Below, one piece after another: positions 1 through 64,000 of a stretch of DNA of 64,000 nucleotides. The notes under the pieces were generated by a model. The model saw nothing but the letters and a program-made list of their open reading frames with translations, was not told where the DNA came from and did no database searches. Position 1 is the stretch's first letter. Each line of letters begins with the position of its first letter. The stretch lies in NCBI GenBank assembly GCA_024401555.1, contig JAKSKV010000014.1, positions 14,442 to 78,441 of the forward strand. Reading direction: 5' to 3'. The DNA is from Paludibacteraceae bacterium (GTDB lineage Bacteria > Bacteroidota > Bacteroidia > Bacteroidales > Paludibacteraceae). Both the position numbers and the translations under genes were made by a program.

Positions 1-174
1 GTACTCCCAGGAGGTATCAAGAGATTCCCTGAGTCTCGTATTATTCCGCACCTTCTCGATCTCCTTTAATTGGCAAAAAGGAAAATCACGATCTTTGACA
101 TACTGAAGAAACATGAAACAAGGACAAAGACAACCAAAATCAGGTCTGGGTATGTCCCACATGTATTCGTACAT
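1..174 (-). CDS. hypothetical protein (5-prime part only; ORF runs off the left edge)
   Basis: ATG at 174-172 with an in-frame stop just upstream (204-202); open to nt 1. Translates MYEYMWDIPRPDFGCLCPCFMFLQYVKDRDFPFCQ...; Cys-rich; no family recognised. Confidence 0.3.
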   Translation of the reverse strand, partial: MYEYMWDIPRPDFGCLCPCFMFLQYVKDRDFPFCQLKEIEKVRNNTRLRESLDTSWEY

Positions 175-309
175 GAAGATTGGTAGCGCAATCTGGGCCT
201 TTTAATGGCCGTTCACGTCGATAGACTTCCGAAAGGATGCACGCCATCGCAGGTGTGACGGCCGCAACATTACTATTGTTTTACAGTTTTTCATCACGGT
301 ATTCACATC

Positions 310-339
310 CCTGCTAGCCTGTGAAGGTGGGCAGGTTTT
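310..339 (+). terminator. hairpin plus T-run (CCTGC / GCAGG stem, apical CC-UGUGAA-GG)
   Basis: cctgc tag cc tgtgaa gg tgg gcagg tttt read directly. Same apical motif as the hairpin at 1261-1296. Confidence 0.25.
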
Positions 340-368
340 CCGAACCACCTTTTAACAACTATATAATA

Positions 369-830
369 ATGACAAACAACTGGTACATCGTTTCTGTCGG
401 ACTCGAGCGAGTTCTCGAGACCGACACATCGAAAAAGGTTACCGAGAAGTACCTTGTCGATGCAATGACTCCTTCAGAGGCAGAGCTGAGACTTATCATG
501 GAACTTAAGGACGTAATCGTAGGAGAGTTTAAGGTCAAGTCTATTGTCGAAGAGAAAATCTCCGAAATGTTCTTCGGAGACTCTCCAGAAGGCAGCAAAT
601 GGTACAAGGCTGCAGTCAACCTCATTTCGCTTGACGAAAAGTCCGGAGCAGAGAAGAAGACGAAGTCCGTCATGTATATACTTGACACAGATATTGACAA
701 TGCGATCGTATCTCTTAAGAAAGGTATGAGGGGCACTGTGTTGGACTGGGAGATCTTCTCAATCACAGAGACTCAGATCATCGAGGTCGTTAATGCTGAT
801 AATCAGCAATCAGAGAGTAATAACAACTAA
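369..830 (+). CDS. DUF4494-like protein (Bacteroidota family)
   Basis: ATG at 369 inside the GTG-started track ORF 321..830. The pattern W-Y..V..........KKVTEKYLVDA...EAE.R......GEF.V ... WYKA.V.LI.LDEKSG.EKK resembles DUF4494 members. Confidence 0.55.
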   Translation: MTNNWYIVSVGLERVLETDTSKKVTEKYLVDAMTPSEAELRLIMELKDVIVGEFKVKSIVEEKISEMFFGDSPEGSKWYKAAVNLISLDEKSGAEKKTKSVMYILDTDIDNAIVSLKKGMRGTVLDWEIFSITETQIIEVVNADNQQSESNNN

Positions 831-880
831 TAATTTGCACGTACGCGCATCGTAATTAGAGTATTGATAGCAAGATAACT

Positions 881-888
881 TATATTTG
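881..888 (+). promoter_or_regulatory. Bacteroidota-type -7 box TAtaTTTG upstream of the tRNA cluster
   Basis: tatatttg matches TAnnTTTG; lies 54 nt upstream of the first tRNA. Confidence 0.4.
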
Positions 889-941
889 CCAATTTTAAGC
901 GTTTACCTGTCATTCAGCCGCCATTGGATGGCAGGGTTTAT

Positions 942-1013
942 GCCTTCATAGCTCAACGGACAGAGCAGCTGTTTCCTAAACAGCAGATATGCGTTCGATT
1001 CGCATTGGGGGTA
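942..1013 (+). tRNA. tRNA-Arg (anticodon CCT)
   Basis: Hand-folded cloverleaf: D arm gctc/gagc, anticodon stem gctgt/acagc, loop ttCCTaa, T arm atgcg-ttcgatt-cgcat. Acceptor stem gccttca/tgggggt has 3 G-U pairs; variable loop is 4 nt. Confidence 0.55.
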
Positions 1014-1136
1014 CATTCAAAATTTGCTATTTTCGGCGTTACGTGTTTGCATACACATAGTTGACAGCCAGCGGCAAGGCGTTAAACCGATGTACGAGGC
1101 AACATAACCTCGCGAGTCAGTGGAATGCTGGCAACT

Positions 1137-1208
1137 GCCTTTGTAGCTCAATGGTAGAGCGCTTCACCTGTAATGAAGATGTTGTCGGTTCGATCCCGGC
1201 CGGAGGCT
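1137..1208 (+). tRNA. tRNA-Thr (anticodon TGT)
   Basis: Acceptor gcctttg/cggaggc, D arm gctc-aatggta-gagc, anticodon stem cttca/tgaag with loop ccTGTaa, T arm gtcgg-ttcgatc-ccggc. Confidence 0.8.
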
Positions 1209-1260
1209 CATTAGGTGAATAGATTATCATAGCTAGGTTTAGGTTGATAATGTTAGTTAA

Positions 1261-1296
1261 ACATCGCCACCTGTGAAGGCAGCGATGTTTTGTTTT
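1261..1296 (+). terminator. hairpin plus T-run between tRNA-Thr and tRNA-Met
   Basis: acatcgc ca cc tgtgaa gg ca gcgatgt followed by ttttgtttt. Confidence 0.4.
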
Positions 1297-1361
1297 GCTC
1301 ATTATATGACGAAAGTCATGTGTAGCGGCTTCCGTGCTTGAGCCGTAAATCAAGCACAAAT

Positions 1362-1435
1362 GGTCTTGTAGCTCAGCGGTAAGTAGCGACGGCCTCATAA
1401 GCCGTGGGTCGTGGGTTCGAATCCCACCGAGACCA
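1362..1435 (+). tRNA. tRNA-Met or Ile2 (anticodon CAT), elongator-like
   Basis: Acceptor ggtcttg/cgagacc, anticodon stem acggc/gccgt with loop ctCATaa, T arm gtggg-ttcgaat-cccac. Confidence 0.8.
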
Positions 1436-1462
1436 CTAACCTCTGGAAAAAACAGAGAACTT

Positions 1463-1535
1463 GCTCCTATGGACAAATGGTTAAGTCGTCTGCCTTTCAC
1501 GCAGGAGATTACGGGTTCGAGTCCCGTTGGGAGTA
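1463..1535 (+). tRNA. tRNA-Glu (anticodon TTC)
   Basis: Acceptor gctccta/tgggagt (2 G-U pairs), short D stem gac/gtc, anticodon stem tctgc/gcagg with loop ctTTCac, T arm acggg-ttcgagt-cccgt. Confidence 0.7.
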
Positions 1536-1599
1536 CTTACAAACATGGCCTCATGTTGGAATGAGACCATTCCCTATGACTAACCAATCGAAAACTAAT

Positions 1600-2418
1600 A
1601 TGAACCAGATCAAGCAATTCTCTTACAACTCTTTTCCTGTTTCGTTCCAACTCGGCGAGGACAAGTACGTTAACGCCACTGAAATGGCTAAATGTTTTGG
1701 CAAAAGGCCAAATGATTGGCTTAATCTGCAGAGTACAAGCGAGTTCCTGAATACATTGTCAATTACAAGGAAAAATGGTAATTCTGATTATCAGGCAGTT
1801 ACTACAGTCAGAGGCTCAGCGGAAAACGGAGGAGGCACTTGGCTTCATGAAGATGCAGCGATAGAGTTTGCGCGTTGGCTTAGCCCAGAGTTCTCCATTT
1901 GGTGCAACGATCGTATCAAGGAGCTCATGAAGTACGGATTGACCGCGACTCCAATGACACTTGAATCCATACTCGCAGACCCAGGAGCAGCAGCTGAGAT
2001 CCTCCTTGCTCTCAAGGATGAGCGCGAACGTAACAAACAGCTCGCAGCGGATAATGCAGAGAAGCAGCGTAAGATTGCACTCGACGCACCAAAAGTTAAC
2101 TATGCTAACGCAGTGGCCAATTCGGAGACTCTCTGTACAGTTTGCGAACTTGCGCACATCCTAAAGCAGCATGGCATGAATACGGGCCAGAACAGGTTGT
2201 ATGACTTACTCAGACGTGATGAGTATATCTTCAAGAACTCTTGCGAGCCTACACAGAAGTCACTCGACCTCGAATTATTTAGAATCGTTGAATCCAGCAG
2301 GGTTACTCCTAGTGGCACTTACGTAGATAGAACAACGAAGGTTACGCAGAAGGGCAAGGAATACTTCATCAACAAGTACTGCCCAACAACTCCAAGCCTA
2401 CTAGATTCTTTAGAATAA
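1600..2418 (+). CDS. KilA-N domain / KilAC antirepressor-like protein
   Basis: Track ORF 1411..2418 overlaps two tRNAs, so it was trimmed to ATG 1600 (alternatives 1561, 1576). N-terminal FQLGEDKYVNATEMAKCFGKRPNDWLNLQSTSEFL is KilA-N-like. C-terminal CTVCELAHILKQHGMNTGQNRLYDLLR is KilAC-like. Confidence 0.7.
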   Translation: MNQIKQFSYNSFPVSFQLGEDKYVNATEMAKCFGKRPNDWLNLQSTSEFLNTLSITRKNGNSDYQAVTTVRGSAENGGGTWLHEDAAIEFARWLSPEFSIWCNDRIKELMKYGLTATPMTLESILADPGAAAEILLALKDERERNKQLAADNAEKQRKIALDAPKVNYANAVANSETLCTVCELAHILKQHGMNTGQNRLYDLLRRDEYIFKNSCEPTQKSLDLELFRIVESSRVTPSGTYVDRTTKVTQKGKEYFINKYCPTTPSLLDSLE

Positions 2419-2432
2419 AAAAACTTACGAAT

Positions 2433-2519
2433 ATGAAATCAGTTAATCCATTCTTTATCCTGTATCTTGTCCTGGCAGTGATAATCGGAGCTTATTCTTT
2501 CTACAGGCTCATCAAATGA
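2433..2519 (+). CDS. 28-aa hydrophobic peptide (MKSVNPFFILYLVLAVIIGAYSFYRLIK)
   Basis: ATG-to-TGA ORF below the track size cutoff; one predicted transmembrane helix; sits in a gap between genes. Confidence 0.25.
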   Translation: MKSVNPFFILYLVLAVIIGAYSFYRLIK

Positions 2520-2605
2520 GCCGACAGTCGGATCTACGATCAGTTGTTTACTCGCATTGTTCGTCTGCGGCTATGCTGCGTATTTAATTCAGAAGGGAGA
2601 CAACG

Positions 2606-2719
2606 ATGAAGAAGAACAATAAGAGCATGGAGGGTGTGGCCTGCTGCATAGCGGCTCTCGTATCCATCGCAATAGCTTCTTGCGCTATTGCGATTTTTGC
2701 TTTCTGGATAGTCAAGTAA
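2606..2719 (+). CDS. 37-aa membrane peptide (MKKNNKSMEGVACCIAALVSIAIASCAIAIFAFWIVK)
   Basis: ATG preceded by the purine-rich agaagggaga. Stop lies 3 nt before the next gene's ATG. One transmembrane helix. Confidence 0.3.
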   Translation: MKKNNKSMEGVACCIAALVSIAIASCAIAIFAFWIVK

Positions 2720-2722
2720 ACT

Positions 2723-3670
2723 ATGCAGCTGCTATTACAACAAGAGGAGTTCACAAAGTTGTCTTTCGCACAAAGGTCAGTCCTGATGGAGTTACTTATG
2801 TTCTCAAACGAGTTCGGAGTAGTGCAGAAGCTGGAAGGTCAGCTGTCGGCGGAAACCAACATCCCGAGGACATCGTTAAGGCGCATTTTAGAAGCTCTTA
2901 AAACAGCAGGTTATATTGAATTCCAAAATTCCAAACAAGATTCCAATGGACGAAAAGTGAAGTCTGTATCTATTTGTAATTTCGACAGTTACAAGTCGAT
3001 TCCAAGATTCCAAAATAATTTCCAAATCCAAGTTAGCAAACCTGGTCGCGGAGAGCTTGGCCCGTACATAAGATCAAAGGGATATAAGTTCACCGTGAAG
3101 TCATTCACTGACTACGAGAACGCTCATGCTTGGTCAGGAAACCAAGGAGACACATGGCAAGACCTCTGTGATAGATTTGCACTAACAGATGAGGCTGCGG
3201 CGAATGCAAACAGAAGAGACTTATTCACTCCGCCATCCGAAGACGAGGCGAAAGAGGTATACCGCGAAGGTGGGTATCACTTCGACATCGAGAAGTTCTA
3301 CTCGCATTATTCTTCTAACGGATGGAGGGTCGGAAGAGTCAAGATGTGTGATCTTCGTTCTGCGATGGATACTTGGGAGAAGAGCTACAAGGAGAGCCAT
3401 CCAGAAGCGTTCGTCGTTTCAGCTCCAAAGACAGCAGTCGAGTTAGAATACGAGAAGGCAATGGTCGAACGATTCCCAAGGCTGATGGCTGTGGCTTATC
3501 CGCTCACCCTGGCGCAGTACAATCATCTTAAAACCGAAGCGCTAAGCCGCAACGAAATAGACAAATTAGTAGGTGTCTTGACCAGACTAAACGGAGGAGA
3601 CCTGTCACGAGTTAAGGTGGCATATGACATCATATGCGCTATGATGAATTACGAAAAGAAGATACTATAA
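2723..3670 (+). CDS. replication initiator / helicase-loader-like protein with N-terminal winged-HTH
   Basis: LSAETNIPRTSLRRILEALKTAGYIEF is HTH-like. Its stop overlaps the dnaB start (TAATG), indicating translational coupling to the helicase. Confidence 0.45.
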   Translation: MQLLLQQEEFTKLSFAQRSVLMELLMFSNEFGVVQKLEGQLSAETNIPRTSLRRILEALKTAGYIEFQNSKQDSNGRKVKSVSICNFDSYKSIPRFQNNFQIQVSKPGRGELGPYIRSKGYKFTVKSFTDYENAHAWSGNQGDTWQDLCDRFALTDEAAANANRRDLFTPPSEDEAKEVYREGGYHFDIEKFYSHYSSNGWRVGRVKMCDLRSAMDTWEKSYKESHPEAFVVSAPKTAVELEYEKAMVERFPRLMAVAYPLTLAQYNHLKTEALSRNEIDKLVGVLTRLNGGDLSRVKVAYDIICAMMNYEKKIL

Positions 3671-5106
3671 TGACACAAATGCAAACACCAGAAACGGTTC
3701 CAGTCCTTACGCACGATGAACAGGCGGAACGATCGCTTATATCGCTTCTCCTCTCCCATCCGAATCTGTACGCCAACTTGCAAGAGCAGCTTCCAGACGA
3801 CATATTTTATGACGCTAAGGCTTCTCTGATATTCAAGTGCATCAAGGAGGTTGATAAGGATGGCGATGAGATTGACATGGTATCCGTAACCATGAAGGCG
3901 ATGCAGGCTCATCCGGAGATCTCTGCTTACGACATAGCAATGATAGCAGATGAGGACAAGAGCAATGACGCATCGTACCTCGTTCGAGTTCTCAATTCTC
4001 TTAGGCAACGTCGCAGAATGTGGATGCTCGGAAAGTCTGTTGCAAGTAAATGTGAAGGACTCGACGGCAATATCATTGAGATTATCGAGGAGTTCAGAAA
4101 GAATCTTGAAAGCATCTCAGAGGTTGATAAGAAATACGTGTTTTCTCTTGAAGATACAGTCGCCGACGTGATGAAGGATGTGAATGCTCGTCGCAACCCG
4201 GAGTGGAAACCTAATGGAACGATGACAGGATTCATGGAGCTTGACCGCGTCGGAGGATTCCAGCCTGCTGATCTTGTTATTGTTGCAGCAGAGTCTTCTT
4301 CAGGTAAAACGTCATTCGCGATGTCGGCAACTCTTAACGCGATAAAGCGTGGAAGGAAAGTAGCTTTCTACAGCATGGAGATGACCAGGCAGCAGCTCGC
4401 AGCAAGACTCCTGTCAATGGAAACAGGAATATCATCGTCAGCAATACGAAACGAACCTCTATGCGGATTCGAACTTGACAGGCTCGCTGCCAAACAGAAG
4501 GAGATTGTAGACACGATGTCCGGCAGGCTGTTCTTCGATGACCGCTCCACCTCAAACCTCGACACGATTCTCGCCTCCATCCGTTCCATGAAGCTCAAGT
4601 ATGACATCGACGGAGTAGTGGTAGACTACATACAGATTCTGTCAGTCAACATGGGTGGCCGCAAGTCCACGACCGAGGAGCAGATCATAGGCGAGGCTGC
4701 ACGCCGTCTTAAGAACATAGCCAAGGATCTCGGCATCTGGGTCATGACTCTTTCGCAGCTTTCGCGCGACCGCGAGAACCCTGAGCCTAACCTCAACCGA
4801 ATGCGTGGCTCCGGCCAGATTAACGAGGCTGCGGACATCACATTACTTATATATAGGCCAGAGGCAGTCAAGCCTTTCGACTCTATGCGCACGTTCCCAG
4901 AGCCTTTCAAGGACAAGGACATTCGTGGCACGGCTATGGTTACTGTAGCCAAGGGCCGAAATACAGGCACATGCGAGTTCCTGTGCGGGTTTGACGCGAA
5001 CCGGACGCTCTTCTATCCGAAAGACATCAAGGACATCGGCCCTCATGTAGGAGTCCCATCAATGACAACAAACAACACCAAAAACGGAGTTTCCGCTCCA
5101 TTCTGA
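3670..5106 (+). CDS. dnaB: replicative DNA helicase, DnaB family
   Basis: DnaB N-terminal domain (AERSLISLLLSHPNLY), Walker A AAESSSGKTS, MEMTRQQLAARLLS, DYIQIL, SQLSRDRE, RGSGQINEAADI. Confidence 0.9.
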   Translation: MTQMQTPETVPVLTHDEQAERSLISLLLSHPNLYANLQEQLPDDIFYDAKASLIFKCIKEVDKDGDEIDMVSVTMKAMQAHPEISAYDIAMIADEDKSNDASYLVRVLNSLRQRRRMWMLGKSVASKCEGLDGNIIEIIEEFRKNLESISEVDKKYVFSLEDTVADVMKDVNARRNPEWKPNGTMTGFMELDRVGGFQPADLVIVAAESSSGKTSFAMSATLNAIKRGRKVAFYSMEMTRQQLAARLLSMETGISSSAIRNEPLCGFELDRLAAKQKEIVDTMSGRLFFDDRSTSNLDTILASIRSMKLKYDIDGVVVDYIQILSVNMGGRKSTTEEQIIGEAARRLKNIAKDLGIWVMTLSQLSRDRENPEPNLNRMRGSGQINEAADITLLIYRPEAVKPFDSMRTFPEPFKDKDIRGTAMVTVAKGRNTGTCEFLCGFDANRTLFYPKDIKDIGPHVGVPSMTTNNTKNGVSAPF

Positions 5107-5108
5107 CA

Positions 5109-5303
5109 ATGCCGACAACCGAAGAACACAAGCTCAAACACGATGCAGAGATGATCCATCTTGCCCATAGCGCATCTCATCTCGACGACATCTTCACCAG
5201 TCTTGCCAACAACTGCTACTTCGACGACTCCCGACGCGAGATTCAGCGCATTTGGAGGCTCAAATGGCGTTCCCATAACCATCAAACAAACTTACAGCAA
5301 TGA
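5109..5303 (+). CDS. hypothetical protein
   Basis: Tightly packed ORF; overlaps the next gene start (5300) by 4 nt. Confidence 0.4.
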   Translation: MPTTEEHKLKHDAEMIHLAHSASHLDDIFTSLANNCYFDDSRREIQRIWRLKWRSHNHQTNLQQ

Positions 5304-5632
5304 CATTCAAAACCAAGTTCAACGTGCTCGACAAGCTCTATGCTGTCGTTCACTTCTTGGATGAGAGGGATTTATCTACATCCTACATCATCTTCCATGG
5401 CACAATCCGTTCCGTCTCAGCCATCGAGTCCTTTAGCGAGGGGAATATCTTAACATCGGTGTTCTACACGTTCGACAACATCGACACTCCTACCGGATGT
5501 GACGAGAAAGGCCACCTAACATACAAAGATCCAGTAGTGATTGAGAGATGCTGCTTCCTCACAGAACAGGAGGCTAAGGACTATGTCAATCTCATGCACT
5601 ATACACTCCGCTTATCAGAACCTGCCGTATGA
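5300..5632 (+). CDS. hypothetical protein
   Basis: ORF overlapping both neighbours by 4 nt. Confidence 0.45.
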   Translation: MTFKTKFNVLDKLYAVVHFLDERDLSTSYIIFHGTIRSVSAIESFSEGNILTSVFYTFDNIDTPTGCDEKGHLTYKDPVVIERCCFLTEQEAKDYVNLMHYTLRLSEPAV

Positions 5633-6792
5633 AGATAACAGTCAACTCCAAGGATTTTGCCGACAGGATATCAGCCGTCGGCAAGATCATTCCAGACAAA
5701 CGCACCCTGCCTGCCCTTACCAAGATGCTGCTCAACATCACCGCAGAGCACATCTACATCACAGGCAGCAATGGCGATGGCATCACCGTGATGACTTCCG
5801 TCGCAGTCAACAGCTTCGACTTCCAAGAGAACGTCAAGGTGTGTGTAGACTACAAGGTCCTTGGGAATGCATTGAAGGGAATACCATCGCAGGTAGTTGA
5901 ACTCGAAATAAAGAGCATCAGCATAATCGTATCGCACATGTCTGGATGTTTCTCTATTGCCACATCAAACGGAGATGAATATATTGTGCCAAAGGCGGTG
6001 ACACCTGTGCATACTACAGTCGTCCCTGGCGAACAGCTTATCAAGGGCATCACATCAACATCATCCTGCATAATAGAAGATCTCAAGTACCGTCCTATCA
6101 TGAGCTGCATGTGTATCGACCAGAGAACAGACAAGCTTGCCTTCGCTGGCTTCAACACGAAAAGCGGAATGATTTGCACAGTTCCTGTCGAGTCCAAGGA
6201 GCCATGGAAGATAATCGTTCCAATAGCAGCAACGAAATTCCTGAAAGGCGTGCTCAACAAGAAATCTGCAGTCAGGATCGATGATTGCGAAACTCATGCA
6301 AGATTTACATGCAGCATCGGTTCAGAGGTGATGTCTTCCATGTCGATATCAATCCAGATGCTTGAAGGAAAGTATCCTCCTTACGAGAAAACAATACCGT
6401 CGGAATACACGGCATCCATAACATTCGACCGCAGTACAATCACAAATGTTCTCGATCGAATCAGTAACTTTATAGACGAAGCGTCCGGTCTCGTCTCGAT
6501 TACAATGGTTGACAGCAACAATGTGTCAATCGAAGGCCGAGATGTAGTAAACGCTAATGAGGCTGTAGAGAAGGTTACCTGCGACTGCACTGGTAATATG
6601 TATACGTTCAATGTCAACTGCAAGGCTCTTCACGACATTCTGAAGGAGATGACATCTACAGACGTTATGCTTTCTATAGCAAGGCCGGACAAGGGAATTC
6701 TAATATCTTCAGCATCTGCTGCAGAAGACGTCGAGCTTAGGTCTTTAATTATGCCAATGGTATATCCAAATAATCCGAATCAAGCACAATAA
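5629..6792 (+). CDS. dnaN: DNA polymerase III beta sliding clamp-like protein
   Basis: 387 aa. N-terminus MKITVNSKDFADRISAVGKIIPDKRTLPALTKMLLNI matches the DnaN N-terminal pattern. Length is consistent with three clamp domains. Confidence 0.75.
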   Translation: MKITVNSKDFADRISAVGKIIPDKRTLPALTKMLLNITAEHIYITGSNGDGITVMTSVAVNSFDFQENVKVCVDYKVLGNALKGIPSQVVELEIKSISIIVSHMSGCFSIATSNGDEYIVPKAVTPVHTTVVPGEQLIKGITSTSSCIIEDLKYRPIMSCMCIDQRTDKLAFAGFNTKSGMICTVPVESKEPWKIIVPIAATKFLKGVLNKKSAVRIDDCETHARFTCSIGSEVMSSMSISIQMLEGKYPPYEKTIPSEYTASITFDRSTITNVLDRISNFIDEASGLVSITMVDSNNVSIEGRDVVNANEAVEKVTCDCTGNMYTFNVNCKALHDILKEMTSTDVMLSIARPDKGILISSASAAEDVELRSLIMPMVYPNNPNQAQ

Positions 6793-6793
6793 T

Positions 6794-7798
6794 ATGGAAT
6801 CAATTCAATTCAGACTATCAAACGAAGAGTATCACCACGGAGCCGAATATAACACATGGCTCAGCTCTTCGCAACTCAAGGATTACCTCGTGTCTCCAAA
6901 ATATGCTTACGAGATGCGACAGCCAGAAAATAATCGTGAGCAGACAGAGTCAATGCGTCGAGGAACACTCTTTCACGACTGCATGGAGTTCGTTGTAAAC
7001 GGAGGATCCGTAACAGACTATATTGCTACTCTTGCAATGTTTGCTCCTCCATTTAACCCAAAGACCGGAGCTCCGTACGGATCTGCTACAAAGGCTTATC
7101 AGGAAGCATACCAGGAGTGGCTGTCTTCTGACGACGTATCTGGCAAGACTGTCATTACTCAAGCAGACAGAGACTACATAATCAAGATGGCTTCTGCCGC
7201 TCTCAAGAACGACGTAGTAAGCAAGATGATCAAGGCTGGCAAACCAGACGACTCGCTTGTCAAGGGCCCGGAAATCTCGTTCTTCTACGAAGGCAAGACT
7301 CCAGGAGGTAATCCTCTAAAGACTAAGTGCCGTCCAGATCTTCTTACCAAGGTTCGCTGCATCGACTGGAAATCAACGTCAGCCAAGTCATTGACCGCAG
7401 ATGAGATTGGCAAGATTATCTATCAGTACGGCTACGGAATCAGCTGCGCGATGTATCAATATATCCTGTATAAACTGACAGGCAAATTCTATGAGTTCCT
7501 ATGGGTATTCGTGTCTACAGAAACGTACGACTGTGTGGTGTGCGGCTCTCAGAACATCGGATTTACATCGGCAGAAGACCTCGAAGTATTCGACAACGAT
7601 ACAGAGGGCGTATGCGTATTTAATCCTGGCGTAATGCAGTTCCGCGAGCTCCTCAACCTTCACTGTCACTGCATCGACACCAACTCTTGGGAGATCGGCA
7701 GCGAGGTGTTCACCGAGCCGGATGCAAACGGCAACAGAATCATCGAGCCTTCGATGCCTGCATGGGCAATCAAGAATCCTATTAAGGCGTATGTATAA
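6794..7798 (+). CDS. PD-(D/E)XK exonuclease (RecE/RecB-family, partner of RecT)
   Basis: RGTLFHDCME ... CRPDLL ... IDWKSTS gives a D...D/E-x-K nuclease signature. Located immediately upstream of recT. Confidence 0.65.
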   Translation: MESIQFRLSNEEYHHGAEYNTWLSSSQLKDYLVSPKYAYEMRQPENNREQTESMRRGTLFHDCMEFVVNGGSVTDYIATLAMFAPPFNPKTGAPYGSATKAYQEAYQEWLSSDDVSGKTVITQADRDYIIKMASAALKNDVVSKMIKAGKPDDSLVKGPEISFFYEGKTPGGNPLKTKCRPDLLTKVRCIDWKSTSAKSLTADEIGKIIYQYGYGISCAMYQYILYKLTGKFYEFLWVFVSTETYDCVVCGSQNIGFTSAEDLEVFDNDTEGVCVFNPGVMQFRELLNLHCHCIDTNSWEIGSEVFTEPDANGNRIIEPSMPAWAIKNPIKAYV

Positions 7799-7801
7799 CC
7801 A

Positions 7802-7939
7802 ATGGAAACAAGACAGCAGGAACAAAATTCTCAACCGTCCGCAGACAGAATCAGAACCAGACCCAATCAAGGATCTGGTCCTGTTCAACACAGTGACTCT
7901 TCGCCGATGTTTGCGGCGTTGATTGGAATGTACTACTAA
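7802..7939 (+). CDS. 45-aa hypothetical peptide
   Basis: ATG 3 nt after the upstream stop. Low-complexity sequence METRQQEQNSQPSADRIRTRPNQGSGPVQHSDSSPMFAALIGMYY. Confidence 0.2.
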   Translation: METRQQEQNSQPSADRIRTRPNQGSGPVQHSDSSPMFAALIGMYY

Positions 7940-7952
7940 ATAATAATATATC

Positions 7953-8888
7953 ATGCCAAATCAAGAACAAGCTGTAGCCACGCAGCAACAAAATGTGGCA
8001 GTACAAGCAGCGGCAGCATTCAATCCGCTCAATGGTGTTCATCTTACGAATGAGCTTCAACCATACGCAGGAGCTCTCGCAGCACCTTATGATCAGTTTG
8101 TAGCTGCTTTCGATTCTATCGAAGAAGGACGCAAGGTGTGGAATCGAGAGATAGGTTTCGTTGTGATGGCACTCACATCCGAGAAGGGAGCCGCTCTTAG
8201 ACGATGTCTTATGACAAAACCGCTCGAGCTGATTAACGCAGTAAAGACAATCGGTATCTCAGGATTATCGCTTAACCCGGCATTGAAGCAAGGGTATCTA
8301 TATGATTTCAAGGGATGTGTAACATTTGTTCCTTCTTATACTGGCCTTGCTGACATTCTTACGAGAACAGGACTTGTTAGCAAGATAGATGCGAACCTCG
8401 TATACAAGAACGATTTCTTCGAAATTGAATATGGAGGTAATGAGCATCTGACTCACAAACCAAATCCATTCGGTGGTAGCCGTACAGATAATGATATCAT
8501 TGGAGGCTATTGGTATGCTACACTACCTGACGGAACAAGGAAATTCGGCACTATGGATATAGCGGAAATACGCAAAGTACAAAACGCATCTCCTGCCGGC
8601 AAGTCAGGGCCATGGGTTAGCTGGTTTACAGAGATGGCCAAGAAAACTCTCGTACGTCGCGCATTTAAGAACCTCCCACATGTCGGTATTTCTGACAACA
8701 ACCTCAAGGTAATCGAGACCGTAATGAAGGCAGATGATACGCTATTCTTCGACCCTAATGAACAAAAGAAGAATACGTCATATCATTCCAACTTCGAAGA
8801 AGTCGAGGAGGTTCCGTCAGAGCCTGTTCAGCAGACAGCTCCTACTCCACAACCCGACGCTCCACAGCCCGTCGACATTCCACAGTAA
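7953..8888 (+). CDS. recT: RecT-family single-strand annealing recombinase
   Basis: SLNPALKQGYLY, VTFVPSYTGLADIL, GGYWYATLPDGT..FGTM, PWVSWFTEMAKKTLVRRAFKNLP. Confidence 0.85.
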   Translation: MPNQEQAVATQQQNVAVQAAAAFNPLNGVHLTNELQPYAGALAAPYDQFVAAFDSIEEGRKVWNREIGFVVMALTSEKGAALRRCLMTKPLELINAVKTIGISGLSLNPALKQGYLYDFKGCVTFVPSYTGLADILTRTGLVSKIDANLVYKNDFFEIEYGGNEHLTHKPNPFGGSRTDNDIIGGYWYATLPDGTRKFGTMDIAEIRKVQNASPAGKSGPWVSWFTEMAKKTLVRRAFKNLPHVGISDNNLKVIETVMKADDTLFFDPNEQKKNTSYHSNFEEVEEVPSEPVQQTAPTPQPDAPQPVDIPQ

Positions 8889-8921
8889 ACCATCTGTCAT
8901 AACGTAAGTTTTTTTTATTTT

Positions 8922-8948
8922 CCTCCTCGCCACGGCGGGGAGGTTTTT
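8922..8948 (+). terminator. intrinsic terminator after recT
   Basis: cctcctcgcc ac ggcggggagg followed by ttttt. Confidence 0.6.
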
Positions 8949-8967
8949 AATTTCAAACTATACTGAT

Positions 8968-9558
8968 ATGAAAATCGAAATAACACCACGATTAGAAGAA
9001 GCGAGTCCGGTATGCATGGTATTCAGCAATCTAACCGTACATGAATACAACGAAGTACTAGATCTATTGGAGAACAACAGAGAATTACTCGACGGGCCAA
9101 TCAAACACCACGCTTCAGAAAACAGCATCGGGATTCTTGCATACGCCAAGAACGCATTTTCATCACGCATAATTGAAGATCGGTTTAAGTCTGATGACAC
9201 AGTGATCGTAATCAATCACGATAAACTTCCAATCGAACCCGAACATGAATCTAAGAAGAACGATAAGCTTGACAACAAGCCTGACTTCTCATTACTGCAT
9301 CTTGAATTTCCGGAGATCGAAGAGGTAGTGCGCATCTACGAAGCAGGAGAACGCAAATATGGCAGAGATACATGGGAGAGCCTTGAAGATGGCGAGAACC
9401 GCTATTGGTCAGCATTATGCAGACACCACAATGCGCACATGCGTGGTGAAATCCTTGACCCCGAAGACGGATGCTATCACATCGCCAAGGTTATCTGGAA
9501 TGCCATCGCAATGGCTCATTCTTATTTCATCAACAACCCAAGACCACAAGACAAATGA
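8968..9558 (+). CDS. dATP/dGTP pyrophosphohydrolase-like protein (DUF5664-type domain in C-terminal half)
   Basis: KPDFSLLHLEFPEIEEVVRIYEAGERKYGRDTWES...YWSALCRHHNAHMRGEILDPEDGCYHIAKVIWNAIAM. Confidence 0.6.
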   Translation: MKIEITPRLEEASPVCMVFSNLTVHEYNEVLDLLENNRELLDGPIKHHASENSIGILAYAKNAFSSRIIEDRFKSDDTVIVINHDKLPIEPEHESKKNDKLDNKPDFSLLHLEFPEIEEVVRIYEAGERKYGRDTWESLEDGENRYWSALCRHHNAHMRGEILDPEDGCYHIAKVIWNAIAMAHSYFINNPRPQDK

Positions 9559-10091
9559 CACTAAGAGAATACTGTATCGGCGCAGGAAACACCGACCAGA
9601 TTACAGACGAGCAGGCTAAGAAGGGCTATTACTACCTTGGCTTATGCGGAGAAGCAGCTGAAACGTCCGAAAAGATTGCCAATGAGGCAAGCAGGCAAGA
9701 GATAGCAAAAGAATGCGGTGATAGCGTTTGGTACATCGTAAGGCTCATGTACAAACTCAAGGGACTCGAGTCTATCCTCAACGAGGATGTCGACACTGTC
9801 ATTACTTCTTGCCCAGAGAAAATCACTCCACAAGACGCTGCTGTAGCACTCATGATTACGTCTGGTAAAATTGCGGAACGTTACAAGAAGGTAGTACGAG
9901 ACAGGGATGGATTATACGCATTCAGCGATGTCCAGGGGATCTTCGAACTCTTGTTGAAGGCACTGCAACTTGCAAACATTCTCTCCTTGACCCTTGGATA
10001 CAAGTTCTCCGAAGTCCTCGAAATGAACCTCGCAAAACTCGCGTCTCGACAAGCTCGAAACATGATCCACGGATCTGGTGACAACCGTTAA
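9555..10091 (+). CDS. mazG: MazG-like nucleoside triphosphate pyrophosphohydrolase
   Basis: ATG 9555 overlaps the upstream stop (ATGA). LGLCGEAAETSEKI, GDSVWYIV, LEMNLAKLASRQARNMIHGSGDNR (C-terminal GSGDNR signature). Confidence 0.75.
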   Translation: MTLREYCIGAGNTDQITDEQAKKGYYYLGLCGEAAETSEKIANEASRQEIAKECGDSVWYIVRLMYKLKGLESILNEDVDTVITSCPEKITPQDAAVALMITSGKIAERYKKVVRDRDGLYAFSDVQGIFELLLKALQLANILSLTLGYKFSEVLEMNLAKLASRQARNMIHGSGDNR

Positions 10092-10103
10092 AACATTACA
10101 CTT

Positions 10104-10319
10104 ATGAACATTCCTCCATTTATCAAACTTATATCAGACATTGACGGAAACAAGTCCGCGCTCTATCTTAACGTAGAGAACATCGCATGTTACTACACCA
10201 CACTCAGAGGTACTACATGCGTAGAGATGAACTCATCGCGTACTCCGTCAATCTTCTATGTAGACGAGAGTGTCAGCCGTATCACAGAACTTATTGAAGA
10301 AGTATGCAACCTGTCGTAG
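10104..10319 (+). CDS. hypothetical protein
   Basis: 71-aa ORF in the operon. Confidence 0.4.
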   Translation: MNIPPFIKLISDIDGNKSALYLNVENIACYYTTLRGTTCVEMNSSRTPSIFYVDESVSRITELIEEVCNLS

Positions 10320-11146
10320 CCTCATTGGTTAAGAACCCACGTCTATGCGTCGCAGAGGTCCTCATGAACATTCTGCTGTCATTCAACGCGAACACAGAAA
10401 CTCGACTGTATAAGCTGTGCGACATGCTCGATTCAACCCGTTCGGAAAAGGGACTTCGCAAATACGGCATCAAACATCAGTATGCAACCAACGGTAGCAT
10501 AAGAGCAGTAATTGGAGCTCTTCGCAACAGGCTTTCCAAGTACGACAAGAAGTTATTACTACTTATACGCGGACATTATACAGATATCGCAGATGCAATG
10601 GACGCCGCACAGGATGTGTTAGACCCTGTATTCGATGCCGTCGAACGGTTTGTACTGTCAGAAACATCTCGCAAGACATGCTCGACGCCTGACGAACCTG
10701 TTCTTCTTGCACAATGTATTTCTTGCCTCATTTTTCTCGATATGTCTTCCACTCTTTTCGATGACATCACGTCCGAGAATAACTTCCATGAACTCAATTC
10801 CGATAATGCATACATATTCCTTCGAATGAATCAGTTGTACGAACAGCTTAAGAAGATTGTTCTATATCTTCCATGGACAGACACGGACGGAGATCCGCTT
10901 CATTTCAATATGGATAGCGTCATACGTTCAGAGGCCGTTGCTGAGTCACTGAAGGATATCTTCTATATGGTATATTCAGCCGAGTTCGCAGATATAATAC
11001 TCGAAGCCAGAGGAGGCATCGAAACAAAATTTTCAGAGCATTTCAAGTCGTTCGTCGACCGTTTCGTTCCAGATACGTTGACGATCGAAGAATATAAACT
11101 CAAATACATCAACAAACAATGGACATCACATTCCCAGGCGTCATAA
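10304..11146 (+). CDS. hypothetical protein
   Basis: 280-aa ORF; no motif recognised; alternative start at 10364. Confidence 0.5.
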   Translation: MQPVVASLVKNPRLCVAEVLMNILLSFNANTETRLYKLCDMLDSTRSEKGLRKYGIKHQYATNGSIRAVIGALRNRLSKYDKKLLLLIRGHYTDIADAMDAAQDVLDPVFDAVERFVLSETSRKTCSTPDEPVLLAQCISCLIFLDMSSTLFDDITSENNFHELNSDNAYIFLRMNQLYEQLKKIVLYLPWTDTDGDPLHFNMDSVIRSEAVAESLKDIFYMVYSAEFADIILEARGGIETKFSEHFKSFVDRFVPDTLTIEEYKLKYINKQWTSHSQAS

Positions 11147-11649
11147 CCAAGATCGCCACACCAGAACAAGTCACCGACCGCCAGACAGGTCAGCCAAACG
11201 GCGCAACACGTTACCGTTTCCTCGTCGAGGAGCAGATGCAGCAGTATCCAGATTCTGTAGTAGTAGAGATCTACGATAAGACTTCTGACGGCTCAGCCAT
11301 CACAAACGCATTCCAGGCGCTCGGAGTTCAGAACCCGCTACAGGTAGGTACAATCGGAATCTTCCACCTTAATCTTCGCGGAAAAATCGACATCTCTCCG
11401 AAGACTGGCAAGGAGTATGCAATGAACTACGCTGCCGATCTCTGGAAGGTTGAGCCATACAACGCTCAGCCTGCAGCACAGCCTTTCTCTGCTCAAGGCA
11501 CACAGGCAGCTCCTGTCCAACAGCTCCAGCAGCCGCCGCAGCAGCAGTTCAACCCTGCCGCATCGGCATTCGCTCCACAGCCGCCTTTTCAAGGACAGCA
11601 ACCACAACCACAGTTCGGAGGACAAGCCTACCAGCAGGTCCCATACTGA
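11119..11649 (+). CDS. OB-fold DUF3127-like protein with Gln/Pro-rich tail (candidate SSB)
   Basis: The N-terminal ~110 aa resemble the Bacteroidota DUF3127 architecture. C-terminal tail: QPAAQPFSAQGTQAAPVQQLQQPPQQQ...QQVPY. Confidence 0.45.
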   Translation: MDITFPGVITKIATPEQVTDRQTGQPNGATRYRFLVEEQMQQYPDSVVVEIYDKTSDGSAITNAFQALGVQNPLQVGTIGIFHLNLRGKIDISPKTGKEYAMNYAADLWKVEPYNAQPAAQPFSAQGTQAAPVQQLQQPPQQQFNPAASAFAPQPPFQGQQPQPQFGGQAYQQVPY

Positions 11650-11702
11650 TTCGACGAGAGACTGGTAACGCTTATACGAGTGTTTGACTTAACAGTAATA
11701 TC

Positions 11703-11978
11703 ATGGAAGTCGCTGTCAACGGATACTATTTCTACGTCGAGAAGCCTGTAGACTCACGCAGGACAACCCGATATGGAGACCAGATCTTCTACACATCAAT
11801 GGAAATTGTCAGATGCCTCGGTATGGAAGAAGGATTGTTCGTATTCGAACGCGCTGACGGCTCCATGCTGAAGCTGAAGAAGCTCTCGTCTGTGTATGAA
11901 GAGCATAACCCTCACAGGAATAAGGAACCTCGATGGATAAGCCCGAATCCTAACCATGTGAGCAAACTGTTCAAATAA
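11703..11978 (+). CDS. hypothetical protein
   Basis: 91-aa ORF; last gene of the plus-strand early block. Confidence 0.45.
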   Translation: MEVAVNGYYFYVEKPVDSRRTTRYGDQIFYTSMEIVRCLGMEEGLFVFERADGSMLKLKKLSSVYEEHNPHRNKEPRWISPNPNHVSKLFK

Positions 11979-11982
11979 TGAT

Positions 11983-12023
11983 GCGCCCCGTAGCCATTAG
12001 CCGCCACGGGGTGCATTTTTTTT
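11983..12023. terminator. bidirectional terminator between convergent early and accessory operons
   Basis: gcgccccgt (14-nt loop) acggggtgc forms a 9-bp stem, followed by tttttttt. Confidence 0.6.
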
Positions 12024-12432
12024 ATTTATGTCTGCAACAATCGCAAAGAAGATGCTTAGCGGCAGGATATACATCGCGGATAAACTCTCCGCTTACATAC
12101 GCTATGTCCTCTCCGTAGTGGTCGAACATGCATCCCTCTTCGATGTCTTGAAGCAGATGACGCATCTCGTGTTCGAGAGAGTTCCAATACTCTGATCCGC
12201 TCGTCGTAAGGCCGATAACCATCACAGTCTCGCGTTTCTTTATGTCAGAAAACGTGATTCCGGAGTTCACGCATCCATTCCACAGGCTCCTACTCGCCTG
12301 TTCGAGCTTGTCTCCTTTGCATCCGAGCCTTATCAGCTCGTCAAGTATTTCGTCTGCGAATACACATGTGACGCAATGATAGACCATCACATGCCATCCT
12401 ACCCTGTCGATGTAAATATCCTGCTCAATCAT
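12022..12432 (-). CDS. small HExxH metalloprotease-like protein (ImmA/IrrE-like), paralogue 1
   Basis: LEHEMRHLL then E-DIAY-VSG about 20 aa downstream. Same architecture as the ORFs at 56687..57124 and 61906..62283. Confidence 0.55.
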   Translation of the reverse strand: MIEQDIYIDRVGWHVMVYHCVTCVFADEILDELIRLGCKGDKLEQASRSLWNGCVNSGITFSDIKKRETVMVIGLTTSGSEYWNSLEHEMRHLLQDIEEGCMFDHYGEDIAYVSGEFIRDVYPAAKHLLCDCCRHK

Positions 12433-12444
12433 GGTTGTCCAAAA

Positions 12445-12858
12445 TTATAGTATGTCCTCCCAAGGAATGCTCACACCGTCCTCGATCATGTCTGAATACC
12501 AATGACGGAAGACACGTTCTTTCCCGCCATCAACATCGTCAAGAACGTCTTTGATATGCTTGGCCAGGTGCTGCTCGTCGGCAATTGAAGAACCATAGAA
12601 GTCCATCATTGCCATGCTCTTCAGGTAGCACTTGTCGTAGCCATTGTCGTTCTTCAGGTGGATGTTAAAGCGCGTTAGCATCTCGTCAACCTCGTCCATA
12701 GTGCAAGGCTTTGCCATCTGCTCATTGCCATTGGCATCCTCCTTCCACATGCGCTTCACAGAATACAAGTATGCCTTCTTCGAGAAGTGCCATCCGTTGT
12801 GCTGCAAGTACTCCTTCTTGCCTGCTGGCTGAGGAGCGTATAAATCAAGACTTTTCAT
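12445..12858 (-). CDS. hypothetical protein
   Basis: Track ORF starts at a TTG (12921). ATG 12858 was chosen (MKSLDLYAPQ...); alternative ATG at 12912. Confidence 0.45.
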   Translation of the reverse strand: MKSLDLYAPQPAGKKEYLQHNGWHFSKKAYLYSVKRMWKEDANGNEQMAKPCTMDEVDEMLTRFNIHLKNDNGYDKCYLKSMAMMDFYGSSIADEQHLAKHIKDVLDDVDGGKERVFRHWYSDMIEDGVSIPWEDIL

Positions 12859-12917
12859 ATAAGTGTCTTTAATATGAGTGCAGCCTGGGGTGTTTCTCCC
12901 CAAGCCACACATTGTTC

Positions 12918-13187
12918 TCAATCGTAGTATGGATCACGCATGCCATAGCGACGGCCCATGCCGTAACGGCCAGTTCCCTTGACACCACGGCGCTCGCCCA
13001 TGCGATCCGACATATCACCATCTTCATGACGATACTCGTCGTCACGCATGCCGTAGCGACGGCTCATGCGATCATCGCACATGTCTTCGACGTTGCTCAT
13101 TGCACGTCCCGCGTAGTACAGAGCCCTCTCGAGGTTCTCTGACAGCTCAGTCTTCTGCTCAGAGCTGATTTCTATCATCTGATACAT
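12918..13187 (-). CDS. hypothetical Arg/Asp/Gly-rich protein with RRYGMRD repeats
   Basis: SRRYGMRDDEY ... GRYGMGRRYGMRDPYY, encoded by a ~27-nt direct DNA repeat (12934-12960 and 13042-13068). Confidence 0.45.
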   Translation of the reverse strand: MYQMIEISSEQKTELSENLERALYYAGRAMSNVEDMCDDRMSRRYGMRDDEYRHEDGDMSDRMGERRGVKGTGRYGMGRRYGMRDPYYD

Positions 13188-13192
13188 AGTAG

Positions 13193-13717
13193 TTACTGGT
13201 TTTTAGTTGTTGACTTGGAAGCAGATGCTGTTCCCTGCATCTTCGACAGCATGTCCGTTATGTTGATGATGCCTCCATTCAGCTGGCTGATGCTTTGTTC
13301 CAGCGCGTTCAGTCTCGCGTCGGTCTCCTTCTCCTTGGCAAAGGATGGCGATAGCTTGGCAAGCATTCCGTCACACTCCTTGAGCACTTTCTGGTGGTAG
13401 TCCACGGTGTCGAGTACGGCTTTGCTCTGCCTTGCCATATTCTCCACCTCCTGCGCCATCAGCTCGCGCGTTTCAGTAACTATAACATTGCCATACACGG
13501 CAGTTGCTGCGTTTGGCTGCATCTGCTTGAACTCATTGGAAGTGCCATCGTCGAACTTGACACTCACGTCGATGGTCTGCCCAGGCATATTCTGTAACCA
13601 AGGCATACTGTTATATCCCGTTGGCTGTGTCACACTATCCACGACACCGACCTTCAATGTAAGGTTTCCCTTGTCCATTACAAAAATGGATGACCCTTGT
13701 CTCAAAGCATTGAACAT
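13193..13717 (-). CDS. hypothetical protein (beta-rich N-terminus, coiled-coil C-terminus)
   Basis: 174-aa ORF in the operon. Confidence 0.5.
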   Translation of the reverse strand: MFNALRQGSSIFVMDKGNLTLKVGVVDSVTQPTGYNSMPWLQNMPGQTIDVSVKFDDGTSNEFKQMQPNAATAVYGNVIVTETRELMAQEVENMARQSKAVLDTVDYHQKVLKECDGMLAKLSPSFAKEKETDARLNALEQSISQLNGGIINITDMLSKMQGTASASKSTTKNQ

Positions 13718-13737
13718 ATCTTCTTCCTTGTTAATTG

Positions 13738-14070
13738 TTATGCAATACGCTGTAGTCTGTTGCTTGCTGAATCATAGAAGCAAAGCATGACGCCATTGCC
13801 TGCTGTTACGATGTCACTTGTCAGGACTGGCGAGCCAGCGAAGTCGAGCAATGGCTGATTGCCGCTTACACCATCGGTAGCAAAGACAACTGGCAGTGAA
13901 CTTGTAGTTATCTCGGTAGGAATCTTTGCCCAGAAGCCTCCTGTCCAATCGTTACCGAAAGCATACTGCTTGAATGTGATAATCGTGTTCGTGGAGTTGG
14001 TTGTAACAACACCTTCGAGAAGTGGCAAGCCCATAGAGTTAGCCACATTAGGATAACGAAGAATCTCCAT
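13738..14070 (-). CDS. hypothetical protein
   Basis: 110-aa ORF preceded by GGAGAAAA. Confidence 0.5.
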   Translation of the reverse strand: MEILRYPNVANSMGLPLLEGVVTTNSTNTIITFKQYAFGNDWTGGFWAKIPTEITTSSLPVVFATDGVSGNQPLLDFAGSPVLTSDIVTAGNGVMLCFYDSASNRLQRIA

Positions 14071-14095
14071 AGTTTTCTCCTTTCTTTGTTAAATG

Positions 14096-15007
14096 TTATG
14101 ACCAAATAGAACCACGACCCTGTGCGCTATATGGGTAGCCTCCGCCATAGAGGGCAGCATTCCACGCTACACAATTTGGAACCCCAACAACAGGTGAATA
14201 CGGTATTGTGATAGTGTCTGCCTGCTTGCACTTGATCTCATTGAGCTGAGAGTAGATAGGAGCAAGCTCAGCAGCACGCTCTGCACGGCTATTGGCAGCG
14301 GTCAAGGCTGCGGTAAGCGATGATATCTCCCTGTCCTTCCTACTATCCTCCACTGCGTCAATCTTAGCGAGTACCGCACGTGTGTTGGCATCGTTATTAG
14401 CGGCCAGAGCGGTTGTCTGTGCCTGGGTAGCGTATGCCACATCACCGAAGCCCTTCTGAATCATGTTCGACTGCTGGAGGTTGTTAATCTGGTTCTCGTA
14501 GCCCATCTTGAGGGTCTCCTGCTTAATCTCGCAGCAACAAGAAGAGAGCTGGTTAGCCATAGCCGCATTGCCGCTGTTAATCGAGTTGATGACCTGCATG
14601 AAGTTCATGCCGTTCTGGCTTGCGAGGTTGCAAATTTGCTGCTGAACACCATTGATGGCACAAGTTACAGCATCCTTAGTGAGGTTGAGGTTGGTCGCAA
14701 GATTTGCGATAGCACCGCTGTTGCCCTTGATAGCGTCCATCAAGAGCGTTGAGTTCTGATTGCTTGTCAGCTGTTCACGGATTGCCTGGAGCTGCAGATC
14801 CTGAGCACACTGATTACCGCGATTGCCGCCGAAGAAATTGCCGTTAGCAAAGATGCCGAGGAACACAAGAGCCCAAATTGGGTTATTCCACATACCTCCG
14901 CCAAATCCGCCATTGCCGCCCATCATCGAGCCAAGAAGCAAACTTTCTGCATTGTTTCCGAGTCCACCTCCATCCGGGAGGAAAACCCTTGTTACGTTTT
15001 CGTTCAT
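14096..15007 (-). CDS. Gly-rich membrane-anchored coiled-coil protein, unknown function
   Basis: Trimmed to ATG 15007; the track extension to 15223 runs through the promoter. GGNGGFGGGMWNNPIWALVFLGIFANGNFFGG is a transmembrane segment. Asn/Gln/Ala-rich helices follow, with an SSCCCEIK triple Cys. Confidence 0.55.
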   Translation of the reverse strand: MNENVTRVFLPDGGGLGNNAESLLLGSMMGGNGGFGGGMWNNPIWALVFLGIFANGNFFGGNRGNQCAQDLQLQAIREQLTSNQNSTLLMDAIKGNSGAIANLATNLNLTKDAVTCAINGVQQQICNLASQNGMNFMQVINSINSGNAAMANQLSSCCCEIKQETLKMGYENQINNLQQSNMIQKGFGDVAYATQAQTTALAANNDANTRAVLAKIDAVEDSRKDREISSLTAALTAANSRAERAAELAPIYSQLNEIKCKQADTITIPYSPVVGVPNCVAWNAALYGGGYPYSAQGRGSIWS

Positions 15008-15079
15008 AGTAAAAATACTGGTTTGAAAATTATAGTACACGTCTCCAATCCACCGCGCGAATGGAATGTTTTGACGGTG

Positions 15080-15087
15080 CAAAGTTA
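15080..15087 (-). promoter_or_regulatory. -7 box TAacTTTG (then CACC) for the accessory operon
   Basis: Reverse complement of caaagtta; about 70 nt upstream of ATG 15007. Confidence 0.45.
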
Positions 15088-15203
15088 CAGCTTTTATCAA
15101 GTATATTCTTGAACTATGAAATCGTTTTATAACTATCTGATTATCACAACAGTCATTTCTCAGAACGACGAAAAAATGGCCACGACTCTCGTCGCAGCCA
15201 TTC

Positions 15204-15605
15204 TTACACATAATACCTATCAATGATTCTTAGTAATCTGTCATCAATCTTTTCTATATCCTTTCTTTTGACATACCCCATGTTCACCAATTTCTCGTCA
15301 ACCTTATACATCTCATTGCTGAGCCAATAGTCCCTATTATCTCCGCAATCGAATTTCCTGCCTTTCGGGACAGCACCATCCCTTATCCAGTTCCAGATCG
15401 TCCTGTCAGATTTTCCGTACCTCATGGCAAGATCTCCTATGTACAGTATCTTCACTTGCGGCGCAGATGCCACCTTCAACAGCTTCAAGCACGCTGCCAT
15501 CTGCTCGTTGCTAAGTACTACACTGTTGTATAGTTCTGATCTCTTGTCCTTGAGCGCATTCCCGATGTGGCAGAAAATCTCGCCCAATACAACCTTGTTA
15601 TCCAT
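15204..15605 (-). CDS. HTH DNA-binding protein, excisionase/AlpA-like (Xis candidate)
   Basis: ATG 15605. ILYIGDLAMRYGKSDRTIWNWIRDGAVPKG is an HTH_17/excisionase-type motif. Divergent from the integrase gene. Confidence 0.5.
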   Translation of the reverse strand: MDNKVVLGEIFCHIGNALKDKRSELYNSVVLSNEQMAACLKLLKVASAPQVKILYIGDLAMRYGKSDRTIWNWIRDGAVPKGRKFDCGDNRDYWLSNEMYKVDEKLVNMGYVKRKDIEKIDDRLLRIIDRYYV

Positions 15606-15638
15606 GTGTTCAATGTGAGTTATTCCAAAATCATGGTG

Positions 15639-15646
15639 CAAAGATA
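15639..15646 (-). promoter_or_regulatory. -7 box TAtcTTTG (then CACC) for the Xis-like gene
   Basis: Reverse complement of caaagata; 34 nt upstream of ATG 15605. Confidence 0.45.
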
Positions 15647-15829
15647 AGCGCTATCAGCAACATGTCAAATACTTTTTTATTGTATTATTTAATATTGTAA
15701 TAAGAGGTGCTTACGTATGTATTGAGATTGATTATGGTTGGCAGAAACGGACGAAGATGTATCTATGAACATCCATTATATACTGATAAACACTTTTTAT
15801 GTTTACACAAACTTAACACATCTAAAAAT

Positions 15830-16966
15830 ATGATCACTTATCAATCAATGGCAGGAACTTCGCCTGTATGCAATCAATTCGTTTCAGAATCAGGCTTTGA
15901 CGCAGCTCGCCTATCCGCACTCGTTGCCAATCGCAACAATCGTTTTCATCTGGATCTATCCAATCACACGCTCATTGGTGTGCTTGAAGCCTATGCTACA
16001 TTCAAGCGTCGCAGTTCGCCCCGCTTCAACAACAATGCCGTGATCGGTGCAATTCGTCATCTTCAGGATGCACTTAAACTTGAAATCGGTTCAGAGCTTA
16101 TGCCTATTGATGTGACCGACATATTCTACGATGAGTTCAAATTATTCTTGATGTCACGTCCAAGTCCACGCGGAGGACATATTAAACCGTCTACAATCCA
16201 GAATTATTTTGACCACATCCGTGCTGCACTCACATGGGGAGCAATGCACCGCTGCCCCGTATCAGAGACATTCCGGTGCTATAAGGTTGAATCGTACGAA
16301 TTGACAAAGGTAGTGCTTTCTACGTCTCAGATAGCTCATATTTATTACTACGATATAGATGGGAACAAAGATAAAATAAAGAAAATTCTTGAAACATACC
16401 CTATCCGTGGATTCTCTTTTGCCAATCTTCATAAGGTGAAAGATCAATTCTGCTTTGAAGCAAATACTGCACAACGATACTCTGATGCATCCAGAATAAG
16501 CGAAGAAAACTTCAATGAAAACCATACTGTAATGAGAGTTACGCAGCAGAAAACTGGAGGGAAGGCGAGTGTTAACATTATGAAATATGCCATAGACAAG
16601 AAAATAGTGTATGAGATTTTGAAGAAATATAATTATAAATCACCTGCATTCGGAATGGCTATAAGCAATTTCAACAGGCTTCTGCACCTTCTACTCCAAT
16701 CAATAGGCGGAGAGTTCCTTGAGCCTGTTCTGTCCGAAAACAAAATCAACGGCACAATAGTCAGCGAACGAATCCCAAAGTGGAAACTCATCGCTTCTCA
16801 CACCGCACGTCGAACATTCGTGAGTTATCATATTAAACATGGAAAGAATTTATTGCAAATACAGCGTTGCACCGGGCATAAAGACCTGCGAAGCATACAG
16901 GCATATAGCGTGCTCGAAAAGAAGAAGAAGACTAATGCGATAAAATCGAATTTTTGCGTTATCTAA
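15830..16966 (+). CDS. int: tyrosine recombinase / phage integrase
   Basis: C-terminal catalytic signature HTARRTFVSYHI...GHKDLRSIQAY (HxxR...H...Y). N-terminal SAM-like domain. ATG 15830 chosen over the GTG at 15707. Confidence 0.85.
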   Translation: MITYQSMAGTSPVCNQFVSESGFDAARLSALVANRNNRFHLDLSNHTLIGVLEAYATFKRRSSPRFNNNAVIGAIRHLQDALKLEIGSELMPIDVTDIFYDEFKLFLMSRPSPRGGHIKPSTIQNYFDHIRAALTWGAMHRCPVSETFRCYKVESYELTKVVLSTSQIAHIYYYDIDGNKDKIKKILETYPIRGFSFANLHKVKDQFCFEANTAQRYSDASRISEENFNENHTVMRVTQQKTGGKASVNIMKYAIDKKIVYEILKKYNYKSPAFGMAISNFNRLLHLLLQSIGGEFLEPVLSENKINGTIVSERIPKWKLIASHTARRTFVSYHIKHGKNLLQIQRCTGHKDLRSIQAYSVLEKKKKTNAIKSNFCVI

Positions 16967-17013
16967 AAAACGCGAAACCGCCAAGTTAAGCGCAGGAGCT
17001 GTCCTTAAACAGC

Positions 17014-17055
17014 ACACCCGACAGCAAGAATCTCTCTCGTTGTCGGGTGTTTTTT
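17014..17055. terminator. bidirectional terminator between int and the tail-fibre gene
   Basis: acacccgaca (17-nt loop) tgtcgggtgt followed by ttttt. Confidence 0.6.
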
Positions 17056-17108
17056 GTACATCATTTCGGTGATGTCAACGATATTTTCACCTTAATGATT
17101 TAGGGGCG

Positions 17109-18551
17109 TTATGCGATAATAATGTCTGGGTCTGGCACGAACTGGCTCAAAGGCTTGATGTTAGTTGCCTCCGTAGTCCACACCATGTCTGCCTGATACT
17201 CGCTTACCAAGTTGTCTGGCACATACAGGTCACCTACAATAGCACGACCATTAGTTAGAGTAACCTTTGTTGTGCTTCGCAATACCATCGTGTTAAGATG
17301 ACCATTCTTGGTACCAGCTGCTTTTGGGAATGATATTGCTGAAATCTTATCACCTATGTCATAAGTAATGCCATCAACTCCATTTGCGCCTGGTTGTTCC
17401 CAATTTGTATTGATGTAATAATATTTACTTTGTGCGCCAAGGCTAATACTAACATTTCCTTTGTTTTTATACTTAGGCAATGACAACTTATAAGGAGAAC
17501 CGCCAACAATATTACCTGAATTGTACCATTCGTCTGCATTAAGGAAGTTTAGCACAGATTCGCTGAGAGAGCAATTATAGAATGCTCCACCACTTACTAT
17601 CTTCACATTCTCAACGCCTTTAAGTTTGGTGAGTGACGTACAATTATTGAACGCACCTACGCTCCCAGCGCTTGGTTGTGGACCGCCACCGATTTCGATT
17701 ACACTAATCGGCAATGTAACCTCTGCAAGTGATGTACAGCCACAGAATGCCTCGTTAGGTATTGAAGTCAATCCTGTGAAATACTTAAGCTCATTGAATG
17801 ACGTAATACTTGTATTGCCCTTGAATGTAGTACCAAACTGACTTGATGTAACAGCAGCAGCCTGTGATGTGGTTATCTCTCCACCGCTACCCCAATTAGA
17901 TGTCACGATAGCCTTGACAGCAGGGTCAGCGAACTCGATAGTCTGGTCTACATAGGTCACGCTGATTGTCTTTTCACCATATACACTTGGCTTGTCTGTA
18001 CTTGTGTATCGAACGGTGACGCTTGAATTGTTTGCACCACTCTTCACGGTCAGCTTACCATCCTGCGCGATACTTGCGTACGAACTGTCGTTAGTGATGC
18101 TCCATGTACCAGTCTTGAACGATGAGTTAGATGGGTCGAGCGTGCGAGTAAACTGATACTCGTTAGTTCCAGTCTTGCTGCTGCTGACCGTGATGCTGTT
18201 AAGCTCATCCACGGAATCCTTGTAAGTAAGTCCAGTAAGGTTCAGTGTAGCATTCACGTCTGCCTTATGAATGCTAACAGCCTTCACTGTCACACTCGCA
18301 TTGCTCGCACCTTCCAGAACAGTAAGCACGCCATTGCTGATTGCAGCATACTGACTTCCACTTGTAATGCTCCATGACACGCCCTTCTGGTTAGTGTTCG
18401 ATGGCTGATAGGTAACATTGATAGGAATGTCATTGCCATTGCGAACTCCTGCGCTCAATGAAATACCTGTAACTTCTACGTCCTGCAAGAAATCCACCTT
18501 GCCTACATTTGACTGCGAAAAATCGCAATCCACAACTATTGCTACTCCCAT
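17109..18551 (-). CDS. receptor-binding / tail-fibre protein: 2 x Big_2-like Ig domains plus BspA-type leucine-rich repeats
   Basis: Two segments of the form VTYQPSNTNQKGVSWSITSGSQYAAISNGVLTV...VTVKAV. LRR_5-like motifs AFCGCTSLAEVTLP, FNNCTSLTKL, GAFYNCSL. Confidence 0.65.
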   Translation of the reverse strand: MGVAIVVDCDFSQSNVGKVDFLQDVEVTGISLSAGVRNGNDIPINVTYQPSNTNQKGVSWSITSGSQYAAISNGVLTVLEGASNASVTVKAVSIHKADVNATLNLTGLTYKDSVDELNSITVSSSKTGTNEYQFTRTLDPSNSSFKTGTWSITNDSSYASIAQDGKLTVKSGANNSSVTVRYTSTDKPSVYGEKTISVTYVDQTIEFADPAVKAIVTSNWGSGGEITTSQAAAVTSSQFGTTFKGNTSITSFNELKYFTGLTSIPNEAFCGCTSLAEVTLPISVIEIGGGPQPSAGSVGAFNNCTSLTKLKGVENVKIVSGGAFYNCSLSESVLNFLNADEWYNSGNIVGGSPYKLSLPKYKNKGNVSISLGAQSKYYYINTNWEQPGANGVDGITYDIGDKISAISFPKAAGTKNGHLNTMVLRSTTKVTLTNGRAIVGDLYVPDNLVSEYQADMVWTTEATNIKPLSQFVPDPDIIIA

Positions 18552-18553
18552 AT

Positions 18554-20854
18554 TTACTTATAGTCTAAAGTTATTATATCTCGTTTTGTTCCGAAGTAAT
18601 CACGATCGCTACCGACCTTCATGAAGGTCACTTTCTGCACGTTGGTATCAACCGTAATGTAGCAAACACTTGAATAAGTCTTACCTTCCACAAGGTGAGT
18701 GTTGCTGCCGCCAATCCCAGGTCGAGTAGAGTCGTAATATATCTGCTCTGGATAATTTGTCAGCCATCCGAGGAAATCAAGATGTCCATGCCCGCCAAGC
18801 CAACATACGAAATGGCCAGCATTACTGAAAGTTCCACTGAATGTATTGCCATCATAGGTCAAATTGTAACTTGACGCACCTTTGAATGACTCTACAAGTG
18901 ATGAAAGAATAGATAACGCCTTTACGGACGAACCATTGCCATCAGTCCAACTCTTTACATACTCGCAGTTCTTCATATTCTTATAAGTGTACTTTGATTC
19001 ATCTGGCGAATGGTGGGCCACACATACAACATGAAGATTCTTGCTTGCGGCATCTTCCAACTGAGCGATAAACCAATCTATCTGTCCTTTCGACATACCT
19101 TGTGTTTCGCTCGACTGATTCTCCACATCGTAGAAATCGAGTACAATCAACTTGACCGTAGGATAATCCACGTTGAAGTATGTGTGCTGCGGACTCACTC
19201 CATTATGAGCATTTATCTCGCTGTCATTGTAGAAGAAATTATATCTCTCCGCAATGTTAGTGCTGCCAGTAACATCGTGGTTGCCCATAGCGTAGAAGCA
19301 AGGCTTTGTCATGGCGAGAATCTGGTCTTTTGTCCTTTTCCAGTCTTTCTGTCTGTTGGTCGCATCGCTACCCCAATAGCCACCGAGCATATCTCCACCG
19401 ATTACCACGCACTTTGCTGCTGTATTATCAGCCACAACGTCTGCATATCCGATAGAGCCGCCATGATTATCAGCCGTGTAAACAAAAGAGAATCTGTTAT
19501 TGCCCAATCGGGTCGAGTTGAGAGCATATTTTATCAGATATACCTGCTCTTGGCAATACTGACCAATAACACCGAGGTTGGCATCTGCTGTTTTGAGTGC
19601 ATTTACATCCTGCGTATTCTGCTGAATCTGCGATGTCAATGCAGCCAATGTACGCGCTGCCTCCGTTGCGTCAGAAAGGCCTTGTAGCGTAGCGATGGCA
19701 TCCTTCGCATTCTTGGCATCGGTCTTTGCCTGCTCCGACAATGTAACAGCCTCATTAGCCACAGCCGTGACAGCCGAGATAGCCGAGAAGATAGCACTAC
19801 CTACAACAGCATTCTGTCCGTCAGCAGTCACATAGTTATCAAGAACAATCTTCGATGCAATTCCAGCCTCGTTGAGTACATCAATGGCGTGTTGGCTAAT
19901 CTTGGCAAAGTCCAGTCCATCCTCCCCGTAAGTCATGCCAGCGTAGCCATCACCATCAGTTACAGCCCACACTCTCTGCTCAATCTCCGCAATAAGGCTG
20001 CTCGACACCTTGACAACCGCTTGAATGAGTGCAATCAAATGCGAAGAAAGTTTTGCTGCATCCAGACCATTCTCGTCGTACTTCATTCCGACGTTACCAT
20101 CCTTGTCTGAAACAGCAAAACCATCCTGCGAAATCATGCGAAGAATTGATTTAAGCTCACTTAGTTTCTGGGCTAAATCATTAATGTCAGCCTCGTTCTT
20201 AATGACCTTAGCATCCGTCGTAGTGCTTCCCGCTGGCAGTGCTGCAATGGCATCGCGAATCTGCTTCATGTAAGCCTCAACGGCAGTAGTGTCACCGGCA
20301 GGGCCTACTGGGCCTTGCTCTCCTGGGTCTCCCTTATCACCCTTATCGCCATCCTTTCCGTCAGCACCCTTCGGGCCTTTGAACTCGCCGACGTCCTTAT
20401 ACTTCCCGTCAAGCGCATTACCTCCAGTGCCTACATATACATAGAGGTGTGTGCCGATAATCCATCCAATCGTTTGCTGCTGAGCCGTAGGCAACGCAGG
20501 TAAATCCGACACCGAGCCGACTGTCTTGAAGCCACTGACGGCTCCAGCTACGCCATCAATAACCTCTTGCAAATTTCTGATAGCATCGCCAACAACCTTA
20601 GCGTCGGCCAGTTTGCCCTTCTTTTGCAGATTATCGTCAAACGCAGACGAATTGATATCGCTCTCGATGATAGTGCCTGGAGCGATCTTGCCAGTTGTTA
20701 CTGCATTAGGGCCGATTTTCGGGCCAGTAATTGCGCCTGAAGGGATAGCATCAGGCTTGATACCTCCACTATCGCATATTTCTTCAAGACGATCTATAGC
20801 ATCGTCCACCTGTGTAGTCGAATGCCTAAGTTTCTTTTCTTTTTGCTCTTCCAT
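18554..20854 (-). CDS. tail-fibre protein with collagen-like repeat and C-terminal calcineurin-like metallophosphoesterase domain
   Basis: GPKGADGKDGDKGDKGDPGEQGPVGPAG (nt 20294-20377). Phosphoesterase motifs TADNHGG, GGDMLG, GNHD, VCVAHH, GGHGH (about nt 18557-19501). Confidence 0.75.
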   Translation of the reverse strand: MEEQKEKKLRHSTTQVDDAIDRLEEICDSGGIKPDAIPSGAITGPKIGPNAVTTGKIAPGTIIESDINSSAFDDNLQKKGKLADAKVVGDAIRNLQEVIDGVAGAVSGFKTVGSVSDLPALPTAQQQTIGWIIGTHLYVYVGTGGNALDGKYKDVGEFKGPKGADGKDGDKGDKGDPGEQGPVGPAGDTTAVEAYMKQIRDAIAALPAGSTTTDAKVIKNEADINDLAQKLSELKSILRMISQDGFAVSDKDGNVGMKYDENGLDAAKLSSHLIALIQAVVKVSSSLIAEIEQRVWAVTDGDGYAGMTYGEDGLDFAKISQHAIDVLNEAGIASKIVLDNYVTADGQNAVVGSAIFSAISAVTAVANEAVTLSEQAKTDAKNAKDAIATLQGLSDATEAARTLAALTSQIQQNTQDVNALKTADANLGVIGQYCQEQVYLIKYALNSTRLGNNRFSFVYTADNHGGSIGYADVVADNTAAKCVVIGGDMLGGYWGSDATNRQKDWKRTKDQILAMTKPCFYAMGNHDVTGSTNIAERYNFFYNDSEINAHNGVSPQHTYFNVDYPTVKLIVLDFYDVENQSSETQGMSKGQIDWFIAQLEDAASKNLHVVCVAHHSPDESKYTYKNMKNCEYVKSWTDGNGSSVKALSILSSLVESFKGASSYNLTYDGNTFSGTFSNAGHFVCWLGGHGHLDFLGWLTNYPEQIYYDSTRPGIGGSNTHLVEGKTYSSVCYITVDTNVQKVTFMKVGSDRDYFGTKRDIITLDYK

Positions 20855-20859
20855 ATAGC

Positions 20860-21030
20860 TTATCTTTTCACTAAAAGTTTGTAACCATCACAATCTACAA
20901 TAGTATACCCATCAGCATCCTTGAGCGTATACGGTATTATTTCTTGGTCTCCACCCTGAGATCCGTTTGGGAGTCTCGCATTCACAACCCTTGAACGAAT
21001 GCTATATCTATGGGTTCTTGATTGTTTCAT
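20860..21030 (-). CDS. 56-aa protein sharing the DADGY-x-I-x-D-x-x-G motif with the adjacent fibre
   Basis: ATG 21030 lies 2 nt after the upstream stop. LKDADGYTIVDCDGYKLLV compares with LTDADGYRIRDSEGNLILV in ORF 21299..22921. Confidence 0.4.
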   Translation of the reverse strand: MKQSRTHRYSIRSRVVNARLPNGSQGGDQEIIPYTLKDADGYTIVDCDGYKLLVKR

Positions 21031-21032
21031 AA

Positions 21033-21302
21033 TCAGTTTGCTTCTGTTATTTCTCCATACGTTGGCTGTTCTGTCGACGTGATACGTATTGTCTTTGGCC
21101 AGACGCATCCATCGAAGTCGTCGTCTACGACATCAACATTACGATATGCATGAACAACCGCGAATTTTGTACCAGAAGTATTGTGCGACACAATGATAAT
21201 GCTTGCCATTTCGCACTCAACCTTGACATTGTAGTCATCGTTGACTTGCTGTTTTGCAACCCACAAATCTCCTTCTTTCTCGAAATTCAATCTCATAGTC
21301 AT
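21033..21302 (-). CDS. hypothetical protein
   Basis: 89-aa ORF; 4-nt overlap with the upstream gene. Confidence 0.45.
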   Translation of the reverse strand: MTMRLNFEKEGDLWVAKQQVNDDYNVKVECEMASIIIVSHNTSGTKFAVVHAYRNVDVVDDDFDGCVWPKTIRITSTEQPTYGEITEAN

Positions 21303-22921
21303 CTACCTTTAAGGGTTTGTATCTCTTGTTCTAATTCTCTAACTTTTCTTGCAAGGCTTACGACGGCAACCATAGCTGCTTCTGCGTATTTCATTCTAAG
21401 ATATCCATCAGAACCTTTGTCGACTGACTCTGGCAATATGTTTTCCCAATATTGTGCGATAGTTCCTACAAGCCGCTTATTCTCGCTTCCTATTAAATTG
21501 AACGTGTGGAGCGGTGCGTCAGCTATCGAATCAACAGGAAGTACTATATCGTTCAAATTCTCCTTAAGCCTTCTATCTGACAAGACAGGTGTTCCGCCTA
21601 CGTTTTCGCTCGAATCGCACGTAGCCTGAGGCGAAGCTCCACATATACTCTTTGAGGTGATCTCAACTTGCTTTGTGGTTTTGACGGCTCCTGTGCCCTC
21701 AACGGACGTTACCACGATTCCTCCCTTGTGTATCGTTATACCTCCATCGCCCGTCTCATCCTTGATAGTGATGTTTCCATCTTTTATGGTTATTCCGCCA
21801 AGAGAAATCTCATCTTTTATCTTAGACAGCTCGTCTGAAAGGCTTTCCCTGTCGATCTTGCCTGCTATGTCCTTGTGTAGTTGCTCATAGCCATAGTCTG
21901 CGATAAAAGAGACAGAACACTGCCTTGTAGTTTTGACACCGTTTATGTCGCACGTTATGCTGCATGTGAGAATCGGATCGTTCTTCTTGAGTACAGTCCC
22001 TTTCGGAACGTATATAAGTATCTCCGAGTCGCCATCCATTTCAGCGTTGCAGCCATCAGCAGTGACGATATCAGAAACGGATACTTGGACAGGGACATCT
22101 CCGCTAAATCCGAAAGGCGAAACGGATGCCTCGAAGTCGTCGAAAACCGTCACGGAATTATCGAGTCCCCTTGTACATGCAATATTGAATGATGTTTCCG
22201 ACAAGCCTAATTGCAATGCACTACCAGCAACGACAACATATTCGTCTTCTCCGTCTTCTCCTACCAGGATAAGATTTCCTTCCGAATCCCTTATTCTGTA
22301 ACCATCAGCATCGGTCAGATAGAACGTCAAGCTCCAGTCTATGATAAATGGTCTCTTGTAGCTACCGCTCTTGTTGATGCATTGATATGTAACACCGTCG
22401 CAACTTACCATTCCAAGATACGGCACGAACATCCCGTCTTCCCACTCACCTACATTCACGATGCCATCGCCCTGCTCACCCTTGTTTGCACCATTGATTG
22501 TAAGCACCTTGCTGATGGTTCCTCTTGAGCAGATGCCGGTGATAGTTATTACGAGCGGGCTGCTGAGATCGTACCCTTTTGCAAGATTGATGTTCACACT
22601 GCCCGTCTTTGCATCAGTCTTTGCAATCTCCGGATGGTTGGTAATAAGCGAGTTGAGGCTCAAAGGGCTTGTTCCAGAATATACGGACATCTTGGTTAGC
22701 ACGATCGTAGACGTAATCACCTTACCGTCAGCGTCAGTGCTAATAGTCTGAGACTCATTCGACAGAGTAGCCGAGAATGCATCCTCTCCAGGTTCAGAAC
22801 CAGGAATGTCGCCAGAGTTGATGGCATCGATTATCTCGTCGATCTTCCGCAACGCCGCATTCATAATAGATGATGCTGCAGGAGATTTGTACCCTATCTG
22901 CGTGTTTAACTTCTGTATCAT
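21299..22921 (-). CDS. tail fibre/spike with C-terminal intramolecular chaperone (peptidase S74-like) domain
   Basis: C-terminal LSDRRLKENLNDI...TFNL...VGTIAQ...LP..V.....GYL...Y then a coiled coil. Predicted self-cleavage at the Ser of SDRRLK (nt 21578-21580). Confidence 0.75.
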   Translation of the reverse strand: MIQKLNTQIGYKSPAASSIMNAALRKIDEIIDAINSGDIPGSEPGEDAFSATLSNESQTISTDADGKVITSTIVLTKMSVYSGTSPLSLNSLITNHPEIAKTDAKTGSVNINLAKGYDLSSPLVITITGICSRGTISKVLTINGANKGEQGDGIVNVGEWEDGMFVPYLGMVSCDGVTYQCINKSGSYKRPFIIDWSLTFYLTDADGYRIRDSEGNLILVGEDGEDEYVVVAGSALQLGLSETSFNIACTRGLDNSVTVFDDFEASVSPFGFSGDVPVQVSVSDIVTADGCNAEMDGDSEILIYVPKGTVLKKNDPILTCSITCDINGVKTTRQCSVSFIADYGYEQLHKDIAGKIDRESLSDELSKIKDEISLGGITIKDGNITIKDETGDGGITIHKGGIVVTSVEGTGAVKTTKQVEITSKSICGASPQATCDSSENVGGTPVLSDRRLKENLNDIVLPVDSIADAPLHTFNLIGSENKRLVGTIAQYWENILPESVDKGSDGYLRMKYAEAAMVAVVSLARKVRELEQEIQTLKGR

Positions 22922-22933
22922 GTCTTTTAATTG

Positions 22934-23122
22934 TTATCCCCAAACTTTTGTATCCCAGCTGTCAACATCCCAAATCATGACGTCGCTATGATTAACGTCC
23001 ATCTTCCTCAGGACCTGCATGAGGGTGTTGACGGAACTATCAGTCATTCCACCTGAGTCCTGAATGCCTGACAACCTGAATGTACCGTCAGACGAGCTTC
23101 CGGTTACGTGTATCTTTTTCAT
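22934..23122 (-). CDS. hypothetical protein
   Basis: 62-aa ORF overlapping the upstream gene's stop by 4 nt. Confidence 0.4.
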   Translation of the reverse strand: MKKIHVTGSSSDGTFRLSGIQDSGGMTDSSVNTLMQVLRKMDVNHSDVMIWDVDSWDTKVWG

Positions 23123-26100
23123 TCCGAGAATGCCTTAAACGAGAAACAGCACTTGCTTACCAAGACCCAGTCTCCTTTGAAGTTGATAAGCTCAATAACA
23201 CCTCCGTCAAACTTGATCGTTTTTGCGCCGCTATATGCGCCCATACCATGATCTTCTTCGAACTCGTCCGGATGGATTCCGGTTATGCGTCCCTCGTCCT
23301 CCACGATTACAATGGCTCCGTGAGTCGATGATTTTGGGTCAAACATACCTGCACGTATTATCATTCGCCTTCCGTCATGTTCTTCACCGACAGGAAGAGT
23401 AAGCGTATCGAGATGTCTTGGATCTCCAGAAAGGGTATATGTTTCGGTAAGTCCTATATTGTCATACCTGGCCGCAGCATTAGCCAATGTTTCAGTTCTT
23501 GCTTTGAAGTAGGCATCCATGTCTTCGAAGCCTTCTTCTGTATACTGCTCATACAGAGAATTCTGCTCGGCGAGTATATCTTCGTCGTCCATATACTTTG
23601 TTATGACTCTCAGCCTTCCGCTGAACGTGGCATCCTTTCCGAGAATCTCATCTACAGCAAGGAGGTTTGTCTTTATGAATCCACCGAGAATCGTCGATTC
23701 GCCATCAGAGATGCTCTTCCAAAGCTTCTCAAGCGTCATGCCTTCGACAGCGATTGCTTCATTGTATTTATCAATCCCCATGAACGTCTGGAGTACGAAC
23801 ACTTTTAGAATTTCTAGAAGCTCGCCCGTCTTCTGGTACTCGTCAAGAGCTTCCTTAAGAGCCTTCAGTTCGTCGTTTAGACCTCCTTCGCCATTGATCT
23901 GGTTATCGAGGCCATCCTCGCCATTGAGCTGTTCATCGAGATTGTCGATCTGATCTCCGATTCCTCCTTCGCCATTGAGCTGATTGTCGAGTTCTTTGAT
24001 GGCTTTGTTTATGCCATATGAAGCGGAGTTGATCCAATCGTAGATTGCCGCCTTGAACGTAGTATAGCCCTCAATGTCAATCTGATCTGCCTTAAGCCTG
24101 ATTCCGCTTTTCAGGAAGCCGTATCCGTTTGCATCAACTGCATCGAAGATAAACGTTGACAACGTCGCCTTAGCAATAGCATTGCCGTTTTCATCCCATA
24201 CCTCAGAGAACACCGATGCAAAATCAGACCTTGAAACGAAACCGCTACCATATACTTTATCGAACTCATCGTGCGCCCAAGTAGACAAAGCAGCGTAATC
24301 GCTCTCGACCTTAAGCAGAGATGCCCTTATATCACCCATCTGCATGAACTCGTTGTACATGTTCTCGATCTGAGCCTGTAGCTGCTCATCAAGGTTTCCT
24401 AGCTCAACGTGTCCCATGAAGTCGATGGAGTATGCGGTAAGCAGCTTCCTGAGATCGCAGTAGCAGAGGTAGTACAGCCTCATGATCTCGTAGAAGGTCT
24501 TGTTCCCGGCCTCGAATCTCACGGCTCCACCATCCTGTCCGTACATAGGATTATACTTGCTGCTCTGACGCAGGTAGTAATACTGGCCTATGAGGACATA
24601 AGTACCGAAGTTCTCCGGCTTTGTCGTCGTGTTGCTTGGTAGTCCGAACTGATTCACCATCCACCAGTATACAGCTCCGTATACCTGAGTCAGGTCATCA
24701 CATGCGCTGTTGATGTCGAGATTGCCGCTCTGCCTTGGATTGGTTGCCTCAATGAGTATGGCCGAGTACTCTGTCTGTATCTGAACCCACTTGTCCCACA
24801 TCGTGCTCATCTCCTGACGAGTGATGACATCGTCGCTTGCCATGTCCTCGAGAGTGTCAAGAGAGTCATTCGCCTTGGATAGAGCCTGCACAAGATAGAC
24901 ATCAGCGATAATGAACCATCCGTAGCCAATCTTTGCATCATACTGGAACCTGTAGTAGACTCCGTCTTTTGTTACTGCAACATCTCCTGGCTCAGAATGG
25001 ATTGGATAGCTATCTTCAGTCCATGACTCCTCAACATCAGGCCATCCTTCAGTACCGAGAGCAACTGGGCTTACATATCTGTCAACGATGTCTGCGGACT
25101 CATCAGAACCTTCCTTGACCGGAGCGTCGACATCGAGTGTGTAGATGTCAAAGTTCTTCGACATGGCATCACCAACATCAGTTGCTCCGATGGTAAGCGA
25201 CTTGACCCACAATTCAGGCTCGTCATCCAATTTGATGAACGGCTTCGTCATCTCGTAGGTGACGACGTTCTTCCACATGTATATGTACGGAGCACCTCCA
25301 CCAGCACCGGCGATAACGATGATGGTTGTTCGTCCTGGCAAACCGAGTGTGTTGCCGCACTGGACTACGTCATCGCCAGCAGCAGGATCGCATGCAGCAA
25401 TCATGTCGAAATCGTTCTCTGGATTCATGGCAAGAAGCTTGTCAAGCGGAGCAAGTATCTTGTCCTTCGTAGCACCCTTGTTTATGCGAATGGCGTTGTA
25501 CCCAGACTGATAACCTGCTTCGCCGCTCTCTATAACTGCGTCGACGACGAACTTGTATGCCCTGTTCGATGTCTTGCCGGTAACAGGGTCTTTCTTCAGG
25601 TTGCCTGTCTGGCAGTACACGATATCACCTCGCTGCCACAGATTGTCTACAAGCCTTCCGTCAGAGTCTTCTGCCTTGAAATAGATAATATCTCCAGCAA
25701 CGTGGTCGATAACTCCATTGGCAGCACTCAGCATGATCTGACCACCAATATGGCTGACCTTCTGAATCTCTACCTCGGTAAATGTTGCCTTATAGCGGAC
25801 ATTGAGCATGTCCGTATTGATGTACCATAAGCCCGAATTAGGGTCTTTGTAGATGCCGATGCCACTCTGCTGAGAGTAGTTCCTGCTCTTCAATCCCTTG
25901 TCCCCAAGGTACGACTGTCCATTGAGCGTTACTCCGGAGCTGAAGGTGATGTGGCCTCTTGCAACGTCGTTGCTGACACGGCTGATATACTGGCCGTTGC
26001 CTGTGTAGTTTACAGGAAGGAGTGAAGGAGCGACCGTTCCATAAGTCATGAATCCCTCTACGTAATTTCCTGTTGACAGCCCGCTGCTCGAGTTGAGTTT

Positions 26101-28098
26101 CCTCTGCAATGTGCTCTCTGTCTTCTCCTCGGTGAGAGATATGTCGCATTGTGGTAGCGCATCTCCACGGAACGTCATCGTAATGCTGTCGATGTACATT
26201 CTCTTCATGGTCATGCCTGCCCTTACGCCCATCATCTTGCTCGAATGAAGCGGATCAACCTCCATCGAAACCTTCTTCGACATCTTGTTGACCTTCTGAA
26301 GATACAGCAGAGCCTGCCTCTCAAGCTCCTTCGACGCTGCTACGATGTACTCGTCAGGCATGAAGATGCCGGTCAGCACGTAATCCTGGCCAGCACCGAC
26401 AGGGAATGCCGCGTTCGGGAAATAGAGGTCATTGTCGCTCACTCTCTTGCAAGTCAGCGCGTAGCAAGGCTTATCGCCAGCCGTACTTGGCTGGCAGTCA
26501 AGTATCTCGAACGAACGCCCTGCGCACATGCCTGTATTCAAGGTAATCGTCGGAGTGCTCTCAACATAGTCGGTGATGTCGAATCCGATGTCTGGAATAA
26601 GGATGGTGAAGTTGGGAATAGTTGCTCCCTCCCCATATTCACCGTCAGCAGAGTCGTCAAATCCGCTTGCACCGAGAGTGATGTCGAGCCTTGAGTTATC
26701 TGCGCCTCGAAGATACTTGATGCTTGGATAGATGTCAGGCAAATCGTTGCTTCCATCAAACACGACGGCTTCCTCTACGATTTCTCCGTTTGTTCCTCCG
26801 CCTATCTCTACGTATGGATTCGGATTCTCTGTCCAGAATCCTGGGAGCATCAGCCTCGTCACGTTCATATTGTTAGGGAACTTCTGCCCCTCGGTGTGAG
26901 GCCATGTGCTCTTGTTGACTCCAAAAACATTTCCGCTTCCTCCTCCGAAGATAAAGCACTTTTCGTTGCTGTAGAAGACGTGAACCCTCTCTGCATGGTC
27001 CCTGTCTGGACCTATCTTGAATGTTCCGTAATGCTCTCTGTTGTGAAAGTTAGGGATGTGCTGTGGCATGATCTGCTCGGACGGAGTCCAGCACTTCATT
27101 GAGCCTACATAGCCAAGGAAGTTCCTGAAGTTAGCGATATCGGCCTGCGATATGCCAACCTCTTCAAGAGCAGTTACAATAGGCTCAATCTTAGCCATCT
27201 TCTCCTCATACTCCTTCATCGCCGCATGATACTCTTCCCATGCGATATATTCCGGGTCGTCAGGCATCCACTCGTGTGTTGGAGGATCAGGCTTTACTGG
27301 CTCCTCTGGAACGTCAAGATCGTCAGGAGAGCTGAGTATTGTTCCGAAATCAAACGACCATCCGCTTGCGGTGATGATGCATTCGATGGCCATGTTCATG
27401 TAGTAATGCAACGGCATGTTCGTCTTGTTGCCGTATGCATATAGCCTTGTCACGAAATACTGCGAGTCGTCATAGCCGTTCTCTATCCAGTACAGGCCAT
27501 TGCCCTTTCCGTAATTGAGGTCAGGTGCTTCTCCTCCAGAGCTGCTTCCTACAGATACGCTCCTTCCAGATATAAAGAAGTTAAGCCCGAACTGACTTTG
27601 AATCAGTCCGAGCGCATCCCAGCAGGAGATGTTGCTTACGCTTACGAGCTGACCTCCACCTCCGAGATTCTCATCTCCTCCAGAGAACGTCCATCCAGAA
27701 ACTCCTGCTCTTGAAAGATTTGCTGCAATCCTTTCAAGGAGTGTAGAAGCTTTCGTCGCCCAGAACGTAAAGTCTGGCATAGAAGAGAACACAGCACCGT
27801 TATCCGCAGGTACTACATCAAGAAACCTGACTCTTGCCAGTTCGTCTCTTACGGAATAATACTTTGCGGTTGTCACAAAGGAATTGACAGCATGGCCCTC
27901 CTTGCCCTGCTGCTTGATGGTCGGAGGAACACGTCTTGTAAATACATCTCCTCCATATTCGATAGTAGCAGGAACGTCATTGTGGCTGTAGGCATCTTCC
28001 CACGTCACAGTGATTGAGCTGTCGCCCATCCACTCATCGGTGAATACGATCTCCGTAGCTCCTTCGAATCCCGCAAAACCATAAACTCCCTTTGCCAT
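23119..28098 (-). CDS. large tail-tip / host-specificity protein (1659 aa)
   Basis: Size and position, downstream of the tape measure and small tail gene and upstream of the fibres. C-terminal NGEGG-type short repeats (nt ~23860-24000). No catalytic motif recognised. Confidence 0.6.
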   Translation of the reverse strand: MAKGVYGFAGFEGATEIVFTDEWMGDSSITVTWEDAYSHNDVPATIEYGGDVFTRRVPPTIKQQGKEGHAVNSFVTTAKYYSVRDELARVRFLDVVPADNGAVFSSMPDFTFWATKASTLLERIAANLSRAGVSGWTFSGGDENLGGGGQLVSVSNISCWDALGLIQSQFGLNFFISGRSVSVGSSSGGEAPDLNYGKGNGLYWIENGYDDSQYFVTRLYAYGNKTNMPLHYYMNMAIECIITASGWSFDFGTILSSPDDLDVPEEPVKPDPPTHEWMPDDPEYIAWEEYHAAMKEYEEKMAKIEPIVTALEEVGISQADIANFRNFLGYVGSMKCWTPSEQIMPQHIPNFHNREHYGTFKIGPDRDHAERVHVFYSNEKCFIFGGGSGNVFGVNKSTWPHTEGQKFPNNMNVTRLMLPGFWTENPNPYVEIGGGTNGEIVEEAVVFDGSNDLPDIYPSIKYLRGADNSRLDITLGASGFDDSADGEYGEGATIPNFTILIPDIGFDITDYVESTPTITLNTGMCAGRSFEILDCQPSTAGDKPCYALTCKRVSDNDLYFPNAAFPVGAGQDYVLTGIFMPDEYIVAASKELERQALLYLQKVNKMSKKVSMEVDPLHSSKMMGVRAGMTMKRMYIDSITMTFRGDALPQCDISLTEEKTESTLQRKLNSSSGLSTGNYVEGFMTYGTVAPSLLPVNYTGNGQYISRVSNDVARGHITFSSGVTLNGQSYLGDKGLKSRNYSQQSGIGIYKDPNSGLWYINTDMLNVRYKATFTEVEIQKVSHIGGQIMLSAANGVIDHVAGDIIYFKAEDSDGRLVDNLWQRGDIVYCQTGNLKKDPVTGKTSNRAYKFVVDAVIESGEAGYQSGYNAIRINKGATKDKILAPLDKLLAMNPENDFDMIAACDPAAGDDVVQCGNTLGLPGRTTIIVIAGAGGGAPYIYMWKNVVTYEMTKPFIKLDDEPELWVKSLTIGATDVGDAMSKNFDIYTLDVDAPVKEGSDESADIVDRYVSPVALGTEGWPDVEESWTEDSYPIHSEPGDVAVTKDGVYYRFQYDAKIGYGWFIIADVYLVQALSKANDSLDTLEDMASDDVITRQEMSTMWDKWVQIQTEYSAILIEATNPRQSGNLDINSACDDLTQVYGAVYWWMVNQFGLPSNTTTKPENFGTYVLIGQYYYLRQSSKYNPMYGQDGGAVRFEAGNKTFYEIMRLYYLCYCDLRKLLTAYSIDFMGHVELGNLDEQLQAQIENMYNEFMQMGDIRASLLKVESDYAALSTWAHDEFDKVYGSGFVSRSDFASVFSEVWDENGNAIAKATLSTFIFDAVDANGYGFLKSGIRLKADQIDIEGYTTFKAAIYDWINSASYGINKAIKELDNQLNGEGGIGDQIDNLDEQLNGEDGLDNQINGEGGLNDELKALKEALDEYQKTGELLEILKVFVLQTFMGIDKYNEAIAVEGMTLEKLWKSISDGESTILGGFIKTNLLAVDEILGKDATFSGRLRVITKYMDDEDILAEQNSLYEQYTEEGFEDMDAYFKARTETLANAAARYDNIGLTETYTLSGDPRHLDTLTLPVGEEHDGRRMIIRAGMFDPKSSTHGAIVIVEDEGRITGIHPDEFEEDHGMGAYSGAKTIKFDGGVIELINFKGDWVLVSKCCFSFKAFSE

Positions 28099-28107
28099 GT
28101 ATAGTAA

Positions 28108-28632
28108 TTATCTTTTGCCGTTAGTAACCGATGGTACAGTCATCCTCATCGTAAGGTCGAAGTTCACGAATGTGAATCCGGCACCTTCTCCGAACTGAGG
28201 ATTGGCCGTTCGTGAGAACAGAAGGCTTCCCCACGTCTGCTCAATAGATGGGAAATAGAACATATGGAAACTTCCAACAAGCATATTCACGAAGTTAGTG
28301 TATGCTGCAACCGCGCCCTTCCCCTCTGCAGCTATACTGATGCTGAGTGTAATCTCCGTCGCGTTCAGCATGCCGCTTGTTGACTGAATCTCGACGCCAG
28401 GCTCCTCTATCCAGGTGTGTTCAGGCAGCTGCTTCGACTCGAACGTAGGAAGAGGCTGGTCGTTGATAAGAGCACCTCCAAGGCTTGACAGCCACACGTT
28501 ACCATCTATAAGCAGGTCACTGAAGTGTCCCTCTGTGATGCTCGGTGTGTTCACGGAAGGCTCTTCCACTTCCTGCGGAGGATCTTCCTCCCATTCATTG
28601 TCGTATGGTGGTCTTGAATCTTCGTTGGCCAT
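28108..28632 (-). CDS. putative tail protein (possibly distal-tail-like)
   Basis: ATG 28632 lies 1 nt after the upstream stop. The call rests on position only. Confidence 0.35.
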   Translation of the reverse strand: MANEDSRPPYDNEWEEDPPQEVEEPSVNTPSITEGHFSDLLIDGNVWLSSLGGALINDQPLPTFESKQLPEHTWIEEPGVEIQSTSGMLNATEITLSISIAAEGKGAVAAYTNFVNMLVGSFHMFYFPSIEQTWGSLLFSRTANPQFGEGAGFTFVNFDLTMRMTVPSVTNGKR

Positions 28633-28633
28633 A

Positions 28634-29236
28634 TCAGTCAATTTTGTTCTTCTTGTTAAAAATGCAATTCAGGAACACGAGGAAGAGCAGAATTACCGTA
28701 GCAAGATAGCCGAGCCCCAGCACAGTATCTGAGAATCCTCCAATACCCATGTCGGAGTTGCTCTCAGAGTGCGTCTCGTCATCCTCTTCGGCAACCTCCT
28801 CTTTCACCTCGCATCCCGCACTCTCAGCATGTGTTTCTGATGAGGACTCCTCTTCGCTCGTGACAGATATCTCACCTCCAATGTCTGCCGTAGCCGCAAT
28901 GGGATGCATACCTGTGGCAGAATCTTTCGGTAGATTCGTGTCGTACCAGACAACGTGTATCTTGTACTGGTGCATCAGGGAGTCGTTCTTGCGAAGATAT
29001 GCAGTTACGTTATCCTTACGCTCCCATGAGGTGACCTCTGCTGCCTCATAGTGCATCTGCGTGTGAGTGTCATCTGTGTCGCTTACATGCCTGCTCGCGC
29101 TGCATCCAGACAGGAGAATCGCAAGCCCTACGACAGAGAACACGAACAGTATCGACAACAGGAACACGTACACTGCGTCCTTTATGGATTCTCTGATCGG
29201 ATGTTCCTCCCAGCAATATGGATCGTCCTTCTTCAT
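28634..29236 (-). CDS. membrane protein with N-terminal lipobox and C-terminal TM helix (unimolecular spanin candidate)
   Basis: VVGLAILLSGC is a lipobox (LSGC). C-terminal GLGYLATVILLFLVFLNCIF-KKNK is a transmembrane helix. Directly downstream of holin and endolysin. Confidence 0.45.
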   Translation of the reverse strand: MKKDDPYCWEEHPIRESIKDAVYVFLLSILFVFSVVGLAILLSGCSASRHVSDTDDTHTQMHYEAAEVTSWERKDNVTAYLRKNDSLMHQYKIHVVWYDTNLPKDSATGMHPIAATADIGGEISVTSEEESSSETHAESAGCEVKEEVAEEDDETHSESNSDMGIGGFSDTVLGLGYLATVILLFLVFLNCIFNKKNKID

Positions 29237-29237
29237 G

Positions 29238-29663
29238 TTACAGATGCTTTACTTCGTGCTTGAGCGAATAAGGAGAGAAGCTTATGTGAACCCATGTGTA
29301 TCCGCTCTCGTCAATCAGCTGCTTGAACGGAATGTTCATCTTCTCGCATAGGTCGAACAGCTGCCTGTTCATCCTGATTCGTTCAGAACGGTTAGAATGG
29401 ATGGTCGTGATGTCGGCAGCGTTCCCGTACATGTGATCCGATGTCTTAGCGCCTCCAATGGCCCTGTTGAGGTCTGGGCAGCGATATCCGCTGTTTACAT
29501 GCAGCGGCTTGCCCCATGCTTCGCGAAGAGGGTCAAGCACGTTCTCAACGAGCATCTTCAGATGTGCGATCTGAGTGCTGTCTGGAGTGTTGTCAATCTT
29601 TCTTGCCTTAGCGGTATCGCTGGCAATCATCTCCTCCAGGGTGAAATACTTTCCGAGTTTCAT
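29238..29663 (-). CDS. endolysin, peptidase M15 family (D-Ala-D-Ala carboxypeptidase / L-Ala-D-Glu peptidase fold)
   Basis: SGYRCPDLNRAIGGAKTSDHMYGNAADI ... WVHIS gives the H-x6-D...H zinc site. Confidence 0.8.
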   Translation of the reverse strand: MKLGKYFTLEEMIASDTAKARKIDNTPDSTQIAHLKMLVENVLDPLREAWGKPLHVNSGYRCPDLNRAIGGAKTSDHMYGNAADITTIHSNRSERIRMNRQLFDLCEKMNIPFKQLIDESGYTWVHISFSPYSLKHEVKHL

Positions 29664-30139
29664 GCTTCTGATGTGTTATCTGATTCTTTGTAATTGCTCT
29701 TTATGAAATCCGCAAGGAACGGAATCTTCTTCACCATCTCAAGCGACACTACGTGATATAGGAATGAAAATACCATGTATGCCGTATGTTGATTCTTGAA
29801 CATCACCCTCAAGTTTCTCAGGCAGTTGACAGAATAGAAATAGCTTACAGTGTATGTAACGAAACTTACACATTGCAGTGCTCCGTCAGGTCTGCCCTTG
29901 AACTTGCCAAATATGTAGATAGAAGTAACAAGCACGAAGAACACAGTCATTTCAACGATACACCTCCAGGCCTTGCGAAACTTGAACCCCTCGTTGTTGA
30001 CAATGAAGTCCGCGAACATGCCAACGAAGAAATTCAAAACAAAAACGAGTGCAAGGCTGAATATCTCTCCGTCAATCGGTTTAAGATATGCAACGACCCC
30101 AGTTACAATAGAAACAATGATGCTTTTTGCGTAGTCCAT
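29660..30139 (-). CDS. holin-like membrane protein (about 4 TM helices)
   Basis: ATG 30139 (the track uses a TTG at 30154). Four hydrophobic helices. 4-nt overlap with the endolysin gene. Confidence 0.55.
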   Translation of the reverse strand: MDYAKSIIVSIVTGVVAYLKPIDGEIFSLALVFVLNFFVGMFADFIVNNEGFKFRKAWRCIVEMTVFFVLVTSIYIFGKFKGRPDGALQCVSFVTYTVSYFYSVNCLRNLRVMFKNQHTAYMVFSFLYHVVSLEMVKKIPFLADFIKSNYKESDNTSEA

Positions 30140-30199
30140 TCTTTCCAGATCCAATCATATTTAACATGTATTTTCTCTTCTTCTCCTTCGATTCCGGTG

Positions 30200-30207
30200 C
30201 AAAGATA
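30200..30207 (-). promoter_or_regulatory. -7 box TAtcTTTG (then CACC) upstream of the holin gene
   Basis: Reverse complement of caaagata; 61 nt upstream of ATG 30139. Confidence 0.45.
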
Positions 30208-30312
30208 CTGCATTTTTATTCATTATCCAAATTATTAAATACTATTTCTGTAATATTTATGCAGATTTGCATTTTTCCAACAATTTTTTGGCTGTTTTTC
30301 TACACTTTTCCG

Positions 30313-30320
30313 TATATTTG
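30313..30320 (+). promoter_or_regulatory. -7 box TAtaTTTG (then CAGCGAC), with TTTG at 30287-30290
   Basis: Matches the TTTG-N22-TAnnTTTG arrangement; 25 nt upstream of ATG 30345. Confidence 0.5.
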
Positions 30321-30344
30321 CAGCGACTAACGAAAGCAAAACCT

Positions 30345-30863
30345 ATGGAGAACGACTACTGGAAAGAGAAGCCGCTGGAATCTCGAATACTTACTATAAA
30401 TATAAAAATAAAATGCCCGATATGTCATCAGGTATACATGTCACTTGGTTCCGCCATCAGACATTCAAATTACGAGCACAACAGCTTGATAAACCGACTC
30501 AAGATGACAAGGGCTGCACTTGATACATACGCTAAATGGGAAGACATCTATTGTCTTGAACTTGAACAGTGTGTAAAACTTAGGAAAAAAGTCAATGCAG
30601 AGATAGATCGAGTAACACAGCAAGTCAGACTCGGAGTTATTAAAAAAGACGGATCTCCTGCAAGAAGGGAACGTAAAGCAGGAACAAATCCGCACAGAAA
30701 GACCAAAGGAGGCGATCTTCTCGGAAGGACAGAGCCTATACACATTAAAAGCTCGTATGACCTTATCAACAAGCAGTACAACGCTTGTTTTAGCAGAGAA
30801 GCAGAAGGAGGTTATGTAGTTCTCCACGCAGGCATGCCACATTCAAATCGAAAACGTTTTTAA
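30345..30863 (+). CDS. basic protein with a classical-spacing C2H2 zinc finger
   Basis: ATG 30345. KCPICHQVYMSLGSAIRHSNYEH fits C-x2-C-x12-H-x4-H (nt 30414-30479). Lys/Arg-rich C-terminal half. Confidence 0.45.
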   Translation: MENDYWKEKPLESRILTINIKIKCPICHQVYMSLGSAIRHSNYEHNSLINRLKMTRAALDTYAKWEDIYCLELEQCVKLRKKVNAEIDRVTQQVRLGVIKKDGSPARRERKAGTNPHRKTKGGDLLGRTEPIHIKSSYDLINKQYNACFSREAEGGYVVLHAGMPHSNRKRF

Positions 30864-30875
30864 TTTTATTTTACA

Positions 30876-31289
30876 ATGAAAAAGATTTTACACTTACTCC
30901 TGTCGTTTGTAATCTCAGCAATTGTACTATCATCATGTAGTAAGGGTGAAGACGCAATTGAATACAGAAGCCCAACTGTATCCGAGCTAGTTAAATACAA
31001 CTCATTCGTAATGGTTGATGGGTCAAAGAGCAGATCTTACACTATTGCATTCGGAAGAGAGATGTTCACTGCATACAAGACAAATAACGGCAAGATAGAC
31101 GATAACGAAACATTCTATTATACACTGTCTGGGAATAAGCTATCGTTCTACGAAAAATATAACGCAGATCGCAAATACGAAGCAACAATTAAACTATATA
31201 ATAAAATAGACGATTATCCGAATCTTATAGTAGAGGGCTCCAATCTTCCTTCATGCATGTCTGCTGGAGATTATGTGTCGATTCAATAA
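30876..31289 (+). CDS. lipoprotein (moron)
   Basis: Signal peptide MKKILHLLLSFVISAIVLSSC with lipobox LSSC. Confidence 0.6.
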   Translation: MKKILHLLLSFVISAIVLSSCSKGEDAIEYRSPTVSELVKYNSFVMVDGSKSRSYTIAFGREMFTAYKTNNGKIDDNETFYYTLSGNKLSFYEKYNADRKYEATIKLYNKIDDYPNLIVEGSNLPSCMSAGDYVSIQ

Positions 31290-31320
31290 AGAAAGGCGTA
31301 GTTTTACGCCTTTCTTATTT
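31289..31320. terminator. bidirectional terminator
   Basis: aagaaaggcgta gttt tacgcctttctt followed by atttt. Confidence 0.55.
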
Positions 31321-31810
31321 TAACATTTCCTGAGATTTTTACAGAGCAATTGTTCCCAAACGTCTTAACGAATGCTCTTGCGTTGTCTTGTTGCTTGATA
31401 TATACTTTTGCATTGTCGTATACACGGACAAACACAACACTGCTCCCATCAGCGCATATATCAATAACAGAATCATGACGTATATGCAATGTACATGCAT
31501 TATACCAGCCAAAGTGCATGCTACCGGCGCAACGACCATTTAGGATATATATACCATTTTCGCAAAAATCCTCATTGATCTCATCATTTGTGTAAATCAA
31601 ATTGCGATGTTGAAAATCCTTGTCGAAATTTTCATCTATAAATTCTGGAGTTGGCCAATTATTCTTAACGATAAAATCAAACCCCTTTTTGAACTTGTCA
31701 CATAAGGCTTGCTTTGAGTCTTCATCCTTCCATTCGTTTGACCATTTATCGCACAGACCAAGACTTAAAGCTTCGCTATGAAGCGTTTTGCTTAATTCAA
31801 TATCTTTCAT
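31304..31810 (-). CDS. hypothetical protein
   Basis: ATG 31810 (MKDIELSKTLHSEALSLGLCDKW...); 168 aa; no motif recognised. Confidence 0.45.
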   Translation of the reverse strand: MKDIELSKTLHSEALSLGLCDKWSNEWKDEDSKQALCDKFKKGFDFIVKNNWPTPEFIDENFDKDFQHRNLIYTNDEINEDFCENGIYILNGRCAGSMHFGWYNACTLHIRHDSVIDICADGSSVVFVRVYDNAKVYIKQQDNARAFVKTFGNNCSVKISGNVKIRKA

Positions 31811-31826
31811 AATATTCGTTTTATAT

Positions 31827-31855
31827 AAGGGGCGAGCTTGTGTTTCTCGCCCCTT
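31827..31855. terminator. GC-rich hairpin just downstream of the tape measure gene
   Basis: aaggggcgag cttgtgttt ctcgcccctt. The U-run lies only on the plus-strand side (caatttgtttttt), so it may block antisense read-through rather than terminate the late transcript. Confidence 0.4.
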
Positions 31856-31866
31856 CAATTTGTTTT

Positions 31867-34800
31867 TTACTTAACTCTTACAGAATAACTTCCAGTTGCA
31901 ATTCCTCTCATATATCCGTTCATCGAATCTATTCCTTCTCGCATTGATTCGCTTGCCTCGTTTATCTGCCTAAGATACTCAGTCTGTTGCTGTAACTGTG
32001 CAAGTTGGCTTGAAGCAGCTACATTATTCAGATTAAACGAGCTTGCAAACTGCTCAAGAATGTCCCTCGTTACAGATGTGTCTTGACGGATGCCATTCAC
32101 GTAAGCAGCGATGATGTTGGCGGTTTCCTCTGTGATCGACTTAATGCCAGATGTCATCGAGCTTGTTTTCTGCTTGTTGTAGTCAGTCATCTCGCCGAGT
32201 TCATCTCTCTTAGCCATAGCCTCCGCAATGAGTCGCTCGTACTCGCTGCGAAGATAGGCGATCTCGTCTGAATTAAGGCCTCCATCGCTCTTTGACATCT
32301 GTGCCCAAGCGTCCTGCCATGCCTTAAGTTCTTCGTTGAATCCCGAGTTCTCCATCCATTGGGTAAGAGCAGAATCCATGAACTTCTCGTTCAAGTCGTC
32401 CATGAAGTCATTGAGGCCCTTGTCCATATCCATCAGCATTGAATGGAAGTTATCACGCATGGAGTCGAACGTAGATCCAGTAAAATCCTCTCTAATCTTG
32501 TCGGCAAGTTCCTCGACACCAATACCGAGGCCAAGCAGAACATTCTGAATATCATTTCCCGCATCGTCCGAGATCCGGTTCAATTCTGCTTCAAGATCGT
32601 CAAGCTGCGACTTTGAAAGCTCTCCTGTTGGACTCTCACTAACCATGTTAGCCACCTTAGTTAGCCACTCTTCCAACCTTGAGTTGTAACCGAGAGTATC
32701 GAGCATCTTCTGTGTAATAGCCTCACCAATCATATTCTTCATATTCTTAGTGAAGTCCTCTACACCAGACGTCATATCCATCAAAGCCGACTTGAAGTCG
32801 TCGGAGATAGAATCGAATGACATGCCTGTTATCTTCTCAACATTGATTTCGTCAAGCAAGCCAAGAACCTTCAACACATGGTCACCGGCGTCCTTCGACT
32901 CCTCGATGATTTCTTGATATTCGGCCTTCATCTTTTCAATCTCTCTCAGGAACTCATCCTCGCTCATTGAAGTCCTCTTTTTCATGAGGGCATCCATTCG
33001 CTCCTTCCAGTCGTCAAGTTTATCGTTGATGCCTTCAGAGTCAAGAATGCTATCAATCATTCCCTCAGCGATTTTTTCGCTGATCGACTTCATCATATCT
33101 TCGATAGTCTTCTCCGAATCGAGTAATGCAGATTTCAAGTCATCTTTTATGCCATCAAAGACAGATGATGTATCTGCATCTACCTTAATCGGAACTCCGT
33201 TAGCTTCAAGCCCACTGAGTATAGCATCTACATCATTCGTAATGCTGCTCCCTACCTGCTTGTTCCATTCCGCTAATCTAGCTACGATAAGCTGGATTGA
33301 TTCTTCCGGGTTCGCAAGTGAAGCTATACCACCTTCTCCGTCCTTACCGAAGATTTCCTCCATAAGAGGAGTGATATATTTTACTTGTACGAATTGTGAT
33401 ATAATTCGCTTGGCAACGTTTCTGAGCAAATCGTCCACAGTCTTATCGAATGCAGCTACTGCATCTTCTCCTTCTGCGAATGCTTCTGTAAGAGCATCTC
33501 CGATTTCAGACGCCCAAGTGCTTAAGTCAAGACCATAGATATCCTTGTACATGTTTTCGACGAAGTCCCTTATTTCGTCGTTCAGTTCGTTTATCTGGTT
33601 CTTATACTCCTCTACTGCACTGTCGTCAGTGTTCTTCTTCTCTTCCTCATTAGCCAACTGAGACTCAATCTCCATCCTCTGAAGTACTAGATTCTCATAT
33701 TGAGTCATGTAGACCTTCCCGAGATCTGTTGCCGTACTAAAGGAACCAGAGTCAATTCCAACTGCATTAAGAGCGTTAAGAGCTTCAACCACTCTCCAGA
33801 TATCATCCTCAGTGTTTCTCGCCTTCTTTTCATATTGACCGAATACGGCAGAAAGTTTCCCATATAAGTCTATCGTATTGCCGATTGCTGCTCCTATCCA
33901 CCCTCCGGCAAGTCCTCCTACTATCGACTCTCCCTCAACTCCGAACAAGTTTTTTACCCAGTCCGACGTAGATGGATTAGCCCCAGCTTTTTCCAAATAT
34001 CTTTGATATCTTTCTATAAGCTTATCCCTCTCTTCTATAAGAGAGTCGACTATATCTGATTGCCCAGTAAGCTGATCGTTGATCAACTCTTCGGTATCGG
34101 TCATTGAACCGTGGTTTGCATTAGTCTGCCTTGATAGCTGAGCATACGAACTATTGATTCTCTCAAGAGCAGCAGTTCCATCATATCCAAAGCCTTTAAA
34201 AGACTGTTTCGCCCTATCCAATGATTCCTTTAGGTCGTCCACTCTTTCCTTAGACCTGTCGATATACTCTTGTAGCTCCGCATCGTTATGTTGAGCAAAT
34301 ACTGTAACCCACTTTGTAAATGATCCAACAACGCCAGATATCATTCCTCCGATATCTCCGTTTTTGAAAGAGTCAAACGCACTTGTTGCCTGGCCGGAAG
34401 CTTGGGAGAACGCGTCGAGAAATGTACGACCAGTGCTATTTTCGTTGTAGTCATTCCCGAGTGCATCATTCATTTCATCAATATTTTCCATTGCGGCCTT
34501 TAAGCCTTGGATGAGATTATTGATTCCATGAACAATCAAGTCCACTATGGCCAGCGTGCTGCCAAAGCCTTCCGCAGCCGCCATCGAGCCTTCCGCAGCC
34601 GCTTGTTGTCCTTGAGCAGATGCAAGTGCAGATTTAGCAGCTTTCATTTCGCTCTCTGATCCGCTTTCCGTTGCAGCCCTAAGTGCTTCCTCTGCATCTT
34701 GAATATCTCTTGTTGCGGCCTTATATTTCGCAGACGCCCTGCTCTTTTTGTTGTCTATCAAACCGCTGGTCCCTCCAGACAAGTAAGCAACTATATTTGA

Positions 34801-37800
34801 TTTGCCGTTTTTGATATTATTCAGCGCTGCATTGATCTCCTCAATCTTTTTGGCATACTCATCTGCGTCAATAACACCGGTTCTAAGTTCTGCGTTAAGA
34901 GAATTCTTCAGCTCAACAGCAAACGATTCAGCTTCTTTTTTCGTAAGAGAAAGAGCCGCGTTGAAGAACTTATAGAACTGATCACCCTTTTCAAGCAAAT
35001 CCCAGTTCTCTTTAGCCCTTACAGCATTCCTTAGCCTTTCCTTTTCTTCAGGAGAGGCCTCTGATGCATCTATTGCATCGATCTTCTTCTTGGCATCTTC
35101 TGTGATGTCTCCCAAGATTTGAGTGACTGTCTTAAACTGCTTGTATACATCAAAGAACAACTTGTCGGACTCATTCTTTGCTTCTTTCCTAGCCTTATTG
35201 AGCGCTTCGATGACAGTGACGATCTTTGCAACATACGCAGAGTCCTTACCCGCAGGTAGCATCTCTGCAATACTCTCCTTGCTCATTCCAAGCAGCCAAA
35301 GAACGCCTTCTTTCTTGCCTTCATAGATCTTCGAAGGAACGAGCGACTTGAGGTATGCCTCAAGATACTCAGAGAGCTCCATTGCTCCGCTCTTGAGCTT
35401 GTTGCCCATCTCCTCGTCGAACTCGAAATCTTCAAAGCTAAGTTTCAGTTTGCCAAGAGACAAGTCGTACGCCTTCTGACGATCCATGCCATCCTCAACG
35501 AGCGACTTGAAGAAATCCCAACTTTCGAGTTCCTCCTCAAATGAACGTTTGAAAGCATCGATGCTCTTCGTTACGTCCTTAGACGTCTGATCGTTGTCAA
35601 ACTGAGAGATAAGGTCCGAATACTGGCTTGCAACTTCCTTAAGCTTTGGGTCGTCCTTGATCCTATTATACTCTGATATAATCTTGCCAAGGAAATTCTT
35701 CCTGAATTTTGAAAGATCGGTTACATCAAGGTCACCGAAAGCCCTCTGGAAACGATCGCCTGCCTCTCCCTTCGTGAAGCGGTCGATAGCTTCCTGCTCG
35801 CTGTTGCTTGTAGCAAGAACCTTGTTGTACTCATCGTAGAGCTTCTTGAGGTTCGTAAGTTTTTCGCGCTCCTCCTTGAGCTCCTTGTTCTCCTCTTTGC
35901 TGCTCGATGTGCTATTGCTTCCCTTAAGGAGATCGTCGAAGTTACGCCCAATTGCGCTTTCGTAAAAGTCTATCAGTTCGACCTTCTTCTCATTCTCCTC
36001 AATGGCCTTTACGATGTCAGCGCCAGTAGAGATTTCATTGCCCTCCATTGCGGCGACAGACTTCCTGTCTGCTTCAAGCTCTTCCTTGGCTTTCTTCCTC
36101 GACTCAGCAAGCCTCTTGAAGTATTCGGTCGCACCTTCTCCTTCGTGAGTTTTTAGCTCGCTCCAGATATTTGATCCTCCAGACTCAAAAATATCTGCCT
36201 CGTTCTTCCAACCGTTTTCGAGATCCTTTTGCAGCGATTCCTGCTCATCGAGATATTTCTTTACTTCCTCACCATCAAGGTCGAATCCTTGCAGTTCAAA
36301 AATAACATTTCCACCAAGGTCTTTCGATCTGTACTTCTTGCCTTTATCACCTCCAAGAACACGTGCAATACTGGCATTCATCATGGCCTTTATCCTCTTC
36401 CTTGAAGATTCATTAGCGGCCTCGTCGATATATTTCTGCCAAGCCTTTTTTATCGTGTCAACAACTTCTTGGTATGGAAGATGACCAATGCTATTGTTTA
36501 TTTTCTGTATTTTAGCATATTTCTCTCCGTACAAATCATTCAATACGTCAAATCCGAACTTTGGATTCAAGATGCTTGATGCGCTTCCTATTGTAAGGTT
36601 AGACAAGTTAAACTTGTCATTTCCAAGCATCTGGCGAATCCTATTTTCTATATCAGACTTACTCAGACGCTGAATAACCATGTCTTCGAGACTTGTCATT
36701 ACAGAAATGACGTCTTCGTCGAGCGTTGAATACCCAATTCTCTTAAGCTCACTCTTTAGACGAGATTTTGTACCCTCTCTTGCAGATTTGATCCTTTCAT
36801 CGTAATTGCTGTTTACGGCAGAGATCTGATCGTCCTGCATCTGCATACGGAGCTTTGCCATGATGGCGTCCTTTGCCCTGGTCGCAGCAGCAGCTACCTC
36901 GTCGTATGACGCAGCCTCCTTGTTCAGATTGCCAAGATACTGCCCGTACTTAGAGAATATTGTATCCTTAACGCGATCAAGTTCCTCTTGTGACAACGTC
37001 TCATCATGAAGCTTATTACAAAGCCTGTCTATTTCATTTGCTTCTGCAGAGTAGCTATTCATCATCTTGTCGTGAATCTCTTCAAGCTCGTTGTCAAGCT
37101 TGTGAGCTTCAGTGTACGTGTTCCAAATAGCCGTACCAACAGCAGCTACAGCAACAGCAGCAACCATCCATACGTTAGCAGACAACCATTTGCCAACGCT
37201 CATGAGTGCGTATTGCAGTCTTACTGTTGCAGCTGTAGCTCCATCTGTACTTACTATATAAGCAACATCTGCCTCTGTGAGCCCCATCTTGGTTAGGATA
37301 GCCGCCTTCTCAGCAGCAGAAAGGTTAGATGTCGCTACAGCAGCAACAAGTTGCGAACGAGAAAGTGCGTTGGATGCAGCAAGCCTGTTGTAGTCTGCAG
37401 CAGTGAGAGCGTTCTTCGCAATAAGTTCCTCAGCAGCAGTAACTGCGTAGCCTTGTTCTACAAGGAGAGACTTCTCTGCAGCCTTTGCAGCAAGCTGCTG
37501 ACTTGCCGCATAACCAGCAGTTCCTATCTTAGCGAGTCCAATTGCCGCCGTGAATACTGCAATGCCTCTAGCTACATCCTGCCAATGCTCAGTCATGTTA
37601 GTCAGAACCTCAGCAACGTCTTTCAGCCATTCGCCAGCAGCACCTTGGGCAATCTCGCCATACATCAGGTTCTGCGCATTCGCATAGTTGCGCCACTTAG
37701 ACGCAAGGGACTCGGCCATGACTTCCTGCATGTTGTAGAAAGCACCGCCTTCGTTGGTCATGTCGCGAAGAATGCTCTTGACAGTCTCAGCATCGATCTG

Positions 37801-40800
37801 CTTCTTGAAGATCATCTTACGGATCTCCTCAACGCCAACCTCCTGATCCTTGAGCTGGCTATAGTACTCCTGCAACTTCTGAAGAAGAGGAATGCCTGAC
37901 ATAGAGAACATCCTCAAGTGACGTGCATCAAGATAGCCCATCGACTCCATCTGGCCATACTCGTATGCGATACGTCCAAACTCTACGCCTACACCGGCAG
38001 CGATATCAGACAGTCGCTTGGTTGTGTCATAGAGCTCTTCGTACTCGATACCGAACGCAGACAGCTGCTTGGTGTTCTTCACCAAGTCCTGTACGTCGAA
38101 AGGAGACTTCATCGAGAGGTCAGCTACCTGCCTATAGATAGAATCAGCTTTTCTCTGATCCTGGAAGATGGAGCCCATTGCGAGCTGCTGACGCTCAAGC
38201 TCACCACCTATCTCAATAATCTTGTTGGCAAACTGCTGAAGACCGATGATAGAGAAAGCATTCTGGATATTCATCGCCAGCATCGACATCTGCTGGTCGA
38301 GCGACGTGATACTCTTCAATGTCTGAAGAGTCTGGCTGTCAAACGCCTTCTGTGCGTCTGCGGCATTGTACCAGGCATTCTTCGCCTTCTCGGCAATCAA
38401 GGTGGCGTCATCCCTCGAAGCATTCGACACGCGAACCCTCATTCCCTGAAGCAGGCCTTGCGCACCCTCGACAACCTGAGCAATTCTTGCAGAGTTTCCT
38501 GTAGCGAGAATCTCTCTTGCATACTTCAAGATACGTTCATACAAGGCAATCTGCTGCTCAAGATTCGTGACCTCCTTGTTGTTGGCAACTCGATTGTCGC
38601 GAATATTGTTCAGCTCCTTGACGCGCTGCTCGGTCTGGGAGATGAGTTTGTTAAGCTTCTCCTGGTTATCCTGCTTCGCCTTAGCATCGGCTTTTTGCTT
38701 TTTGTCCGAAGCCTCAATCTCCTTGGCGTAACCCTTCGCCTTTACCTTTTCTTCCTCAAAAAGCCTTTGTGCCTCCTGAAGCTTCCCTAAGGTTCCGTCA
38801 ATCTCAGCCTTGTTTACGGCAATGACAAGCTCACGACCGGAAAGGCGCATTATATCATCCAAGATGTCTCTCAAGGAAAGCAACATTGCTTTAGCCTCCT
38901 TGATGTCTACTGGCACGGAAAAATTTCCAGCCTTCTGAGGTTCTGCGTAAATGAGGTTGTGCATCAGATTGCTAACACCGTCGCGAATACTGCTTACGCG
39001 TTTCCTTGCTGCCTCCTCTTCGGCCCTCCACTGCTTGTTGTATGCAGCGGTCGAAGCCTCTGCCCTCTTCATCTGGGCTGCACGCTCCTGATCCTCGGCT
39101 TCCTGGCGCATCTTCATCAGCTTCTCCTGACGTGCTCGCTCGTCCTGGAAAGCCTTTTCGTTGGCTGCATTTTCCTTTTCTATACGGCGCTTAAGCCTTT
39201 CCTCGCGTCTCTCGTCGATTATACGCTGCCTTTGGTCTTCTCTCTTTGTTCGCTCTACAGCAAGATGATCTGCATTAAGCTTCTTTGCCTGCTCGTATGC
39301 ATTTCCGCTTTCCTGATGGAACAGTCTGTATGCCTCAGACAGCATCTTAAACGTTCCGTCAATCCTTGCGGTATCGACAGCGAGGACAAACTCTTTACCT
39401 GTGAGCTGCCTTATATCGTTAAGCTTAACCTCGAGTTGCGTGAGCATCTCAAGCGGCCTCGTTGTGTCAATTTGAACCTCGAACTTTCCTGATACGCGAG
39501 GCATGGCATTAGAAAACACATCAAGCGCAGTCTCGATTCCCTTTCGTACGCTGGTAATTCTGTCGTCCGCTCTCTTTACGGCAGCGGCAAGATTGTCTGC
39601 GGCAGTTGTTGCATTCTTGTCTGCAGTATCCCAGTTTACAGCCATTCGCCGCTGGTTCTGCAAATCGGCAAGTTTGGCCGTGCTGTTGGCAAGCAGCTCA
39701 TTCTTCTTAACAGTGTCGTTAACGGACTGCTCGACCTCCTTACGATAAGCTACATAACGCTCAAGCACAGCTTTCAGTTCGGTGGCTGTACCGTTCTTCT
39801 CCATAGCGGAACGAAGCTCGTTCTCGTTACGTCTTACAGTGTCAAGCAGCTTCTGATAACCTTCATCGATGCGCTGTCGTTCCTGTTCGAGCTGTGCGTC
39901 AGCGGCATTCTGATTTCTCTGTGACCCGAGCAGCGCATTGACGTTCTGTATCTCAGTGCGATACTCCATCGGGTTCTGCAGGAACTCACGCATCATGTGA
40001 GTCGTGCCAAGTCTCTCTGAAGCCACAAGGATGCCATTCATGGTATCCCACAACTTCTTGAGCTGATCGATGGCTGCGTTTACCTCTGGACCTTCGAACA
40101 AGCCAAGATTGCTCTTCTGACGCAAATCTCCAAGTTTGATCATCACCTCGTTCATTGCGAACAGGAACTTCTGACCGTCTCGCTCATTGAAGATTCCTTC
40201 AAACCAAGAAGTTGACCCAGAGAACGCATTCCTAAACTCGCCACCAAGCTTCGACGCCTGTTCCTTAAGCGAAGCAAAGAAATTCGCAAAGATATTGTAA
40301 TCCACTCCACCGATTTCGGTGGTTGTCTTCTGAATTACAGCTGGCAATCCAGCAAGTTCATCCTCGACCTCTTGTGCAACCTTCTTTTTTCCGCCTCCTT
40401 TGCTCTTGCCTATATTCTCGATAGCCTCGTTAATCTTAACAACAGACTCTGCCACCTGGTTGGCGACATTCTGAAGAGAAGCAACAAACGAATCAAGACC
40501 TTCTACGCTGCCAATACCAATCTTGCCTACATTTCCAAGGTTGATATTAGCAATCACATCCTTAATCTCGGTAAGAATAGCAAGAATCCTATCAAGTTGC
40601 TCAGGATTAAGGCCAGCTGTATTCTTGCTGATATCGATGCCTCCTTCAATTGAGTTCTTGTACTTATCAAGCTGCTTTGCTTTGTCAACGAAAGTATCGA
40701 ACACTGGAAGAATCTGTGTCAGCTTCTCGCAGTCTGTTATAAACTTTTCGAAACCTCCCTTTGTACCAGTAAGTGCAGCACTTGCGCTCTCCTTTCCAGC

Positions 40801-42555
40801 CTCGTTTTGCTTTTTTACAAAGTGATCAAGAGCCTTCTCTCCATCAGAGTATATCTGTTGAAGTCTATCCATGTGCTTCTCGATCTGAGAAACCATATTC
40901 GCAAATGCGGTAGAACCTGCATTGTCTGGAGAAAGCTTAACCTCTGAGTACTTATTAAGGAACTCGTCAAATACAGTCCTGTATCTTTCTACGAGAGGAA
41001 GCACTCGCTCCAGTCCAGCCTTCATTTGCGTGGCAGTAGCATCCCACTTGAACACATCGCCCTGTTCGCCGATTCCCTTGACTATTTCCTTGATGTAGCC
41101 AGTGCTTGACATCCTGCCAGCAGCATCAGTAATCTGTTTAGCGAGGGCCGGTGCAACAACAGCGCTATCAAGAGCTGTCTTCATGTCTACTATTGCATCC
41201 TTGACCTTCTGCGTTGCAGGTGCAAGCGCGAGCATCTTAGTCTGGATGTTGTCTATATGGTCATTCGCAATCGGGCCGAGCAGCTTAGAGATGCATGCAA
41301 TAGAAGAGTGCATCTTATCAATGCTTCCAACGATGGAATTTATCTGTTCCGGATTAAGACCTACAACATCCTGTGTTTTTTGCGCTCCTGCGTTCAAAGC
41401 TCCATTAACCGTAGCTCCGCTCGCATCGACACTTCCGACCTTCACATTCTCCAGCGTGAGCTGCACCTTCTTCAGCTCATTCTCAATCATCTGAATAGCC
41501 TCAGGCATGATGTGAGCCTCGCGGATATTAACGACGATCTTCTCAAGCTCAGATCTGATCATCTGGACCATCTTCTCCACCTCAACCTGAGTAGAGCCGA
41601 AGTCCTTGGGGAGCACGTCCTGGCCAACTCGTTTATAGAAGTCCTGACCTGCTCCATGCATAATCTGCTGGAGAGAGGTGCGAACCTGCTCAAGGTCGGT
41701 TACAACGGACTTCAAATCGGAAATACTGAGCCTTGAAGTGTCAAGAGATACGTTGCTGAGGTCGAAATGATGCTCCTTGATCTGGTTATAAATAGACTCC
41801 ATGGCAGTCTGAGAGACTGTCAGCTTACTCAATTCCGCCTCGAGTCCCTTCAAGGCGTCCTTGTTCAGTTTGTCGACCTCAAAGACCGGGATTACAGGAA
41901 GAGTGACAGATGTCTGGCTGATGAATCCTGGCTTGCTTATTTCTGCATGCAGCTGCTCTACGGCCGAACTGATCTGCATGATCCTCTTCAGCGCATTTTC
42001 TGTAGCATCTTGGCTGATAGGAGAAACGTCTCCCTTAGCAATATTCTTCATCAACCCCTCAATAACAATGCCGGACGACTGTAACTCTCGCAGCCATGTA
42101 GTGGCACTGTTATTGAACACTCTTCCAAATTCGGCTCCACCCTTCATGGACAGGATCTCGCCTCTCACTTTTCCAATTTCGTTAGCAAGATTCTCCGACA
42201 ACTTGATAGCGCCGCTCAGCATGTCACGAAGACCATCACCTCCGTTGCCTGATGCCTTGAAGTTGTTTACAGCCGCAATAATATCGTCAATTCCCTTTTT
42301 GACGCCACCGTCTATACTTGACGTACTAATGCTTTTAAGCCTGGTTTCAAAACCCTTCAACGCAGCCTCTGATACATTCACGCTCTTGCCAATATTCTCA
42401 AGAGCCGTCGTTGCATCTTTCAGAGCCTCGAAGTTCGAACTGAAGTTGAACTTGAAATTCTTCAGTGCATCAAGACGCTTTTCAATCGCGTCAAGCGCCT
42501 TGGTGTCACCAGCTTGTATACCAAGCTCGTAGAACAGTTTGCCTAATTCTGCCAT
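31867..42555 (-). CDS. tail tape measure protein, 3562 aa
   Basis: TP901-type TMP core: GGELERQQLAMGSIFQDQRKADSIYRQVADLSMKSPFDVQDLVKNTKQLSAFGIE...IAAGVGVEF (nt ~37846-38238). Two or three hydrophobic helices follow. Extensive coiled coil. Lies downstream of the G/GT chaperone genes. Confidence 0.85.
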   Translation of the reverse strand: MAELGKLFYELGIQAGDTKALDAIEKRLDALKNFKFNFSSNFEALKDATTALENIGKSVNVSEAALKGFETRLKSISTSSIDGGVKKGIDDIIAAVNNFKASGNGGDGLRDMLSGAIKLSENLANEIGKVRGEILSMKGGAEFGRVFNNSATTWLRELQSSGIVIEGLMKNIAKGDVSPISQDATENALKRIMQISSAVEQLHAEISKPGFISQTSVTLPVIPVFEVDKLNKDALKGLEAELSKLTVSQTAMESIYNQIKEHHFDLSNVSLDTSRLSISDLKSVVTDLEQVRTSLQQIMHGAGQDFYKRVGQDVLPKDFGSTQVEVEKMVQMIRSELEKIVVNIREAHIMPEAIQMIENELKKVQLTLENVKVGSVDASGATVNGALNAGAQKTQDVVGLNPEQINSIVGSIDKMHSSIACISKLLGPIANDHIDNIQTKMLALAPATQKVKDAIVDMKTALDSAVVAPALAKQITDAAGRMSSTGYIKEIVKGIGEQGDVFKWDATATQMKAGLERVLPLVERYRTVFDEFLNKYSEVKLSPDNAGSTAFANMVSQIEKHMDRLQQIYSDGEKALDHFVKKQNEAGKESASAALTGTKGGFEKFITDCEKLTQILPVFDTFVDKAKQLDKYKNSIEGGIDISKNTAGLNPEQLDRILAILTEIKDVIANINLGNVGKIGIGSVEGLDSFVASLQNVANQVAESVVKINEAIENIGKSKGGGKKKVAQEVEDELAGLPAVIQKTTTEIGGVDYNIFANFFASLKEQASKLGGEFRNAFSGSTSWFEGIFNERDGQKFLFAMNEVMIKLGDLRQKSNLGLFEGPEVNAAIDQLKKLWDTMNGILVASERLGTTHMMREFLQNPMEYRTEIQNVNALLGSQRNQNAADAQLEQERQRIDEGYQKLLDTVRRNENELRSAMEKNGTATELKAVLERYVAYRKEVEQSVNDTVKKNELLANSTAKLADLQNQRRMAVNWDTADKNATTAADNLAAAVKRADDRITSVRKGIETALDVFSNAMPRVSGKFEVQIDTTRPLEMLTQLEVKLNDIRQLTGKEFVLAVDTARIDGTFKMLSEAYRLFHQESGNAYEQAKKLNADHLAVERTKREDQRQRIIDERREERLKRRIEKENAANEKAFQDERARQEKLMKMRQEAEDQERAAQMKRAEASTAAYNKQWRAEEEAARKRVSSIRDGVSNLMHNLIYAEPQKAGNFSVPVDIKEAKAMLLSLRDILDDIMRLSGRELVIAVNKAEIDGTLGKLQEAQRLFEEEKVKAKGYAKEIEASDKKQKADAKAKQDNQEKLNKLISQTEQRVKELNNIRDNRVANNKEVTNLEQQIALYERILKYAREILATGNSARIAQVVEGAQGLLQGMRVRVSNASRDDATLIAEKAKNAWYNAADAQKAFDSQTLQTLKSITSLDQQMSMLAMNIQNAFSIIGLQQFANKIIEIGGELERQQLAMGSIFQDQRKADSIYRQVADLSMKSPFDVQDLVKNTKQLSAFGIEYEELYDTTKRLSDIAAGVGVEFGRIAYEYGQMESMGYLDARHLRMFSMSGIPLLQKLQEYYSQLKDQEVGVEEIRKMIFKKQIDAETVKSILRDMTNEGGAFYNMQEVMAESLASKWRNYANAQNLMYGEIAQGAAGEWLKDVAEVLTNMTEHWQDVARGIAVFTAAIGLAKIGTAGYAASQQLAAKAAEKSLLVEQGYAVTAAEELIAKNALTAADYNRLAASNALSRSQLVAAVATSNLSAAEKAAILTKMGLTEADVAYIVSTDGATAATVRLQYALMSVGKWLSANVWMVAAVAVAAVGTAIWNTYTEAHKLDNELEEIHDKMMNSYSAEANEIDRLCNKLHDETLSQEELDRVKDTIFSKYGQYLGNLNKEAASYDEVAAAATRAKDAIMAKLRMQMQDDQISAVNSNYDERIKSAREGTKSRLKSELKRIGYSTLDEDVISVMTSLEDMVIQRLSKSDIENRIRQMLGNDKFNLSNLTIGSASSILNPKFGFDVLNDLYGEKYAKIQKINNSIGHLPYQEVVDTIKKAWQKYIDEAANESSRKRIKAMMNASIARVLGGDKGKKYRSKDLGGNVIFELQGFDLDGEEVKKYLDEQESLQKDLENGWKNEADIFESGGSNIWSELKTHEGEGATEYFKRLAESRKKAKEELEADRKSVAAMEGNEISTGADIVKAIEENEKKVELIDFYESAIGRNFDDLLKGSNSTSSSKEENKELKEEREKLTNLKKLYDEYNKVLATSNSEQEAIDRFTKGEAGDRFQRAFGDLDVTDLSKFRKNFLGKIISEYNRIKDDPKLKEVASQYSDLISQFDNDQTSKDVTKSIDAFKRSFEEELESWDFFKSLVEDGMDRQKAYDLSLGKLKLSFEDFEFDEEMGNKLKSGAMELSEYLEAYLKSLVPSKIYEGKKEGVLWLLGMSKESIAEMLPAGKDSAYVAKIVTVIEALNKARKEAKNESDKLFFDVYKQFKTVTQILGDITEDAKKKIDAIDASEASPEEKERLRNAVRAKENWDLLEKGDQFYKFFNAALSLTKKEAESFAVELKNSLNAELRTGVIDADEYAKKIEEINAALNNIKNGKSNIVAYLSGGTSGLIDNKKSRASAKYKAATRDIQDAEEALRAATESGSESEMKAAKSALASAQGQQAAAEGSMAAAEGFGSTLAIVDLIVHGINNLIQGLKAAMENIDEMNDALGNDYNENSTGRTFLDAFSQASGQATSAFDSFKNGDIGGMISGVVGSFTKWVTVFAQHNDAELQEYIDRSKERVDDLKESLDRAKQSFKGFGYDGTAALERINSSYAQLSRQTNANHGSMTDTEELINDQLTGQSDIVDSLIEERDKLIERYQRYLEKAGANPSTSDWVKNLFGVEGESIVGGLAGGWIGAAIGNTIDLYGKLSAVFGQYEKKARNTEDDIWRVVEALNALNAVGIDSGSFSTATDLGKVYMTQYENLVLQRMEIESQLANEEEKKNTDDSAVEEYKNQINELNDEIRDFVENMYKDIYGLDLSTWASEIGDALTEAFAEGEDAVAAFDKTVDDLLRNVAKRIISQFVQVKYITPLMEEIFGKDGEGGIASLANPEESIQLIVARLAEWNKQVGSSITNDVDAILSGLEANGVPIKVDADTSSVFDGIKDDLKSALLDSEKTIEDMMKSISEKIAEGMIDSILDSEGINDKLDDWKERMDALMKKRTSMSEDEFLREIEKMKAEYQEIIEESKDAGDHVLKVLGLLDEINVEKITGMSFDSISDDFKSALMDMTSGVEDFTKNMKNMIGEAITQKMLDTLGYNSRLEEWLTKVANMVSESPTGELSKSQLDDLEAELNRISDDAGNDIQNVLLGLGIGVEELADKIREDFTGSTFDSMRDNFHSMLMDMDKGLNDFMDDLNEKFMDSALTQWMENSGFNEELKAWQDAWAQMSKSDGGLNSDEIAYLRSEYERLIAEAMAKRDELGEMTDYNKQKTSSMTSGIKSITEETANIIAAYVNGIRQDTSVTRDILEQFASSFNLNNVAASSQLAQLQQQTEYLRQINEASESMREGIDSMNGYMRGIATGSYSVRVK
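32287..33450 (-). repeat. four tandem ~97-116-aa repeats in the C-terminal part of the tape measure
   Basis: Units start at F3036 (FDKTVDDLLRNV), F3133 (FDGIKDDLKSALLD), F3247 (FDSISDDFKSALMD) and F3363 (FDSMRDNFHSMLMD). Each ends with a ...N..L..W... segment. The codons of all four starting Phe residues were checked against the DNA. Confidence 0.7.
38746..39573 (-). repeat. internal ~90-aa duplication in the tape measure (period ~189 aa)
   Basis: aa ~995-1085 (RADDRITSVRKGIETALDVF...GKEFVLAVDTARIDGTFKMLSEAYRLFHQE) against aa ~1184-1270 (RKRVSSIRDGVSNLMHNL...GRELVIAVNKAEIDGTLGKLQEAQRLFEEE). Confidence 0.65.
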
Positions 42556-42579
42556 ATTGTCCTGTTATGTTATTATGAT

Positions 42580-43194
42580 TTACCGACTCTGATCGCGAAA
42601 CTCTTTAACAGCCTCATCAAAGTCGCTTCTTATATTCATGTAGTTCGTGTCGAGAATGTCAAGGTTAAACCAGTCCTTGATAAGCTCAACGTATGTACTA
42701 GCGCTCGCAACTACAACAGATACGCCGCCAGTATTGTGCGGTTTGTGACTCTTCAGGAATTCGATTGTGTCGATATATGAGTAACCCGTGCCGGATGGAT
42801 CCTTAAAATGCTTACTTTCGTCTGAATAGTCGTTCACCGACTCTACCCATTCGTGCGTGTCGTAATCGTAAAAGCCTGCGTCGCCAGGAAGCGCGTGATG
42901 GAATGTGTATTTCCCTCCTATCAGGTCAAGCACTCTAGTGTACTCGGTGAACTTTCCTCGTACGTATATTCCTGCTACAAACGAGAATCTCGTATTACCA
43001 GTCAGGTTATGCCCTTTGGAAGTCTCATCATAGTTCTCTACAGCGTGAACAAGAGCTATCTCTGCGTATTTGCGCAGTATCTTCGTCTGCATATAGTCGC
43101 TCTTCGCGGCCGACAATATATTCTCGATAATTTTTCTGCCGCTCTTGAGCGCATATGCATTATTCTTACTCCCCTTGAAATGTCCTTTCAGCAT
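42580..43194 (-). CDS. hypothetical protein between chaperone and tape measure
   Basis: 204-aa ORF; no motif recognised. Confidence 0.5.
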   Translation of the reverse strand: MLKGHFKGSKNNAYALKSGRKIIENILSAAKSDYMQTKILRKYAEIALVHAVENYDETSKGHNLTGNTRFSFVAGIYVRGKFTEYTRVLDLIGGKYTFHHALPGDAGFYDYDTHEWVESVNDYSDESKHFKDPSGTGYSYIDTIEFLKSHKPHNTGGVSVVVASASTYVELIKDWFNLDILDTNYMNIRSDFDEAVKEFRDQSR

Positions 43195-43208
43195 ATGTCT
43201 ATGTTTCT

Positions 43209-44068
43209 TTATTGACCATTCAACTTGTCGTTCTTGATCGCACCTCCCATTGAGAATCCTCCCAAATCAAGCTTCGGCTTTGCATTACCGTTGCCGTACT
43301 TTTTCGCCCATGCAGCCTGAGCGGCTTCAACCTTCCAGTCGGCAGGCTTACTCATCTCACGGACACCATTCTTTCCCTTGCCCTTCTTCTTGTCCTTGCT
43401 ATGCTTGTAATTTACGACAGGCTGGTCCGCAAGCAGCAGGTCAATCTGATTCTCAGTAAGACCCCAGAAATATCCCCAGCACGGAACCTCGTACCACAGA
43501 ATCCTGCGAGTCTCGATAAGATACGGGAACTTAATTCCTCCCTGGCTGCTTACTGCGCAGCTCCATGCTGCTCCCCAGAATGTGCGACTTGGGTACGCTT
43601 TACTTCGTCCCTCGTCATCATCATCGTCGTCATCTTCGTAACGGTCGTCAATGTGGTATTTTGCATAAACGCTCGTGTCTGCTTTTCCGCTTTTTTTTTA
43701 CACAAAAGCATCAGAGCAGAATAGTCGCTGTCTGTATACTGCTTCACATAGTACAGCCACCTCCAGTAGAAATGCCATACTACTCCGAACAGAAAAAACA
43801 AACTCCACCATGAGTTAAGCAGGTATGCAGCAGCTATCTTAGACTGCATCTTGTCCTCAAACATCTGCTTCTTAGTATCCCCCCATTCAGGGTCCGCTTC
43901 CTTGAGCAATAGGTTCGTGACAAATAACCTTGTTCCTTTCCTTAGAGGTCCAAGACGGTATGTCCTATCGCCAATCTGTACATCCTCTTTTTTGTCCGAA
44001 AGATACTCGAGCAAAGCCCTCTCGTCAGCTTCTGTTGGTTGCTCGACAACCGTTTTCTTCTCTGCCAT
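43209..44068 (-). CDS. tail assembly chaperone, -1 frameshift fusion product (GT-like, ~286 aa)
   Basis: TGT AAA AAA AAA GCG (A9 at 43691-43699). The -1 frame is open for 160 codons from 43691 to the stop at 43211-43209. The frame arithmetic fits: 860 nt plus 1 re-read nt gives 287 codons. Confidence 0.55.
43550..44068 (-). CDS. tail assembly chaperone, zero-frame product (G-like)
   Basis: Sits between the major tail protein and the tape measure. Contains the slippery run at 43691-43699. Confidence 0.55.
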   Translation of the reverse strand: MAEKKTVVEQPTEADERALLEYLSDKKEDVQIGDRTYRLGPLRKGTRLFVTNLLLKEADPEWGDTKKQMFEDKMQSKIAAAYLLNSWWSLFFLFGVVWHFYWRWLYYVKQYTDSDYSALMLLCKKKAEKQTRAFMQNTTLTTVTKMTTMMMTRDEVKRTQVAHSGEQHGAAQ

Positions 44069-44100
44069 AGCAAGTTATGAATTTAAGTAGTTTTTTGATT

Positions 44101-44136
44101 AAAAAAGGGGTGTAGGGAAATTCCCTGCATCCCCTT
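44101..44136 (-). terminator. intrinsic terminator after the major tail protein gene
   Basis: Minus strand reads aagggg atgc aggg aatt ccct aca cccctt followed by tttttt. Confidence 0.6.
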
Positions 44137-44215
44137 ATGTGATACGGAAAACGCCCGCCAACTTTGGCTCTGATGCCTCTGCTGTCGGGCGTTGCTTGTG
44201 TTGTGCTAGTCTTAC

Positions 44216-44809
44216 TTAGGCAGTCTTGTGAAGGATCATGATGGCAGCACCATCGGTATTATCCTTTGGAGTGACGGTTACGTTGAAGTAAGCAGGGTTG
44301 TCGCTGTCACCAGCAACAAGACCACCGTACATCTCGACGTTGGTGAGGATGAGAACGGTCTGCTTGTTGTCATCGGTCATGATGAGCGAGCCAGTAACCT
44401 TGTTGACGTCGAGCGAGTAAGAATCGCCAGCGAAGTTGCCATCAAGGCCAGCAACAGTGATTCCGCTTACAGATGCAGCAGCCTTCTTAGTGAGGAAGAG
44501 GTCGTTGATAGCACCGTCGATAGAAGCAACCTGGAACGAGATGTCTGAGTCGCCCTTGTTTGCGCGAGATACCCAGATAGCACCGGTAGTCAGCTTGATC
44601 TCGGTTACATCAGGCTCGCCAGTGTTAAGGGTTACGCCGTCTTCAAGTACAGGGAGCTCGAGCTCACACTCGACACCTGTTGCGTTAAGCGAGTTGGCAG
44701 TGATTGGGTCAGAGTTGTAGTATACATTCTTCATCTTAGCGAAGAGAGTCTGCAGGTTAGCAGCCTCCTTACCACTCTGAACAGTAATCTTCTTAGCAGT
44801 TTCAGCCAT
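44216..44809 (-). CDS. major tail protein (candidate)
   Basis: 197 aa and beta-rich. Position immediately upstream of the G/GT chaperone. Followed by a strong terminator. Confidence 0.55.
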   Translation of the reverse strand: MAETAKKITVQSGKEAANLQTLFAKMKNVYYNSDPITANSLNATGVECELELPVLEDGVTLNTGEPDVTEIKLTTGAIWVSRANKGDSDISFQVASIDGAINDLFLTKKAAASVSGITVAGLDGNFAGDSYSLDVNKVTGSLIMTDDNKQTVLILTNVEMYGGLVAGDSDNPAYFNVTVTPKDNTDGAAIMILHKTA

Positions 44810-44850
44810 AGTAGTAATTTGTTATTTGTGAGTAATTTTTGTTATTGTTC

Positions 44851-45303
44851 CTATTCCTTGTCCGGCCACGAAAAGCGGTCGGTTGTGTTTATTTGCAAGT
44901 TTGCTCTTACGAGCCATACAGCGAATCCCAAATCATCGTCTCCAGAAAGCTGTAGCGCAGGGTTCTTTACGACGTAACGGTCTGTTATAATCGGAAACTT
45001 CTCAATCACCTTGTCCTCTAACTCCTGAAGCCTCATTATGTTCTGCAAGCCATTCTCAAGGTTCCTGACGTATATCTGGACATAAACACTTGCCTGTTGG
45101 TATACGTTATGGTCTCCGAAGTTGCTCGATGTCCTGATAACAAGGAACTCGTCGAGCTCAGGCCCTGCAGACGGACGGTTGCCAGCAAATACGTTCGGAA
45201 GATACTTTCCCTTTGCGTCCCTTCGCTTCTTGCATACGTCCTTGAAGTTCTTCGTGCATAGTTCTGACAGAACCAATGCAACGTAGTGCTTGACCTCTTT
45301 CAT
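44851..45303 (-). CDS. tail completion / tail terminator-like protein
   Basis: ATG 45303 overlaps the upstream stop (TAATG). Call rests on position. Confidence 0.4.
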   Translation of the reverse strand: MKEVKHYVALVLSELCTKNFKDVCKKRRDAKGKYLPNVFAGNRPSAGPELDEFLVIRTSSNFGDHNVYQQASVYVQIYVRNLENGLQNIMRLQELEDKVIEKFPIITDRYVVKNPALQLSGDDDLGFAVWLVRANLQINTTDRFSWPDKE

Positions 45304-45707
45304 TAGTTGAATGCGATGTTGAAGAATACTGTTGTTCCCATTCCCCAGACGCTGTCGGCGTAAGCTACGACTATCTCTATATCGTGCCATTCGCCCTGAG
45401 CATCCCTGACGTCAATCCTCATTCCTGGATGGATTCCGTTCACGAGCTCCGGTATATCAACGCAGTGGTCTGCCTTGATCACACCGTTAAGAGCAAACCT
45501 ACGCATCTGCTGAGAGCCATATTTCACACAGCTTCCTTCGTAGAGCACTGTGATCTCTCCAGCGTCAGCCTTCTCGTCAGCACCCTCTGCTTCGCTTGGA
45601 GCGAACTGCGGGTGGTCTGGATCCTTCTCTTCGAGTGATTCGAGATTCCTCGTGTACACCCTGCACCAGTCCGGATATCCACCTCGGTTTATACGATAGT
45701 TTGGCAT
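45303..45707 (-). CDS. head-tail adaptor / head closure-like protein
   Basis: Call rests on position. Confidence 0.35.
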   Translation of the reverse strand: MPNYRINRGGYPDWCRVYTRNLESLEEKDPDHPQFAPSEAEGADEKADAGEITVLYEGSCVKYGSQQMRRFALNGVIKADHCVDIPELVNGIHPGMRIDVRDAQGEWHDIEIVVAYADSVWGMGTTVFFNIAFN

Positions 45708-45708
45708 A

Positions 45709-46149
45709 TCAGAACAGGTATCTTGGACCCCTTCTCATGATTCTCATCCCGTGTGCTTCCAAAGAGATTGAAGGCTTCAACACAGGTACACTCTGAGGCT
45801 CTTCTCCAAGCACGTATTGCTTACGCATCTCGTTGAAGATAAGCTTCTTGTCCTCTAGAGATAGCTGAGTAGCTCCCTCCTTATGGCTCCATGTTCCGTT
45901 GGTCTGAGAATAAGACTTTGTGAGGCCTGGCTGAAGGTATACATACTTAAGAAGGTCTGCATAGCACAGATGCTTCAGCTTTTCATCGACATCCTCAAAA
46001 GGAGTGGACGGCATGCAACCACGGTCTGCAAGCACCGCCTCAATGACGTTCTCGCTAACAGTGTAGTCAGCCACCTTCCCGTGAAGGTAATCGATGATTG
46101 TATATGGTTTCAAATCCTTTGGCTCCATTTCGTCTTGAAAAGGTGGCAA
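45709..46149 (-). CDS. head-tail connector-like protein
   Basis: Call rests on position, immediately downstream of the capsid gene. Confidence 0.35.
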   Translation of the reverse strand: MPPFQDEMEPKDLKPYTIIDYLHGKVADYTVSENVIEAVLADRGCMPSTPFEDVDEKLKHLCYADLLKYVYLQPGLTKSYSQTNGTWSHKEGATQLSLEDKKLIFNEMRKQYVLGEEPQSVPVLKPSISLEAHGMRIMRRGPRYLF

Positions 46150-46230
46150 TCCCGCAGCCGTGTCGCCACGGGGTTGCCTGGTTGTATGTTATAGCGATGA
46201 AGAAGAAGTTCTCTGTATGGCTCAGCCTGA

Positions 46231-47424
46231 TCAAGCACCTACGAGCGAGTCAACGTTCTGGTCGTTCTTGAAGGTGTAGTTGGCGTCGGCCGAGTAGATG
46301 AGCACATGCTTAGGATTGGTGATGACTGGGGTAGCCCAAGCCTCTGCCTCGATACGGTTGTATGCCTTGCGGATATCCCAAGTATTGAGGATGGCGATGA
46401 CGCCCTGCTCACCGACGAAGCTGAAGTTAGCCTCTGGGCCGTACTGAGCACGCTGGCTGATGTCCTCCCAGATAGAAGCCATAGGCTTGATCTCGAAGAG
46501 GTCAGTGCCAGACTGGCAGAGTACAAGGTTGCGCTCATAGAACGAAGCGGTATCAATCTTCTGCTTGCCGTCAATCTCGACAGCCGACTTCTCGTCAACG
46601 ACGAGAATCGATGCAACGCCGAGCTCATGCAGATACTGGAGAATCTCAGCCTCCTGGAGAATATAGCTCTCATTGAGCAGACCGTTGATTCGTGCGCGGC
46701 ACTTTGCAACAACCTTTGGATGGCTGATGAAGGCCTTGAACATCTTCTTGGTCATCTTCCAGTGGTCGAATGGCACTGGCTCAGGGAGGTTCTCAGCGAA
46801 CTCCTGTGCGTCGAGCAGGTCCTGAACTGGGTCAGCGGCCTCGTTTTCAACCCACTTGTCTGCGCCGTAGTTGAACCAAGAAACTGCAGTCTTGCCCTTG
46901 TTCTCGCCAGGGATGTTCTGCTCCTCCTTGATGAAAGTGCCGTCCTCAGAGAAGTCATAGATGTAACCCTCAGAGAGTGCCTTGTAAGCAAGAGAGGTTA
47001 TCTGGTTGTGGATACCGATGGTGAGGATCTCCGACTTGGCTACGAAGGTCTCGAGCATCATGTCAGCGAACTTGCCGGTATTGCCGTTGGCGACTGCGCG
47101 AATACGAAGGATATCGTTCTCGTCCATTGCTACGCCATGGCCCATCTTGTAGATAGAGCCTCCGTAGCTCTCCCAACCTGCGGTTGAACGGAGTGGCTTG
47201 TTAGCGCCTACGCTGATGTTTGAAGCCTTAGGAATCAGCTGACCCTGCTTCACGATGTTGCCCCATACTGGATTGGTGGTCTTAGTGCCGAAGTGACCGA
47301 ACTCCTGCCAGCCCTTGCCGTTATACTTGGCGTTGGCATCCTCATAGAAGGAACGCATGTCCTCGGGGGTGAGATAGCGGCGCAAGTCGAGCGCGGCTAC
47401 CTGTTCCATAGATAATGTTGCCAT
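46231..47424 (-). CDS. major capsid protein (candidate)
   Basis: 397 aa. Follows the scaffold-like and decoration-like genes and precedes the connectors. Confidence 0.65.
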   Translation of the reverse strand: MATLSMEQVAALDLRRYLTPEDMRSFYEDANAKYNGKGWQEFGHFGTKTTNPVWGNIVKQGQLIPKASNISVGANKPLRSTAGWESYGGSIYKMGHGVAMDENDILRIRAVANGNTGKFADMMLETFVAKSEILTIGIHNQITSLAYKALSEGYIYDFSEDGTFIKEEQNIPGENKGKTAVSWFNYGADKWVENEAADPVQDLLDAQEFAENLPEPVPFDHWKMTKKMFKAFISHPKVVAKCRARINGLLNESYILQEAEILQYLHELGVASILVVDEKSAVEIDGKQKIDTASFYERNLVLCQSGTDLFEIKPMASIWEDISQRAQYGPEANFSFVGEQGVIAILNTWDIRKAYNRIEAEAWATPVITNPKHVLIYSADANYTFKNDQNVDSLVGA

Positions 47425-47458
47425 TTCTGTGATGTCTTGTTAGAGGTTAAACATTCGG

Positions 47459-48118
47459 TTACTTGTGCTCTGCCCAGTTGAAGTAGCAGAACTCCTCCTG
47501 GTTCATGTACTTGCGTACGACCTTGCTGAGAGCAGGAAGACGACGCAGCAGGATTGGGCTGTCGCTGAAATAGACGCTTGCGCACTTAACCGAGTAAGTG
47601 CCTGGAACTGCTACGAGGTCTACGTCGGTAAGGCCATTTGGCTTAACCTTTACGTAGTACTTGCTGTTCTTAGAAGTAGGATTAGCCTCCCAGAGGATAG
47701 CACCTGCGTTGAATGAAGCAGCTGCGTCGATGGTTACAATATCGTAATCTGCGTTGCTTGAGTCAACAGCAGTAACGGTGCTGACGGCAGTTGCGCCTGT
47801 CTCCATGGAAGTCTGCTCTGCCATGAGAGCCATGCCGACCTTCACACGAGTGCCCTCAGGGCCCTTGACGATCTTGACCTCAGTTGCGCTGGTAGCCTTC
47901 TCGGCAACCTCAAACTCATAATGCACGGTAGTTACACGTGCAATCTCGTCCTGATAGATAGGAGTGCCCATAGGGAGCACGTTAGGATACTCAGGAAGCT
48001 CGCTTACGGCGATCTCTGCACCACCAACGCGAGTCTTGACGTTACCCTCGAACACGGTACGCGAACCGCCTACCTTATCCTTCCATCGGATGTTGTTGTT
48101 AGCTGGAACGTATGACAT
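47459..48118 (-). CDS. head decoration / auxiliary capsid protein (candidate)
   Basis: 219 aa and beta-rich; between scaffold and capsid genes. Confidence 0.35.
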   Translation of the reverse strand: MSYVPANNNIRWKDKVGGSRTVFEGNVKTRVGGAEIAVSELPEYPNVLPMGTPIYQDEIARVTTVHYEFEVAEKATSATEVKIVKGPEGTRVKVGMALMAEQTSMETGATAVSTVTAVDSSNADYDIVTIDAAASFNAGAILWEANPTSKNSKYYVKVKPNGLTDVDLVAVPGTYSVKCASVYFSDSPILLRRLPALSKVVRKYMNQEEFCYFNWAEHK

Positions 48119-48187
48119 AGTCTTGTTCGTAATTATGTGTTAGTAATTGTTCTCCTATTCGCGGGTTACTACCCCTATCGAGAATTG

Positions 48188-49000
48188 TTAGCGGAACCTG
48201 CTCTGCTGCTGCTTTGCGATCTCCTGGCGGTTCTTGGCGATGCCCTGCTTCTCCTCACGCCACTTCTGCGCAAAGCTCTTGTCGCCGTTTCCTCCGCGTG
48301 CGGCAATACCATATGGTGCGTTGCCGCCTGGATTATAGCGCTTGTACTGGGCCTCATAGCGCTCACGGATCAGTTTCTCTGCATCCTCAAGCTTGGTGTC
48401 CTTGGTTATCTTCTTCTCCAGGCGCAGACGCTCAATCACGTCCTCAAGGATTACCTGATTGGCTTCACCGTAGCTTTCGTCCATGATCTTCTTCTGGACT
48501 AAGTCATACAGACCGTTGACGGTGCGCTCGTTGGCTTCCGTTTCACGGGCCTTGATCATCTCCTCGACCTGCTTCTGAAGGGCTGCAACCACAGGGTCTG
48601 GCTCAGTGCTCTTGTTTGCCTTCATAGCCTCTGCAATGGCCTTGGTCACGTCCTCTATGGTCAACGGCTGCGGCTTGTCTGCAGGTGGCGTGGCAGGTGG
48701 CGTGGCAGGTGGCGTTGCAGGAGGTGTGGCGGGAGGAGTCTGCGGATCAGGGTGGTTCTTCTTCCACTCCTCTTCCCAGGCACTACGGGCAGTGCTCATG
48801 TCGTGGTTGTGCTGACCGCTGTAGTTCTCTCCATACCACTTCAGCGTGGCAAGCGTCCTCTCCCAGTATGCATCATCAGGCTCAGTGCCTTCTGCCGGGC
48901 GGAACAGCGGATTGTTAAAGAAATTCTCGATTGTGCGATCCGAAGCACTGGTTTGTCCAAGCTTCTCCTTCGCTGTGGAAATCAGGGTTTCTAATTCCAT
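48188..49000 (-). CDS. scaffolding-like protein with (TPPA)n linker
   Basis: ATG 49000. Helical and charged, with a central TPPATPPATPPATPPATPPA linker. Position upstream of the capsid gene. Confidence 0.5.
   Translation of the reverse strand: MELETLISTAKEKLGQTSASDRTIENFFNNPLFRPAEGTEPDDAYWERTLATLKWYGENYSGQHNHDMSTARSAWEEEWKKNHPDPQTPPATPPATPPATPPATPPADKPQPLTIEDVTKAIAEAMKANKSTEPDPVVAALQKQVEEMIKARETEANERTVNGLYDLVQKKIMDESYGEANQVILEDVIERLRLEKKITKDTKLEDAEKLIRERYEAQYKRYNPGGNAPYGIAARGGNGDKSFAQKWREEKQGIAKNRQEIAKQQQSRFR
48681..48740. repeat. 12-bp tandem repeat, 5 units (gcaggtggcgtg consensus)
   Basis: Three near-identical and two degenerate units read directly; they encode the TPPA repeat on the minus strand. 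Confidence 0.8.
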
Positions 49001-49148
49001 TATAACGGTAGTAATAAATGTGAGTAACTCCACAACAGGTCTTTCCTCTTGTGGCGTGGATATAGGTATCAACAAGAAAACTCAGGGTGGTTCCCAATCA
49101 TAATCATGCGACAAAAATCCTATTCCAAATCTTTTTCTTCTTTTCCTG

Positions 49149-49220
49149 TGGCGGAGGATGGAATCGAACCATCGTCATCGTGGTTATGGGCCGCGCGAGC
49201 TACCTCTGCTCCACTCCGCT
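49149..49220 (-). tRNA. initiator-like tRNA-Met (anticodon CAT) with 1:72 mismatch
   Basis: Hand-folded sequence agcggag tg gagc agaggta gctc g cgcgg ccCATaa ccacg atgac gatgg ttcgatt ccatc ctccgcc a. The D arm matches the bacterial tRNA-fMet pattern (UGGAGCAG..GGUAGCUC). There is an A1-C72 mismatch and one C-A mismatch in the anticodon stem. Confidence 0.6.
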
Positions 49221-49253
49221 ATATATTGTACTATTTTTCTCCTTTTGACGACG

Positions 49254-49261
49254 CAAAGATA
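49254..49261 (-). promoter_or_regulatory. -7 box TAtcTTTG, with TTTG at 49282-49285, driving the tRNA and late structural operon
   Basis: TTTG-N20-TAnnTTTG on the minus strand; 34 nt upstream of the tRNA 5-prime end. Confidence 0.5.
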
Positions 49262-49335
49262 CGCAGTTTTGCATAATATTCCAAATATTTATGCGAAAAA
49301 TATACTTTTCTCTTTGATTTTCTGCATATTTTATG

Positions 49336-49343
49336 TATATTTG
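49336..49343 (+). promoter_or_regulatory. -7 box TAtaTTTG (then CACC), with TTTG at 49313-49316
   Basis: TTTG-N19-TAnnTTTG; 67 nt upstream of ATG 49410. Confidence 0.5.
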
Positions 49344-49409
49344 CACCAAAATTAGAGCTATTTTATACAAAATACGCTCAAGAATTATTCACATATACGT
49401 ATACGACTT

Positions 49410-50117
49410 ATGGAATTCATCAACCATCACTCTGACTTCAAGGTTCTTGTGGAAGTCAAATCAAGAAGCCTCACGATGTATCCATTCGAGTTCACTTTCT
49501 TTACAACCAAAGGCGGAGAAACCGTAGTAGCAAAATACGACGGTTCATCGTTCTCTGGCTGCTCGAAAGTAGACGACAACCACATCATCGTGCCTTTCGA
49601 CAACCATCAGCTATCAACCGGCAGGCTCAAGTGCCGGCAGGAGACATTTATTCCTGACAGCGACTACCCGGACGGCGTAAAGAACGAGGTTACCGAAATT
49701 GCTTTCGACATCGAGCTTGTATGCGGCCCTTCAAGTACAGTCGATCCGATCTCTGCGGTTATCTCGCAAACAATCCTCAAACCAGTAAAGGGAGCAGACT
49801 ACTTTACACCAGAGGATGTCGAGGAATTCACAGACAAGATTGGAAGGCTTCTGCTTGCAGACGCTTCTTACATGCAGAGCGTAGCGAACAAGATTGCGTC
49901 TAACCAGTCATTTATCGATGACGTTGCTACATCTATTGTCGCGATGGAGACGTTCGCAAACGCGATTACAAACAAGCTCGCAGCAAGTTCACAGTTCGCA
50001 TCGAGTGTCGCTCCTATCGTAGAGAGCCAGGCCACTCCAACAATCATTAGTGAGCTTAAGGCTAACGAGACATTTATCGTTGCTGTAGCGAACAAGGTAG
50101 CTGATAAGCTTAACTAA
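49410..50117 (+). CDS. hypothetical protein (possible virion protein) with C-terminal short repeats
   Basis: 235 aa. The C-terminal ~90 aa contain repeating motifs: SFIDDVATSIV, TFANAITNKLA, QFASSVAPIV, TFIVAVANKVA. Confidence 0.4.
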   Translation: MEFINHHSDFKVLVEVKSRSLTMYPFEFTFFTTKGGETVVAKYDGSSFSGCSKVDDNHIIVPFDNHQLSTGRLKCRQETFIPDSDYPDGVKNEVTEIAFDIELVCGPSSTVDPISAVISQTILKPVKGADYFTPEDVEEFTDKIGRLLLADASYMQSVANKIASNQSFIDDVATSIVAMETFANAITNKLAASSQFASSVAPIVESQATPTIISELKANETFIVAVANKVADKLN

Positions 50118-50228
50118 TATGTAATAGGTAGGCGGATAGCGGAAAGCTGATCCCTTTACGCGAAAAGGACAAGTCGAGGTCTATTCCGTCTACCTTTTTA
50201 TTTACTCGGCGTAAAACATATTTCGACT

Positions 50229-51296
50229 ATGGAGAAAAAGATTGTTACAACGCGAAAAGGTTTAACATTTGAAGTTTACAAGGATGGAAGAATCTTCTAC
50301 AATGGAGAAGAAAGAATCCCTGCGTACTGTCATAGATTTAACAAGGACGGAAGTTTGTACAAGGTTGGCAGATATATTAACATAAAGGTAAACAAAAAAA
50401 ACAAGGCTACGTCTGCTGCAAAGCTTATGATGCTGGCCTTTATCGATGGATACGACGAATCGTTTATTGTTAAACACAAGGATGGAGACGTGTACAATTA
50501 CTCGTTGGATAATCTCTATTGCGAAGACATAAAGACAAAGTCAAACATAGATGGAGAAATATGGAAACCCGTGTCAGGGTTTGAGAAGCTATATGAAATA
50601 AGCAACATCGGAAGAATAAGGGTTCTCGATAAAAATGTAGTCGGACGAAAAGTTTTTGGAAAAATATTAGCACCAAAAAAGACGAGGAATGGATATTTGA
50701 TGATTCATCTCCACGGAGACGATGGCACTGAAAAGAACTGTCTTATTCATAGACTTGTTGCCGATGCTTTTATTCAAAATCCAGAAAACCTTCCGTGCGT
50801 AAATCATAAGGATTTCATAAGAACAAACAATAAAGTTGAAAACCTTGAATGGTGTACTTATTTATACAATCTTGAATACAGTAATGTTTTCGAGAGGATG
50901 TCAGAGGTCAAGTCCATTCCTGTAGTTCAAATGGACGAGAACTATAATGTGCTGGCGGAATACAAAAATTGCGGAGAGGCTGCAGAAGCAGTAGGAGGAT
51001 TAGAAGCAAATATAAGATCTTGTATATTCGGAGTCGCTGCAACTTCGTACGGTTACAGATGGAAATATAAAGACGAGTCAAGGAATAGAAAAAACACGAA
51101 AGAAGTGAGATTGAAGTCAGTTACAATGATGGACGATGACTGCAATATACTGCGTGTTTTCAAGTCTCCAGGAGAAGCTGGCAAAGAACTTGGAATATTC
51201 TCTACGTCAATCGTTTCCGTTTGTAGAGGAAAAAACAAACACGCTGGTGGGTATAGATGGAAATATACATACTTTGATAGCAAGCAATTGGTATAA
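50229..51296 (+). CDS. free-standing HNH homing endonuclease (NUMOD4 + HNH_3 + YGYRWKY-type DNA-binding repeats)
   Basis: IWKPVSGFEKLYEISNIGRIR (NUMOD4-like). IHRLVADAFIQNPENLPCVNHKDFIRTNNKVENLEW (HNH_3). Two C-terminal xGYRWKY modules. Confidence 0.8.
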   Translation: MEKKIVTTRKGLTFEVYKDGRIFYNGEERIPAYCHRFNKDGSLYKVGRYINIKVNKKNKATSAAKLMMLAFIDGYDESFIVKHKDGDVYNYSLDNLYCEDIKTKSNIDGEIWKPVSGFEKLYEISNIGRIRVLDKNVVGRKVFGKILAPKKTRNGYLMIHLHGDDGTEKNCLIHRLVADAFIQNPENLPCVNHKDFIRTNNKVENLEWCTYLYNLEYSNVFERMSEVKSIPVVQMDENYNVLAEYKNCGEAAEAVGGLEANIRSCIFGVAATSYGYRWKYKDESRNRKNTKEVRLKSVTMMDDDCNILRVFKSPGEAGKELGIFSTSIVSVCRGKNKHAGGYRWKYTYFDSKQLV

Positions 51297-51298
51297 CA

Positions 51299-53506
51299 AT
51301 GGAAGCAGAAATGAAAAGTACTGGGATCTTCGATACCAACGGTAACGAAATTCTTTCATACGATTACATCGAGCAACTCCGTGAAGAGGACGCAGAGCAG
51401 AAGAAAAAAAACTTCATCTGCGCCCAGCGCGGGGGCCAAGAACGTGTCCTTGCCAATAATGCAGACATTTGTATTACTGGAGGCAGCCGAGGAGGCCCGC
51501 TTGATGTTAATACTCTGGTAAACACAGTCGATGGCTATAAAAAGATTGACTCTTTGACAAGCGGAGACAAGGTGTATAAACCTGACGGAGAAATACAGGA
51601 GGTAGTTTTCAAAGAGTATCACGGAGATCTGCCATGCTACGAGCTAATATTTTCAAATGGCAGTTCTGTGGTTGCTTCTTATGACCATACTTGGTCTATT
51701 AGCATAAACGAAAGCGAAGAATTCGAGGACTATTCAACAGAAGACGTAATAGTCCTACTTGAAACAGACACTGTTAACTCGATTGATGTCCCGATGTCAT
51801 TCGAGACTGGAGATCGAGTCAAGATTACAGGAGCCAAATTCATAGGAAAAAGAGAATGTTGCTGCATCCATGTTGACGGAGAAGATATGCTCTTTGTTGT
51901 TAACGGTGGAATTGTCACTCACAATTCGAAATCTTTCTCAATACTACTCGAATGCGTAAAAGATGCACAAAATCCAAACTTCAACGCACTGATACTTAGG
52001 CGAGAGCTTCCAGATTTGGATTCGTTAATAAGAGACTCCAAGATTGTGCTGAAGGACTATGGACAGTATCTCAGTAGCGATAAGAGTATGTTGTGGCAGC
52101 TTGATGCGGGAGGTACAATTAAATTCAATTTCCATGCCGGCGCAACAGACGATTTTATCAAAAGATTCCAGGGAAAACAGTACTCACTTGTTGCAATCGA
52201 CGAGCTAACACACCTTGATGACATCAAGAAATTCTTCTATATTTTGACGTGTTTGCGTAACGCTCATGGTTTGAGGAACAGATTCATCGGGTCGTGCAAC
52301 CCTGATAGGAATTCATGGCTTCGAGGATTCATAGACTACTGGATCGGTAACCAAGACACCATATATTCAGACGGGAAAAAGCATCCAGAATGGGCAGGAT
52401 ATCCGATACCAGAAAGGAACGGAAAAGTTAGATACTGTTGTACTTCTGGTGCAGAGACTCTCGCCGATATTATATGGGGAGACACACGAGAAGAGGTATG
52501 GAAGAAGGCAAAACCAAGGGTTCAAGAGATAGGCGCATACTCTCCTGAAATGGAAGTATATGGTAAGCCAGAAGATCTCTTTGTTATGTCTGTTGCTTTC
52601 GTGGAGGCGAAACTTACCGATAACAAGAAGCTACTCGAAGGTGACCCAAGCTACATAGCTCGACTCGCCAACCAAAGTCGATCAAGCATCCTTGCCGACC
52701 TTCGAGGAAACTGGGATGCACAAGAGCTCGCCGAAGAAATGGTCACAGAAGAAGACATGAATCGATTCTTCAACAATCCAAGACAGGTGGGCGACGGAAT
52801 ACGAAGAATGAGTGATGACGTTGCTCTCGAAGGAGGCGACAACAACTGGCTTTGGCTAATCGAGGGCAACCACGTTATAGACGTTGATGTCTGCACGTTG
52901 AACTCTCAAGAACTTGTAGAACATATCGAGCAAAAACGAAGAGAATGGGGAGTGAACGAAGAGAACCTCACGTTCGACTCGAATGGCATTGGAGGTCTAT
53001 TAAAAGGATTCTTCAAGAGAGCAATCCCATTCAACAATCTTGAGTCTCCATACGGAGCTACAGATGCAGAAAAAGAGGCTGCAAAGCGAGATTATGACAC
53101 ACTAAAAAGCCAATGTATGGTTGATCTCGCAAAATGCTTTAAGTATGGTGAGATAAGCATAGCTCCGTACCTTCTTGATAGGCGATTCAGCGGAAAGGGT
53201 TTCGAGAACATGACGCTAAGAGACATATTGATGCAAGAACGTCGTGTAATAGCCATAGACCAGAAGAAGAAAGACCAGGGCAAGGGTCAGTGCATCATCC
53301 AGAAATCTGAAATGAAGAAACTTATCGGACGAAGCCCTGACTGCATGGAATCGCTGGCCTATTGGAGGATATTCAGCATCAAGAAGCCCGTTAAGAAAGT
53401 ATGGCGTCCTACCGGTGCAGCTACCTTCACATCAGGTTCTCACCCGTCATCAACTACAACCAGAGTTATTCCCGCCAACAGGCGTTTCGGAGTACGATAC
53501 ATATAA
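51299..53506 (+). CDS. terL: terminase large subunit (precursor containing an intein)
   Basis: P-loop GGSRGG / SKS split by the insert. Walker B-like LVAIDELTH. Nuclease-domain-sized C-terminal half. Located upstream of the portal gene. Confidence 0.8.
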   Translation: MEAEMKSTGIFDTNGNEILSYDYIEQLREEDAEQKKKNFICAQRGGQERVLANNADICITGGSRGGPLDVNTLVNTVDGYKKIDSLTSGDKVYKPDGEIQEVVFKEYHGDLPCYELIFSNGSSVVASYDHTWSISINESEEFEDYSTEDVIVLLETDTVNSIDVPMSFETGDRVKITGAKFIGKRECCCIHVDGEDMLFVVNGGIVTHNSKSFSILLECVKDAQNPNFNALILRRELPDLDSLIRDSKIVLKDYGQYLSSDKSMLWQLDAGGTIKFNFHAGATDDFIKRFQGKQYSLVAIDELTHLDDIKKFFYILTCLRNAHGLRNRFIGSCNPDRNSWLRGFIDYWIGNQDTIYSDGKKHPEWAGYPIPERNGKVRYCCTSGAETLADIIWGDTREEVWKKAKPRVQEIGAYSPEMEVYGKPEDLFVMSVAFVEAKLTDNKKLLEGDPSYIARLANQSRSSILADLRGNWDAQELAEEMVTEEDMNRFFNNPRQVGDGIRRMSDDVALEGGDNNWLWLIEGNHVIDVDVCTLNSQELVEHIEQKRREWGVNEENLTFDSNGIGGLLKGFFKRAIPFNNLESPYGATDAEKEAAKRDYDTLKSQCMVDLAKCFKYGEISIAPYLLDRRFSGKGFENMTLRDILMQERRVIAIDQKKKDQGKGQCIIQKSEMKKLIGRSPDCMESLAYWRIFSIKKPVKKVWRPTGAATFTSGSHPSSTTTRVIPANRRFGVRYI
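51497..51925 (+). mobile_element. 143-aa mini-intein (class 3-like) within terL
   Basis: Hint blocks: A is LDVNTLVNTVDGYKKIDSLTSGDKVY, B is VVASYDHTW, F is ECCCIHVDGEDMLFVVNG, G is GIVTHN followed by Ser+1. The boundary at residue 66/67 is uncertain by one residue. Confidence 0.7.
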
Positions 53507-53527
53507 TATATAATAAGTAGAAAAAAT

Positions 53528-55234
53528 ATGGAAATCAACAACTACGTTTCACTCTTCACCAAGAAGCAGTGGACAAAGATTCAACCCGTCGACGACATCA
53601 GCGTATTGAGTCAGGTTCCTTTTCCTGCCGGGCATGAGCCTCAGTACATTCCTGGAAAGGCGAAGTTTGTCGCTTATACACAGAGCGAGATGCTTTCTGA
53701 GTATTATCCGTCAGGACACAAGATAAACAGCACGCTATACTATCCAAACGTACACAGGGTGGTTGAAGAGCCGGAATACGATGCTCAAGGCAACCCCGTT
53801 ATTGACGAGAACGGCAACCAGGTAGTCGGCATGAAGCACTACGAGGAGATGCTTCCGCGTCACGCATTCGCCTTCCAGCAGATCATTGCAGCCGCACATG
53901 TATACCATGCTACTACGAACGACCTTCAGCATGAGCTCGCCATCGACGAGCCGACAGAGAAGGATGAGAAAACTTTCGAGCGTATCTGTGACGGTTGGAT
54001 AAAGGATGGAATGGAAGAGAAGTGGCACGAATTCTACACGGCTCGAGAGCATGTGGCAGAGGCAGCAATCGTTGGCCATATATCGAACATCCCGACATCT
54101 TACGACGACGACGGATTGCCTAAGACATTCAAGCAGTACAAGTCATTCCGCGTGTTGTCTTTCGAGAACGGCGACCAGCTCTTCCCTCAGTACGACGCAC
54201 AAGGCAGTCTCATCCTCTTCGGCCGTCTCACCCAGCAATACGACGAGAACGGCAGCATCTCAGACACCCTCGAAGTCTGGGACGAACAATATCTCACCAC
54301 ATATCGCAAAGGCGAAGGTGTCGAGCCTCGTACTGCCGGTCCTCTTCGCGGCATCTACGGCCTTGCAGAAGAGTGGCAGGTAGTATCACGCACCACACAC
54401 GGATTCCCATTCATCCCTGTCGCATATAACCGCAATGATAAGGGGCCAGGCTGGTGGGCTTCTCAAGACCTTTGCGACAACTACGAGCTTACGTTCTCTC
54501 AGATGGCACATAGCAACCAGGCGTTCGGAAACTCCATCCTTGTGCTAAAGTCTTCAGGAGAAGCAGTTCCTAACATCTCACGCGGTCTCGACGGCTCAAT
54601 CAAGACAATCTACATGGGCGAGAAGGATGAAGCCAAGTTCCTCGAAGGACAGTCTGCATCAGATTCGTACATCAGGCAGCTAGAAAAGACGGAGGAAATG
54701 ATTTATCGCTGCTCTAACATCGTAAAGTCTCCTAACGATCTGAAGTCTGGCGATACACCTGCAACAGCAATCAAGCTCCTCTTCACTCCTAACCTCATTC
54801 ACTGTACCGCCGACCTTGCAGCATGCCGTGATGCCATCAACCAGCTCTGGAAGATGTATGCCTTTGCCTTCGGTGTATGCGAGAAGGGCGAGAGCTTTAC
54901 CGAGTGCATGTCCCTGCCGGTCATCAACTACGCAGTGCCATACGTGCCACAGAGTGAATCAGCAGTAACAGCAGACCTCGTAGCCCTCGTTGGTGCAAAA
55001 ATTATTTCTAAGCAGACAGCTGCAGACAGGGCATCATTCTACTCTAAGCCTAATGAGCAGAAGAAGATACTTGCCGAGGAAAAGGCAGCAGACGACCAAG
55101 AGCTGGTTCATGAGATCAAGACCATCGAAGCACAGCGAAGGCTTAATCCCGAAAGCAATGGAGGTGGAGGTCTGTACAACGTCAACTCAGAAGGCAAGCG
55201 AGACGGTGACGGAGATGGTATCTACGACGAATAA
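53528..55234 (+). CDS. portal protein
   Basis: 568 aa, immediately downstream of terL. Overall pattern resembles SPP1-type portals. Acidic, Gly-rich C-terminal tail. Confidence 0.75.
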   Translation: MEINNYVSLFTKKQWTKIQPVDDISVLSQVPFPAGHEPQYIPGKAKFVAYTQSEMLSEYYPSGHKINSTLYYPNVHRVVEEPEYDAQGNPVIDENGNQVVGMKHYEEMLPRHAFAFQQIIAAAHVYHATTNDLQHELAIDEPTEKDEKTFERICDGWIKDGMEEKWHEFYTAREHVAEAAIVGHISNIPTSYDDDGLPKTFKQYKSFRVLSFENGDQLFPQYDAQGSLILFGRLTQQYDENGSISDTLEVWDEQYLTTYRKGEGVEPRTAGPLRGIYGLAEEWQVVSRTTHGFPFIPVAYNRNDKGPGWWASQDLCDNYELTFSQMAHSNQAFGNSILVLKSSGEAVPNISRGLDGSIKTIYMGEKDEAKFLEGQSASDSYIRQLEKTEEMIYRCSNIVKSPNDLKSGDTPATAIKLLFTPNLIHCTADLAACRDAINQLWKMYAFAFGVCEKGESFTECMSLPVINYAVPYVPQSESAVTADLVALVGAKIISKQTAADRASFYSKPNEQKKILAEEKAADDQELVHEIKTIEAQRRLNPESNGGGGLYNVNSEGKRDGDGDGIYDE

Positions 55235-55243
55235 CATTGAACG

Positions 55244-55933
55244 ATGGAGAAACCTACACAACAGCAGATAGCTGACGCAGAAGCTTATCTTCGATACCGA
55301 ATCGACACGACAGACGAAGTGGAATCTGCATGTTATGACCTTTTTCGTGAGGCCGCGAAAAAGGTAGCAGAGATAGTCATAAAATACCACAATGCAGGTC
55401 GAAGACTCCGATTCCGAGGAAGCTCTGCCATGGCTCGTGAAATAGACGAGGTGATAAGCTGGCTCGAGTCAGAGATAGAGTTTCTGGTAGATTCCGATAT
55501 CACGCCAGACGATGATGGCGACAACAAGCACGAAGTGATGGACATAGCGAAGGGAATGGATCACGGAGCAACGTACGAAGAAAGATCCAGGCTATATCAT
55601 CTCATGTTCGGAAAGCAGCTCGACGATGCAGACTGGACAGCTTTCTTCGCAGACTACGATTCTGACATCGATGATGATGAGCTTATCGGTTTCATAACTG
55701 ATTCTTCAGAGAAAGCTGCTCACAGATGGATTCTTCTCGCATTGAACACAATAGCCGTCGGATGGTCAATAAAACAGCTTATAGAAGCAAAGAGAGATGG
55801 GAAGAGAGGTTTCTTCGTCATAAACGGTTCAAGTCCATGTGAGTTCTGCGTGGGAATGCAGGGGTTCCACAGTATCGAGGACACTCCTCCCCCATACCAC
55901 CCACACTGCCAATGCATTGCAATCTATGTATGA
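55244..55933 (+). CDS. minor head protein, Mu F / SPP1 gp7-like
   Basis: C-terminal CEFCVGMQGF...PPPYHPHCQCIAIYV (HPxCxC signature). Position after the portal gene. Confidence 0.65.
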   Translation: MEKPTQQQIADAEAYLRYRIDTTDEVESACYDLFREAAKKVAEIVIKYHNAGRRLRFRGSSAMAREIDEVISWLESEIEFLVDSDITPDDDGDNKHEVMDIAKGMDHGATYEERSRLYHLMFGKQLDDADWTAFFADYDSDIDDDELIGFITDSSEKAAHRWILLALNTIAVGWSIKQLIEAKRDGKRGFFVINGSSPCEFCVGMQGFHSIEDTPPPYHPHCQCIAIYV

Positions 55934-55938
55934 AACGC

Positions 55939-55967
55939 CAGCCACCCGTTATCGCAACGAGTGGCTG
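55939..55967. terminator. hairpin between convergent genes
   Basis: cagccac (15-nt loop) gtggctg; weak T-run. Confidence 0.35.
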
Positions 55968-56018
55968 ACTTTCTAACTAACCTAACTAATGAAAAATTAT
56001 AGAAGAAAATGGAATTTA

Positions 56019-56585
56019 CTATCTCTCTCGTTCTTGTTCAATAGCGAACTCTAGTATACCAAGAGCATCAGCATTCTTAAGTGTTACCTTAAACTGGGGA
56101 TAAAGATCCTCCATCCTTCGCTTGATCTTGTTCTTCCACTCTGTCTTCGAGGCGCAGTCCGAACTCTTGCCGATGCCAAGGCTCTTCATCCACTTCTGAG
56201 GCAGCACATGAACAGTGCGTATGCCCTCAGCAATGAGTGCCATCTCAAGATGCCCGTTATGGCGTGCAAACTTGCAAAGAGCACCTACACCCTCTCCTAC
56301 TCGTCCGTGGCCGACATCCTCTAAATAGCACACAAAAGCCTCGCGAGGAAGAATGTCTCCGTTTTCGTCAACATCGTCAGTAATTTCTCTGAATAGTTCG
56401 AGAATACCTTTCGGAGTATCCGGCATGTTTTGAACATGCTTTTGACCACGGTAATCTTTCCAGGCAATTGCTCCTGACGATATTCCGGGGTCTATTGAGC
56501 ATATTACTTTATTCTTTACATCCATTTTAATATTGTCAATTTGTCTTGGTATAACATTTGCAACAGCATTCGCAATTCGCGCCAT
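56019..56585 (-). CDS. ruvC: RuvC-like Holliday junction resolvase
   Basis: VICSIDPGISSGAIA (catalytic Asp), CYLEDVG (Glu), NADALGILEF (Asp). Alternative start at ATG 56525. Confidence 0.7.
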   Translation of the reverse strand: MARIANAVANVIPRQIDNIKMDVKNKVICSIDPGISSGAIAWKDYRGQKHVQNMPDTPKGILELFREITDDVDENGDILPREAFVCYLEDVGHGRVGEGVGALCKFARHNGHLEMALIAEGIRTVHVLPQKWMKSLGIGKSSDCASKTEWKNKIKRRMEDLYPQFKVTLKNADALGILEFAIEQERER

Positions 56586-56616
56586 TGCGGAGAAATTTCA
56601 CATAATTTGTTAAGAT

Positions 56617-56754
56617 ATGGCAAACAACGAAAGGACATCTAAACCTGTAGGGTCAATCGCCGCAAAAATATTGCGGACAGGAAAGGCTACGAAGGCCGAG
56701 ATGCGGACTCTTGCCGGTTCTGTTCTGACTCAGCGCCCAGACAAGAAGAAATGA
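56617..56754 (+). CDS. 45-aa basic peptide (MANNERTSKPVGSIAAKILRTGKATKAEMRTLAGSVLTQRPDKKK)
   Basis: ATG-to-TGA ORF in an otherwise minus-strand block. Overlaps the 3-prime end of ORF 56687..57124 by 68 nt. The xxLAGSxLxQ ending resembles a small-protein family recalled from other mobile elements; this is unverified. Confidence 0.25.
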   Translation: MANNERTSKPVGSIAAKILRTGKATKAEMRTLAGSVLTQRPDKKK

Positions 56755-57124
56755 CGTCCATTTTATCAAGCACCTGCTCGGTAAGGAAGCCAATTGTATA
56801 CGCATAGACTTCCTCGCTGGAGGCTGAAGGCTCAACGCCTACCATTTCCATTACGGCACAGACAGCGTGGAACAGCTCATGTACGAGAAACCCGATGTCA
56901 TGTGCCGTTTTTGGAGTATTACGCATCCATACGAAGAACACGCCATCTTCAATAGACAGGGTTGTCTTGCCTAGCGTGATAGGAGTGATTCCCATACCTT
57001 CAACAATCCTGTCTATTACGGACTTGTCGTGATACGTATACAGGTCGGACTTGAGCGTATCTACGTCTCCGAATACTACAAGGACATCCTTATAGAAAAT
57101 GTCAAGGTCGAAAAGATGGATCAT
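56687..57124 (-). CDS. small HExxH metalloprotease-like protein (ImmA/IrrE-like), paralogue 3
   Basis: ATG 57124 overlaps the upstream stop (ATGA). FLVHELFHAV then EEVYAYTIG about 20 aa downstream. Confidence 0.55.
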   Translation of the reverse strand: MIHLFDLDIFYKDVLVVFGDVDTLKSDLYTYHDKSVIDRIVEGMGITPITLGKTTLSIEDGVFFVWMRNTPKTAHDIGFLVHELFHAVCAVMEMVGVEPSASSEEVYAYTIGFLTEQVLDKMDVISSCLGAESEQNRQESASRPS

Positions 57125-57429
57125 ATCACAAACCTGTCGTAAATCCAATCATACTCTTCACGGGTATGGTAGATGGCCTTCTTGTGGTTTGCGGCTACGT
57201 TGTACTCGTCTACGCACAACATACATGTCTTCCACTGCAAGTCAAGCAGAATGGCATCGCACCTAACTACCGACGACAACCTCTGACCGAACTTTGCGTC
57301 CGGAGCACACCATACAGGAGTCATGCCCATCTCGCTTATTCTTTCAGCGAGCTCGGCTATCCTGTACTCCCTCTTTTCAATCTGCTCATCCGTCTCGTGA
57401 GGACAGCAGATATAGACCTTCTTTCCCAT
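57121..57429 (-). CDS. nucleoside 2-deoxyribosyltransferase-like small protein (DUF4406-like)
   Basis: ATG 57429. KKVYICCPHETDEQ...RCDAILLDLQW...CMLCVDEYNVAANHKKAIY resembles the Rossmann-like NDT/DUF4406 layout. Confidence 0.35.
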   Translation of the reverse strand: MGKKVYICCPHETDEQIEKREYRIAELAERISEMGMTPVWCAPDAKFGQRLSSVVRCDAILLDLQWKTCMLCVDEYNVAANHKKAIYHTREEYDWIYDRFVI

Positions 57430-57442
57430 ACCAGTTGTTATG

Positions 57443-57871
57443 TTATTCGCTCGTTCCAGAGTCCGTCTCAACCGGATTGCCCTGAACATCAAGAGCCTCA
57501 GAAACGGCTTTGTTTATCTTGTTTACAAGGTTTTCCCTGTCATCGAAAGACATTGCCATTGCGCATGGATAAACTACGCGTCCGAGATATCCTGCAATAG
57601 CATTACGGGACTCTTCGTCCCACGTAACGAGCCACGATGCAACGAAATACCATGTTATGTTAATCGAGTAAAGTCCGCTCTTCTTGAGCATAGGATAGAC
57701 AACTGTAAAGCCATCTTCGTCCACAGCCTCGATGGCGAAGTCTTCCCTTATCCTGATCTTAAAGTTGACTACCTCCCTTTCAATTCCAGAGAGTTTCTCT
57801 TTAAGATCGCTGAGCACGTCGTTTGTCTGCTCGACCAGCTCGTCTTGTGTGAGTTCTTTCTTCTCGTCCAT
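57443..57871 (-). CDS. hypothetical protein
   Basis: 142-aa ORF. Confidence 0.45.
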   Translation of the reverse strand: MDEKKELTQDELVEQTNDVLSDLKEKLSGIEREVVNFKIRIREDFAIEAVDEDGFTVVYPMLKKSGLYSINITWYFVASWLVTWDEESRNAIAGYLGRVVYPCAMAMSFDDRENLVNKINKAVSEALDVQGNPVETDSGTSE

Positions 57872-57883
57872 ACTGATTAAATT

Positions 57884-59800
57884 TTATTGTTTAACAACAC
57901 CTTCCTTCGGTCCGCTCATGACGAGCTTCGCCGCATTCTCGCTATACTCCCAATCGTCAGGCACGAACCAGCAGTCCTTGTCGTCGAGTCTGACGTAGTT
58001 ATTCTGATTTCCGTGCTTCCTGATAGGTACACCCTTCATCCTCATCTGGACATTGAAAGTCCTTCGCATCGCATTAAGTGCGCTTAGCGACTTCCTCTTG
58101 AGGTCCGATCCGTTCTCGAGAAGCCTGTAGAAACCAGTCCTCGCAAGCGCAAGCTGGACCTCCTTTACGTTAAATAGGATACGCCCGTTTGACTGGCGCT
58201 TTCCGCACTTGGTGAGAATGCCAGCCTGTTTGAATGACCAGATCGAATCCTTAGGCAATCCGAGATACATCTCAAGGTCAGACACTCCCTCAACTTCAAG
58301 AAGGCCTGCGTCCTCAATCTGCTTTCTCATCTGCTCAGCAAGCTGCTTCTTCTGCAAGGCAATGGCCAAGTCCATGTTCAGCTGCATCAGATCCTCCTCC
58401 TTCGGTATGCGATACAGTGTAACGCCTATTCCTGCTCCCCTTCTGGACCGCTTGAATCCCATGGCAGACAGACTGTCGGAAAAGTCACGTTTTGTCTTGA
58501 CCTCCTCTCCGTTGTTCATGCACCAGTCCTTGTATCTTGCATAGAGAACACCTACGAGGACCCACTCCTCCTTAAGATCATCGTTGTTGTTCCACTGGGC
58601 GATGATCCGTTCGTTCTCCGTCCACCTTATCATGGCGTTGCTCTCGCGAATATACTCGCTCACTTCAGAACGGACCTTTTCCGGAATGGTCATCTGGAAC
58701 TTCTCTTCACGGAGCCTTCCCAAACCGGCCATCACCCAGTTGAAGATGCCGGAGAGCTCCTTCTTAAGCTCTGTAGCAAGCTCCTTGTCCTGCTCGTCCT
58801 CAGGAATGAATACCTCGAACGGTATGATGAGAATCCTTCGCTGCAATGCGTATGAAGCATCATCGAGCCTCGGCATCGAATTCGCGTTCGCCATAATAAG
58901 AGGAATATTCGAAGCTCTGAACGGCTCGCAGTACAAAGACCTCGCCATCTGAGACTCTCCGCTTACGATAGCCTTGAAGGCATCTGCATTCTTCGGCCCT
59001 ATCTCCGATGTCCTGATCTCGGAGCAGTAGTTCAGTCTCTTTCCGTTGCATACAGCTACGTTCTGCTCCCTTCTCTGGCTCGATATGAGGTCACTGACAG
59101 AGAAATTGCTGACATTACCGTCACCGAGAAGAGCTGACACAACCTCAAAGACCACGGACTTACCGTTAGCTCCTGTACCAAGGAGGATAAGCATGTGCTC
59201 TATCTTGGCGAACCGTCTGTCCACATATGCGGCTGCAAGAAACTCCTGGAGAAGCATCTGAAGCTCGACGTCAGGAAGAACCCTCTCAAGGAATCTTATC
59301 CATCCTACAGGCCTTTCGTCAGGGTTGTAGTCATAAGGAACCCTCATGTTCGTCTTATAGTTAGGACTGAATTCATGAAGACTCATGTCCATCGTATCGA
59401 AGACGCCGTTGCCCATAACGACAACAGTAGAGTCAAGATCCTCCTTCATGCTCTGAGTCTCAGCCCAGCACAGCTTAACCAGCTTGTCAATGCCTCCGTA
59501 GCACCCGTCAGGGATATCTGCTTTCCTCATGGCGTCATAGATGGCAACCTTGAAGTCATTGTAGTCAAACGAAACATATATTCCAAGTTTCTTAAACCAC
59601 ACATGAGGTACACCGTTGAAGGATACTATGCTCGAACGCCTTACAGCATCCTTCATCACGTTCTCAAGAGCATCTCCCCTTGCACTCCTCGGCTTATCGA
59701 GCGCCTGAAGGACTCGAATATCGCTGATATGGTCACGGATGACCTTTGTCAGCGCATTGCGTGGGCTTTCCTCTTCCCACTCGTTGATTGTCGATGCCAT
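57884..59800 (-). CDS. D5 / P4-type primase-helicase (SF3 NTPase) with C-terminal HTH
   Basis: ATG 59800. Walker A LLGTGANGKSV, Walker B-like NYCSEI region, IIPFEV. C-terminal excisionase-like HTH: LEMYLGLPKDSIWSFKQAGIL. Confidence 0.7.
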   Translation of the reverse strand: MASTINEWEEESPRNALTKVIRDHISDIRVLQALDKPRSARGDALENVMKDAVRRSSIVSFNGVPHVWFKKLGIYVSFDYNDFKVAIYDAMRKADIPDGCYGGIDKLVKLCWAETQSMKEDLDSTVVVMGNGVFDTMDMSLHEFSPNYKTNMRVPYDYNPDERPVGWIRFLERVLPDVELQMLLQEFLAAAYVDRRFAKIEHMLILLGTGANGKSVVFEVVSALLGDGNVSNFSVSDLISSQRREQNVAVCNGKRLNYCSEIRTSEIGPKNADAFKAIVSGESQMARSLYCEPFRASNIPLIMANANSMPRLDDASYALQRRILIIPFEVFIPEDEQDKELATELKKELSGIFNWVMAGLGRLREEKFQMTIPEKVRSEVSEYIRESNAMIRWTENERIIAQWNNNDDLKEEWVLVGVLYARYKDWCMNNGEEVKTKRDFSDSLSAMGFKRSRRGAGIGVTLYRIPKEEDLMQLNMDLAIALQKKQLAEQMRKQIEDAGLLEVEGVSDLEMYLGLPKDSIWSFKQAGILTKCGKRQSNGRILFNVKEVQLALARTGFYRLLENGSDLKRKSLSALNAMRRTFNVQMRMKGVPIRKHGNQNNYVRLDDKDCWFVPDDWEYSENAAKLVMSGPKEGVVKQ

Positions 59801-59837
59801 AGGGTGATTGATATTGATTTTATCTTTAATTTCGGCG

Positions 59838-59845
59838 CAAATATA
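59838..59845 (-). promoter_or_regulatory. -7 box TAtaTTTG for the primase-helicase operon
   Basis: Reverse complement of caaatata; 38 nt upstream of ATG 59800. Confidence 0.45.
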
Positions 59846-59922
59846 ATGATTTTTTCGCAGAAAACCCAATATTTATACTTATTTTATACGTTTATATATG
59901 TATTTTCTTGCATATCTGACAA

Positions 59923-59938
59923 TATTTTTGTATTTTTG
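59923..59938 (+). promoter_or_regulatory. two tandem -7 boxes TAttTTTG TAttTTTG (then CACC)
   Basis: Read directly; 26 nt upstream of ATG 59964. Confidence 0.45.
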
Positions 59939-59963
59939 CACCATATTTATTCAATTTCAATCA

Positions 59964-60596
59964 ATGGAACTAACCGCAAGACTTAAAAAGATAACGGAAA
60001 AGTACGACCTCGATCCTGAGGACGTAATATACTGCGACCTTACAAGAGCCGGATGGGGCAAGTTCGAAGCAATCTTCTATGCCTACCATCTGTCGTATTT
60101 CGACGTGTCCAAAATAAATATATGGATGCGAGACAGGCAAAAACTGCATCCTGGCATAGCCAAACTGCTCATCGACTACGAAGAAGAGGATAAGGAAGAG
60201 CGCAAGAAGATCCGCGAACTCGAAGAAAAGGTCAAGTCGCAGAAAAAACGCGCATCTGCTACCAAAATCGACGCAGACTCAGACAAGATGACCAAGGAGG
60301 AGCTCGGCCGCATGTATGTGCAGATCATGAAGAATCCAAATGCGGACGACAAATCGAAGATGGAGGCCAGCAAAGCCTATACCCAACTGTATCAACTTCA
60401 GAAGGAACAAGACAAGGACGAGGACAATAGGCTGAACTTCTATTTACCCGCCAATTGCCACTACTGCGACCGGTGCAGAGACTGCGAACTGAAGACCGAA
60501 CTCGAGAAGAGAGGTTGCAAGATACGCGCAAAGAAGAGTTCGCCATTCCTATGGGAGGTTGTTGACGAGAAGGATGCAGACAAACCGAAGCAATAA
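59964..60596 (+). CDS. hypothetical protein; weak resemblance to small terminase subunits
   Basis: ATG 59964. N-terminal helical segment, central Lys/Glu-rich coiled coil, ADDKSKMEASKAYTQLYQL motif, C-terminal CHYCDRCRDC. Confidence 0.3.
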   Translation: MELTARLKKITEKYDLDPEDVIYCDLTRAGWGKFEAIFYAYHLSYFDVSKINIWMRDRQKLHPGIAKLLIDYEEEDKEERKKIRELEEKVKSQKKRASATKIDADSDKMTKEELGRMYVQIMKNPNADDKSKMEASKAYTQLYQLQKEQDKDEDNRLNFYLPANCHYCDRCRDCELKTELEKRGCKIRAKKSSPFLWEVVDEKDADKPKQ

Positions 60597-60973
60597 TGGA
60601 ACTAACCCAAGAATACAAGAACGACATCTTCTGGAAGCAGTATCACGGTCTAGTCCGAGCCATCGACCTCCCGAACGAATACAAGGAGTACGACACGCGC
60701 ATCTGCTGCTGCACCGACGAATGTTCAAGTCTTGTCCGAGATAAGTGCGAGCTATGGAAGCGATACGTAGAAGGCCAGCAGGCTACATTCCGTCTTCCTC
60801 ACTCTTACGTCAAGAGTGAGACGAAAAAGAATCAGAAAGGTCTTCCGCAAGTTCCATGGAAAGTCGAGAAATTCGGGCCTACATGGTACTACACCGCATC
60901 GTTCGACCTGTGGGTGGAAGAAAGCGGTAGCAAATGCAGTCATTTCATACCAATCAAAACAACAAATAAATGA
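60596..60973 (+). CDS. hypothetical protein
   Basis: 125-aa ORF; its start overlaps the upstream stop. Confidence 0.45.
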   Translation: MELTQEYKNDIFWKQYHGLVRAIDLPNEYKEYDTRICCCTDECSSLVRDKCELWKRYVEGQQATFRLPHSYVKSETKKNQKGLPQVPWKVEKFGPTWYYTASFDLWVEESGSKCSHFIPIKTTNK

Positions 60974-61605
60974 AAGTAACGATCAGACCAATCCCAGGTT
61001 CTTGGGAACGAGCAGTGAACGCTGCAAGAATGACGCAGCACATGCCCCCTCTCGGCCACGAGCCTTCAGACAAGTGGAAGAAGCAGGCACTCCAGAGCGA
61101 GCACTCCCCTATCAGAGTAGTAGAGTACGACATCGTCATCGAAGACGCAGAATACGCGTCTGTGATGCATTTAGTGAGGCATTTCATGGGTGTCGTACCT
61201 TTTTGCGCCACAAGCCGTCCGGACATAACAGGAGAGCATGTGACACGCCACGAGCAGCGCAAGGACGACCCTACGACAGTACAATTCTCCGTCAACGCAC
61301 AGGCGCTAATCAACATGTCAGACCGCCGCTGCTGCTTCAAGGCAGAAAAGACAACGCGCGAGATATGGGAAGCTGTCAAGGAGGAGATGCGCAGGGTCGA
61401 CCCTGTGATGGCAGAGGCCATGCAGCCACGATGCGTCCTGCGAAACGGATGGTGCGGCGAACGCAAGCCATGCGGATTCTGCTTCAGCGGGAAGGCATTC
61501 AGTGACGCACGGAATGAATACCAGCGCGGCAGCGCATGGATCGAGATGAAAGAAAAGTATAACAGTAAAGAGGAAGGGACATGGGTAGATTCACAGACTT
61601 GCTGA
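60970..61605 (+). CDS. divergent ThyX-like (flavin-dependent thymidylate synthase fold) protein
   Basis: SEHSPIRVVEYDIVIEDAEYASVMHLVRHF aligns to ThyX GHETPFEH..F.F.I......aRq..RHR. FSVNAQALINMSDRRCCFKAEKTTREIWE aligns to the ThyX ..vNaRsL.nf...R....AqwEIr segment. The third Arg of RHR is replaced by Phe. A 4-Cys tail (CVLRNGWCGERKPCGFC) is present. Confidence 0.55.
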   Translation: MKVTIRPIPGSWERAVNAARMTQHMPPLGHEPSDKWKKQALQSEHSPIRVVEYDIVIEDAEYASVMHLVRHFMGVVPFCATSRPDITGEHVTRHEQRKDDPTTVQFSVNAQALINMSDRRCCFKAEKTTREIWEAVKEEMRRVDPVMAEAMQPRCVLRNGWCGERKPCGFCFSGKAFSDARNEYQRGSAWIEMKEKYNSKEEGTWVDSQTC

Positions 61606-61904
61606 ACAAGATGATCGGGCTGTACACCAAAAGCCAGGTACAGTCAATGCTTGCAGACGTTCACAAGAAGAACGACGAGAGGATGACAGAGACGCTCTGC
61701 GTGCGATCGGGTGAAGATATATACTATGCCTTGCACAATCCAGAACTGAACAGGTTCGACGTATTTTTGCGGCACAGGTTCAACGACAATACGGGATTCG
61801 CGCGGATAATGATAAAGAGCTTCCCATACGAGAGAGACGGCGATATCACATACGCACGTATATGCACAGAAGAACTCCTGGACAAGCTCAACGAGAAGCC
61901 GTAA
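61581..61904 (+). CDS. hypothetical protein
   Basis: 107-aa ORF. Its N-terminus FTDLLNKMIGLYTKSQV resembles the N-terminus of ORF 62292..62963. Confidence 0.45.
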   Translation: MGRFTDLLNKMIGLYTKSQVQSMLADVHKKNDERMTETLCVRSGEDIYYALHNPELNRFDVFLRHRFNDNTGFARIMIKSFPYERDGDITYARICTEELLDKLNEKP

Positions 61905-61905
61905 C

Positions 61906-62283
61906 ATGGTCAAGATACACGAATTCGACTGCCAGATATACCCACGCAAGCTGTGGGTGGCAATAGGATCAACAACCGAGGAGCTCAGGAGCACGTTCCT
62001 GCCGGACACCATCAATGACATGGACGAGGACTGTGATGCCGAAGTCAGCAACACAGGCATATGCGACAAGAAACGCGACGTGGCTGGAGTACTCATCAGG
62101 TTTCGCAGCAAGTCCGTAATGACACCTCCGACAATAGCTCACGAGTCATGCCACGCCATGATGGAGGTGCTGTCGCAGGTTGAAGCATTCCCGACACCGG
62201 ACCACCAGGAGCCGGCAGCATACTTCATCGGATGGATAGTGAAGTGCATCAACGAGGCAAAGAACTACAAACCCAATAAATAA
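61906..62283 (+). CDS. small HExxH metalloprotease-like protein (ImmA/IrrE-like), paralogue 2
   Basis: IAHESCHAMM then EPAAYFIG about 20 aa downstream. Confidence 0.55.
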   Translation: MVKIHEFDCQIYPRKLWVAIGSTTEELRSTFLPDTINDMDEDCDAEVSNTGICDKKRDVAGVLIRFRSKSVMTPPTIAHESCHAMMEVLSQVEAFPTPDHQEPAAYFIGWIVKCINEAKNYKPNK

Positions 62284-62291
62284 CTACCATT

Positions 62292-62963
62292 ATGCTGACA
62301 AGACTATTAAACACCATCGGCCTGTTCACAAGGGCCCAGTACGAGCACCAGCTCGACCTCAACCGCGAGGCAGACGAAATCAACGAGAACCACATCAGGA
62401 GAGAGACGGAGCTCACAACAGAACGCGATAAGGCGGACATACTCGCCATGAGGTACAAGGGAATGCTACTCGACACCGAGTCGAAGCTGTCCGCATCCGA
62501 GAAGAATCTCGCCAACGAACAGAAGGCGGTCAAGGCTGAACAGGAAAAGCGCCTCGAAATCGAAAAGGAACGCCTCTCCCTCATCGACACCAACAAGAAG
62601 CTCAACGACCATATCTCCGTGCTCGACAAGAACCTGCAGGAGTCCGTCCGCTCTCACAACACCTCAGCCCTCCGTGTGAACACACTCGAGAAGGAAGTGG
62701 AAGCCCTCAACGCAACCATCGACGAGAACTCAATACGTATCTCCGACCTCACACACGCATGCGAGGAATACATAAAGACAATCAACGAGCTCAACAGTAA
62801 GATCGCCAAGAAGGACGTCAAGGTCAAGGTGGACAAGTCCGAGGTAGATAAGACCACCAAGGACATCTCTGACAAGCTGGACGCCATCGGCAAGAAGACG
62901 GAATCCATTAAGAGGAAGACCAATACAAAGCCAAAGGCCGGTGAAACAAAAACCAAGGACTGA
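62292..62963 (+). CDS. coiled-coil protein
   Basis: 223 aa, Glu/Lys/Leu-rich heptad-like sequence throughout. N-terminus: LTRLLNTIGLFTRAQY. Confidence 0.5.
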   Translation: MLTRLLNTIGLFTRAQYEHQLDLNREADEINENHIRRETELTTERDKADILAMRYKGMLLDTESKLSASEKNLANEQKAVKAEQEKRLEIEKERLSLIDTNKKLNDHISVLDKNLQESVRSHNTSALRVNTLEKEVEALNATIDENSIRISDLTHACEEYIKTINELNSKIAKKDVKVKVDKSEVDKTTKDISDKLDAIGKKTESIKRKTNTKPKAGETKTKD

Positions 62964-63047
62964 GGCCCTTAAAACACAATACATACTATCCAGATCGCCC
63001 AAGGTGCTGATATTCAGTGTCTTGGGTTTATTTAGTGCATTATGGAT

Positions 63048-63425
63048 GTGAATACGGTGAATATCCGGATGAGCACAATTCACCCAAAATAGACACCAAA
63101 ACAGCTGTTTTACACGTTTTTTGAAAAAATCAGCATCGCTAACTGATTGATTCTCATGAACTAAGGCCAAAACAGGTGAATTTAGTGAATAATTTTTTCG
63201 GAGTCTTTTCTTTTTTTTATATATTCTTTTACTTATAATTTAATACAACATCCTTTTTGTTTCCAAAGATATCTAAAAAAATTTCACCAAATTCACCTAT
63301 TTTCGCTTAAGTTCATCTGAATGTGATAGTTACGAAACACAAAAAATTACAAAATTAGTCCTGATTCTTAAAAAATACTCCAAAAACAGGTGAATAACAC
63401 AGATCAGAGATTCACTCAGGTGAAG
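63048..63425. repeat. array of GGTGAAT-type iteron-like repeats in both orientations
   Basis: Exact GGTGAAT at 63056, 63175 and 63389 (+) and at 63078 and 63291 (-). Variants at 63048, 63184, 63281(-), 63410(-), 63419, 63445(-), 63569. AAAACAGGTGAAT occurs at 63171 and 63385. Confidence 0.7.
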
Positions 63426-63479
63426 AAAATCGCCAAAAACAATGTTTCACGAATTTTGAAAATTTTACCGTGGAACAAA

Positions 63480-63537
63480 TTGCACACTCGTAGGCGATTT
63501 GTGCAGTTTTTGCACATTTGGCCGGGGGATTGTGCAA
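63480..63537. promoter_or_regulatory. two adjacent palindromic operator-like sites, TTGCACA-N13/14-TGTGCA(A)
   Basis: First site: 63480-63486 and 63500-63505. Second site: 63510-63516 and 63531-63537. Confidence 0.55.
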
Positions 63538-63570
63538 TAATTATACGTAAGGATGGAGGGTGGATCTGGG

Positions 63571-63600
63571 TGAAAAAAATTGAAAATTTTTGAAAAAAAA
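63571..63600. repeat. three TGAAAA A-tract units phased at exactly 10 bp
   Basis: tgaaaaaaat tgaaaatttt tgaaaaaaaa read directly. Confidence 0.7.
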
Positions 63601-63767
63601 TTGCGGGGGAGACGAAGGGAGCAGAATGCAACCGATTATTTTTGGGGGGGTGGGTTATATATGTTATTTATATAACATCTAAATAATTAAAATATAGGGA
63701 TTTATAAGTGTTAAATAAATAGTCTAATATTTAACGAAAATAATTTTATTTACCCGTTTTTTATCAT

Positions 63768-63775
63768 TATCTTTG
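63768..63775 (+). promoter_or_regulatory. -7 box TAtcTTTG (then CAGCGAC, same downstream 7-mer as the 30313 promoter)
   Basis: tatctttgcagcgac compares with tatatttgcagcgac at 30313. No ORF of 60 aa or more follows within the window. Confidence 0.4.
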
Positions 63776-64000
63776 CAGCGACCAAAGATAATAGTTTTTT
63801 GGTCGTTGGGTACGCGTTCTCGACACGTTCGGTCGGGGTAGTCTTAGCCATAGGACACTGAAACGTTGGCTATCCCTTTGGGAAATGTTCTTTGATATAT
63901 CGCTGGTGTTGGTGCTGACCGATATTTACTATCGGGCAAAGTTACCACCACTGAGCGCACATTTGCAATTGCTTGACATTCTGCTATAATAGATTGAAAA

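What the first reader, a model, noticed from the sequence alone, without database searches (positions are those of the whole stretch)
51497..51925. Class 3-like (Trp-Cys-Thr) mini-intein splitting the P-loop of the large terminase
The terL ORF reads ...ICITGGSRGG | PLDVNTLVNTVDGYKKIDSLTSGDKVYKPDGE ... VVASYDHTWSI ... KRECCCIHVDGEDMLFVVNGGIVTHN | SKSFSILLE... The 143-aa insert has Hint/intein blocks A, B, F and G and ends in His-Asn followed by Ser+1.

It has no Cys, Ser or Thr at position 1 (Pro67, or Gly66). It does have three other features. A Trp lies two residues after the block-B His. A Cys lies at the block-F position that is normally Asp (CC-C-IHV). A Thr precedes the terminal His-Asn. 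Together these form the WCT triplet that defines class 3 inteins, which splice through a branched thioester on the block-F Cys.

Excision would join GGSRGG to SKS and restore a Walker-A-like loop, so packaging ATPase activity should depend on protein splicing. The insert has no endonuclease domain.
Basis: partly seen in the sequence, partly recalled or inferred. Interest (0 to 1): 0.75.

Follow-up and report, generated by a model that had tools for sequence, protein, structure and literature searches.

The report
Class 3 mini-intein in phage terminase
The DNA-packaging enzyme gene of this gut phage is interrupted, inside its ATP-binding loop, by a small self-excising protein element (an intein) of a known type, so the finding is real but ordinary.

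Summary
The terL ORF (51299..53506, 735 aa) carries a 143-aa insert at exactly 51497..51925, covering Pro67 to Asn209 with Ser210 at +1.

- **Position:** intein-less relatives (Bacteroides phage LoVEphage, Dulem virus 40 and metagenomic alleles) show a clean 143-aa gap between GG.RGG and [S/T/G]K[S/T], the Walker A loop.
- **Fold:** the insert models as a confident HINT fold (pLDDT 96.7). Its best structural matches are the two solved class 3 inteins, MchDnaB-1 and MsmDnaBi1.
- **Class 3 signature:** every sequence feature is present: Pro1, His B:10, Trp B:12, Cys F:4, Thr G:5, His-Asn, Ser+1. These residues are invariant or nearly so across 112 related inteins at this locus. They also hold in about 125 of its 127 nearest relatives in a 1.8-billion-protein library.
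- **Mobility:** relatives range from 137 to 369 aa, and the long ones carry LAGLIDADG endonucleases. About half of the alleles in the window's own subclade lack the intein. This is the pattern of a mobile intein that has lost its endonuclease here.

Class 3 inteins were originally described as lying in helicases and phage large terminases, mostly at P-loops, and the prototype also starts with Pro. This is therefore a new member of a known kind. Splicing itself is inferred, not shown.

The parts
51299..53506 (+). terL precursor ORF: 735 aa, 83.3 kDa. The predicted spliced product is 592 aa, 67.5 kDa.
   Evidence: ORF list and translation. PHROG 979 'terminase large subunit' at E 1.6e-49. It is 44.5% identical to the annotated LoVEphage large terminase. 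The precursor AF2 model matches the Sf6 gp2, T4 gp17 and D6E TerL structures.
51299..51496 (+). N-extein (aa 1-66), ending in the first half of Walker A, GGSRGG (51479..51496). Gly66 is the -1 residue.
   Evidence: Alignment with intein-less TerLs. A beta-strand at aa 57-61 immediately precedes the junction in the AF2 precursor model.
51497..51925 (+). Mini-intein: 143 aa, 15.9 kDa, Pro67 to Asn209. It has a HINT fold and no endonuclease domain.
   Evidence: Clean 143-aa gap in intein-less homologues. AF2 pLDDT 96.7 and pTM 0.88. The seven best Foldseek matches are class 3 inteins 6riy, 6rix and 6bs8, at E 2e-9 to 9e-9 and TM 0.75-0.88. phmmer gave 2224 hits.
51497..51535 (+). Block A (PLDVNTLVNTVDG). 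Pro67 is intein residue 1 and is not a nucleophile.
   Evidence: Pro1, Leu2 and Thr6 are invariant in the 16-member alignment. Pro1 occurs in 108 of 112 family inteins.
51659..51700 (+). Block B (GSSVVASYDHTWSI): Ser127 = B:7, Asp129 = B:9, His130 = B:10, Trp132 = B:12, the W of the WCT triplet.
   Evidence: S..DH.W is present in 112 of 112 family inteins. It aligns with ADAAHQW of MchDnaB-1.
51701..51853 (+). Linker between blocks B and F (aa 135-185), at the place where longer relatives carry a LAGLIDADG endonuclease. A small structured strand-helix-strand element is retained.
   Evidence: Alignment A2 places the size differences here. Relatives of 310-369 aa carry PF14528 or PF05204. The AF2 model shows a helix at intein residues 81-89 with pLDDT above 90.
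51854..51901 (+). Block F (ECCCIHVDGEDMLFVV). Cys189 = F:4, the predicted branch-point nucleophile. Cys187 = F:2 and Cys188 = F:3.
   Evidence: Cys189 aligns with the F:4 Cys of MchDnaB-1. In the family, F:4 is Cys in 112 of 112, F:2 in 106 of 112 and F:3 in 106 of 112.
51905..51928 (+). Block G plus the +1 residue (GGIVTHN|S): Thr207 = G:5, His208 = G:6, Asn209 = G:7, Ser210 = +1.
   Evidence: The ending is THN in 110 of 112 family inteins and AHN in the other 2. The +1 residue is Ser or Thr in all 112.
51926..53506 (+). C-extein, containing:
- the second half of Walker A, SKS (51926..51934)
- Walker B, LVAIDE (52187..52204)
- the coupling motif GSCNP (52289..52303)
- the C-terminal nuclease domain
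   Evidence: A helix at aa 213-220 follows the junction directly. The spliced sequence extends the Terminase_6N match to profile positions 4-153. Walker B and the C-motif align weakly with T4-like gp17. The nuclease domain matches PDB 8dkr.
50229..51296 (+). Neighbouring free-standing HNH homing endonuclease (355 aa, I-HmuI-like). It is not part of the intein. It is listed because it abuts terL and bears on the novel reading.
   Evidence: Pfam NUMOD4 at 8.6e-15, plus HNH_3 and I-HmuI_NUMOD-like. phrog_59 at 9.5e-47. It is absent upstream of terL in five relatives.

Best explanation
This is a class 3 mini-intein in the P-loop (Walker A) of the large terminase of a LoVEphage-like gut phage, probably one that infects Bacteroidales.

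**Origin.** It descends from a larger, LAGLIDADG-bearing mobile intein that targets this site, and it has lost its endonuclease.

**Inferred splicing route (class 3).** The translated 83-kDa precursor cannot form a normal ATP-binding loop. It is predicted to splice as follows:
1. The block F Cys189 attacks the Gly66-Pro67 peptide bond and takes the N-extein onto its thiol, forming the block F branched thioester.
2. The N-extein is passed to the hydroxyl of Ser210 (+1), forming the block G branched ester.
3. Asn209 cyclises and releases the 15.9-kDa intein.
4. An O-to-N acyl shift makes the Gly66-Ser210 peptide bond.

The product is a 592-aa TerL with the family's native Walker A, GGSRGGSKS.

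**Shown here:** the anatomy, the homology, the fold, the conservation of catalytic residues, the insertion site and the sporadic distribution.

**Inferred:** that splicing happens, that it uses the class 3 route, and that packaging ATPase activity needs it.
For: **Insertion site**
- There is a clean 143-aa gap between GG.RGG and [S/G]K[S/T] against the LoVEphage and Dulem virus 40 TerLs.
- Of 100 intein-less alleles, 97 read GG.RGG followed directly by xK[S/T] (T 50, S 42, G 4, A 1). The other 3 have a variant motif.
- In the precursor model, beta-strand 57-61 runs into the junction and helix 213-220 follows it. This is the strand, loop and helix order of a P-loop ATPase.
- The precursor model matches both large-terminase structures and intein structures.

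**Intein identity**
- PDB sequence hits are the MchDnaB-1 and MsmDnaBi1 class 3 inteins and the gp41-1 intein.
- The AF2 model has pLDDT 96.7, and the seven best Foldseek matches are class 3 inteins.

**Class 3 signature**
- Pro1, Ser B:7, His B:10, Trp B:12, Cys F:4, Thr G:5, His-Asn and Ser+1 are all present.
- In 112 inteins at this locus: Trp 112, F:4 Cys 112, Thr 110, His-Asn 112, +1 Ser/Thr 112. Mean column identity is only 33% across a 16-member subset of them, so selection acts on the splicing residues.
- In the 127 nearest relatives from a 1.84-billion-protein library: Trp 125, Cys 126, Thr 125. Position 1 is Ala in 64 and Pro in 35.

**Mobility**
- Inteins at the same site range from 137 to 369 aa. 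The long ones carry LAGLIDADG_3 or Hom_end domains.
- Alleles with and without the intein interleave in the extein clustering.
- In the window's subclade, 10 of 21 protein clusters carry the intein.

**Precedent**
- Class 3 mechanism and signature, and the Pro1 prototype (PMC2807308).
- Class 3 mini-inteins of 139-145 aa shown to splice (PMC5222942).
Against: - No biochemical data exist. The sequence comes from a single metagenomic contig (Logan SRR17543907), so it could be a defective genome.
- Pfam Hint models match only the N-terminal part and fall below threshold.
- The Walker A assignment rests on the motif, its spacing to Walker B, a sub-threshold Terminase_6N match (20.7 bits against a cut-off of 22) and the AF2 secondary structure. 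No residue-level alignment to a solved TerL ATPase domain was obtained: searches hit only the nuclease domain, and one search was weak.
- The signature does not guarantee activity. One putative class 3 intein is an inactive pseudogene, but it lacks both the F:4 Cys and the B:10 His (PMC3196547), and both are present here.
Confidence: 0.85

Rival explanations
1. It is a decayed, splicing-dead intein in a defective or mis-assembled phage genome. TerL would then be non-functional.
For: The sequence comes from one metagenomic contig in one sample. It has no close relative: the extein is at most 60% identical, and the intein at most 46% identical, to anything else. An inactive putative class 3 intein is on record (PMC3196547).
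Against: - Every catalytic position is intact, and each is invariant across 112 relatives that have otherwise diverged to about 33% identity.
- The ORF is uninterrupted.
- The contig is a 71-kb phage genome with intact portal and major head genes next to terL.
- The documented pseudogene lacked both the F:4 Cys and the B:10 His. Both are present here.
Confidence: 0.06
2. It is an active intein that splices by another route. One option is class 2-like direct attack of Ser210 on the Gly66-Pro67 amide. Another is use of Cys187 or Cys188 as the branch point instead of Cys189.
For: There are three adjacent cysteines. Cys at F:2 is conserved in 106 of 112 family members and occurs in 44 of 127 distant relatives. 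The mechanism is inferred from sequence only.
Against: - Only the F:4 Cys is invariant. F:2 is Val in 6 members, and F:3 is Tyr, Arg or Ala in 6.
- Cys189 aligns with the catalytic Cys of MchDnaB-1.
- Published class 3 mini-inteins could not use the class 2 route when the F:4 Cys was mutated (PMC5222942).
Confidence: 0.05
3. It is a permanent, non-splicing structural insertion in the terminase ATPase domain.
For: None beyond the absence of experimental proof of splicing.
Against: - Homologues lack the segment entirely, or carry versions of 137-369 aa that include homing endonucleases.
- The segment splits the Walker A loop.
- It has a complete set of intein catalytic residues and a HINT fold.
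Confidence: 0.01

Closest known systems
Mycobacteriophage Bethlehem (MP-Be) DnaB intein, the class 3 prototype (Tori et al. 2010, PMC2807308)
   Same: It has Pro at position 1, Ser at B:7, His B:10, Trp B:12, Cys F:4, Thr-His-Asn at the C-terminus and a hydroxyl residue at +1. It lies in a phage ATPase.
   Different: MP-Be is 341 aa with a LAGLIDADG endonuclease and sits in a DnaB helicase after Gln, with Thr at +1. The intein here is 143 aa, has no endonuclease, sits in TerL after Gly, and has Ser at +1.
MsmDnaBi1 and MchDnaB-1 class 3 mini-inteins (PDB 6bs8, 6rix, 6riy; PMC6195587, PMC7664689)
   Same: They are the best sequence and structure matches: E 3e-4 by sequence and about 2e-9 by Foldseek, TM 0.75-0.88. 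They are 139-145 aa with no endonuclease and carry the WCT triplet. A Cys in the 'PCY' strand (Cys113 here) aligns with Msm Cys48.
   Different: They are bacterial DnaB inteins that start with Ala and have Asp at B:7 (the DxxH motif). Identity is only about 23-25%. The Cys48-equivalent position holds several different residues within the present family.
Escherichia phage ECD7 (Krischvirus, T4-like) gp17 TerL intein, in GenBank NC_041936
   Same: It has a class 3 signature (Ala1, DHIW, VKCIQV, PTHN|T) inside the TerL Walker A, SRQLGK|T. It is 36% identical over blocks A-B.
   Different: It is inserted one position further on, between Lys and Thr. It is full-length with a LAGLIDADG domain and lies in a distant TerL family. 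The record annotates the whole ORF as terminase large subunit, with no separate intein feature in the table returned.
Mycobacteriophage TerL inteins (Kelley et al. 2016, PMC5050341; 2025 survey, bioRxiv 10.1101/2025.01.02.630785)
   Same: Phage TerL ATPase domains are the main intein hosts. There are two P-loop insertion sites one residue apart, and TerL carries both class 1 and class 3 inteins.
   Different: The passages read name TerL1-c, -d and -e as class 3 inteins. Those sites lie outside the P-loop, in a helix and at Walker B. The class of the two P-loop inteins (sites a and b) was not stated in those passages. The hosts are actinobacteriophages, not phages of gut Bacteroidales.
TerL inteins of crAss-like gut phages (Yutin et al. 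2021, PMC7886860)
   Same: They are inteins in TerL of uncultured gut phages of Bacteroidetes.
   Different: They lie in a different phage order and TerL family. They are described as Hint-Hop inteins, and in the passages read the splicing class was not analysed.

Membership tests
Intein (HINT-fold protein-splicing element) | A HINT fold with splicing blocks A, B, F and G | tested here: met
   The AF2 model has pLDDT 96.7. Foldseek gave 55 PDB hits at E<=1e-3, and all 50 rows listed are inteins or other HINT domains. The blocks were located by alignment.
Intein (HINT-fold protein-splicing element) | In-frame insertion at a conserved site of a host protein, where homologues lack it and the flanks join into the native sequence | tested here: met
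   There is a clean 143-aa gap at Walker A against LoVEphage, Dulem virus 40 and about 100 metagenomic intein-less alleles.
Intein (HINT-fold protein-splicing element) | A C-terminal Asn (with penultimate His) followed by Ser, Thr or Cys at +1 | tested here: met
   His208-Asn209|Ser210. This holds in 112 of 112 relatives.
Intein (HINT-fold protein-splicing element) | Excision with ligation of the exteins (protein splicing) | not testable with these tools
   It requires expression and protein analysis.
Class 3 intein | No Cys, Ser or Thr nucleophile at intein position 1 | tested here: met
   Pro67 is position 1. The boundary is fixed by the gap edges and by alignment to intein structures.
Class 3 intein | Trp at block B position 12, two residues after the B:10 His | tested here: met
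   His130-Thr-Trp132. Trp is present in 112 of 112 family members and 125 of 127 distant relatives.
Class 3 intein | Cys at block F position 4 | tested here: met
   Cys189 aligns with the F:4 Cys of MchDnaB-1. It is Cys in 112 of 112 and 126 of 127.
Class 3 intein | Thr at block G position 5 | tested here: met
   Thr207. It is Thr in 110 of 112 and 125 of 127.
Class 3 intein | Relatedness to established class 3 inteins | tested here: met
   The best PDB sequence and fold matches are class 3 inteins, and the nearest 127 relatives carry the signature. No formal phylogeny was built.
Class 3 intein | Splicing through a block F branched thioester, with an absolute requirement for the F:4 Cys | not testable with these tools
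   It requires the C189A mutant and trapping of the intermediate.
Mini-intein | No homing endonuclease domain between blocks B and F | tested here: met
   The intein is 143 aa, Pfam finds no endonuclease, and the model is a compact HINT fold.
Phage terminase large subunit (Terminase_6-type) | An N-terminal ATPase with Walker A, Walker B and a coupling motif, plus a C-terminal RNase H-like nuclease | tested here: met
   PHROG 979 at 1.6e-49. Homologues carry PF03237. Foldseek matches Sf6 gp2, T4 gp17 and D6E TerL. The nuclease domain matches 8dkr. The window protein's own Pfam score is just under the cut-off.

The most novel reading that the evidence does not exclude
The free-standing I-HmuI-like HNH endonuclease gene that ends 2 nt before terL (50229..51296) may stand in for the LAGLIDADG domain that this mini-intein lost. 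It would cut intein-less terL alleles of co-infecting relatives, so that repair copies the HNH gene and the nearby intein together. This would be 'collaborative homing', a model I recall, without having checked it here, from free-standing endonucleases paired with endonuclease-less group I introns. I know of no demonstration of it for an intein. A milder variant is that the Cys187-188-189 cluster, with Cys113 aligning to Msm Cys48, makes splicing redox-gated as in MsmDnaBi1. Terminase activation would then depend on a reducing cytoplasm.
Probability: 0.07. Interest if true: 0.55.

Novelty: new member of a known kind. Interest (0 to 1): 0.3.

Why it matters
**For annotation.** This terL, and many related gut-phage terL genes, encode a precursor and not the mature enzyme. 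Alignments, phylogenies and structure predictions of this common phage marker gene should use the spliced sequence.

**For intein biology.**
- It extends the class 3 lineage from actinobacteria and their phages into a large group of LoVEphage-like gut phages. Class 3 inteins were proposed to be of phage origin.
- One P-loop there holds a full decay series, from 369-aa endonuclease-bearing inteins down to 137-aa mini-inteins.
- A second insertion site lies two residues downstream.

**For protein engineering.** Compact class 3 mini-inteins with Pro1 and Ser+1 are of some interest as tools.

None of this changes current understanding.

Tried and rejected
- **Word-indexed search with the intein alone** found nothing. 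The exhaustive phmmer search replaced it.
- **Pfam Hint models** gave only sub-threshold N-terminal matches, so Pfam alone would not call this an intein.
- **Residue-level alignment of the spliced Walker A to a solved TerL ATPase.** A single-sequence search and a profile search hit only the E217 nuclease domain. hhalign against spliced ECD7 gp17 aligned only Walker B and the C-motif, at E 0.11. The P-loop assignment therefore rests on the motif, its spacing, Pfam coordinates and the AF2 secondary structure.
The full precursor was modelled instead. It has pLDDT below 50 at residues 63-67, 194-198 and 204-210, at or near the two junctions, and pTM 0.49, so the relative orientation of the domains is unreliable.
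- **Prevalence.** The first family search (107 of 120 with the intein) was biased because the query contained the intein. A search with the spliced sequence leans the other way. Only the subclade figure, 10 of 21, is used.
- **A link between the upstream HNH gene and the intein.** No HNH gene lies upstream of terL in four relatives or in LoVEphage. Adjacency in this window is the only support.
- **The CCC run as a distinctive feature.** Cys at F:2 is common among class 3 relatives (44 of 127), so only the middle Cys is family-specific.
- **An intron or other RNA element in terL** is ruled out by Rfam.
- **dN/dS** was not attempted, because the closest intein is only 46% identical.
Full report
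**1. The observation**

The + strand ORF 51299..53506 is uninterrupted and 735 aa long. PHROGs identifies it as a terminase large subunit (phrog_979, E 1.6e-49). A SPP1-type portal gene follows it at 53528..55234. A major head protein gene lies upstream on the other strand at 46231..47424.

The window is part of a 71,331-bp Logan contig from one sample, SRR17543907. Its closest annotated relative is Bacteroides phage LoVEphage, at 44.5% TerL identity.

**2. The insert lies in the Walker A loop**

Alignment with the intein-less TerLs of LoVEphage and Dulem virus 40 gives one clean 143-column gap. Its flanks are ...I.GG.RGG and [S/G]K[S/T]....

Among 100 further intein-less metagenomic alleles, 97 read GG.RGG followed directly by xK[S/T], with x = Thr 50, Ser 42, Gly 4, Ala 1. 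The family's native Walker A therefore has a hydroxyl residue where the textbook motif has Gly. The intein uses that pre-existing residue as its +1 nucleophile.

Supporting evidence for the P-loop assignment:
- In-silico splicing extends the Pfam Terminase_6N match from profile position 10 to position 4 and raises the score from 17.9 to 20.7 bits. That is still just under the cut-off of 22.
- Walker B (LVAIDE, aa 297-302) lies about 90 residues after the Walker A Lys, and the coupling motif (GSCNP) about 30 residues further on. From memory, not tested here, this matches the spacing in T4 gp17.
- Walker B and the coupling motif align, weakly, with those of a T4-like gp17.
- The AF2 precursor model (pLDDT 77.9) puts beta-strand 57-61 just before the junction and helix 213-220 just after it. 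This is the strand, loop and helix order of a P-loop ATPase.
- The precursor model matches both large-terminase structures (Sf6 gp2, T4 gp17, D6E) and intein structures.

I could not get a residue-level sequence alignment to a solved TerL ATPase domain.

**3. The insert is an intein**

- The only PDB sequence hits to this stretch are inteins: MchDnaB-1, MsmDnaBi1 and gp41-1.
- An exhaustive phmmer search of 1.84 billion representative proteins gave 2224 hits at E<=1e-3. Many fall into two stretches, as expected when an endonuclease splits the splicing domain.
- AF2 with a 16-sequence alignment gave pLDDT 96.7 and pTM 0.88.
- Foldseek against the PDB returned 55 hits at E<=1e-3, and all 50 listed are inteins or other HINT domains. 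The first seven are the two solved class 3 inteins, at E 2e-9 to 9e-9 and TM 0.75-0.88.
- Pfam finds no endonuclease domain in the insert.
- Rfam finds no intron in the region.

**4. It carries the class 3 signature**

The literature defines class 3 inteins by two things. One is a non-nucleophilic residue 1. [quoted passage not shown]

In this intein:

| Position | Residue |
|---|---|
| 1 | Pro67 |
| B:7 | Ser127 |
| B:10 | His130 |
| B:12 | Trp132 |
| F:4 | Cys189 |
| G:5 | Thr207 |
| G:6-G:7 | His208-Asn209 |
| +1 | Ser210 |

Cys189 aligns with the catalytic Cys of MchDnaB-1 in HMMER's alignment (coordinates).

The prototype MP-Be DnaB intein likewise begins with Pro1 and has Ser at B:7 and Thr at +1.

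**5. Family evidence**

TerL searches returned 112 inteins at this locus, 92 of them unique sequences. A set of 42 representatives chosen at under 80% mutual identity supplied the 16-member alignment, whose mean column identity is 33%. The residue counts are:

| Feature | Count out of 112 |
|---|---|
| S..DH.W (block B) | 112 |
| Cys at F:4 | 112 |
| Thr at G:5 | 110 (Ala in 2) |
| His-Asn at the C-terminus | 112 |
| Ser or Thr at +1 | 112 |
| Pro at position 1 | 108 |

This pattern is what purifying selection on splicing residues would produce.

The 127 nearest relatives elsewhere in the protein universe are almost all of class 3 type:
- Trp 125, Cys 126, Thr 125.
- Position 1 is Ala in 64 and Pro in 35.
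- Many follow a Lys, consistent with P-loop insertion.

**6. It is a decayed mobile element**

Inteins at the same site measure 137-150, 179, 217-249, 310-311 and 361-369 aa. The 361-369-aa versions carry LAGLIDADG_3 or Hom_end domains. The length differences fall between blocks B and F. Several different deletion sizes suggest repeated endonuclease loss.

In an extein-based clustering, intein-free and intein-bearing alleles interleave.

A search with the spliced sequence shows that 10 of the 21 protein clusters in the window's own subclade (at least 50% identity) carry the intein and 11 do not. The figure of 107 of 120 from the first search was inflated, because that query contained the intein.

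The intein's G+C content is 40.8%, against 45.2% for the extein and 46.6% for the window.

**7. Mechanism**

The inferred route is the class 3 pathway:
1. Cys189 attacks the Gly66-Pro67 bond and forms the block F thioester branch.
2. The N-extein transfers to Ser210.
3. Asn209 cyclises and releases the intein.
4. An O-to-N acyl shift forms the peptide bond.

The products would be a 67.5-kDa TerL with GGSRGGSKS and a 15.9-kDa intein. Class 3 mini-inteins of 139-145 aa have been shown to splice this way and to require the F:4 Cys absolutely. Nothing here demonstrates splicing of this particular protein.

**8. Comparison with what is known, and novelty**

- The founding class 3 paper already notes that such inteins occur in DnaB, RecG, SNF2 and phage terminase large subunits, mostly at ATPase P-loops.
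- Mycobacteriophage TerLs carry class 3 inteins and have two P-loop insertion sites.
- GenBank's Escherichia phage ECD7 gp17 contains a class 3-signature intein in SRQLGK|T.
- A human-gut phage scaffold carries a class 3 mini-intein in the P-loop (GSNGSGK|A...) of an 832-aa ORF that was not characterised further.
- TerL inteins are reported in crAss-like gut phages.
- The LoVEphage paper does not mention inteins, and no record in the 50,697-record phage collection carries a close copy.

This is therefore a new member, and evidence of a sizeable undescribed clade, of a known kind.

**9. Speculative extensions**

A free-standing I-HmuI-like HNH endonuclease gene abuts terL. Five relatives lack it, so a role in mobilising the mini-intein rests on adjacency alone.

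Cys113 aligns with Msm Cys48, which forms a regulatory disulfide with the F:4 Cys in MsmDnaBi1. That position holds several different residues in this family, and Cys at F:2 is common in class 3 relatives. Redox gating is possible but unsupported.

Noticed in passing
window 50229..51296 (+): A free-standing 355-aa HNH homing endonuclease (NUMOD4, HNH_3, NUMOD1, I-HmuI_NUMOD-like; phrog_59 at 9.5e-47). Its stop codon lies 2 nt before the terL start. It and the 235-aa ORF at 49410..50117 (no family match) are absent from this position in LoVEphage and in four metagenomic relatives, so they look like an insertion.
   Followed up: partly
relatives P0031, P0081, P0103, P0107 and P0022 (TerL homologues): There is a second intein site two residues downstream in the same P-loop (GGSRGGSK|...THN|S/T). 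Four of these inteins start with Cys1 yet keep Trp B:12, Cys F:4 and Thr G:5. One (P0022) has Pro1. They are clearly related to the inteins at the first site, which suggests the intein moved between adjacent positions.
   Followed up: partly
intein-less TerL alleles P0267-P0366; window 51479..51496 and 51926..51934: This TerL family's Walker A is GG[S/C]RGG[S/T]K[S/T]. Ser or Thr replaces the canonical Gly before the Lys in 92 of 100 intein-free alleles, and Gly is rare. The hydroxyl residue the intein needs at +1 is therefore native to the family.
   Followed up: yes
window 31867..42555 (-) and 23119..28098 (-): Two very large ORFs, of 3,562 aa and 1,659 aa, have no Pfam match at E<=1e-3. The neighbouring 766-aa ORF (18554..20854, -) has a calcineurin-like phosphoesterase domain and a weak collagen-repeat match.
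   Followed up: partly
window 942..1536 (+) and 49148..49220 (-): There are five tRNA genes: Arg-CCT, Thr-TGT, Met-CAT and Glu-TTC in a cluster, plus a second Met-CAT between the head module and the ORFs upstream of terL. LoVEphage also has a tRNA array next to terL.
   Followed up: no
L007 (GenBank MT835601, human faecal phage scaffold), ORF 2276..4774: An unannotated 832-aa ORF carries a class 3-signature mini-intein in its P-loop (GSNGSGK|ALTMD...SHLW...QQCITV...PTHN|S). The host protein itself was not characterised. The intein is 28% identical to the window's.
   Followed up: no
window 51863..51865 and flanking codons (Cys187-Cys188-Cys189); 51635..51637 (Cys113): Three consecutive cysteines in block F occur in 100 of 112 family inteins. 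Cys113 aligns with Cys48 of MsmDnaBi1, the partner of the catalytic Cys in that intein's oxidative-stress disulfide. That position holds several different residues within this family.
   Followed up: partly
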